Shown here: in pieces, positions 1-42,469 of the stretch | Position numbering within the stretch: position 1 is the first letter of the stretch | Layout: each line of letters opens with the position of its first letter | From: Paraglomus brasilianum | Lineage: Eukaryota | DNA length: 42,469 bases | Assembly: GCA_910592345.1 (NCBI GenBank) | Contig: CAJVPI010000208.1 | Location: forward strand, 1-42,469 | Direction: 5' to 3' | Program-made: the position numbers and the translations under genes | The notes under the pieces: generated by a model | The model's input: the letters and a program-made list of their open reading frames with translations, nothing else | What the model was told of the DNA's origin: nothing | The model's database searches: none

Positions 1-240
1 ATGATTTCATATGTGTAACATAATTTCGCCACTTCCTCGAACTACAGCTTTGAAACGACAACAGGACTGAGTATATCGTAATTTTTTCTGAAAAATACAA
101 TCAATTAGCTTCAAAACAGTACCAAAATCATTGTGGGTTACATAGTACATATGGACGATAGAGATTTTCGAAAATAAAAAGTTTTCATATGTTTTACTAG
201 TAAAATTTTGTCTCGTACTTATACTTTTGTCAGGGGGGTG
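1..240. mobile_element. Right half of a foldback Tc1/mariner-type MITE (same family as 29201-29667), cut by the window start
   Basis: Aligns by eye to 29429-29667 with 14 substitutions and 1 indel (~94%). Ends in ...CTTTTGTCAGGGGGGTG followed by TA (241-242). Confidence 0.92.
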
Positions 241-242
241 TA

Positions 243-552
243 CTTGAATGGCAATGGAAAGAAGGAATTGGATTGTTACAGACTGGAAGAAAGTTATATG
301 GTCGGATGAATCTACTTCCTCTCAGTTGCGGTGGCACTGAGAAAACACAATCTTCAGCCTTCAAATGTTCACGAACTTGAGAAAGCAGTAAAGAAAAGTG
401 GAATGTGCTTTTGCAAAAAATATATCGTGATTTGATATTATCTATGCCCAACCGGATTCAGGCTGTGATTACTGCAAGCGGAGAAAATACGTTTGCTTTA
501 AGTAAATAAAATTTTTTCAATATCTCAAATATAAAAGTTTGCAATACCCCTG
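243..552 (+). mobile_element. Internally deleted, frameshifted Tc1-family transposase remnant with probable right TIR
   Basis: Translated pieces RRNWIVTDWKKVIWSDES (first catalytic Asp motif WSDES), QPSNVHELEKAVK and YRDLILSMPNRIQAVITASG (typical Tc1 C-terminus). Ends ...AATACCCCTG followed by TA. Confidence 0.85.
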
Positions 553-940
553 TACCTCTACTAATGTTGAACCTACAAACGACAATTATTGGTCGGTTTT
601 ATAATACTCAGGATGCTAGATCGGTCTCCCCCAAGTTATTATTTAACTTCAAGTTCTATGTCTTTCTTTCGATGGGATAATTTTGAAAGCCTATAGTCGG
701 GGAAATTTTACTACACTAAACGCGTTTATATAATAACCCTGATGTCAAAGATTCTACGAAATCGACTCCGTTTACCGCTGAGCGGATTAAATTTAATATT
801 TCTAGGAAAACTACGACTGCTTACATATCTTTCTGTCGTTTCACTCAATTAATTTGCTGACAGAATATTTTGATAAAACGGATAAATAATATCTCATCAG
901 AGTGACAGAATATTCGGTTGATAACTCTGTCGCGCGCATA

Positions 941-1087
941 CTGTACAGTTCCGAAAGTAAGCATCCCCCGAAATTAAGCACCTCACTAAAATTTTCACCT
1001 CCGAAAACAAGCACCACCCCACAATCTTTCTAAATGTTTCTATACGCATGTGGCCCCCTATATAGTTAAAGGGTCGGAACTATACGG
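941..1087. mobile_element. Short pogo/Tc1-superfamily-type MITE
   Basis: TA-CTGTACAGTTCCGA ... TCGGAACTATACGG-TA (14-bp TIR, 2 mismatches). Three subterminal CCGAAAnnAAGCA repeats at 951, 968 and 1001. Confidence 0.65.
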
Positions 1088-1683
1088 TATATGTACTGCA
1101 GAATATATCTGCAGTTTTTGCGTATGGTCTATGCAAATGACAATACTTTGAATTATACATTTCGTAATAAATATGTTGCATAACAACTCGCTGCAGTTCT
1201 TAGTAGCTTTTGGCCTAATAATATGATCACAAAAATTGAATCAAAGCAGAGGATTACACAAATTTAAAGCCTCTGGGGTTACAACGACGCATATACGCGT
1301 AGACAAAAAAAAAGCTGCAAAACCAATAGAAGAAACTCCTATTCTTTAAATCACAAGTAGTTCTTTGCTTTCTAACAGCGTCAGAGTGATAGGCACCTAT
1401 TTATTACATTGATACCATTAGTCGTATGGAGAATACATATAAACAGTCAATACATGATAACATTTAGAATTTATTAAAGTGAAACCGTCCCGTTGCATAT
1501 AACTCGCTTGTTTTCGTCTGCCCTTCTGTGTTTCTGGCGTGTTACATCATGTCATTTTCATGCTCCCGAAAGTATTATAGTCGACACTTTTATACACTAG
1601 TCCAAACTAATCCATTCATGTTAGTTATAATGGCAGAAAATGCTGTACAGATCATAATAGTGTCGGCCTTCAGCTCACTTCTT

Positions 1684-1818
1684 GTCCTGGCATGCTCTCA
1701 ATCAGATTGGAATATGATTTACGAGGAATCAGGGCCCATTCCTCTTTTAGAGCAATCTCCAACTCCGTGGCGTTTTTTAGCCGCCTTTCCAACTGGATTG
1801 AGGTCAGGAGATTGAGAC
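1684..1818 (-). mobile_element. Tc1-family transposase C-terminal fragment (degenerate)
   Basis: Minus strand reads SQSPDLNP, then after a frameshift LERRLKNATELEIALKEEWALIPRKSYSNLIESMPG. This matches the SPDLNPIE...EEW..IP...LI.SMP pattern of DD34E transposases. Confidence 0.8.
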
Positions 1819-2299
1819 TCAATTTACCGTCTACGCATCCGTGAGTAGAAAAGCCTGTGTGTTAAAGGTCACTAACTACCATTTTATTTAACTAAAAAGT
1901 AGGAGGCGCCAGTTCCGCTCGAAATTAGCTAAATCCTTAGAGTCAGAGTCAATAATCGATTGCTCTCCCACGGTTGTGTAGACTCAACAATAACGCTTCA
2001 AAATTTACATACACAAACTGATATAAAATTGGTTTACTGCTGTTACACTGGATCTTGCATAAAGTAAAAAAAAAAAAAGCTCTTTTTTCCAGGGAGTGTA
2101 AACCTAGCTTTAGCATTTATACAGTGACTCTTTTTATGGTGGAGACAAAAAATCCTACACTATAACGAGATATTTACAAAAAAAGAAATCTTACCAAAAT
2201 TATCAGCAGTATTATTGTTCACGTGTTATTAATGTGAAAGAACCAAAAAGGGAAAAAGCAGGGGTAACGGTAAACATTATAAAGGTGACGTATCATATA

Positions 2300-2775
2300 C
2301 GTGGGGTGATTTAAAAGTCTTGCAATTGATCTAATCCAAAAACGGAAACTGCAGGGCGATGCGAATTCAAGCGGGAACTTATTTGCTGGTTGTCGAGAAA
2401 TTCTGGTTTTTTTTTTACACCTTACCAAAACGATTGAGCGAAGAGAACAGCGATTCCATATTTTTGTTTCTTGGAAAAACGGTCGCTGGGATCGCTAAGT
2501 TCAAGGGTGACGAAACAGACACTCAGGAAGCATGTGCAAAATGGGTTCCACACAAGCTCACAGCAGATCATAAAGAAAAACGTGTGGAACTTTCTAAAGC
2601 AACTGCTGGAAGTACTTGAGAAAGGCTACAATAATATTATTACTGGCGATGAAACGTGGATGTATTTATTTACCGTTTCGAGTAAAGAAGACAACAAAGA
2701 ATGTTTAAGGAATGTCATAATTACTTGGTTTGGTGAAATAAATTTAGACACGCAGGACTTTTAAATCACCCCACG
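2300..2775 (+). mobile_element. Non-autonomous mariner (DD34D-family) deletion derivative
   Basis: TIRs CGTGGGGTGATTTAAAAGTC(T/C)TGC at both ends, flanked by TA (2298-2299, 2776-2777). Frameshifted internal CAKWVPHKLT (WVPHEL motif) and IITGDETWMY. Confidence 0.93.
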
Positions 2776-2948
2776 TACACTATAGCAATCGATTAAAAAA
2801 ATTAATCAGTGACTATTTATGGAACCCCTTATACAGTAATAATTTAGTTTAAAGAGAAAATGATTTCGAGCAATTCAAGAGACACAAAAATTTGATGCTT
2901 TAAATTGTTTACTATTACGTGATATTAACATTTTATAGTTACAAAATC

Positions 2949-3093
2949 AATCATTTTGTTGTAAATATCTTACTACATTCATGAATCCTTCCAAAGCATT
3001 ATTTACTTTTACCAAGTATTTTGACTCTTCATTATTCTTCGGCTCTTGAGCTTCTTCACCACCTACAAACTTGACGATTTCCTCATCTGTCAT
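2949..3093 (-). mobile_element. pogo/Tigger-like transposase acidic C-terminal fragment
   Basis: Minus strand MTDEEIVKFVGGEEAQEPKNNESQ...KVNNALEGFMNVVRYLQQND, the same pattern as the fragment inside 30940-31510. Confidence 0.55.
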
Positions 3094-3904
3094 TTTTCAA
3101 CCAGAATATATTTCTATCCCTAGGCTGCGAGTGATCCATATCTTCCGTTTTTTTCTCCATAACAAAGAAGAAAAACTTCAATGACTATTCCTCCATATAC
3201 TACACAATATATATTGTAAACTCCATATATCTATTTGTACTATGTACACAATATAGAGACGCGTCTCGATCAATCGAGCCCACTCCTCCACTATCAATAA
3301 TTCTATATAAATACATTATATAGAGCTAATTTAATTAAAAAGTTTCTCCACAATAACCAAATCCACTGTATGTAGCTTGGGAATAAAGTTACACCATTCA
3401 TTCCTTATTCTTGACTGTAAATAAAATCTTGCACTATTCATTCTTGACTATAATGTTTAAACTTACTAACAGCCCATTCAGCACCTCTACCCTTTAATCC
3501 CTTGTCATATATCTCCGGACAAACTTGCGAATAGGTACAATAATGAGAACTTCAGGAATAAGTTAGCATAACTATAACTACAAAAATGTCTGGTTTCTCG
3601 TTTTACATAACCCTAATATCGCTCTATGAAGTTGACAGAACGAATCAATCGGTTATACAGGATATTATTATTATAAGCGAAAACCGATTAAGCTGAAACA
3701 TTATTATTGTAAGCGAAACCATACTGCCGGCCCGAATGTAATAAATTCTACCAATAGAATCGCTTTTAAAATCTGACGCCCAGTTTCTGAAAATATAACT
3801 TTTTGGGGAGTTGAAAGGTTTTGAAGTCATGCCATTTTATTGTGCTTTCCCGCACCATATGTATTCTATAATCTCTTCTGTACAAAAAGAATAACTAGAA
3901 GCAC

Positions 3905-4562
3905 TCAACTATTCGGTATTGACGTATAAATATGTGCGGCATTCGGACCCTACATATTTGGATAAATTATTAAGAGATTCTTCGATTGAAACAATGCTTG
4001 AAATAACAAACCTTCCGCCAATGGGAGAGGAACGGCTTAGCTATAGCAGCAAACAGCAAGCCAGTCGTTATGACAATATACATATAAACAATGGCTTCAT
4101 CTTTGTATGAATCACGCTCTATATCATCAAATCGAGGAATGACAGTATTAGAGAATATATCATACTCGTGCTTTTGCTTATTTGATCACTATGATAATAA
4201 GCCATTATCAATGCTCATTACATCTCGGTGGACTACAGGACAGAAGAAACAGTCAGCGACTTACCAAAGCATGTTGCAGTGAACTCTGTCCCACAACTGT
4301 TGTCATCGATAGGATTGCCTTCTATAGTCTTTAGTCCACAGAAATCTTTTCCTAATTGCTCTTCACAAAACGCTCTTGTGCAATTTGCACATTCGTTCTT
4401 TGCGTTCGTCTGACTTAAAGGTATTATTTGTGGCGGTTTACCAATGCAAGAACACTTGCAGAAAGAGATAATGTTCGCCCCTTTCGTACTTCGAACGATA
4501 GTAAGCAAGAACAAGAGCGAAATAGTAATCAAAGGCCATTGAGAGCGAAACTGTCCGAACAT
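3905..4562 (-). CDS. Small fungal Cys-rich type I membrane protein (149 aa), function unknown
   Basis: Exons 4562-4265, 4118-4012, 3949-3905 (GT-AG, 450 nt in frame). Hydrophobic signal peptide, CKCSC...CANCTRAFC...C...C...TCF|ERDSYKDE, a TM helix, and a tail ending YTSIPNS. Confidence 0.85.
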
Positions 4563-5869
4563 TTTGTGAAAACAAGATATGACGCCACAAATCAGCCACA
4601 AGTATGTGTTAAGTATCGGTATTACCTTCAGTAACTAATAAGACAAGAATCAGCGTACTAGGCGTTCTTTCTCATGTCAAAATTTGCGTTGTCTAATTAA
4701 ATTTTAGTATTTTGAAACGTAATATTAACATAGACAAGGATTTTCACTCTTACAAAAGCCAACATTGCCCTGTCCTACTTTCTCGGGAATGACACTGTTA
4801 AACAGTTCGCCTTTAGGTTCGGGCTTGGATCTTCTTATAACGTCTATGTACGTATCATTAATCTTAAACTAAACGCAAAGTTTATTCAATACTGTCCAGC
4901 AGCAGATGAAGAGAATTCATTGAATACTTAAATGCCACTATTTACTATTGCGTGTGTCCAACTTTATATAAGACATTCCTAATACATTGTAATACAGTCG
5001 ACTTCTGTCTATTCACAGTCTGTCTATAGTAATCGCTGTCTCCTGACAATACTGTTTTTTATAAACACTAACCTATGAGAAGAAAAGAGACAAATGAAAA
5101 GAAAAAAGAATTAATGACTGAAAGCAATTGTCTATGATTCCATCTCTCTATAATCGGCTGCTAAAAAGGTGTTTGTAGACAAGGGTTGACTGTAACCAAT
5201 TTGAATTATCGAAACGTTCGAAATCTTATCTAGAAACATACGTTGTTATCGGCCATCAAGTCCGTGCTAAAAGGAAGTAGGATTAAATAAACTTTTGAGT
5301 CAACATCAAAACCAACGATGCAATATTCACAAAACACTCAAATCATTATATCAAATCTGTGAAATTAAAACAGTACATTTCGGGTTCGGTAAACCCGATC
5401 GACTTGTTCACATATTAATATAGCAATGAACGGTGTTAAGTGAAGCTAACTCCACCAGTCAAATTCAAGATCACGTGACCAAAAGTTACATCTCTTTTAG
5501 GTGATTTGGAACGATCGATGGTTAATTATAATGAATGTCTTCAACTTAGTATTCCGAAACTAATAAAGCAAAACTAGCACGTATTTTAAACACTTTTTTT
5601 TTTGTTATTTATCATAAAAGAGTGATTTGCATGCCGCGTTTAGAATACTCTCTCGCTTACTTTTTTGAAATGTCCATGATTTTATTATAAAAACGTATTT
5701 GATTATCAGTCACTTTTTGCTTTTAAAAATACTTGGCTAATGTTACATTCGATCAAATAGTGAATAATATGAAAATTACTAAATAATGTCTCTCGATCAA
5801 AAAAAAACAAACAAAACATTCCATTCCATAGTATACAAAAATTATAAATTTACTCGGTTCTAGTTTGTA

Positions 5870-7774
5870 TTAAGATAGCGGAACTTTGTAAGGACATTGT
5901 AAGTCAGGTTTTCCTGCAGTTACTGTTGGTTTGTAGATCTTACTAATACCCCAAATAAATAGCTGGAAGTCAGCCCTGACGTTAAGAGTGGACGTTGTTG
6001 TTCCATTTTTAGTAGTGCAAGCGTTTATGAAATCATTAAGAGTCTCATCGTTGGAATTCTTTCCAAAGTATAGAATACTCATTGGAATGGGTAGATCAGT
6101 ATCAGTTCGTGGAGTGAGAGTATAGTCAGTGAGCTGCCCAGTAGCCACAGGATCACTATTGGATGCTGAACTAGAGTCGAACATCTGTTATGTACAAAGA
6201 AGAGCGCGAAAAGTGAACAGATAGAACAAACTTCAGAAGATAAAAAAAAACAACCAAACTCTTGCAATATCAATAAACATTGTCAGAAGAAAAAAAACAA
6301 CGGCCAACTTCTGTCGTCACGTCTTCGTCATTATGTTTACCTTCACATCAATTTTTTTGAATCTTATTGGTATCCAATTCGCTTGGTTTCTGAGTTGTAC
6401 TTGTAAATTAAAGTTCATTTGCACTTCTGAATTAGTTTCACTTATTGTTGCGGTAGTACTAAAGTCGTCGGGAGTGGCACCCGTTATTTGTACTTCTGGT
6501 TTACGCGGCCATACAAAGAATAAGGCGACAGCTAAGACAAGCAAGATGATGAAGGTAATAAGCACACACGCTTGTCTAGAGCAGCATCGTCTCTTCTTCG
6601 ACTTTTCAGCCTTCTTTTGTGTAGCAGCTATTGATTCTCGAGGTTTCTCATCAGAACCGGGGTTTGCTGCAGCACGATCCCCCGACTGTGCACTGGTTTC
6701 GTCAGTCGGATGTCCTAAGGTATTCATTCGTCCTGACCCTTCGTTGTGGAAGTTGTCTTGTGGTATGCGGGCGTTGTTGAAGTCGTTATACACATCGTAT
6801 TGACCATAAAGATCGACTGGGCGGTAATTGTTTCCATAATATCCACCTTCCACGGGTGAGTGGTTCTGTTCTTCGTTCATATTATATGGGTGACGGAATG
6901 TATCCTCTTCTTCGTAGCCTGCTTCATATGGTTGCTGTTCTGGTTCAGGGGTAGAAGCTTGACCGAAATTTTTGATGTTATTATTATAATGTTGCTGATA
7001 GTTCTCGTATGAATTGGTCTGTTCGTAGTGACCGGCATCTTCATATCCCCTACGATCGTAAGCGACATAAGGCTTTTCTTCTTCATCAGGTACCGCCTGA
7101 TCACGTGTCTGATTGTGTCTGTTAGTTTCAGAAGAAAAATCTTGTACATTTGGTGTTGCTATGGCACTCGGTTGCGAATATATCGAGGAGACCACTGAAT
7201 TTGTGTCATAGTCATCACCTCTAGTGTGATGAACAGCATCTGTTTCATGTGCGGGAAGACCGTCACGATACGATGCTGAACCTATAAATTATGCCGGAAT
7301 TATTATAAGCTTAAGAATAACAAGTAGATATTTTTGTATCCCACATATTTTATGTATCCATATTGATAGTGAGAAATTACGATTATGTTCTTTCAGACTT
7401 TAATTTGATTATTCACCTGTTCTTGTCTGCAAGACTGACTGATCAGAGGCCGAGCTTCGGGCCTCTGGTCTATATCCCTCGTTTAATTGCTGTATGCGTT
7501 GATTACGTGCATAATCTTGACTACCTCTGTATTCTGAATATGATCCTTTTGTATACAGATGACTGTGATTATTATCATCAGACGACATATCAGGTACGAA
7601 CTGTGGCTGATATGTGTCTCTTCTGTCCGTGTCGTTGGATGCGTGCGGAAGTGCTGACATGTATGAGCTTCCCATTAATTGCGATGGAGCGAAATCAGAG
7701 ATGTTGTCTACAGAGCGTGTAGGACGTCCTAGGCGATGGGACTGTTCTGGATATTCGTTTTGTTGATATGACAT
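5870..7774 (-). CDS. Type II membrane protein (~537 aa) with a low-complexity N-terminus and a LEA_2-like luminal domain
   Basis: Exons 7774-7417, 7281-6341, 6184-5870 (GT-AG, 1614 nt in frame). Y/N/Q/E-rich N-terminus, KKRRCCSR + TM helix + WPRKP, then a beta-rich domain (NWIPIRFKKIDVK) with two C-terminal Cys. Confidence 0.82.
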
Positions 7775-8350
7775 ATCTTTCGGGGTGTAGTGAAAGTGGA
7801 AGAAGTAGTGTGAAATCAATAGTATAAGGACGAGCGGGAATTAAAGGATGTAATCGCTACAGAGGGAATTATGCTGAGTGGTAAACCAGATATTGGAATT
7901 AGTGGGAATCGTGTACAGAAATGACATGGGTAACAGTACATATTAATATGTATATTACACAGATGATTTTCTGCCATATTAATATATACTGGATCCAAGT
8001 ACATAAATTCAAGATCCCTCCAAATTGAACACAAGACTGTATATTGTGCCTTACCAAAATTTTACACAATTGGGTTTCGATTTTCCGTAGCCGAAAATCT
8101 GATCATGTGACCCTGAAGGGTGCAGGATTTTTTATTAGCACTGACCTCGAAAACCTAAAATAAAAAGGCTATTTTACGATTAATAGCTTCGGATTATAAT
8201 ATTAGGGTGCCGAGTAATCTATGTGAGAATACAACCACTGATTGTAATTCCAACCTAACCGAGTTTATATGCAAACGTACTGATACGACTGTGATCCCAG
8301 TTAGTCTGGTTATACTTTATTTGACAATACTGTAATATTCAACAAGTGAA

Positions 8351-10104
8351 ATGGATCATTTAAATTGTCCAACTGTATTTGCAGAGCTTCTGCCTAACAT
8401 TCGTTCAATGAATCTCTCTATCGGTCTTCCATCTCAAACAACTACCTTCCAACTAGGCGTATATCCCCGTAAATTAACGTTCACTTCTCCCATGTTCTTC
8501 TCTTCTCTTGAATTGTCCCAAACAATTGAGACGGATGTAGAACCTGCCCTTACTTCCGCAACTTCTTCTCTTGAAGTAAAACTGAAACTACGGAATTATA
8601 TCCGGCGTAAGCCGTTTAGGCACGTAAGCGGTAGCGAAGTTGTCCCACCGCTTACTGCTTGCGATCTTGTCAATTTACGGAACGTGCTATGCGGAAGTTG
8701 CGGGCTGGTTATTGTTAGGGATGGAGCGCTTGAGAAAATAATGGATTTGCCTTCCGAGCATTGGGCCGAGCTTCTTGAGTGCTGGATGTGCCATCAGGAG
8801 GATTATAAACAGGCCCAAGTAGGGGAATTAAATGCAAAGGAGACCATTGGACTTGTTGGTGGGACTTACATACTAATGCATCCGAAAGACATCGAAGATG
8901 CTTTGGTAGTCGAGGGGTTCACTAATGTTAATGTAGGTGAGTTGTTATTACTCTTGGGAATATTTTTGCGTTTGTCTGCTTCAGCTTTTGATTCCTTGTG
9001 GAATTCTTGTCTTATTTTTCATCCCACACATAATTTTGGACTTGCAAGAAGGCTCTGATCATGAGCTGTTGATGCTTGGCTGATATTCAAGTCCTATACT
9101 AATATGTGCCAGTCATTCATCTGTACAATAGAAGCTTTTTGTATTGCTATTATCCTGGTGCACATCGTCATTTTATGCTTAGCAAGATTTGTTGATTTAT
9201 AAAACACGATTTTTTTGTTTGTCATGTACATAGTGGACAAATGGGATTCTATCCAACAAATGGATTTCTATGTGCTGTAGAAGATGCCTGTCTCCCATTG
9301 GTGAGGGGTTTTATTCAAAAGCAAATCTATCGAATCAGATGCAAGGCAAGTACATGTTAATCGCAATGAGATGATAATTTTGCTTTGTTAACCGTTTACT
9401 CTTTATTAATATTAAGAGGCTGACCTGCTAGCCGTTAAGTTAAACAAACACTTGATCACGGTTGTGCTTGAAGAAGCAGGCCGGTAAGGTTATTCGCAAT
9501 CCTGTACATTACCTATATTTAATTACAGAAGTTCTTTGTAATGCCATTTATAGACTGGATACAATCAAGTGTAATTTTACTGCATTTTTGGCAGCCGACT
9601 TTCTAGATGCTGCTAAATCACATGCCACATACAAGTTCATTATTGAGGGAACGATATCAAAGGGTCCATACATACTGGTAAGCAATAACCAAGCCTAGAG
9701 CATGCAATTGCTAAAGTTACATTAACAATACTGAATATTGTTAGGTATGGCTTTTTGGTTGGGACACGAAAATGATGACAAACGCGCTCGAGGGAATGAA
9801 ATCGTTACGGATGTTCTCACGTGATATTACTGATGATATTGGCAGTGTTATTCCACAGCACATGAAGATTACCCCAGTTATGAAGATGCTTTATATCGAT
9901 TGCACCAACCAAAACGATAGCACTCGTAGCCTTATGACCGCTTGGGACCATGATAAAACAGTCGAACATCTCGTGTACCATGATGATATTTGTTTACAGC
10001 TATTACTGTTATTACATACCAGTAATTATTGTCTTGCAGAGAGTAATCGCGTGATGAATGGATTTCGTGTTGGATTCATGGAGCACAACAAGGACCAAGA
10101 GTAG
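8351..10104 (+). CDS. UBE3D/Ipa1-like HECT-like E2-binding protein (~414 aa)
   Basis: Exons 8351-8932, 9234-9345, 9417-9483, 9554-9677, 9745-10104 (1245 nt in frame; intron 2 is GC-AG). Family signature CGSCG...DLPSEHWAELLECWMCH, a second CxxC (CRRC) and an HATYKF motif. Confidence 0.88.
9035..9167 (+). ncRNA. Intronic box H/ACA guide RNA, snR81/SCARNA4-like; predicted target U2 snRNA Psi41 (human) / Psi42 (yeast)
   Basis: Hairpin 1 lower stem GGACTTG 9038-9044 / CAAGTCC 9088-9094, pocket strands AAGAA (9046-9050) and GATA (9082-9085). H box ATACTA at 9096-9101, 14 nt from the pocket top. Hairpin 2 GTGCCAG / CTGGTGC with upper stem CAATA/TATTG. ACA at 9162-9164. The pocket pairs with U2 5'-UAUC-U-G-UUCUU-3'. 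Confidence 0.8.
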
Positions 10105-10859
10105 TAAAATATACGATAGTATCCTCGTCTCGGTAAAAGTATAACGGTTGTTGATCTATTGCTATGCTTTTCAATTCGCTTACTAAAATACTATAATATG
10201 TCAAGTTACTAAGTTATTAATTAGTACCGGCTTTTTCTTTGCGAACCCTAATTAAAATTTTCTAGTGACGACATCTAGAACACTGTCCAATACATTAAAA
10301 GTTTTAGTTTTGATATTAATAATTGAAGGATTCATGTTGTCAAAACAACACACTCTCAACGAGAAGGAAAGTGAACATAACACTACAATGAGTCAATCTT
10401 GATAACTTATTCAATGATCTTTCCATTTTGCTTCTTCATTTAGCCACCAAGTGGCGTGATCTACGTAAGAATTTTATTTATCCAATAATATTGAAACTCG
10501 CCTTAATATTGCCCAGGATAACCGTTTGCGTTACATCGGCCGATGGCGCTTGTGCATTCTTTCGGGTAACTCTATTAATAATAAACCCAGAACAGTACTT
10601 ATTATAAAATTTTTATTCGTTTGTAGCACAAGTTAAGCCATCTTTCGTCACAACTTCTTCACACCAAAGCAATTGTTTTCTCGTTGATTCTGGTTAGTAT
10701 GAAACTTTGACGTACTTCCTCAATCTGTCATTATAAGATCGTTGAGGGTGTAATACCGTAATTGCATGCTTCGAGATTCAGTTGCAAAGGATTCAACAAT
10801 CGGCTGACCTGTGCAAAAATAGACTTGGACAACATGAGCCACGAACGACAACGATAATA

Positions 10860-11430
10860 CATATAGGAATGGTCCAACTCAGGTTCGCAATGAGTTGGTC
10901 AATGCAGAAGGGAACAAGCACTATCTCTTCGCACGATTTAAAGTTAGATTCATGCATTCAAAGGATAGAGATAAAAGCATTCTTGACAAGGCTCATCCTT
11001 GCGAAGCGGTGGCGTCAGAAAAGGTCGACGACTTCATCAACACTGACTCTTATATAGTATCACAGCAATGACTAGTCAGGTAGGCATTTCCCGTGAAAGC
11101 TTTACGTAAATAGTATACCGATACTGCCAGAAGTATTATGGAAAAAAGTCATGTTTCACTTGATAATGCTGCACCACATAAGTCAGTAATTGTATTCAAA
11201 GTAACAGCTAACACTTCTTCCCACTCTTCAATACTTGCTCCTTGTGATTTCTTTCTTATTCCTTCGAATCAAAAAGAACTGAAGGAAAAAAGCTTTAATA
11301 GTGTTGAAAGTTTGGCAAGGGCTGTTCAGGCAGTCGTTGACACCATCCCAAAAGCTGTTTATGAGAAGTCCTTCCAGAGTTGACAGAATTGTCTGCAACA
11401 TTGCACAGATGTTAATGGATAGTTTTTGAA
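10860..11430 (+). pseudogene. Degenerate mariner transposase
   Basis: N-terminal HTH-like GPTQVRNELVNAEG...LSLRTI..IHAFK and C-terminal LDNAAPHKS...ILAPCDFFL...KKELKEKSFNS (HDNAxPH / SPDLAPxDF pattern). Contains stops, frameshifts and deletions; ends approximate. Confidence 0.82.
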
Positions 11431-12500
11431 TAATTGTATTTAGAATCATCAAAATAAAGGATTAACGACTAAACCTACGATTTCGCGACTTGGTACCTAT
11501 TAATACGGTGTTAGTATTGATGATGTATAATTGGTGCAGACTTCTTAAATTAGTTCGGAGAGATCTAAACTAGATAAAAAAAATGGACTAAATCACGGGG
11601 ATTAAAAATCGGCCGAGACATGAAGCACGAGCCGTAATGTTAACCTATAAAGTTTGTTTTATTCTGGAACTCTCACCAGTAAGATTGTCAAAAGCTACGT
11701 TATGTTATAGATCGTTAACAATATTTTTGGTTGTCCGTCAAATATGTAAACCATCCATACCCTCATCCTGGGAATTAAGAATCGCGAACATTGGAAAAAG
11801 CATTCTTTAATGTTAAATCATGTGATGAAACCAGCAGGTAAAAATATCAAGCAGAAATATTTAACGCGCCCGGGTAGAAGAATGCGCAGCATAATCAACT
11901 ATAGCGTTTCCGTCTCCATAATGAGTATTCTTTTCATTATGCCTCAAAATAGATCTAGTTTTTTGCGTGTACTGGGAATTAGAATGCAAGTCGCCGTTAT
12001 CGAGATGATCAATACATCAGTAAAGACCACATGACATTTACTGTCTTCGATTAAAATGGATATGATCATCCGATGCGAGCCGAACAGCCAATAAACTTTG
12101 TTGAATTAGCAGACAAATTTGTGAAGGGGGGCAAGTGATGGGAGTCAAGTACAGCCTTCCCTTATTTCCTTCCCCGTATATTAGCGTATAGTAATAATAC
12201 TACTGTACTAACAATAGCGTTAACAATAATGTTCATAATAATTATCGCTATCGCTTGATTGCATATCCACATTCTATAATTGTGACTCCATCAGATTTGA
12301 TTGCACTAGTATTACACATATTACACACATTATTATTCTAAAACTATTGAATTGGCTGATTCCAGTCTCGTCACACCAGCCGGATATTTGTACATATATA
12401 TAGACACCGCATACCTCGGTCTAGTCTTTCATTCTTTCTTTCTTTCCCTCCTCCAAAAAACCAAACAACAATATTTTACTAAATATAAACTTCAAAAATA

Positions 12501-15500
12501 ATGGCTCACGCACCACCCTCGGGAGGAGTACAACTGACGGAGTTCGTCAAGAGGCCTGGCCTTGGCCGTGAAGGACGCCCACTTAAAGTGCGAGCAAATT
12601 TTTTCGAGGTCCTTTCGCTCCCCCAACAGGACCTTCATCATTACGATGTGACAATAACGCCGGATGTCCCCCCGGCTTTAAACAGACGTATATTTCAACA
12701 GTTCGAGGACATGTATCGCGCCGACCTCGCAAATATAAAGACCGTGTTTGATGGTACGTTTGCTAATACTTGTCCAGTAGCTTGCTTCATGTGCGTCACG
12801 TGTTCTTATACAAGCGCGACTGATTGCTATCGGTTTGCTCGGTTGCACCGTTTTATTCGATAACCTGTGGCAAGGGAGAAAGCATCTATGTAGTCTGCAA
12901 TTCGTGTTTATCGCCTCTTGATTTTAGCACCCTTTTTTACTTTAAGACACGCGTCGAATTTATTTGACTACATACTCGTCTCTAACCCTGTGCTTATCGT
13001 AGGTCGCAAAAATATATTTGCCCCCAAACCGCTGCCCTTTGGCGACGCGAGAACTTTCGAGGTGAGGCCAAATAACTTATCAACTGCACAGTATTTCAAT
13101 AAAAAACAAACATATTTAGTTATGCGACGCGTTTGTTTCAAATAGCTCACTTTACCAGAGGACGATGGTATAACGAGCTCCAAGCGTCCGCCGAGGAATT
13201 TCGTCATAAAGATGAAAAAAGCGGGCGCCATCAGAATGGAGGTGCTGCACCGTTTTCTCGATAACAAACAAGGTTTGACGAACGATTGTCTAACCGGTAA
13301 GGGCGAGCTATCCCCGATGGTGGTATCTATTCCGTATTATATATTCATAGTTATCTGATAACTCCATCTTTATTCTCAGGTATAATGGCCCTTGACGTGT
13401 TAATCCGTCATAAACCATCTATGGAACATACAACTGTGGGGCGATCTTTTTATACACCACAAGGCTCTAAGCCTCTATTTGGAGGTGTGGAAGTATGGCA
13501 GGGATATTATCAGTCTGCCCGCCCTACGCCACGTATGCACTATTCTAGTCTTTGTATCTGTGGTTATTTAAATTAGTTCTTAACTTTTTTCCGGGAAGAC
13601 AATTTATATAATTTCTATATATATATATTTTCTTCTCTCTACAGGAAAGATGATGATCAACATTGACTTGAGCGCTACAGCCTTCTATGAGGGCGGGCCT
13701 CTTGTTCAAATGGTAGCAAAGGTGTTGAACAAGCGAAATGTCGATGAGCTACGGAGAGGTTTAAACGACCGCGATCGTGTGAAGGTTGAAAAGGCGATCA
13801 AAAATTTGAAAATTTGCGTGACTCATCGTGGCGAGACGACCAAGAAGCGAAGATTTAAGATTATGAAACTTACACCAAGTCCAGCAAGCCACACAAAATT
13901 TGATGCGGGCGAACAGGGAACCATGGACGTCGCGACGTACTTTACCAAACAGTATAATACACGTTTGGGTTTTGCGTCTTTACCATGCGTGGTCGTGAGA
14001 AAGAATGTATTTTTGCCCATGGAAGTCTGCGAGGTCATTCCGGTAAGTCAAGTCGATACTATTCACTGACTGATTATTTTGCATATTCACAAATCTAATC
14101 CGGCTACTTATGAAGGGCCAACGTCATATAAGAAAGCTTAATGACCGACAAACGGCGGATATGATAAAATTCACGTGCCAACAGCCTCAAATGCGAGCAA
14201 ATAAAATCCGACAGGGGTTGGACATACTGAGTTATAGGACAAATGAGTATATGCAACAATTTGGTATGCGTGTTGCAAACGAAATGACAGTCGTAAGTAC
14301 ACGTGTTTTTATATGGTACTTCCCACGCTGGTTCATCATCAATATAATAATATTCTAACGTTCACTCTATTTCCTAGGTTGATGCACGAGTACTACCAGT
14401 ACCTACACTTAATTACCATGCATCGTCGACTGAGGCGTCCTTTGTTCCGAACGGTGGTGTATGGAATCTTAGGGGTAAGCGCGTGGCGACTGGAGCTACA
14501 CTTGGCTCTTGGGCAGTTATCGCCTTTGATCGGGAAGACGATTTGCGGATGAATACAATCCGGGGGTTCGTTCAAGAATTGGCGGTGACTTGCCAGGATA
14601 CTGGCATGGTTAGTAAAACAACGTAGAACTTAATGAATCGATATTTGAAAAAAACCATTGACAAAAACTTGCTATATTTTTTTTCCAGAACATCATGAAT
14701 AAATCCCCACCAATTATGTACGCTAATCCGCAGGGAGACATAGAAAATGCGTTGAAGCAAGCATGGCTTCGTGCTGGAAATGCCGCTAAGGCACAGCCTC
14801 AATTAATTTTGTGTATATTGCCAAATACTGGTGTGCCGCTTTATGCTGAGATTAAGCGAGTGAGCGATACGGTAATTGGTGTTGCTACGCAGTGCGTCCA
14901 AAAGAAGCACACTATGCGACCGAACAAGCAATATTGTGCGAATGTGTGTCTCAAGATTAATGTAAAGCTTGGAGGCATGAACTCATTCCTCAAAGCCCAA
15001 GACATTCCATTCATTTCGGATCGTCCGACGATCCTTATGGGTGCTGATGTGACACATCCCGCGCCTGGTAAGAGATAATAATTGTTGTAATGCTAAAGTA
15101 ATTCCTAAAATTCTAATCTGTTTCTATTGGTGTTGATAGGAGCGTCCAGTAACACTAGACCCTCCATTGCGTCCCTGTGCGCTTCCATGGACGCGAAGGC
15201 TTCAAGATACGCTGCATCAATCAGGGTGCAAGCGGGCCGTGAAGAAATAATTGTTGATTTAGTCAACATGGCCAAAGAATTGCTGAAAACGTTTTATCAA
15301 ACATGCGGGCGCAAGCCAGAGCGTATCTTGTTTTATCGCGACGGTGTTTCTGAGGGACAGTTTGCCGCCGTATTAAACAGTGAGATCAAGGCTGTAAAAG
15401 GTAAGAATGAAGAGATACATATATATAGAATTCATTCGGTGGCATTAACAACTTCTGACTATATCTTGGTTTGGGTTTTTTTCCCCAATAAAGCTGCTTG

Positions 15501-16292
15501 CCAGGCGCTCGATGCGCAATACAAGCCGACAATAACATTTGTCGTGGTCCAGAAGAGACATCATACTCGTTTCTTCCCGATGAATAAGAACGAGAGTGAT
15601 CGCAGTGGCAATTGTATGCCAGGAACGGTCGTGGAAACGACTATCATACACCCGTCCGAATTTGACTTTTGTAAGTATTTGAGCGTATAATTCGTGAAGA
15701 GTTCAAGCCTGATAGTAACCATCAACATCGTATTTCGTTACTTTCAGATCTTCAAAGCCATCCGGGTTTGCAGGGCACAAGTCGCCCAACGCACTATCAC
15801 GTTTTGTATGATGAGAACAATTTCAACGCCGACAGGTAAACGTTATTACTGCTTGTGGTATGCGTGTTATTAACAACTGCGTCTTTCTGAACTATATATA
15901 TTATTATTTACAATTAATCCAGCCTACAAACGTTGTCTTATAATTTGTGTTATCTGTATGCTCGTTGTACGCGAGTAGTATCTCTCGTAAGTGTTATTTT
16001 ACGTTCAATTATTCACAATATTTCTAGTTGACTTATATTGTAACATACACTTGCAGGTGCCTCCCGTGTACTACGCGGATCTCGTTTGTTCTCGTGCAAG
16101 GTTTCATAGTCGGGGGGAGAATTGGTCCGATACCGAGTCGTCCGAGGAAGGAACGGGCTCCGCTTCAAGTTTTGGAGTCGTCAAACCTGACCTCCAAAAG
16201 GTACATACATATTTGGTTTGTTTGCTGCACTTTGTTTATACTTATCGATACTGACTTTGGTCTATGTCTTGTAGGTGATGTACTTCATGTGA
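12501..16292 (+). CDS. ago: Argonaute (AGO clade), 850 aa, 14 exons, DEDD catalytic tetrad
   Basis: Exons 12501-12753, 13003-13061, 13146-13296, 13380-13532, 13645-14042, 14116-14292, 14378-14608, 14689-15067, 15140-15400, 15494-15670, 15748-15835, 15923-15986, 16057-16200, 16275-16292 (2553 nt). Motifs RPGLG..GR...[37 protein letters not shown] / [10 protein letters not shown] / QGTSRPTHY / PVYYADL, C-terminal MYFM. Confidence 0.97.
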
Positions 16293-16538
16293 AGACATAA
16301 CCAGTAAATACTCCATGGCACCTTTAATTGACTTCTCTACAAGTCGATAGATTAGTGTATGGGATAGCAATCGCTTTAGTTTTTTGTAGAAAAGTCTGCT
16401 TTTTTTTTTTTTTTAATATTGCTGTGTACAGAAAAAATTTGTATGAAATAAAAATGGAAGTATTTCATCCATAAATAAATTCACGTGACATTGTAAGTAG
16501 AATCTCAGGGCCTGATTTTTTGATACCGACTTTTTTCG

Positions 16539-17517
16539 ATGAATTCTCTTATTCTGCCGTATATATATCTCTCAAAAATTCAATATGGTCAAGCACTACG
16601 TCTACAAAATCATCTCGTTCAGGCTAGATTTAAACCACATGATGCTATAAAGAAGTCATTGAACAGGAACGAGTATTCGACCACTGATTTGCTTATATTA
16701 TTACAACATCCGCATACATATACAACAGGAAGAAGAGACAAAGGGAGAACTTCAAAAGATGAGGAGAGATTACGGGGGCTTGGGGCCGACTATTATGAGG
16801 TATCATCTATTTATCCTCTTGTTTGTATATCAAGCATTTGAGACTGACGATATTTACAATGTAGTAGACTTTACGAGGCGGGCAAATGACATTCCATGGA
16901 CCCGGCCAATTGGTTGGTTATCCTATTCTGGATTTGAACAATTACGAGGTATGTTACATTGACAAGTTAATCCGATACTGGGTCCAGATATTCTAATGCT
17001 TATCTTCTATCTTGTTGTTCCAAGCTATCTGTCAGAGACTACGTTGCAGGCATAGAACGCACAATTATAAACACTTGCGCTGAACTCGACATAGATGCGA
17101 AAGTGACAAAAGATACTGGCGTTTGGGTTGGAGACGAGAAAATATGTGCAATTGGTATTGATTATTTGTAACGCATGACGTGTAAAACGATTACATCTAA
17201 CTGAATTCTAATCAGGTATTCAAGTGCGAAGATACCTGACGATGCACGGATTTGCTCTTAACTGTAATAATGACATGAGATGGTTTGAACACATTGTCCC
17301 TTGCGGATTACAAAACAAAGGAACAACATCTATTTCTCTAGTGAAGAATGAAGATGTTACTGTTGAGAACGTGATTCCAGTGTTATGTAAAAATTTTGGG
17401 CAGGTATTTGATAGAACAGTTAAGCCACTTGTAACGGTAAGAGATTCGTTTAGATACCTTGTCGAGTTGCTCGAATCATCTAATATCATCGAGGTACCAT
17501 TGCAACAAGAGGATTAG
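16539..17517 (+). CDS. LIP2: Lipoyl(octanoyl)transferase, LipB/Lip2 family (257 aa)
   Basis: Exons 16539-16799, 16868-16948, 17025-17154, 17216-17517 (774 nt). Motifs [33 protein letters not shown]...KICAIG, HGFALN, IVPCGL. Confidence 0.95.
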
Positions 17518-17768
17518 TGGTGAAAACGCGCTATTATTCATCAGACAGTTTGTATTTCATTGAATATCTGTTACACTTTGCATCCAAGTAACTGATTCAA
17601 TTAATAATTATCTTGGTTCGTATTAAATATCAAACGATGGATCTTCTAGTACATATATCTGAGTCATATGCATTATGACCTTTGAAACGTTTGAAATACT
17701 ATATGAAGAAACAATACTTTACATCGTCAGTCTATTTATATGAACTGCGGTTATAGTCCAAATTAAGT

Positions 17769-20488
17769 CTATTCTAAATCTTTTGCAAGTCCCTTATTGT
17801 TTTTGTCCACATTCATCGTCCTTCCTGCTCGGCTGTTCGGTCTGTTGAAACCTGTTATCCCTCCCACCGAGCCCATATCCACCGATGAATGATTGCTATG
17901 GTACCCAACACCGCTACCTCCAACAGGTTGTATTGAATTACGTGGTGATGTTGTCGAAGGAAAGTTATATGCCCTTGGTATGGTTGATGATGAATAAGAT
18001 AATAGAGATGCCAAATGAGTCACGTGGTCTAACTGCCCGGAATCCGAAGCCTCATATTCAATAATATTATCATCATTATTAACATCGTTCTTCCGTACAC
18101 CGCCGAGCAGTAGGGATGGAGTGGATCGAGCACGGGTCGATGAATATCCTGGATTACCGTTGTTACTATTACCGCTCATTATATTAATGGTAGTCGAGCT
18201 TGTATTACGAGACTGTAATCCGTTCAGAGATAATGGGCCTGGCGTAGATGCTGATAAAACCTCAGCCTCAACAATGCCCTCGTGCGGACTACCCGGAGCA
18301 ACACTATCGCCGCTCAACCTCTTCTTCGGATATCTGGATTGGAATACATTCTCGCCCACAGAAGTTTGAGACTCTTGAATAGCACTTCCTGCGTCTGTTG
18401 GTCGAAGATGGATGTCATCTTCGCCGGATATTCCACTCCCGAACACATGTTCACTGGAATCGGCCCCTTTTTTAGAGGAAAATGGTCTAAATTGTGGCTT
18501 AAACCGATTAATCCACACTTTCATAACGATATGCATCATCTTCACAGTGTTTAATATACGCCAACTAGGAGCCGAGTTAGATTGTCCTCCGTCTATAATG
18601 CTGTAATCGGAACTGTCTCGCCTACATGGCGATGAAAAGCACGCATGCAAACATGAAAACATCCTCCTCCTTACATTTCCATTCTTACGAAGATAGAAGA
18701 AGACTCCGCTTGTAAAAAATACCAGTAGAAATATCAACATTACAAAGTAGTTATCAAATACAAACGTCGAATCTTTTACATCAGGTGGTGGCGTTATAAT
18801 ATGTGTCGGTGGAGGTGGAGGTATTGAACGAGATACCTCCATTACCATCATACCTAGCGTCCAGCTTACTTGTATCTTATTAATATCCTTGACACTCCGG
18901 AAGGGTGGGTTATCCTCACCAACAACATTGTCTACATCACTGTCATTAGGAATCCCAATTCCATCATGCAGAAAGTTCACTAACCACGCAGACTTAAAAC
19001 ATTGCATCTCTAGCCGCTGTATATCAATATCAGGATATTTATCTAAGATGTCATCCCAATATAATGAGCAGTAGTCAGCCGCCTTCTCCTCAAATACTTC
19101 ATAATTCCATTCACCTCCTAACTTAAGAACATCATCAGCAGTATACCAGTACTCAGATACACCGACAAACCGGTTTACGGAGAAGTCTATGTTGGGTGCG
19201 TGCACTCCATTAAACAAGCAAGGTGAATCGTTGCAAGGTACCGTCTTGTTTAGCAATGGAAGCGTTTGTTCAAGACAATCCCTAAAGGAACCAGTTCCTT
19301 GAAAGGCATGATAAGGAGGAGGACGAGATGTATCAGTGAGAAGTAAATTCTTTGGTATACAAGGATCCTTGATTATTGTGGTTATCTGTTCACGTGCTGT
19401 TCCTGGATTCTTGATCTCTGTACGAGTACCATTATAACTGTTAATTCGCATCTCCACATATCTCCGACGGGCCTCGTTAGTTCCAAAGCCCAGAAATGTG
19501 GTGACAAACACGTAATAATCTAATTTCTTCTCATCAAGAGTGTAAAGAGTTACAGTTTCCAAATCTTTTTGATGTTTTTGAGCCTCTATCGAATTAGGTT
19601 CAAATGCAATTTGTGCGCTAGCGCCACCCATATCTAAGAAACCGAAGGTAGTGATGTGTTTGTTGGCTCCTGAAAGATCTTTAACGTCATGAGGCGTAAA
19701 ATGTTCAACATTATCGGTAGTAAATCCGCCCAATTTATAATTCACAGCAAGCCAGCCGTATACTCCTTCCATTTTACCCGAGATTACTTTGATCCGGTCT
19801 TTACATTTGTCCAATCGGAAATGATAATAAGTTCGAATGTAAGCACACGCACTATCTAAAATTTGCTTTTGTTGCTCATTAGTTAAAAGACGCATTCCTG
19901 CTGTAGCGAATAAATATACTGGAGTGTCGACAATCTTATTCTGTGGGACGACTTCAAGCGCAAAATCCAACAGCTGTCTAAGATGATGATCCCCAACATC
20001 CATCGGTTTTTCGACAAAGGAAGATATCCCTAAACGACCGAATTGGTTGTCGGAAAGGTCGTTGTTAGTTGTGAAAGTCTATAAATATTTAAAGTTTCGG
20101 ATTGAACGTAATCCGTACTAAAGCAAAATGACTTGTTTCACGGTTTGGGATAGATTCTAGATTCCCAATTCCGTTCTTCAAAGTGAGTCAGTCTATCATT
20201 GACTACACCCTCTAATAAACTACTATCAATTAACGAAAGCAGAGTGGGAAGTTTAAACAGACCCAAATGACAAATCCATTTCATACCTGGTTCTACCTTA
20301 TACTGCCATTTCTCCCCTAATTCGTCAGCAAGTTCGATGTTCGGCAGAGCATGAAGATTGTCATTTTGCTCGCGCACAAATCTATGGTCTTTCCAAGAGT
20401 ATATTTGTATTCTAGAACCAGAGCTACCTGCATCTATGACAGCACCGTAGTTTCGGTTTGACTTCCAAGAACTTCCAACAGCAGGCAT
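17769..20488 (-). CDS. YND1: Golgi apyrase of the GDA1/CD39 family, Ynd1-type (~820 aa)
   Basis: Exons 20488-20287 and 20029-17769. Apyrase regions DAGSSGSR, ATAGMR, EGVYGW, DMGGAS, SWTLG, then a TM helix and a long Ser-rich cytosolic tail (Ynd1 topology). Start at MPAVG is inferred. Confidence 0.93.
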
Positions 20489-23400
20489 TAGAGCGTCAGA
20501 GTCAAACACTTCACGGTGGAGCTTCTATTTATTTCTGTTCGAAGACAAGATAGAAGTCCGAACCTACTGCTATTTACGGCAGGTATCATCATGACAAGAA
20601 TAGATAGATCAACAGCCATAGTTCGATGCTTTTTATTAATGGTAATGGTAGCGCCACATACCCTGGCTTATCAACTATATTGCTGTGATTACTTTTGTAT
20701 AGAAATTTATTCTTCATTTTATGTATTGCGGGACAGCTTGTTTACACGAGTGAGTTGGTATATTTTCAATACACAATGAGTCTTGATATAACGAAACCTG
20801 TATATATGTACAATGACGAAGTTATTAAAACCCTAGTCACTATTACTGGCCCCAAGTCTATTGATTAATAAAAACATAACGAAGTTGTTCTGATAACAAA
20901 CTTCCTATAATTTCGACCATCACAATTCTTATCCCATGATAAATCCTAATATGCTCGTGTTGATTCTCGTTCATGATGGTTAAGAAATTTAAGGCAAGTG
21001 CTGTAATGACAGCCCGTTGAATATGACAATTTCAGTTCTGATGCATTTGAACGTGTCAAAATGGATTCCCTTACAAAGTAACTTGTCAGATTCACTTTGA
21101 GAGAGAAGGATTTGTAATCTATACTCGCAACTTGCCTGCGACAAATAACTTGCATTAATGTATGTTGGCTAGCCCATATGAGAAGTATTAAGGCCGGACA
21201 AGGTGGAAGTAATAATAACGCAACCGAATTTAGAGTTCAAATGTTGAATCCGCAATGATGTCGATTTGTAGGCAGCTTTTCAAGCAATGCGATGGTACAC
21301 AATGATAACTAGTTTTAGTAGATACATTCAACAAACGTTCAAATAATATCACTACGACTAATGAGAATATTGGAAATAATCAAATGTAATGGAACCTTCT
21401 GGGTGGCGAGGCATTTAGAAGAATAATTGTGGCGTCACTTTCAAGAATCCATTTTGGAGCACGGGTAAAATTGAAAGCATTTGCTAAATCGGTTATCCAT
21501 TTTTAGCTAATATTCATTATACATGTAACTTGCATCAATTTAGCTTAACATGGCGAAATAGATAACATGGACAGAGAATACAACCGTTTGTGTAATGAAA
21601 GAACTGGAATATGAAAAAACACGTCAACAATTGATAGAAACAATCATTAATACAGTATGTAACACTTATTCTCCCATCCTCGTAATGAGCTTAACGTCAG
21701 AGTTGTGAATATAAACATGAAATGCAAGTGTTGTAATAATTTAGTAATGCGTGCGTGTTTATATACTGACGCAAGTAAATTTAATGTTACAACAAAGAGC
21801 TGTAGTTTGGCGTCGATATTATCTTGAAACTACGAAATTAATGAGCGCAGTCGCCGACAAAATTCCGTATTTGCTACTGGACATTGAATGCTAGCCATAT
21901 CGGAATCTGACGCATTTAAACAGCGAAATCATATTCCAAACTTTTACCTAGGTAACGCTTGCAACTTGTGTAAATTTATTACGTAATATTAAAGTAATTG
22001 TAACAGCTGCTAATAGTCTTTCAAAATTATAGAAAGCAGGGCATTTTATTCTCACTTCGTTATTTTGCTTTAAGCCAAGGAAGCTAGTGTTAACATTAAC
22101 TTACAATTTACAAGATAGGACTAAGACATTTTTCGCTAATGTTAAAGAGGCAATTAATTTTTGCTTTACATACACTTTATTTGAACGCTCGGGTGTTGTT
22201 GATTTGATCTTTAGGCTTTTGCAGTCTCTCGAAGTCTAATCTCCCTGCCTCTTTAACTACTCTCTCTCAAATTGCTACTTTATCTTATGGTTGGGAGTTC
22301 TCGATCTAATAGAAATTCGATAGGCGTATTGGCTTGTATTCTGTGAGCTAGACTGCATATTTAAGCACGCAAACGCTTGGTTTGATTCGTTATGGATTAC
22401 TGAACTAAAAAACGGTTAAACTTAATGTGCAAGCGTTAATTCACTCGCTTAAGCAGTAGCACGTTCTAAATATAAAGGAAAACAAGTTGCTTAGAAGCTA
22501 TGCCAAATAACAGATTTCGGTCGTGTTTGCTTATTGTGACAACAACATTGTTGACTGATATGGCTAACAGCCATTCCAATCAAAAAAGCAGTAACTCAGT
22601 TATAAGTGCTGCGTGTATATCGAACCCAAAAGCCGCTACTAAAAAAAACTTGTGGTTTAAATTTTGTATTTGATACCGAAATAAAAACAAAATAAATTTG
22701 TCAATAATATGATAAGAGCAAACTCATCAGCGTATTTCTGACCAACACGCACAATGGCTAATTAGGTAGAATTGAGATGGGTTATGGCTTTGTAATGTGC
22801 AAGTGCCAGATATCTAATTTATTATACCACTTCATTCTTGGTATAAAGTTTTCGAAACAGTTCATATTAAGTAGAAAATGGTTACACATGACAACAATTG
22901 AATTAGTACAACTTTCATCTAACAACGAACTTTGTATTATTTATTTACCTAATAAGGCTTGTTTTGACATATTGCCTCAATTTATAAAACTAAAGACAAA
23001 TGCGGCAAGTATGCGATTTTAAGCCAACAGAAAATAACATCAAGTAAGGGGGAATGAAACAAACTTACCAAAAATATACAATAAACGTTCATCAAAGGTA
23101 AGGCTAGAAAAATTGTTTATAAGAGATATAAACAAACAACTTGCAATTGCAATCAAGAAACCGAAAAATGTATAGTAGTTGAATTACAGTATATGTTACA
23201 AACTCTTGTTATAGTCAACATTATACAACTTGGCTTGTGTGTCACGTTTTTTCTTCGATATACTGTATAACGATAATAGATAAACTTGTGACTCTTAAGT
23301 ATATGTATGTATACACAATAACATGACGTCATAATTACACCCCGTTAGTCTGCCACCAAACTTGTTTAATTTTTTTATACAATTTTATTTCACCAATATT

Positions 23401-24034
23401 GTGCGAAATTTTAAAAAAAAAGTACAAGAAAAGATAAAAAAGAAAGAAAGCAATAGAAAAAAAGAAGAGATAATAAATGAGAACGATATAAACAAAATAA
23501 TATGAATAAAAAAAAGATGAAAATATGAATACGAGGCACTATTACACCTACACCTAATCCTTCCAAAAAAAAAACAATTTCAAATTTTAAACGCTAATAA
23601 ATCCATATTAATGCTACTGTAACTTTAAACCATAATATATGTCTCACAATGAATCATTAGGAATGGAATCAGCCATCGTAAAGATAAAAAGAATAAACAT
23701 AAATAGTTTTCAAAAAACAACAACATAATAACCTTAGTTAAAAATAAATATCGTAAGAAAATTATGTATAAACTTAAAAATTTAAAGCATATATAATATA
23801 TATAGCGTATTGATATGATGATAGGTTGTATAAATTGGAGTTAATAAATCATTGTGAGACAGCCACTAAGTAGACAAACAACCACTTTCCCTTTGAATGT
23901 ACATAACCACTCGAATAGACCTCGACTTCTCGAATTTGAGAATATTAAATACAGAAAAGAAAAATGAAAAAAAAAATAATATGAAAAAAAAAATATATCG
24001 GTTTACTAAAAGAGGTTCGATACATTTGTTGCAA

Positions 24035-24354
24035 TCAGACCAGCTGAGCAACTCTAAATAGAATAATTTAAGTAATTGTGAGCACAGCTGTAATTACGTT
24101 ATCAAGAAGCAATTATATAGCTCAAGAAGCGAACGTACCTTAAGCAGCATTCCCGAGGAGAACGCGTTTTTAGTTTCTCTGATATTAGCAACCATTCATT
24201 TTGATACCTCACATAGTAATAAAGTAAGCAATAATCTTCCTGATAATATAAATAGAACGATTGAAAATTGTTTGCAATCTGTGAGCGAGAATGGCTGAAA
24301 GGTTGATAACGGTAAATAAACACTGCATACTTGTTTAGTCCAGTTGGGACGCAT
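24035..24354 (-). CDS. Single-repeat Myb microprotein A (47 aa): MRPNWTKQEDYCLLYYYVRYQNEWLLISEKLKTRSPRECCLRVAQLV
   Basis: Exons 24354-24331 (24 nt), 24239-24139 (101 nt), 24053-24035 (19 nt), both introns GT-AG. Myb W-x18-W spacing with WxxxED..L. Same exon architecture as 28201-28517 and as the first repeat of the gene at 40007. TATTTAAA upstream. Confidence 0.85.
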
Positions 24355-24494
24355 TATGATCTGATTGATGAATTTTTCGTTGACCAAAGTTGTGAAAATT
24401 TGAGTTTTTTTCTTCTTGGATTGATTTCTTGAATATTTGTTTGTATCAGACTTTGTTTAGCTGATGAGATTTCTCTACGTCTTTACGGCTTGCC

Positions 24495-24970
24495 TTTAAA
24501 TATCTTCTCGGCGCATTCTTCCCGCGCTTTCCCGCCAAGAGTGGTTTAGGTCAACATATTACTATTGTTCTGCTATTTAATTTTGAAATAATTGTATTAC
24601 TCGTTAAATGCGGTTAAAGTTTTCACCAGCATTTTCCCGCCATTATTTTTAGTACATCCATTGTTTAGCATAGTCAATAGGTCAATCAAAAATTGATACT
24701 CGGTTACTCTATTGTTATTTTGGCGGTAAATACGAGGACGTTGTTTACACTTCTATTGAAAGAGAACAATAGGATTACAAATTAAATATACAGTGCTAAA
24801 TGAATTTAGTTTAAATACATTATACCGTATTGTTTGTTTATTTTAGTCACTAATAAATTCTCTTATTCGGAACTATCACAATATGACGCGAAACAAAGCT
24901 ATATCTTTGTTTGTGGATTACTCCGAAAGTAAATCGGCCTATTTTTTTTGCATAACTCCCCCCCATTGTT
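24495..24970 (-). promoter_or_regulatory. Putative promoter of microprotein A with E2F-like, HMG-box-like and Myb-core motifs
   Basis: TATTTAAA (24502-24495). TTCCCGCG 24519, TTTCCCGCC 24528, TTTTCCCGCC 24632, TTTTGGCGG 24718. ATTGTT/AACAAT at 24564, 24660, 24711, 24765, 24829, 24965. CGGTTA at 24611 and 24701. Confidence 0.55.
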
Positions 24971-27859
24971 ACCGAGCAATATGTGGTACAAGACGCAAAT
25001 TTGTCTAAACGAATTCCCCTTCTTTGTCGTCGCTACGACAGCACACGGCTTGAGATACGAAATCAATAATGGCCTGAAACCAGTCTCTCCTGCATGACTC
25101 AGCTTAGTAAAGACGAATTTTAATTAATCCCTTTTATGGTATCTTTGATGTTTGAATCGAGGAATTTTACGACCCGAAAGTATGGTTAATATACTATAAT
25201 AGTACTATGAATAGTAATGTATTGGTCGGTAAAAAACTTATATCTGCCTGTAAATAATCTATTAACTGTCAAAAAGCGTGAAATAAACATGAAAAAAATA
25301 TTTAACGTATATCAAGTATATTATTGTTAAAGCCAAGTTCGACTGTACAAAAACCATCAAAAGTGGTACTATATTTACAGTATTCGGCTATTGAATTCTT
25401 ACAAAGACATTGTTAATCGATAGCTTCCAATCGATAGTCATCTTCGACCAAACTATTTACGGGGTATTTAATTATCGCACATACATTTGTCTTGGTTAGC
25501 TGTTGACGATGTCAAAATCTATGTATTCGGCAAGAATCGTACAATTAGTAAATGTGCGGATATGTGCGAGATTGTACACCGTGCCTGTAGAAGTTCATAC
25601 CAACCGAATACAGAAATCTTGAACATTGCCGAATGTAGACGAGTTTATTCAACATACAGTTCCCGTGATTCAATAGCTTATCACCGTGAGAAGTAGATGA
25701 TAAGTTGGTCTCACATGCTATGATACATATTAATATACTCTGACAATCAGGGGTTAATGATGCATGTGCCTCGACATTAGCTAGGTTATTCACCCATGAA
25801 TATTCATAAAGAACCCTTGTTATTGATGTTATTATTATAGCACACGAATTTGTAATCTAAAGTACAAAGTCGATTCTGGCCAATAGAAATTAACTAATAA
25901 AGCAAAATGATTGGCCATATGATGTCTTTTATGGTTGTATATCATTATTCATTCTTAACAAGCATATTTTATATTAATATAGAACATATGAATAAGAATA
26001 CAATGAGAGACATTGCTACATAATTATAACCGTATTCATACTACACTTATTAGCATATGTGGATCAACATCGATAACGAATAATATCGTCGATTTATCGA
26101 AGGAGGCTCCGTAGTCTACAAAAGACCGAATAACTTAATGTTTAATGAATAAAAATCGGTATATTTTTGTTCTAGTAATTGTTTCTGTTACCTTTCCGCA
26201 CATTCTTTGGGGCTTTTCGTACCGAGTTGTCTAGCAATAACAATCCATTTTGGTCCATTATTAAAATACAAGACCAATAACATTCGGCTTTCCTACAATA
26301 AAATTGATCGAATCGGTAAAAATCCACTATCCTCAAAATTGATAACAAGCAGGAATGCAATATCTCACAGCGATTGTCCATTGAACTCTCATAGCAACAA
26401 TTTCAAGTTAAATTTGTTCTGTTTTTGGTATATGACTAATATTAAGTTTGCCGCTCTTTTTTTTTCTATTTATATCCGGTCTCAGACATTACATGTATAT
26501 TAACATAATAAAGTATGGCAAGCTATATAATGCTTTAAATTTATTGGACGGATTATATTAATATAAACATACATGCACAGCTCTTGTGCTAGAGACCGTT
26601 GCTACCTTGTCTTCCTCTCTTCGTTAATAACTATTGCTACAGTGTAGATCAACAATGGAGTTGTCACACACTTTTTGTGTCATATCACGCCATTTTGTAT
26701 AGCGATAATCGTAATACAATGACCAACAATGAAACACGTCGCAAGGCTTTGTCTTTATCATCTACACCTTAACGTTCGACGCTAGTATTACTAAGTATTA
26801 GTGTGGCGACTGGATTGATCGAGAACTTGAGACATGACTGAGACAAATCACCTCATTTTAACAAACAGAATCGCACAACATTATTGCAAATACGGCGTAC
26901 AAAACCAAACAACATCGACACAAAAAAGACCTTTTGTTGTTAAAAATAGGTGTTATCAAAATATGTAGAGAGTTTTAACTTTTATTGGTATTATTAATCA
27001 CATCGTCCCACTGTTGTAAAAGCGTTCCAGACAATATTAAGAGGCAAACACCAATAATTAGCTCTAACAGTCATTACACACTTTTCCATTCGTATCAACA
27101 AAAGCATTGCACCCCTTTCTCTATCAGTTACATCAGTCAACAAACGCGCAACCATTAACCATAACTTACTCCTTAATGTGTTTGATACTTCGTGATGACG
27201 AGAGGGAATTAATTGGTGGCTCTCGAGTTTGTGATAATCGATCTTACAAAAAAAATTGATACAATGAATAAACAGTTTGATATTTATGAAAGAAGAATAA
27301 ACTGATGGAGACTACTAATAATTTATTGATCAAGCATTACAATCTGTTACTAGAACGGTATCAGTAATTACGTATCAAAATTGCGGATTGCGACTTGCTC
27401 TAGCGTTGCAATAATAGACAAGTTTTTGTCCTAAAAAAGAGCAAACCTATTTTTAAACTTGCCGAAATTGCAAACATATTAACCAGAACAAATATTCGGT
27501 AAAAGGTTTGCGCGATTACGTTATTCCGAACCATAATAATAGCAGCAACTATAGCGACACAGTTTACACAGACACCAAACGCGTTTCATTGCAGAACAAT
27601 CTTTACTCGCGGTTACTAAGTTTCCGCATTAGGAGTTAATTAAATCTACGCTTAGTTTCTTGCGATTACTGGTAGTTTCCATGGACGTGCAAGGGATAGC
27701 CACCAGTTTCATGCGTTTCATACTTTTTACCCCATGAAATGAGATAAGCATTTGTTCTAGAACAGAATGCAAAAGCACTGGTAGCGGATTACGCAAATTG
27801 TTATGGGCCGATCTTCATTACAAGGATTCTCTTTGTTCACGTCAAGTCAGAATAATATC

Positions 27860-28138
27860 ATTGTTAGTTTCTAAACTTAGACAGTAATGTAATCACATTG
27901 TTCATATTGTTCTCTCCTACAACGAATAAAAATCAATCTCATTGTTGATTTTGAAAATAACAATGACAATATTTTGAGTTTTTGTAACATAAATTTAACT
28001 ATCACAGTAATAGGCGGGAAAACCATTACTTCGAACTTAATAATGACAAACGTTGGTCGAGCAGCCGCGAACAATACTAACAAGTTGTAGGACAATTCTG
28101 GCGGAAGCATGGAAGGTACAGACTTCACATCTATTTAA
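27860..28138 (+). promoter_or_regulatory. Putative promoter of microprotein B with an HMG-box-like cluster and an E2F-like site
   Basis: ATTGTT/AACAAT at 27860, 27897, 27906, 27941, 27959, 28070. GGCGGGAAAA at 28013. TATTTAA at 28132. Confidence 0.55.
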
Positions 28139-28200
28139 GAGCATGGTGGCAAGAATGGGAGCTGGCATCAACTCAAAAAAAATTAAATCTTTCAGACAAA

Positions 28201-28517
28201 ATGCAAACACCTTGGCAACCAGAGGTAAATTCAGCTCATAAAATTTATCTTGTTTTGTTTTTCTAAATTATTAATCAGCTTATTGTAATCAATAGGAGGA
28301 TTTCATGTTGCTTAATTTATTTCACACTGTGGGCGCCAATTGGCCCTTCCTCTCTCAAGAACTTAAGACCCGCTCGCCGAGAGAATGTGCAATTAGGCAT
28401 GATTTAATTACATTAAGAAATACGCTTTTTTGTAAATTGGTCAATAATGTTATTATTCTATCTAACGCATACATTTTTTGTAAATCTAATAGGGTCCAAC
28501 AATTACTGCCTATGTGA
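28201..28517 (+). CDS. Single-repeat Myb microprotein B (49 aa): MQTPWQPEEDFMLLNLFHTVGANWPFLSQELKTRSPRECAIRVQQLLPM
   Basis: Exons 28201-28224 (24 nt), 28296-28396 (101 nt), 28493-28517. Intron 1 is GT-AG; intron 2 is GC-AG with a CTAAC branch point. 21/47 residues identical to microprotein A, including LKTRSPREC. Confidence 0.85.
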
Positions 28518-29200
28518 AAAACTGTACACAAATAACATAACGTAAATCAGTAATTCGATATCGAGGAACACGTGTTCTGCATGACACCATCATTCAACAA
28601 ATTATCAACCACCCACATTTAATTCATTATGCACTTACATTTACTACGTTAAGCTTGTATATTTAAGAAATTTTATCTTTAAGCTATAACTGAAATTTTT
28701 TTACTTTATTAAGAGACATTGTGACTAATAGTCCGATGATATACTCAATACTACCTGTAAATAGCATTCTGGTTTTCCCGCATAGCACGGAAGTTTATTA
28801 TTGTTACAACTTTTGGGTTTTACTTTTGGATGTTGGAATGTCACGTGCATGGCTGTTCGAATAATGGTCACCTTCGAAATTTACTTCTTTCTTCTTTTTT
28901 TCTTTTTTTTTTTTCGTCTTATACCTGTCTACTTATCTATATATTTTGTGCTTTTATATTGTTTTTATTATTTTTGTTATATCAACATTATCAATTGCAA
29001 TGAATAACCTATTTTATAATTAAAGAAAGTCTCAAGTATAATAATTGCTTAAGAATTTTTGAAATAACAGTCGTAGCTTAACCGAGTTAGTGTAGTCGCA
29101 ACAAATAGGACAACATTTGCAGCACCGTTAGTGATATTAGGAAAGTATGTGGTTATCCAACTCAACTATATTGCTATTAATACGATTAATGCGATAATTA

Positions 29201-29667
29201 CACCCCCCTGACAAAAGTATAAGTACGAGACGAAATTTTACTAGTAAAACATAAAAACTCTTTATTTTCGAAAATCTCTATCGTCCATACGTACTATGTA
29301 ACTCACAATGATTTTGGTACCTTTTTGAAGCTAATTGACTGTATTTTTCGAAAAAAGTGATGTGGAATTTAAATTAGTTACTGTAATGAAGAAGTAGTTC
29401 GATAAAGTGACGGCACTATGTTATACATATGATTTCATATGTGTAACATAATTTTGCCACTTCCTCGAACTACAGCTTTGAAACGACAACAGGATTGAGT
29501 ATATTATAATTTTTTCTGAAAAATACAATCAATTAGCTTCAAAAAGGTACCAAAATCATTGTGAGTTACGTAGTACGTATGGACATAGAAATTTTCGAAA
29601 ATAAAGAGTGTTCATATGTTTTACTAGTAAAATTTCGTCTCGTACTTATACTTTTGTCAGGGGAGTG
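29201..29667. mobile_element. 467-bp foldback MITE (Tc1/mariner type)
   Basis: TA-CACCCCCCTGACAAAAGTATAAGTACGAGACG ... CGTCTCGTACTTATACTTTTGTCAGGGGAGTG-TA. About 150 bp of near-perfect terminal inverted repeat plus an inner palindrome centred near 29433. Confidence 0.95.
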
Positions 29668-30050
29668 TATATTACCTTTATTACAGTTTAGAGACATACA
29701 GCTTTGACTCAAGTGATAACCTAGTAGTCTATTGTAATACTACGCGAGAAAATTTTGACTTGTCCGATGCCTGTTTGTTTTCCATAGGAATAACAATGTC
29801 GTGAACAAAGTTAAAAAAAGTCGCTAATATTGGATATACAGTTGTCTTGTATACTGACAGTCAAGTAACGTGAACCTAACACTTAGATTGTCTTTTACTA
29901 TAAGCTGCTGACCGACGGGCGGGGATGCGAAAGTAATATAGTATTCGAGTACACTGCTATACTTATGCAAGAAAGCTTATTCATGTTATAGAATGTCCTT
30001 AATGGACAATCGATGGGAATTATTGATTACGGGTTGAACGGAAAGATATA

Positions 30051-30177
30051 CACAGTAAGTCCAGTTTAACGAAGTGCTCTGTTCCACTGTTAATGCGAAC
30101 GTATATTTTATGTGCAGTATTTATATACTGTATATATTTCGTTATAAGGCCATTTTCGTTAAACCGTGGATCATACT
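30051..30177. mobile_element. Degenerate small pogo/Tigger-type MITE
   Basis: TA-CACAGTAAGTCCAGTTTAACGAAGT resembles the TIR of 30940-31510. An imperfect inverted copy TTCGTTAAACCGTGGATCATACT sits at the other end. Confidence 0.4.
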
Positions 30178-30939
30178 ATTTGATTAGTTTTTGATCGTTA
30201 CCACGGGTACACAACTTACCAGACAGTCGTGACAATCGATCCTATTAGAACCAATATTCGCACGAGTTACTATTAAATAGCAATTTAACTAGTATCTATT
30301 TTCTCAGTTAATTTAAGCTTACAAACTTGGCGATATTGTATCTTAATTTGGTTGGTTCTATCGTATTACAATAGTCTGGAAGTAATTGTCATAAACAATT
30401 TATTGTGTATTATTACGAACATTGCTTATTATCGAACGATAGGAGATTATTTATTGCTTTGAAGCGTGGAAACAATTATGGTTTATAATTTTGTTACTAA
30501 GAATTAAAGCCGGACTTTTCTGGGGCAACTTTAGCGTCTATTATTTCGACATAGTGACAAGGCTGAAGTGACAGGCTGCTGAATCAGTTCACACGTTGTT
30601 ATTTCAGTATTTAGCAATCAAGCTCCAAGTCAAAAGTGTTAATATAAAATACCGTATTTTGCAACTCAATTTTAACACCTTATTTTTATGTAGTTTATAA
30701 ACTTTTTGTTTCAACAGTATTAAATAATACAATAAAATCAATATTGCTAATTGTTTTTGCACTACTGAATGCTAAGATAAATAAGAAGTTTATTTAAAAA
30801 ATCATGCTTGCATTACAGGCGTCTTTTGAGTTTGTTTGGTACTTTCTACCTTTTATTGTTTACCGTAAAAAAGTCTAAATTCACCAAGTAAATATTTCAA
30901 GCAAAATTTTTTGTACACTTTAAGTTCAATTATTATTTA

Positions 30940-31510
30940 CACAGTGAAATTCACTTTAACGAAGTCGTCCGTTCTGCAGATAATCTGAAAGATTCGTTAT
31001 CCCGAAAGTAATGTAATAATTCACGTGATTTGATTTTATTATGGCGATTACAAAATTTTATACATTAAATATATTCCATATTTAACTCCTCTTGTCGCAA
31101 GTATAACAAAAGACCGTTAATACTATTAATAGCTTCAGCTGATAATACCTTTCTCATTTCCTCCTCCTCTTCTTTTTCTTCTGAATGTCCTTGAATAGTT
31201 GCTACAATTTCTCTCATAATGCGTGAGTCTTAGTAACAAGAAGACACAGCGATGCTGGAATTTATTGATATCGATGATTCTGATTAGTTAATTCCTATAA
31301 CGAACTTCGTTATATTATAATAAACTTTGTTATACAAATAAATTCGCCCAAGTGAATGGCTTTATTTATGCATGGATTTTGAAATCTTTGTTCAACGTTA
31401 TATAGCACTTTATATGTTTATCCTGTTAAGAGTAAACTGGTTCCAGAAAAATACTTCGTTATGAGCCATCTTTGTTCAAGTGAGACTTTGTTAAAGTGAA
31501 TTTCACTGTG
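30940..31510 (-). mobile_element. Non-autonomous pogo/Tigger-like element
   Basis: 27-bp TIRs CACAGTGAAATTCACTTTAAC(G/A)AAGTC flanked by TA. Internal minus-strand EIVATIQGHSEEKEEEEEMRKVLSAEAINSINGLLLYLRQE (acidic Tigger/CENP-B-like C-terminus). Confidence 0.88.
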
Positions 31511-34500
31511 TAGTATGAAGCTCTAAATAAATAGGGCATATTATTATATTATTATATAGATACAATATATAATTTTAAGACATTTCAAATTTCTGTAGCA
31601 AAAATTAATTAATTTAGAGAAAGCAGGTCTATTACTATTTGCAAATACAATTATAAAGTGCTAAACCATGATTCATTAAACTTGCTGGATTCAGCATGTG
31701 ATAGCTCAGGCATTACTTCTGCCTGCTTCCCAGAAAATCCCATATTGGTAGCATACATAATAAAGAATTGTTAACTAGTATCTAATAAGTTCTCAGGTGT
31801 ATGGTTAATATATGATTATCCGAAGTAACGCATACCAATGCTTATTTTTAAAAAATTTTGTCAATTCACCTCTAAATCACCAACTTCTAAAAGCAATTTT
31901 AAATAGTCCTTTGCGAGCAGAATGTGTGCGTATTGTCGTGTCGGTTAACGTTAATTAACTGACCTTAAGATTTAGCTGTATACTCAACCTTAACTCTGAG
32001 AAGCCTTCTCTTCGACTATTGGTACCTATTATTAAGATTTCCAGCATTCTTATCCTCATATTAGGTGGGATTCTTTCTCTAATAGCAATGACATCTGTAA
32101 TAGATAACAAATTGTTGGTGCAAATATGCATAGGAACATTAGAAGTATTGTTATTCTACTTCCAATTATAATCGTCACATTTTCTGACTTCGTCTACTAT
32201 TCTACGTTAAAATAAATATCAACGATAATACAGTCGCCAATTATTGGTGTCCGCTCGACAGGTTAATGTATTCGCGACAAGTTGGTTCCTCTGTCGCTGA
32301 TTGTTTCACTAACTGTCTCGAAGCTAAAGGTATGCAACTATGTGTTAATAAAAATTTTGATTATACATATACCAAAAACGTGTAACAATAATTTCATTTC
32401 TCGTCAACAAAACAAGAGATTCCACGTTGGTTGTGAGGTGCCCACTTTAATGCCAACCTCAGCCAATTACATCACTTATTTTGCCATTAATTGCATAAAT
32501 GTAATTGTAAAAACTCAATACAACAAAGCTCAGAGTTATAAAAATGCATATTTAAATCGAAAAATCCCCAACACTATCTTTTTTAAGCAGCTAATAATGG
32601 AGCTGTCAAAATGCAGACATTTGTAATTTTCTATCAAATTACTCATTCTATTCATATGCGAAACATTAGGCTTCTCTTATTTTATATCTAGCTGGTTAAA
32701 GACAATGCTAATCGATCAAAGTGAGATTGGAAATGCTAAGAGTTTACTCAATCAAACATACGGTTATCAACCGGAATTTCAAGACAGCGATTGATAACAC
32801 CAATAGTATGTAAAATGTAGACACTCGTGTCAACTCAATTCTTAAATAACTGATCATCATTACTAAGTTAGATGTCCCAATGGGTGCACGATCCGTTCGT
32901 CCAATATGGCATCAATTTAAAATAGAATCGTTTACGTAATAAAAGCGCCCTAATTGGTTAGCACGTCAAAATAGAAAATGTTATCGGAACATTGAATTGA
33001 TCTTATTACGTAAATGTCATCATTGTAAATCACGTGCAAAGGATGCATTTTTCTTACATGCCTTTTAAACAAGAAAGTGAGCAGTTTGAGGGGGAAATCA
33101 CGATATTAATATGCAACAGAGTAAGGATGGTTCTACTCTATCTATGAGAAACCTACACATACGTTCTTCGACTGTTTATGACGCAAATACATGTAAAAAT
33201 ACTTAGACCTATCATGACGGTGATATATGATGTAAGACAGTCGATGAAATATGAGGGTAGAGTTTAGTAACGATCGGATATCCATTGGTTTTACGATAAT
33301 AGATTCAACACTATTGTCCATTAAGAAATGAACAAACAGACAACTAAGCCATAATCGCTTCGGATATTAACAAATAAGAATATCTATTATGTGTAAATTT
33401 TAGGTTTGTAGTCTGCTGTGTGAAGCGAGACCATTCACAACTAAAATACATTTGTCGTTCTGGAGGAATAATCTTAAATACATGGTAGCGAATCAATTCA
33501 TTTTGTAGGTAAGCACAAATATCATTAGTTCTTACACTGTAAAAGTAAAATATCGTCTCTGTGTGTCGATCAATTAAAGCATATAGTTAACGGTTTCGTT
33601 TCGATAATATAATAATTTGATTTCTATTGCAAGCAGCAACAACACAATCGCAGCGACGCATACTACATATAATCATAATTGGGAAAGATGGCATTGAATG
33701 TTGCGAAGTTGAAAAGTCCGTTTTCAGTTTGGTTTGTTAGTAAACAAGGAAGTTACCATACTTGAAAATGTCTCTCACAGCAAGGTGACACTTGGTTGGA
33801 ATACCAAAAAGTGAGAAAAGCTCCTGAACAAAATTTCTGAAGATGTTTAATAAAGTGTTTTGCTACCAGTCAAAGGGTGTTTTTTTAAACCGTTGGTCAC
33901 TGCTTGTCAATAAAGACGTCTAGGTATGAAATCAGGTCGTGTGTCTAATGTCGATTTTTAAATGAAAAAAAAAAATAGATTGTTGACGGTCTACTGCATA
34001 GACGTCACCGGGAAGGGGTTGACTGTCGGTATTGATAAAAGCCAAACGCTTGGTATTATCTTAATTGCTTCGCAAAAATTAAATCCAAAGACATCTTTTC
34101 CAGGATAACATCACACACTGAGACGCGGAACCGAAAAATTCCATTCGGTGTACTATTCAGAGTGCAGTTAAAGATTCGTGGAATGAATTAAACTAAAGAA
34201 TTAGATCATCTAAAGACTAGGATTAGGCCAAATGTTAAAAATATGAAAGTGTAGACTATTAATGAGAAATATTCAGGATCTCATGTAAAACTTGAATTGT
34301 AAATTCGTTTCGCATTTGATAGCAAGTCGCAAGAACCACAAGACAGCGCTGATTAAGGTGCTTTGTACAATTCAGTGAGCATGAGAAGCCAAACATATTG
34401 GTTGAGCTTAAGATAATACATGTGTAAATCCACATGCTGTTCTCCGTCTTTCTTCTTTCTATGCCAAAACAAGAGATTCTGCCTTACATGCAATCTACCT

Positions 34501-34560
34501 CTTACTTCGCCAAGAGAAGATGTTCCAGACCCATTTCGAATGGTTTATGGGAAATAACTT

Positions 34561-34592
34561 AGTACGAGATGTTCAAAGTACGAGATGTTCAA
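34561..34592. repeat. Exact 16-bp tandem duplication
   Basis: AGTACGAGATGTTCAA x2. Confidence 0.85.
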
Positions 34593-37500
34593 ATAAGATT
34601 AGACGTGTATACCTAATTGATCTACACTCCCCCTATCGATTTCCAGAGTCTCTGATTGACATATTCATAAGCGACCTAGAATATTCGGCATGAACAACGT
34701 TATTAGACTATAATGTACACGGCTATTATGTCAGCCAGTGCATAGTCTACATAATAGTCGATTAACTGTCTTTTAAACTAATAAATTCAAGCTGCTAAAA
34801 ACACGGACATTTTGCCGTCCAGGTTTTAGGTTTTTATTTTAAGCGGTTCATATGATGAACTTATAATTGGAGGGGGGCTGAGTGCTGCTAGCGTTACACG
34901 TAGAAACGATTGAGCAGTTTCACTTTCAGGGCAAACAAAGCAACAAACATGTTTGAGATAATAAGTGGCTTGCGCATTCTGGTCATCTGCGACATCGTTT
35001 TAGTGGTTCGGATGTCGAGTCGCTGCAGCGTTTCTGGCATCCATAACGGTATATATTGCTTGTGCTGATGAGACCCGGAACTCAAGCTATTTAGGTCTAG
35101 AAAGACATGCAATAATAGATGTCTTTCTAAGTCTCATATACAAGTTTTACTAACGTTAGGAGTCTTATGTAAATTATTAATATTATGGGCGTCAGGCAAA
35201 GTAGGCTTTCCTTAAAGGCATAATAAGTCGTCGATATATGTGCTATCTTGTGTTTATTAATTGTAATATAGATGGCTATAAGATATTGTATATCATACAG
35301 ATTTGCGTTTGACAAATAACGTCTCCCAATCGCGTATATGCAATTAATCACGTGTTCTGGTTTTTTATTAACGCTAAATTAAGTTTCATTAACGGCAGAG
35401 GTTTTTAAAGTAACAATTTGTGGTATGAAGGCATAGCCACCGTAGGAGTAGTAATCGAGTGCAACTTTAAGCCCACGGTATTAGTTTAATCTGGTAGAGC
35501 GCTTTTTTTTTTCCTTTTTTCTTTTTTTTTGGGACGAGTGAGAGATCAACGCATGTATGCTTTTAACAGGGACAATAAGTTGTGATCCCGATGTTATGTA
35601 AGCAAGCAAAAAATTTAACGTGACCACTCTTTACGGACGTACAATAAACAACAGATAGTAAAAAAAGTTGATTGATTTGCTTGAGAAACTTCCTCGACGT
35701 TTGATATTAATCTTAATTTAATTAAAACGAGTCAGAAACAATAATTGGGAATGGACATATTGTCATACCCGATGTGGCGTAGATAATACATGGTTAGTAA
35801 GTCGACAGACAATTTATTCCCAGAGATCACAAGGAATGGATCGAGAAAATGTCATATAAATTGTACTCATTAGGAGGACGTGTTCCCCGAATCGAACACC
35901 ATATAATTTATTTGATTGCACTATACAATCTTTGATTAAAGTTTGTCGGATTCGGATTGTTATCTCCGTACGTTTATATTTTTATGCGAGATTTTCTTTT
36001 ATTTTCTAACAATAGATACCGAAATGTCAATCAAACTCGAAGCGTGTATGAACTGTTGGCTATTTCGATTACTGTGTTTCATTCAGTTCTTACTTGTATC
36101 GGTTGGTGTCTCGTCATTGTTATTGGTAACCGTTAGTTTTGCTTATTTATCATTTGCCTTGTGACTACACGATTGACTATGCAATCAAATGTGACGCGAC
36201 AATCAATTTTATTCGCAAAAACGTTCGATTCTTGCACCATAAACAACGTGTTACATTATGTATCTATGTGATTAGTATGATAAGTCAAGGCTTTTCTACT
36301 GTAATTAATACTGATTCGTTATTCATACTATGCAATTGTGTCATTATTGATAAGCCTGACTATATTGCCGTTTTGCTAAGCTTGATACACCTCCGAATAT
36401 GCAGGAGAATACAAGGTGCACAAGATAGTACAGTTCAATATATTATAGTTATAAACAATAATTGGTGCCCCAGCAGAGTCTATTAAACGAGTTGACGTTC
36501 TAAGAATTCGATTGTTGGACAATCACAACTTCATATTGTAATTATGTGTGAATAATGTTTGTCCGACGTATACTCTTGTATAATTGACATTCTTCAATGC
36601 CAGTTATACGGAAACGTGGTCCCTCGATCATCGATTATGTTAGTGGCAACCATGTGGCGTTATGAGACAAGCTTTGTATGTGATATATGATTCTGCAAAT
36701 GTGCACTCCGAAGTATTTGTACAATTGCTGTATTTGTATAATAGAATACTTTTTTGTTTCTTCTGTTGTCAATGCAAACTATTTAACCGTCTTTGAATCT
36801 TCCGTGGGTTTACTTGACGTTTAAACCGACGACAATCTTTATTTATTTTCCAAGACAGTATAGTCGCGAAATAATGAGTGCCAATATACTTTGTGTCTAT
36901 GGTTAGAAAGTAGTAAACGGTAAACAATAAGCAGTTACTCCGGGTGTTTACTACAATCGTATATTATTTGTTACGTGGCTCTATTTTTGGTTTTTTTTTT
37001 GTTGTAACACATGTAAGAGATTGGAATGCTTAATTCTGTTCACAGGGTTACCACATATATTCGAATTTAGATATATATAGCTAGCTGGATAGTTTTATAA
37101 TGTCAGATGACTGATGAAAACTTGTCATTTTATTCACATCAAAGAGCTGACATACAAAGGCGTTTGACACCTCTAATTTAATGCATGTCATATTGGGTAT
37201 TAAAAATCGTCCAAGTTTTTATTTCCTTTTTTTTTTTTTTTGTTTTACCGAGGAAAAACAAACAAACCTTTTCTCTCGAATAAGATGAGGTGAATGGCCA
37301 GGTTAATAATAAAATGTCCACTGGATATATGTAAGCGTTTACTGTTACATGCAGTCTATTTTGATGTATGCAAATACGCTGTCGCACGGATTATATCGTA
37401 ACTTTTTCCGTTCAAACAATTTTCCCGAGATAATTTTTATCAGAGAACTTGCGTTGAAGCTTTTTCCCTTCCCCTTTCTTCGCGAGGGGGTGAAATAAGG

Positions 37501-38099
37501 ACTGTTTGATGTTCATCGAAACCTTGTTCAATAATCTCAAAAAATACCTGAATGCGGCCGATACATTCTCTGCGAACATAGTGAGGCCATTTTCCAATTG
37601 ACAACAGATCACTCAACAATTTGGTTAGTGTCCACGCAACATACATAATTTAAACAATCATCGTAGTCATATTTGTCGGAATAGTTCTATTAAAAGGTTG
37701 GCTTTTCGTAATGGCTACCGTATAATAACAGACAAGTATAAATAATAAAACAATGGTATTTATCAGGCAGTAGACAATCGATATTCAAGCATAACTGTTC
37801 GTGAATCAATTTGCTTATAACGTCATTTAAAAAATTTTCCCCCCGTCCTCATCGTCGTCGCCGTCATCATCATTAGTTAAACTCAAGCAGTCAGATCCCC
37901 GCTCAAGCGCAGGGGATCTTTCAAACGTATATGTGTATATCACACATAAGCGTCATTTACAATCGCAAAGTACGGATGTATCATCCGAAATTCCGATTGA
38001 CGATTGCACGACTTGAATAATAAATTTTAATTAATAGGAATCAAATAGAATTGGATTGTTCGACTTCCCAGAACATGCTCTTTTAATAATGCAATTAAT

Positions 38100-38310
38100 A
38101 TGCAAGCTGTTCCCCTTTTTGCGTTCAACTACAGCTTTAATTCTCTGGACAAGATTTTCTGTCGATTGTCTAATGACGTTATTTACCATTCGATACCATT
38201 CGATACCATTCGATGCCATTCCATGCCATTCGATACCATTCCATTCGGTACCCACGATGATTGCTTTCTCTTTGCTTGCCTAACTTTTCTCTCCAACTTA
38301 TTCCATATAT
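38100..38310 (-). mobile_element. Tc1-family transposase C-terminal fragment interrupted by a micro-satellite
   Basis: Minus strand IWNKLERKVRQ upstream of the repeat and ENLVQRIKAVVERKKG downstream of it (WxxLERxVR and RIKAV..KG patterns). Confidence 0.5.
38186..38245. repeat. (CCATT-CGATA)n-type 5/10-bp tandem repeat
   Basis: ccatt cgata ccatt cgata ccatt cgatg ccatt ccatg ccatt cgata ccatt ccatt. Confidence 0.9.
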
Positions 38311-39009
38311 ACCATATATACCAGTTACGGACAGAAATGCTCGTTCAATTCGTTATTATCGCGGGGAGGGGAGGAGGGTTAAGAAATAGAGATTTTTTTA
38401 TTTATTTTTTTTTTTTTTGCAGATAATGTAAAATAAAGTTCTACTATTATTTACTGCTTTAATAATATTTACAATCATACCGAATTCATAGCATAACCTT
38501 GTCCATCCCACACCACACGCCATTGCCCCTGAAGAATTATTACAGTTGGTAGTGCCGATCTATTGAATAGCGAAACATTTACTTGATTTGTCAATCGCTG
38601 TCATATAAGCCATCATTTTATAGTAGCTGTTTCCCCCTAGAGAGTCGATTTGGCAAGACGCAAGTCGGAGCCCATGACATGATATTGTAGTACACCTCCT
38701 ACAAATACTCTTTTGGACTAATATGGCTGTGGCTGTGGCATTCGTTGGAAAATCTCTCCAAGCGATCATTTCTTTAGGGCCGAACGATGAGGTTTAACAA
38801 TCATAGTTTGAAGACGTTAATCAAGATGAACAAAGTCTTTTTCTTTTTTTAAAAAACTGGGTTTCCTATAATAACCGGGCTTATATGACAATCACATAGA
38901 TCTTTTATTGGTAGGGCGATAAACTTTTGTTCGCTGCAAGGTTTTATTAGACAAAAACATACACGATCTTCTTATGTTAGTATTGTTGTATTTGCATCCA
39001 TGTCGGTCA

Positions 39010-39063
39010 TTCTTCTTTTTCGTCTTCTTCTTCTTCTTCATTCTTCTTCTTCTTTTCCTCTTC
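39010..39063. repeat. Imperfect (CTT)n microsatellite
   Basis: Runs of tcttcttc... Confidence 0.7.
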
Positions 39064-40006
39064 TGAACATCAATATGATCGTTGATATCATATCATCGAC
39101 CCGTCATATCTAATCATTTATTGAAGTTCGACTCTTGTACGCGGAGTATGCCGAAGTGCAAACGATTTATTGTATCCGTCGCAATGAAACATCATCATAA
39201 TTGCCATTTGCCAATTTCAAAGGTACAAACGCAACGAAAAAGAATGGATGAGCCGAGAACAAATTCAACAATGCAACGATATAACAATGAAAGCGACCTG
39301 CTTCTTGTTATATAATATTGGATGTTATAAACAAATAATATTGCACACGTGTAGTATACAACATGTCTTTCATAATAAAACGCCCGCGGTTCAATCCACT
39401 ATACGAGCAAGGATTTCCGAATACAACATTTGTTTTGCAACACAGCTAAACACAAAAGGCATAATACAAAAAAAAGTATGACATAGGTTGGCTTCTTTGT
39501 TATCGGTATTGCTATTGACAAATGTTGCATGTTACTGTATGTACATGTACCTCTGACCACGTTGTTCATTGTGTTATTACTTATAATGCTCCATTATCGT
39601 ATATATGTACAATATATACATATACAATAGACAATATACAATACAATGTACTTATGTGTGTATATGTATGTATGTTTATCAGTTGTAAACCAGATCAACA
39701 TCTGAATGACAAATGCAATTCCACCAAGACGCACACACCAATTAATATAAATAAGGGCATTTCTCCTACTCTTCATGTTACTTGTTATAAACCTTTTTTT
39801 TTCCCCACATAACTGAAATTTTGTTCTCTTATGACCGGAAAGAAAAAATAGTCCAGTTCATTAATTAAGCGTCCTTTATTCTTTACTTGTGCCGTGTACA
39901 AATAATTATATTTATTTGTTATTATTCGTATAACAACGTCGAGTTTGATCACCCGGATTCATAAAACTGTAGATTAAAAAGGAAAGCAAGTATAATCAAC
40001 GTTTAC

Positions 40007-40934
40007 ATGTCAAGAATGAGAGCTCCCTGGTCCGAGGAGGTAAAGAAAATATAAAAGAGTTGTAGGGAAAAAAAAAAAAAGTGGGTGGGGAAGGGAAAGC
40101 AGGACAAATTCGTAGCAACGATCAAAAAACCATGGCGCCCGAGATTGCGATAAATCGTATAAAAAAGTAGAGCGAAAAAGAACATTGATTTACATAATAA
40201 AGATCTCGAATGTCATATATTTATTCAACTCTCCTTCCGTCGACAACTGCAGGAGGACGCGCGCTTAAGGGATCTGGTTCAGGCTTACGGACAAAAGTGG
40301 CAAAAGATCTCGACCATAATCAAAATGCGCGAAGCGAAGCAATGCAGGGAGAGGTAAATATTAACAAAACCCTCTTGTCAGTTGACATTATAACCACCAG
40401 AATCGTGGTGTTAATCAGACTAATATCAGCGTTTTTCTGTTACTTTCATTGCTCGCTTGTAATCGAAAAGATGGTCAAACCACCTACGACCCGACAGTAA
40501 GTGAATTAACGATTTGACTAATTACCATAAATAGTATTTATACGTTCATACTCCCTACTTTTGTTTCCGCTAACTTATTAACCCATCGTTCTAACCCCTA
40601 TAACACTTTCATTTTTTGGTTCTTTCCCTTTCCTTATCCGGCTCACTCAGTTGACAAGTCCCCTCTAAAAGAATACGAGAAGCAAAAAATTCGCATCTTA
40701 CAACGTAAATTTGGCTGTAAATGGACCGAAATTGCGGCTCAAATTCCTGGAAGAACTGGTCTTATGGTAAAAAACTATTGGTACAACGAGGAAAAGAGAG
40801 CCAAGCACCAAATGAGAAACAAGATGGCTATCAGCAGATTGCTTCTTTCGCCTAATGAGATAGAAGAGCAGGTGAGTAATTGGATGGAAATGGCACGAGG
40901 CAAGGAGTTTGAAATTGTTTTCCCGGCACAATGA
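40007..40934 (+). CDS. Small two-repeat (R2R3-type, FlbD-like) Myb transcription factor (~136-147 aa)
   Basis: Exons 40007-40039, 40253-40353, 40471-40496, 40651-40934 (or 40651-40871 plus 41041-41070). Protein MSRMRAPWSEEEDARLRDLVQAYGQKWQKISTIIKMREAKQCRERWSNHLRPDIDKSPLKEYEKQKIRILQRKFGCKWTEIAAQIPGRTGLMVKNYWYNEEKRAKHQMRNKMAISRLL...; not visible in the ORF track. Confidence 0.92.
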
Positions 40935-41216
40935 ATTCGCTCTCCGGCATTACCCGATTTAAATCGACGACCGTTTTCCCATTACTATTGCTAATTCATG
41001 AATCATTTGGTTACACAAACCTCAATATCCCCTTATACAGACATCATACGAACCATTTGATTATGTATAATCAAGCAAGATGGTTGCTAACCGCGTAATC
41101 ACAATTGGATACCTGTACATTATTCTTTTTCTCTCTTACTCTACGTCTACCCTCTTTTTAATTCTCGGTAATTCGGGAAACACATGCATGATATACGGAA
41201 ATATGATCAACTTATG

Positions 41217-41397
41217 GTAACGAAGACTCATCGAATGAGACTATATGTAACGAAGACTCATCGAATGAGACTATATGTAACGAAGGCTCATCGGATGAGA
41301 CTATATGTAACGAAGACTCATCAAATGAGACTATATGTAACGAAGACTCATCGGATGAGACTATATGTAACGAAGACTCATCGGATGAGACTATATG
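41217..41397. repeat. 30-bp minisatellite, 6 copies
   Basis: Unit GTAACGAAG(A/G)CTCATC(G/A)(A/G)ATGAGACTATAT, head to tail with no spacers. Confidence 0.97.
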
Positions 41398-42332
41398 CTA
41401 CTATTACGAACTAAGTTTTTTTTTTTTTTTTTTTCAAAAAGAAGCAAATTAATTTATTTTATGGTAATCCAATACTGGCATCTTCATCCAAATTTACAGT
41501 AACGCCTCACTTTTACTTATGATTTCTCTTCCTTTCCCTTGAACACACCGTCATCATTTATGGTTTACTTTTCCATGTCATTTCTCTATGATTTCTCTTT
41601 ATATACTGCAAATGAATAAACTTCAACTCTAATGATATGCTCGTACCTAATTACCAATTTAAGTCTTATCGTCCATCGTCTGTTATTAGTACCTCCATTA
41701 TTCATTGTCCCCTCGGACTAGTGCAACATAAGTTTTATTTTTCCGAAATAATAGTGGAAAGACATACATAATTTTAGCTCCGCATTTTCATTAATGCTGA
41801 TGGTGTTTGGACATGTGTTTATGCGGGGAAGCACGAACGGACATTGCCCACAAAGTCGGAAATTCCCCTAATAGTATTGGTGGATGTTGATTATGTGAGA
41901 AGAGGTTCCTACAAGGATAAGCTGGGATGTCGGTGTTGATTAAAGTTAATTTGATAGAATTAAAGTCAATTCGTTTTTGCGGTAGAGAACCATATCAACG
42001 GCACCCCCCATGTTGAATGAAGCCATTGATGATAAGGTACTGAGGCGAGAATCCCCTCATGTGGCAAATAACTAAAAGTGGATATGTGACATTCGTTTGT
42101 AAACACCCTGCATTATCGTCCACCGCAACGTGAGCTTTTAACGTTTCTTGAAATAATTATTTCATAATGAATACTATTTTCTGTTTCCTTGTCTTTTTTG
42201 TTTCCTTTCTTCGTATAGGGCGATTGTTACCTTTGTCTCCCTGATGAGACATGATTGGTTCAACTTGCTCAAATCATGCTTGTCCAATGAGAATCGTAAA
42301 TGAAAAAAAAACTTACTTCGAGGATCAACTAT

Positions 42333-42444
42333 CTGGCCCGTAGCGAAATCCAGCCCGATTCGCAATACCAATAATAATAAACGATATCTAATTAATGTTC
42401 TGGCCCGTTGCGAAATTCAGTCCGATTCAAAATCGGGCTGGCCC
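42333..42444. repeat. GC-rich direct plus inverted repeat cluster, possibly a transposon subterminal region
   Basis: CTGGCCCGTAGCGAAATCCAGCCCGATTC (42333-42361) recurs at 42400-42428 with 3 mismatches, followed by the inverted AATCGGGCTGG. Confidence 0.6.
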
Positions 42445-42469
42445 AGTTCGAAATAAGCACATTTTATTT

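Follow-up and report, generated by a model that had tools for sequence, protein, structure and literature searches.

Control of Myb transcription factors by microProteins is a plant paradigm, represented by CAPRICE (CPC), TRIPTYCHON (TRY) and RADIALIS (RAD). To our knowledge, little is known about transcriptional control in arbuscular mycorrhizal fungi. A 42,469-nucleotide stretch of the Paraglomus brasilianum genome (contig CAJVPI010000208.1, below called the window) raises the question of whether a fungus harbors such a system. The first-pass annotation of this DNA proposed that two genes, each encoding a single Myb repeat, form a dedicated module with a neighboring two-repeat (R2R3-type) Myb gene, which their products would inhibit in the manner of CPC and TRY. 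We find that the mini-Myb cluster is real and undescribed: literature searches (microProtein, Myb, fungi), with subscription papers mostly outside their scope, yielded no description of such fungal genes. A microProtein (i.e., decoy) role of the products is plausible.

Both single-repeat genes were recovered, but a third copy had been overlooked, such that the locus holds three of them (A, B and D) within 4.5 kb, while the two-repeat gene C is found 11.5 kb from this cluster. The models, rebuilt from the window, are:

24035..24354, minus strand: mini-Myb gene A, exons 24354-24331, 24239-24139 and 24053-24035, product 47 aa
26094..26392, minus strand: mini-Myb gene D, exons 26392-26369, 26292-26192 and 26115-26094, product 48 aa
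28201..28517, plus strand: mini-Myb gene B, exons 28201-28224, 28296-28396 and 28493-28517, product 49 aa
40007..40934, plus strand: two-repeat (R2R3-type) Myb gene C, exons 40007/40016-40039, 40253-40353, 40471-40496 and 40651-40934, with an M[SA]IxxLL motif

In all four genes exon 1 is composed of 24 nt and ends in phase 0, and exon 2 is composed of 101 nt and ends in phase 2 inside an Arg codon, i.e., the layout previously described for A, B and C. Gene D, located between A and B using tblastn with B as the query (E 6e-7), has two GT-AG introns of 76 nt each. Its first exon ends W-T-I-A; the W-x-x-[QE] ending regarded as a shared feature is thus found in A, B and C but not in D.

Gene A had been considered missed by annotation, but GenBank holds an ab initio model (CAG8501041.1, also P0004) that is identical to ours over all 47 aa. 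The spliced models of B and D did not turn up in protein collections; B was called in metagenome data as an unspliced read-through (P0003), and the GenBank version of C (P0002) has a wrong N-terminus. Even without a decoy mechanism, the locus shows that annotation of these genomes overlooks spliced transcription-factor genes of less than 50 aa (two of three here). Exons 1-2 of D are also found on metagenome contig L001 (99.9% identical, 2128/2130 nt), and a metagenome scan with 75 pattern matches yielded one locus, this near-identical copy, with no power for selection tests. Two sequencing runs, the RNA nature of which is a guess, match 18700-28600 with small shares (0.12 and 0.09) and yielded no contigs over 24000-28860, which speaks neither for nor against expression.

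The product of gene C has 144 aa, or 147 aa if started at the upstream ATG at 40007. Over 124 aa, it is 98% identical to its orthologue P0001 from P. occultum, which agrees with the proposed exon joins, yet begins at the first ATG rather than at the second one preferred earlier. The identification of C as a full two-repeat Myb was correct: P0001 matches c-Myb R2R3 with E 1.5e-27, and C has two tandem repeats and retains the c-Myb base-reading residues Lys128, Glu132 and Asn136, as expected for the R2R3 type. It belongs to a family of compact Glomeromycotina proteins of 113-147 aa (P0001, P0026, P0052, P0094, P0156-P0161 and P0221). P. brasilianum harbors at least six two-repeat relatives (C, 317, 318, 319, 8850 and 5000), with 317, 318 and 319 on one contig, and P. 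occultum harbors the paralogues 9096, 9562, 11114 and 11118. This tandemly expanded and divergent set points to a previously undescribed compact two-repeat Myb family, expanded in Paraglomus. An M-x2-3-W start is found family-wide, and the common architecture therefore does not single out C. The minis share this start with the compact Mybs, but only the latter have a second repeat, a W at the position of the third Trp (all 13 full-length members; V, V and L in the minis) and the M[SA]IxxLL tail (11 of 13 compared with 0 of 3).

The exon-2 peptides match the Pfam Myb profiles with E values of 4e-4 (A), 1.5e-3 (B) and 6e-8 (C), where the 33-aa pieces of A and B fall below the Pfam curated cut-off. 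Full-length A carries PF00249 and PF13921, which identifies a Myb/SANT repeat; the Myb identity of D is based on tblastn and a local HMM. An AlphaFold2 model of A, built on a Myb alignment and thus leaning to a Myb fold, displays three helices (7-20, 24-31 and 36-46; pLDDT 91.5), and its top fold matches are WER, SNAPC4, c-Myb and CPC (Z 8.2-8.9, rmsd 1.1-1.3). Many SANT folds also match this model, phmmer matches of A include SMARCC/SWI3 SANT chains (E 0.0017-0.27), and the minis, with the repeat pattern Wx18Wx14[VL], are SANT-like in the [RK]-E-C start of helix 3 and in the missing third Trp. The minis could thus be real and selected, yet function as stand-alone SANT-like adaptors that bind chromatin or other proteins, with no inhibition of Mybs. 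The deep divergence from the parent family (28-49% identity in the first repeat) fits such a role, as does the evidence for selection discussed below, which serves both readings equally. Nevertheless, the best matches of A in both sequence and fold are R2R3 Myb repeats, and a protein of 48 aa lacks a second module with which to adapt to anything; we consider an adaptor function rather unlikely.

Among A, B and D, identity at third codon positions is 0.20-0.28 (chance about 0.28) and at second positions 0.52-0.65, with pairwise pS of 0.74-1.02 and pN of 0.41-0.55. In all three, the start codon, the reading frame, the exon lengths and the splice sites remain intact. In neutral simulations (n=3000), an A-like frame kept its ATG and remained open in 4.8% of cases at 0.25 substitutions per site, 1.0% at 0.5 and 0.17% at 1.0. 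A profile built from the second halves of 11 family members detected C alone (105.9 bits) and no second-repeat remnant near the minis; elsewhere it scored at most 13.2 bits, the best of these being known first-repeat exons, and shuffles reached 9.8. With saturated third positions, intact frames and no second-repeat remnant, the minis look like old genes under selection.

This pattern bears on the possibility that the minis are truncated by-products of birth and death in a Myb family that evolves fast, and have by now lost all or nearly all function. The tandem expansion and divergence of the family in Paraglomus would agree with such an origin, as would the GC donor in B, the absence of the conserved helix-1 Asp from D, an inverted-repeat element 700 nt from B and the lack of a same-size orthologue elsewhere in protein collections. 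A search at 18-79 aa in these collections found no single-repeat relative in another species (both of two candidates were this locus), and of the best 150 of 162 matches in a profile search, only two were below 100 aa, again this locus; both searches have little power for genes that are short and unannotated. The third homologue search covered the best 120 of 236 matches, such that short relatives with low scores would have escaped it, and atlas searches returned generic Myb clusters only, under 0.9. The top profile matches P0005 and P0006 were rejected as relatives, being multi-repeat red-algal Mybs with scores summed over repeats. The mini-Myb feature may thus be narrow in distribution. Decaying by-products are, however, difficult to reconcile with three copies that have remained intact while synonymous sites became saturated, with the missing second-repeat remnant, which would be expected after a recent truncation, or with the upstream word that A and B share at matching distance. 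We consider this origin very unlikely.

As judged from the sequences, the minis likely derive from the first repeat (R2 type) of the compact glomeromycotan two-repeat Myb family: they fall outside the second-repeat clade (support 100/99). A common origin of A, B and D gains support when exon 3 is included (98/96), but loses it when this exon is left out (29/74), and long branches come together. A dedicated pairing with the neighbor C fares less well, because the minis are 28-33% identical to C, whereas two-repeat Paraglomus paralogues encoded elsewhere, on different contigs, reach 49% identity with D and 40% with B. The Myb-repeat phylogeny, proposed earlier as a check on that pairing, sets the minis apart from C, but does not reject a grouping with C (p-AU 0.13 and 0.19).

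All three minis use a TAG acceptor close by and end 5-7 codons past the split Arg, with tails that resemble each other (R-V/L-x-x-L-L/V). The second intron of B (GC-AG, 96 nt) is in frame and stop-free, such that retention yields 81 aa; retention of intron 2 in A yields 53 aa, with a helix-3 score of 8.5 as compared with 3.0 for the best of 44 spliced options. The last 6-12 residues of the mini-proteins are uncertain, which affects the exact ends described previously, but the shortness itself is not in doubt. An alignment (MAFFT) of exon 3 as a relocated IxxLL tail was not adopted, since an in-register end of helix 3 is the simpler reading. The short exon 3 cannot be fixed by sequence alone, and by helix-3 likeness the modelled acceptors rank second of 55 in B, third of 54 in D and below the top five of 44 in A, unlike the true acceptor of C, which ranks first of 42. 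Splicing to some of the more distant acceptors opens frames of 50-90 aa, i.e., exon 2 might join distant exons that add a non-Myb tail. Such longer genes are highly improbable, because these frames consist of low-complexity or featureless sequence, the 66 ORFs scanned among the 71 that reach 58 aa in the 20.6-40 kb stretch have no Pfam match at E 0.01, no Myb second half is found, the nearby-acceptor introns of 71-96 nt match intron 1 in size gene by gene, and the ab initio finder arrived at the same end for A.

The roles of the base-reading residues are known from c-Myb (PMC3203581). In A and B, position 132 is L/I, position 136 is Q and position 128 is Arg, a residue that contacts DNA at this position in tvMyb2. 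D retains Lys128 and Glu132, and positions 128 and 132 also vary in full-length Paraglomus paralogues; a loss of DNA reading thus does not set the minis apart. The idea that helix 1 serves as an interface by being uniquely hydrophobic was dropped, since full-length Paraglomus paralogues are equally hydrophobic. That the minis, as monomers or dimers, bind DNA themselves and block or read sites of the Myb type is scarcely probable: D retains Lys128 and Glu132 with a net charge of +4, and some single-repeat Mybs bind DNA, but two repeats are usually needed (both according to the accessible part of PMC8660761), residue 132 is hydrophobic in A and B, and the third Trp is missing in all three.

Upstream of the minis, sequence matches to the E2F consensus GCGSSAAA (PMC4862756) are found, all in sense orientation:

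24528..24535, minus strand: E2F-consensus site about 180 nt upstream of A
24633..24640, minus strand: second E2F-consensus site of A, about 285 nt upstream
26447..26454, minus strand: E2F-consensus site about 60 nt upstream of D
28014..28021, plus strand: E2F-consensus site about 185 nt upstream of B

These are four of the eight GCGSSAAA sites in the window, all less than 300 nt upstream of A, B or D. The sharing of upstream words by A and B has an empirical p of 0.021, for one of three pairs and a word noticed post hoc. No enrichment of Myb-core sites is seen in the upstream regions (1-2 per 600 nt compared with 2.06 expected).

Our preferred reading, held tentatively and somewhat short of probable, is that the minis are truncation-derived passive decoys, i.e., bare repeats that compete for the first-repeat partner of full-length Mybs. 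The three-exon models are intact, with conserved phases, and no second repeat or tail is found nearby. A single ancestral 3' truncation would have been followed by local duplication and long purifying selection. The product, predicted to fold as a three-helix Myb/SANT domain, would bind the Myb core weakly as a lone repeat without the third Trp (in A and B also without Glu132 and Asn136), and without the M[SA]IxxLL tail would be unable to recruit the partners of that tail. The minis may thereby dampen the two-repeat family, much as RAD acts against DIVARICATA (DIV), possibly under a putative cell-cycle control of the E2F type. As targets, the expanded Paraglomus paralogues or the whole family are more likely than C alone. 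A predicted complex of A with P0001 gave a score of 0.01 and a mark of 0.34 in a run without alignments or control folds, which counts neither for nor against an interaction. The more far-reaching proposal of a plant-independent Myb microProtein circuit in arbuscular mycorrhizal fungi, the first in fungi, in which E2F-controlled 48-residue first-repeat decoys tune compact two-repeat Mybs, is doubtful. If true, truncation of a Myb to one repeat would be a repeatable route to negative regulators, with a convergent fungal case, and the locus would offer a handle on transcriptional control in these fungi.

The anatomy recognized by the first-pass annotation, i.e., short, intact single-repeat Mybs without a second repeat and tail, is that of microProtein candidates. 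By the definition of Straub and Wenkel, a microProtein is a small protein with a single domain that has larger, multidomain relatives in the same genome, as the minis do; the definition also asks for a non-productive complex, a dominant-negative effect and conservation across related species. The cross-species miPFinder survey covers plants and animals, and neither "fungi" nor "yeast" appears in its main text. Fungal single-repeat Mybs are known from Magnaporthe oryzae (MoMYB3, 6 and 10), for which the authors speculate about sequestering of R2R3 Mybs; the accessible part of that paper (PMC8660761) describes no experimental test of a decoy role. These are R3-type repeats within extensive disordered regions, whereas the minis are bare 48-aa domains.

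CPC and TRY are short, have one Myb repeat and no activation domain, and occur in tandem copies (accessible part of PMC3986520). In size and single repeat the minis, with models of 47-49 aa and no second half nearby, are comparable, and model A resembles the fold of CPC (Z 8.2, rmsd 1.3 over 45). In detail, the analogy drawn earlier fails: CPC and TRY are twice as long and follow the R3-type pattern Mx18Wx18W, whereas the minis are of R2 type, with Wx18W and the third Trp replaced. The bHLH-binding signature [DE]Lx2[RK]x3Lx6Lx3R, as defined in the accessible part of PMC3986520, is found in none of 16 sequences of the family (A, B, D and C among them), and the WxM movement motif is absent from the family sequences examined. 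By sequence, the minis are not CPC-type. RAD, a competitive inhibitor acting through a shared partner (accessible part of bioRxiv 10.1101/2025.07.30.667799), differs in that it belongs to the DIV-type Myb lineage rather than the c-Myb R2R3 type and in that its partner, DRIF, is known and its conservation is wide, whereas the minis are known from one species among the proteins searched. Like the minis, however, RAD is small and consists of only the first repeat of a two-repeat relative, the second repeat being gone, and its fold matches model A (Z 6.7, rmsd 1.3 over 46). As an analogy, RAD against DIV is closer to the minis than CPC and TRY.

Four Myb genes lie in the window, which comes from the early-branching arbuscular mycorrhizal fungus Paraglomus brasilianum:

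24354-24035, minus strand: gene A, one Myb repeat, 47 aa; model rebuilt from the window
26392-26094, minus strand: gene D, one Myb repeat, 48 aa; found with tblastn and HMM searches across the window
28201-28517, plus strand: gene B, one Myb repeat, 49 aa; model rebuilt from the window
40016-40934, plus strand: gene C, two repeats (R2R3-type), 144 aa; model rebuilt from the window

The rebuilt models bear out the exon layout proposed for A, B and C in the first-pass annotation, i.e., a 24-nt exon 1, a 101-nt exon 2, one phase-0 and one phase-2 intron, and the exon-2 peptides of all three match Pfam Myb models. The two single-repeat genes named there, A and B, stand, but the set was incomplete: D shares this layout, its two introns are both 76 nt long and GT-AG, and its stop comes six codons past the split Arg. 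These three genes (the minis) are found inside 4.5 kb, with D and B divergent and A downstream of D; C is placed 11.5 kb beyond B. Between the end of an apyrase gene (~20.5 kb) and C no further gene was found, Pfam matches at E 0.01 being obtained for 0 of 66 ORFs (from 71 of at least 58 aa, the other five being three of low complexity and two frames of Myb exons that had been scanned earlier). Genes are dense in the left half of the window (HECT_2 protein, Argonaute, lipoyl transferase, GDA1/CD39 apyrase), and 20600-40000, ~19 kb without a recognisable gene beyond the three minis, is unusual for a compact genome. The window also holds a 480-nt MITE- or foldback-like element (29195-29674, 700 nt downstream of B), the halves of which are inverted repeats with arms 77-92% complementary, and a ~240-nt half copy of it, 94% identical, at 1-245. 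A CCATT-type satellite array (38184-38252; periods 5/10/15) is located 1.8 kb upstream of C, and a 30-nt unit repeated six times in tandem (41217-41397; 95% matches) lies ~280 nt past the stop of C. Two short overlapping ORFs between 26-nt inverted repeats (2298-2323, 2752-2777) presumably resemble a decayed mariner-type transposase piece; a Pfam scan of these ORFs gave no match to such a transposase.

A protein search with the last exon of C returned two proteins, one from P. brasilianum and one from P. occultum, and the latter, 98% identical to C as spliced in the first-pass annotation, confirms its exon joins. The P. occultum model is correct, whereas the GenBank model of C (P0002; window 40163-40500) has a wrong N-terminus: it is read in a wrong frame through exon 2 and intron 2 and lacks the first Myb repeat. 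Gene A is already in GenBank (CAG8501041.1, identical letter for letter). We take the GenBank models of the window to be products of a GeneMark-ES workflow with Swiss-Prot hints, and the match to A is therefore a second prediction rather than transcript evidence. Such a workflow is described in the Paraglomus assembly preprint, the main text of which does not contain the term RNA-seq (10.1101/2021.04.09.439159). Neither spliced B nor D turned up in the protein collections searched. A metagenome contig matches window positions 26137-28266 at 2128 of 2130 nt, so that neither D nor its linkage to B is an assembly artefact.

Among A, B and D, second codon positions are 52-65% identical and third positions 20-28%, approximately chance for the base composition; where a degenerate residue is shared, the codons differ in 37 of 48 pairs. 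In neutral simulations of an A-like frame (3000 runs, indels excluded), the ATG and openness were kept in 4.8%, 1.0% and 0.17% at 0.25, 0.5 and 1.0 substitutions/site, respectively. Together, these data indicate that selection has acted on the frames during most of their existence, and it is probable that A, B and D are at once real, short and selected. Their exact 3' ends are less sure than the genes themselves: ranked by helix-3 likeness, the modelled acceptor is second of 55 for B and third of 54 for D, and falls outside the top five of 44 for A. With intron 2 retained, A would encode 53 aa with a higher helix-3 score than the modelled splice, and B has a GC second donor and a stop-free 96-nt intron, which makes an 81-aa form possible.

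Profile searches revealed a compact two-repeat Myb family in Glomeromycotina (113-147 aa, start M-x2-3-W), in which 11 of 13 full-length members end in M[SA]IxxLL. P. brasilianum has six members (C, the tandem paralogues 317/318/319, 8850 and the longer 5000) and P. occultum five; Ambispora and Funneliformis each yielded one. In the search of 1.84 billion representatives, no protein below 100 aa was found among the best 150 of 162 matches besides those of this locus. On other contigs, Paraglomus carries expanded, partly tandem two-repeat Mybs of 113-115 aa (P0026, P0094, P0156-P0161, P0168) whose base-reading residues are altered (His/Tyr/Gln at 128) and which share the conserved C-terminal M[SA]IxxLL motif; no description of them was found in the literature searched. 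Over 43 first-repeat positions, identity is 37-47% among the minis and 28-33% between them and C; the highest identities to other members are 49% for D (318/319), 40% for B (P. occultum 9096) and 37% for A. In a repeat tree (40 rows, 46 columns) the minis cluster together (98/96); they lie apart from the second-repeat clade (100/99) and, with weak support (80/95), join the expanded Paraglomus paralogues rather than C. Omitting exon 3 and the Funneliformis row leaves the tree unresolved (mini group 29/74). A forced grouping of the minis with C is not rejected (p-AU 0.131, 0.185). Thus, of the earlier proposal that the minis are paralogues tied to C, family membership holds and closest kinship to C is improbable: their origin lies in the family's first repeat, and C itself is probably not the source, the sequences being too short to settle this.

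The upstream regions of A and B share a 10-nt word at -182 and -188 (empirical p 0.021 in a comparison with 3000 intergenic pairs drawn at random, post hoc and for one of three pairs), which fits the E2F consensus GCGSSAAA (PMC4862756). E2F is retained in zygomycetes, Glomeromycota being unnamed in the main text of that source. The window contains eight such sites against 3.25 expected, a number reached by 1 of 100 shuffles; four fall in the 300-nt upstream regions of the three minis, each in sense orientation, and none is near C. The site upstream of D played no part in choosing the word. These candidate E2F-type sites support a shared regulation of the minis.

An AlphaFold2 model of A (24-sequence Myb alignment) has three helices (pLDDT 91.5, pTM 0.69), with WER, SNAPC4, c-Myb repeats and CPC tied as best fold matches (Z 8.0-8.9). 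In alignment with c-Myb, the base-reading residues of which are those named in PMC3203581, Lys128, Glu132 and Asn136 are conserved in C; the corresponding residues are Arg, Leu/Ile and Gln in A and B, and Lys, Glu and Ser in D. In each mini, Gln129 is changed to Glu and the third Trp to Val or Leu; 13 of 13 full-length members retain both residues. Positions 128 and 132 are also variable in the full-length Paraglomus paralogues, so that loss of DNA reading is less convincing as a peculiarity of the minis.

With its recognition helix altered and the conserved tail missing, a solitary first repeat is unlikely to serve as a conventional Myb factor; since three copies of it have nevertheless been maintained, binding to protein appears the likeliest role. 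Our tentative preference is that the minis are passive decoys. An independent SANT-like adaptor role is less probable. That they are decaying duplicates is unlikely: the selection on their frames could stem from an earlier full-length state, but when the second halves of 11 family members were used as a profile, C alone matched (105.9 bits; at most 13.2 elsewhere in the window, shuffles up to 9.8), and no trace of a lost second repeat is seen. More doubtful still is that they are parts of longer, unrecognised transcripts. Direct DNA binding, despite the Lys and Glu of D, is the least probable, the third Trp being lost in all three.

Single-repeat Myb inhibitors are known in plants. The minis are a well-formed and apparently undescribed cluster, so far in one species and with a putative function; no description of bare single-repeat Myb genes of this kind was found in the literature searched, fungi are not mentioned in the main text of the miPFinder paper (PMC5381583), and Myb is not mentioned in the P. 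occultum genome paper as consulted (PMC9453076). The analogy with CAPRICE/TRIPTYCHON drawn in the first-pass annotation does not hold in detail, since the CPC/TRY signatures listed in PMC3986520 are absent from the minis. The single-repeat Mybs of Magnaporthe differ in being embedded in long disordered proteins, and a sequestering role for them is speculation in that source (PMC8660761). The nearest known logic is that of RADIALIS, a protein with the first repeat of DIVARICATA that competes with it for a partner (10.1101/2025.07.30.667799).

Follow-up and report, generated by a model that had tools for sequence, protein, structure and literature searches.

The window, a stretch of 42,469 nucleotides of Paraglomus brasilianum DNA, contains genes encoding proteins that hardly exceed a single Myb repeat. 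Are these genes maintained as proteins, or are they debris of longer ones, and what could a protein of this size do? The first-pass annotation described two such genes. In fact there are three, A, C and B, each encoding one Myb repeat in 47–49 aa and each consisting of three exons, with the additional copy, C, situated between the other two. The span 24139–28396 initially stated reflects the ends of second exons only, the genes themselves occupying positions 24035–24354 (A) and 28201–28517 (B).

Gene A (24035–24354, reverse strand, 47 aa) has exons at 24354–24331, 24239–24139 and 24053–24035, separated by two GT–AG introns, the first with 91 nt in phase 0 and the second with 85 nt in phase 2. 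This model is identical to a public P. brasilianum gene prediction, P0001, which ends at 47 aa. Gene C (26094–26392, reverse strand, 48 aa) has exons at 26392–26369, 26292–26192 and 26115–26094, and two GT–AG introns of 76 nt each, in phases 0 and 2. Exons 1 and 2 of C are unchanged in the metagenome locus L001. Gene B (28201–28517, forward strand, 49 aa) has exons at 28201–28224, 28296–28396 and 28493–28517. Its first intron is of the GT–AG type (71 nt, phase 0), and the second, of 96 nt in phase 2, is predicted to be GC–AG, being in frame and free of stop codons. A second public record, P0002, derived from two metagenome contigs, is gene B with this intron retained. No spliced public predictions of B and C were found in the search for short relatives or in wider protein searches, and Rfam produced no matches. 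The acceptors of exon 3 were picked among 3, 2 and 1 candidate AGs. The start, frame and splice sites are intact in all three predicted gene models. Hence A, B and C are intact predicted genes with open three-exon frames.

The nonapeptide LKTRSPREC, covering the turn and the start of helix 3, is identical in gene A (24147–24173, reverse strand) and gene B (28362–28388, forward strand), and, as reported initially, eight of its nine codons differ, with nine nucleotide differences, all of them silent. The spliced models also reproduce the identity of 21 out of 47 aa between A and B. In the whole gene, different codons are used at 15 of the 18 identical degenerate residues. The nucleotide identity of A and B is 0.58 at codon positions 1 and 2 and 0.20 at position 3; dN equals 0.58, and since pS exceeds 0.75, dS is not estimable. 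The silent sites are thus saturated. As saturation predicts eight differing codons out of nine, the nonapeptide adds little beyond the whole-gene count.

A further comparison is provided by a codon-blind simulation, in which the same 76 differences between A and B were placed regardless of codons in 40,000 runs. The average number of identical residues was 8.2 and the maximum was 18; none of the 40,000 runs yielded the 21 identical residues or a nine-residue run. Thus, long-term purifying selection on the protein over the long branch between A and B is well supported, the pairwise saturation reflecting constraint along the whole branch rather than selection today. The introns had been said to show no obvious similarity, and indeed their alignment scores are no better than those of shuffles: for A and B, 96% and 10% of 500 shuffles scored equally high, and none of the 12 intron pairs fell under 5%. 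In a simple neutral-decay simulation, gene B was still intact in 0.1% of cases at 0.5 substitutions per site. The initial suggestion, that the genes go back to an old duplication and that both have been constrained as proteins, is therefore supported, given the saturated silent sites, unrelated introns, conserved residues and three intact copies; it is further backed by the public prediction of A and by a common upstream motif considered below. The L001 locus, the one confirmed locus among 75 pattern matches in the metagenome scan, is 99.9% identical to the window, and with two differences in 2130 nt, both non-coding, it gives polymorphism tests no power.

The only short relatives found are P0001 and P0002, both candidates in the first search (2/2) and again the only ones in a later search with 75 candidates; none of 13 candidates was a longer relative sharing words with the short proteins. 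In a search of 1.84 billion sequences, multi-repeat Mybs were seen among the best 150 of 162 hits. Such proteins, for instance P0003 of Galdieria, were rejected as orthologs, since their high scores add up over the repeats. Searches in atlases produced general Myb clusters only, under 0.9. The small number of relatives is weak evidence of rarity, as small genes are often unannotated and clusters at 50% hide close relatives.

A larger relative is present in the window itself, 12 kb from the short-gene cluster. Gene D (40007–40934, forward strand; exons 40007–40039, 40253–40353, 40471–40496 and 40651–40934) encodes a two-repeat Myb of 147 aa with the C-terminal MAISRLL. Introns 1 and 2 of D match the introns of A, B and C in codon position and phase. 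The P. occultum protein P0162 differs from D at 2 of 127 residues. Among 16 hits (75 candidates), ten records form a two-repeat Paraglomus family, to which P0050 from Ambispora is added; the members of this compact family are D, P0024, P0050, P0092 and P0155–P0162, annotated by locus tags only. The C-terminal motif M[SA]Ixx[IL]L is present in 11 of the 12 Glomeromycota two-repeat records examined, the exception being P0161. The family is both expanding and rapidly diverging, and it includes odd members such as P0161.

The short proteins align with the first repeat of these Mybs, 12–19 of 38 residues being identical between them and the family rows. All three carry SP[RK]EC, where all ten parents have A and Q. 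They have no tandem repeat and hence are not two-repeat (R2R3) Mybs. Judging by sequence and gene structure, the likely parents of A, B and C belong to this expanded family in Paraglomus, made up of compact two-repeat Mybs with a Tup1-type C-terminal motif. In a 13-row tree, which excluded P0161, P0162, P0163 and six other rows, including those from outside the Glomeromycota, A, B and C cluster together, though weakly supported (66/73). The 19-row tree of repeat 1 is mostly without resolution and does not unite C with the other two.

No repeat-2 exon was found near A, B or C: in the window, both tblastn and the repeat 2 profile match D only. This bears on the idea that the second exons are in fact spliced to further exons elsewhere, so that the genes would be parts of longer proteins. 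Other AG acceptors do occur downstream, and retention of intron 2 in B keeps the frame open, as do 15% of 96-nt non-coding stretches (811 of 5488). However, with repeat 2 confined to D, the public prediction of A ending where our model does, and the short last exons homologous in all three genes, we consider such an arrangement very improbable.

The proteins A, B and C have similar tails, ending with VAQLV, VQQLL and LRSLL. These tails fit the C-terminal motif of the parents with scores of 8.4, 11.5 and 8.3, versus −4.6, 0.5 and 2.9 for the end of helix 3 in the parents, and among 601 chance peptides, scores this high on the motif are reached by 1.5%, 0.2% and 1.7%. The stop codon follows the motif after 0, 2 and 1 residues in the short genes, and after one residue in nine out of ten parents. 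Still, tails of five residues are thin evidence for the origin from this motif. A Tup-interaction pattern, [VI]xx[IL][LM], is described in PMC4943189, by whose own account its enrichment is not especially robust. The C-terminal motif of the parents fits the pattern; among the short proteins B fits it strictly, and A and C each deviate at one residue. The pattern was defined outside domains (PMC4943189), whereas here it overlaps helix 3. In the structural model the tail forms the final part of helix 3, so that the residues at its two ends would occupy core positions and may not be available to Tup1.

The upstream regions have a motif in common, GCGSSAAA, which is the E2F consensus (PMC4862756); E2F has been reported in early-diverging fungi (PMC4862756, PMC12638772). 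It is found on the sense strand less than 300 nt upstream of all three short genes, the nearest sites being at 55–180 nt. Gene A is preceded by sites at 24528–24535 (174 nt upstream) and 24633–24640 (279 nt), and gene C by a site at 26447–26454 (55 nt), all on the reverse strand; the site of gene B is at 28014–28021 on the forward strand, 180 nt upstream. No such site occurs within 300 nt upstream of D. The window contains eight matches versus 3.25 expected, five of them in the interval 24.5–28.8 kb, and the motif is present in 2.5% of the 300-nt stretches of the window. Since the motif was first spotted by eye upstream of A and B, the site at C is the only independent check, and the promoter comparison with neighbours rests on D, a HECT-like gene and the list of matches in the window.

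These observations may be confronted with the possibility that A, B and C are remnants of two-repeat genes, recently truncated or silenced, whose silent-site signal was inherited from their full-length past. Saturation dating the constraint to the whole branch would allow this, and so would the rapid divergence of the expanding family, with its odd member P0161, and the GC donor in B. We nevertheless regard it as quite improbable: three copies with unrelated introns agree in their short form and stop position and have similar tails, there is no trace of a repeat-2 exon, the frames, starts and splice sites are intact, and the upstream motif is common to all.

The Myb domain PF00249 matches the full-length A with 33.3 bits, above the cut-off of 24.4, covering model positions 1–41 of 46. 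Exon 2 alone scores 19.8 bits in B (E 8.8e-4) and 24.2 bits in C (E 3.8e-5), both below the cut-off. The structural model of A (pLDDT 91.7, 26 sequences) superimposes on repeat 2 of c-Myb with TM 0.81 and rmsd 1.0, and on the plant protein CPC (7fdo) with TM 0.85. Hence A is predicted to have the normal three-helix, helix-turn-helix fold of Myb, although the 26-sequence alignment was built from Myb proteins, which favours a Myb-like result. A model made from three sequences (pTM 0.45) matched Myb repeats poorly, was not packed like the later model, and had no VIA-align match reaching Z 5; in the light of the 26-sequence model, this is attributed to the shallow alignment. The divergence of A and B originally placed in helices 1–2 is real in helix 1 (residues 7–20 of the model), but helix 2 is not in the stretch quoted as evidence.

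The model of A is matched as well by SANT domains from the BAF, RSC and NCoR complexes (TM 0.80–0.87) as by c-Myb. With DNA contacts reduced (see below), the short proteins might be SANT-like modules of chromatin or co-repressor complexes, unrelated to the control of two-repeat Mybs. This seems improbable, as similarity of fold cannot tell Myb from SANT, whereas gene structure and sequence link the short genes to the two-repeat family. The regular three-tryptophan spacing of the Myb/SANT domain is broken: the third tryptophan, present in all ten parents, is replaced by V, V and L in A, B and C, the other two being kept.

In c-Myb, base contacts are needed from both repeats, namely Lys128 from one and Lys182 and Asn183 from the other, with Glu132 and Arg131 also involved, as described in PMC2673439. 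Lys182 and Asn183 would fall in the missing repeat 2, and thus the short proteins lack the set. In the alignment, the Glu132 position is occupied by L, I and E in A, B and C, and that of Arg131 by C, A and A, with basic residues kept at Lys128 (R, R, K) and Arg133 (R in all three). The residues Lys128 and Arg131 are also lost in eight out of ten parents, and hence the short genes are not alone in having lost contacts. Conservation is highest in the turn and the recognition helix. Helix 1 has 9, 7 and 7 hydrophobic residues out of 13 in the short proteins versus 3–7 in the parents, and the net charge is +3 in A, +6 in C and −1 in B.

One could therefore ask whether A, B and C have retained DNA binding, either as dimers or alongside another factor, and directly repress or block Myb sites. 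The predicted fold, the identical nonapeptide running from the turn to the middle of the recognition helix, the two basic positions and the positive charge of A and C are consistent with that. On the other hand, conservation of the nonapeptide stretch is a general feature of Myb repeats, the absent repeat 2 would have supplied two of the three key base contacts, the Glu132 position is lost in A and B, and B is negatively charged. We consider direct DNA binding somewhat unlikely.

Our tentative preference, held with slightly less than even confidence, is that A, B and C are long-constrained single-repeat proteins, likely two-repeat Mybs minus repeat 2, which as decoy or adaptor microProteins would vie for a partner of the two-repeat Mybs rather than read DNA alone. 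One ancestral short gene would have arisen from the compact family, followed by two duplications. Through an internal deletion, the parental C-terminal Tup1-type motif may have come to lie next to repeat 1 as its last exon. The short proteins would titrate a partner away from the two-repeat Mybs or, alternatively, bring the Tup1–Cyc8 co-repressor to a partner bound via the hydrophobic helix 1. The E2F-type sites could switch the three genes on together, and the brake would then be coupled to the nuclear cycle. It is rather unlikely that the most complete version holds, in which an early-branching mycorrhizal fungus would have come up independently with Myb microProteins, with repeat 2 deleted and repeat 1 spliced to the parental Tup1-recruiting tail, serving as 5-kDa repressor adaptors, co-activated by E2F and braking the expanded compact Mybs during the nuclear cycle. 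As a separate observation, the conserved turn and recognition helix, and the basic residues at the Lys128 and Arg133 positions, also fit DNA binding, contrary to a decoy.

Single-repeat Myb microProteins are a classic plant means of patterning cell fates. The plant R3-MYBs, as described in PMC9638782, are truncated two-repeat Mybs with one repeat, without an activation domain, and with several paralogs. The genes considered here resemble CPC, TRY, ETC1-3 and TCL1-2 in having one repeat, no activation domain, a probable origin by truncation and several paralogs, and A resembles CPC in its predicted fold. However, the plant proteins are about 9–13 kDa, twice the size of the fungal ones, and keep R3, whereas A, B and C keep the first repeat, which is similar to R2 of c-Myb. 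A bHLH-binding signature is a feature of the CPC/TRY-type R3-MYBs; on inspection, it is absent from A, B and C. Thus the latter are not members of the plant family, although by analogy they may work like CPC and TRY, with a separate origin. The B-box microProteins miP1a and miP1b of Arabidopsis, which recruit TOPLESS, similarly combine a single domain with a short C-terminal co-repressor motif (PMC9638782), but the domain and co-repressor are different, and in the short Mybs the putative co-repressor motif overlaps helix 3. The N-terminal Tup1-binding motif of yeast MATalpha2, IxIxxLL, and the eh1-like pattern [VI]xx[IL][LM] are similar to M[SA]Ixx[IL]L of the parents and to VQQLL of B, the candidate motif here being C-terminal and one residue off in A and C.

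The compact Mybs of Paraglomus and Ambispora share with A, B and C the first repeat, the N-terminus and, in D, both intron positions, but these keep the second repeat and the third tryptophan, both lost in the short proteins. Among proteins of solved structure, R2R3 of c-Myb is the best relative of the family profile (E 7.8e-29), its repeat 2 being the top fold match of A; A, B and C differ from it in having one repeat only, with most base contacts missing or changed. With 47–49 aa, one domain and the larger relative D in the window, they match the miPFinder sense of a microProtein in size (under 140 aa, PMC5381583), domain number and relationship to a larger protein; microProteins in this sense would also be expressed and draw their targets into other complexes, often unproductive ones.

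We found no precedent for a fungal single-repeat Myb microProtein in the literature searched, and the control of nuclear division and development in arbuscular mycorrhizal fungi is poorly known. For two of the three short genes the searches gave no spliced public prediction, which illustrates how such genes slip below annotation limits. If the proposed reading is true, it would point to a Myb circuit in arbuscular mycorrhizal fungi, formed by expanded compact Mybs, a Tup1-type tail and E2F-type promoters, and it would mean that Myb microProteins were invented convergently in a fungus living inside plant roots.

The short genes A (24035–24354, minus strand; 47 aa) and B (28201–28517, plus strand; 49 aa), each modelled with three exons, share the nonapeptide LKTRSPREC, encoded at 24147–24173 (−) and 28362–28388 (+), respectively. 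In the first-pass annotation this was taken as purifying selection on two microproteins, given that 8 of the 9 codons differ, all silently, that the proteins are identical at 21 of 47 residues, and that the introns lack obvious similarity. These observations hold: none of 12 intron pairs fell under the 5% level against 500 shuffles. Over the whole gene, different codons are used at 15 of the 18 identical degenerate residues, and the third-position identity is 20% vs. 58% at the first and second positions, the silent sites being saturated. When an equal number of differences was scattered codon-blind, 21 residues were kept in none of 40,000 runs (mean 8.2, maximum 18). The conservation of A and B at silent-site saturation is far beyond chance.

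While two constrained copies had been noted, the feature is larger, as the six-frame search of the window yields one more, C, lying between these two (26094–26392, minus strand; 48 aa). Its anatomy is the same (exon 1 of 8 codons, exon 2 of 101 nt, a short exon 3), and in all three genes the introns are in phase 0 and then phase 2. C is identical to A at 18 of 47 residues and to B at 19, its silent sites are again saturated, and 0 of 40,000 neutral runs were as conserved as the pairs with C. The model of gene A is identical to a public gene prediction for the arbuscular mycorrhizal fungus Paraglomus brasilianum. The A/B pattern shows constraint across the period since the two genes diverged, and does not by itself show selection today; that the short genes are recent remnants is very unlikely, and that they are constrained protein-coding genes is highly probable. 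The original reading of the feature as real and constrained at the protein level was correct. A metagenome locus with a near-identical copy of part of the window has two differences, one of them (L001:1872, window position 26395) at −3 of the C start codon, purine to purine.

Each of the three proteins is a single Myb repeat. The gene A protein scores above the Pfam cut-off (positions 1–41 of 46), and its fold predicted from a 26-sequence alignment (pLDDT 91.7) is 1.0 Å from c-Myb repeat 2; this shape was not obtained from 3 sequences, and the structure comparison of the gene A model gave no match at E 0.001. The third Trp is replaced in A, B and C. In helix 3, P and E are common to all three at positions held by A and Q in 10 of 10 parents, the compact two-repeat Mybs of Paraglomus and Ambispora.

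Gene D (40007–40934, plus strand), twelve kb downstream of the short genes, encodes a two-repeat Myb of 147 aa; introns 1 and 2 of D occupy the same codons and phases as in A, B and C. The P. occultum counterpart is identical to D except at 2 of 127 residues. The profile search gave 16 hits among 75 candidates, including ten two-repeat Paraglomus records, five per species, mostly of 113–115 aa, with some of the locus tags following one another on a single contig; Ambispora contributes one further two-repeat record. The C-terminal motif M[SA]Ixx[IL]L is present in 11 of 12 two-repeat records, the fragment P0163 included, and absent from P0161; these two were left out of the ten-row parent counts. 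P0092, P0156, P0157, P0158 and P0161 have lost both the Lys128-type contact and the final tryptophan of repeat 2, and the first four of these keep the C-terminal motif. In the 13-row tree A, B and C form one group with weak support (66/73), A joining B at 85/79, and in the 19-row tree C is unplaced; a single origin would be the simplest reading. No second-repeat exon was found near A, B or C by tblastn and profile search, and it is highly improbable that the short genes are parts of longer proteins with missed exons.

The third-exon tails, VAQLV (A), LRSLL (C) and VQQLL (B), fit the parents' C-terminal motif with better scores than the parents' helix-3 end, these scores being matched by 1.5% (A), 1.7% (C) and 0.2% (B) of 601 chance acceptor peptides. 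The stop lies 0–2 residues beyond the motif, and likewise in 9 of 10 parents. The tail scores and the stop position suggest that an internal deletion fused repeat 1 with the final motif of the parent, an argument resting on five residues, which is few. As the tail residues complete helix 3 in the predicted model, repacking after the loss of Trp would be an equally plain reason for the tail leucines. The motif fits the pattern [VI]xx[IL][LM], to which, among the three short proteins, only B conforms strictly; passages of PMC4943189 link this pattern to Tup1 binding in yeasts and term the motif enrichment not especially robust.

The window is eukaryotic; its introns are short, and it carries housekeeping genes of fungal type: the Argonaute gene (12489–15900, plus strand; PAZ and Piwi) adjoins those of a HECT-like protein, lipoyl ligase and GDA1/CD39 apyrase. 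The region 20600–40000 (∼19 kb), the three short genes aside, has no long reading frame that could be assigned to a family, and its 11 kb upstream of D may be regulatory. The fold-back element at 29199–29669 (470 nt, inverted arms of 70 and 79 nt at 90–92%), 700 nt downstream of B, is likely a MITE, and the 29-nt inverted arms at 30938–31512 (97%) are possibly a second small transposon. A repeat with a 10-nt unit is seen at 38184–38241, and a tandem array of six 30-nt units (95%) at 41217–41397, 280 nt downstream of D. The TGDETW stretch in the frame at 2438–2764 (plus strand) is reminiscent of a mariner-type transposase fragment; the Pfam search of this frame gave no transposase match.

Upstream of A and B there is a common GC-rich word of 10 bases (as long in 5 of 2839 random pairs), matching the E2F consensus GCGSSAAA (PMC4862756). 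The window contains 8 matches vs. 3.25 expected, five of them in the cluster: on the sense strand at −174 and −279 of A, −55 of C and −180 of B, and at 28774–28781 (−), on the strand opposite to B and 260 nt downstream of that gene. C was not used to define the word, and its site surfaced only in the consensus search. The motif occurs in about 2.5% of 300-nt stretches (215/8434); upstream of D no such site was found. It provides suggestive, independent support for the short genes being live and co-regulated. We infer that the binder is E2F, reported in early-diverging fungi (PMC4862756, PMC12638772). The evidence is good for constraint and suggestive for origin and co-regulation.

A, B and C have the size and architecture of microProteins (PMC5381583) but do not belong to the plant R3-MYB family. 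No fungal Myb microprotein emerged from titles and abstract beginnings in a literature set with few subscription papers, and the searched passages of a review of hidden fungal genes (PMC11413187) do not mention Myb. c-Myb reads DNA with residues of both repeats (PMC2673439). Because repeat 2 is absent from the short proteins, the Glu132 position is changed in A and B and the Arg131 position in all, and hydrophobic residues abound in helix 1, we tentatively favour decoy or adaptor microProteins, a reading with somewhat less than even chances. A decoy would compete with the parent Myb for a partner, as plant CPC and TRY do, and an adaptor would recruit a co-repressor, as miP1a/b do (PMC9638782). 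Binding of DNA as dimers or with a partner is rather unlikely, yet stays the main rival, since the recognition helix is the best-kept stretch and some of the contacts changed in the short proteins are also gone from most parents; a role as SANT-like adaptors is unlikely. Beyond the putative decoys or adaptors A, B and C, the two-repeat Paraglomus Myb family may hold further decoys.
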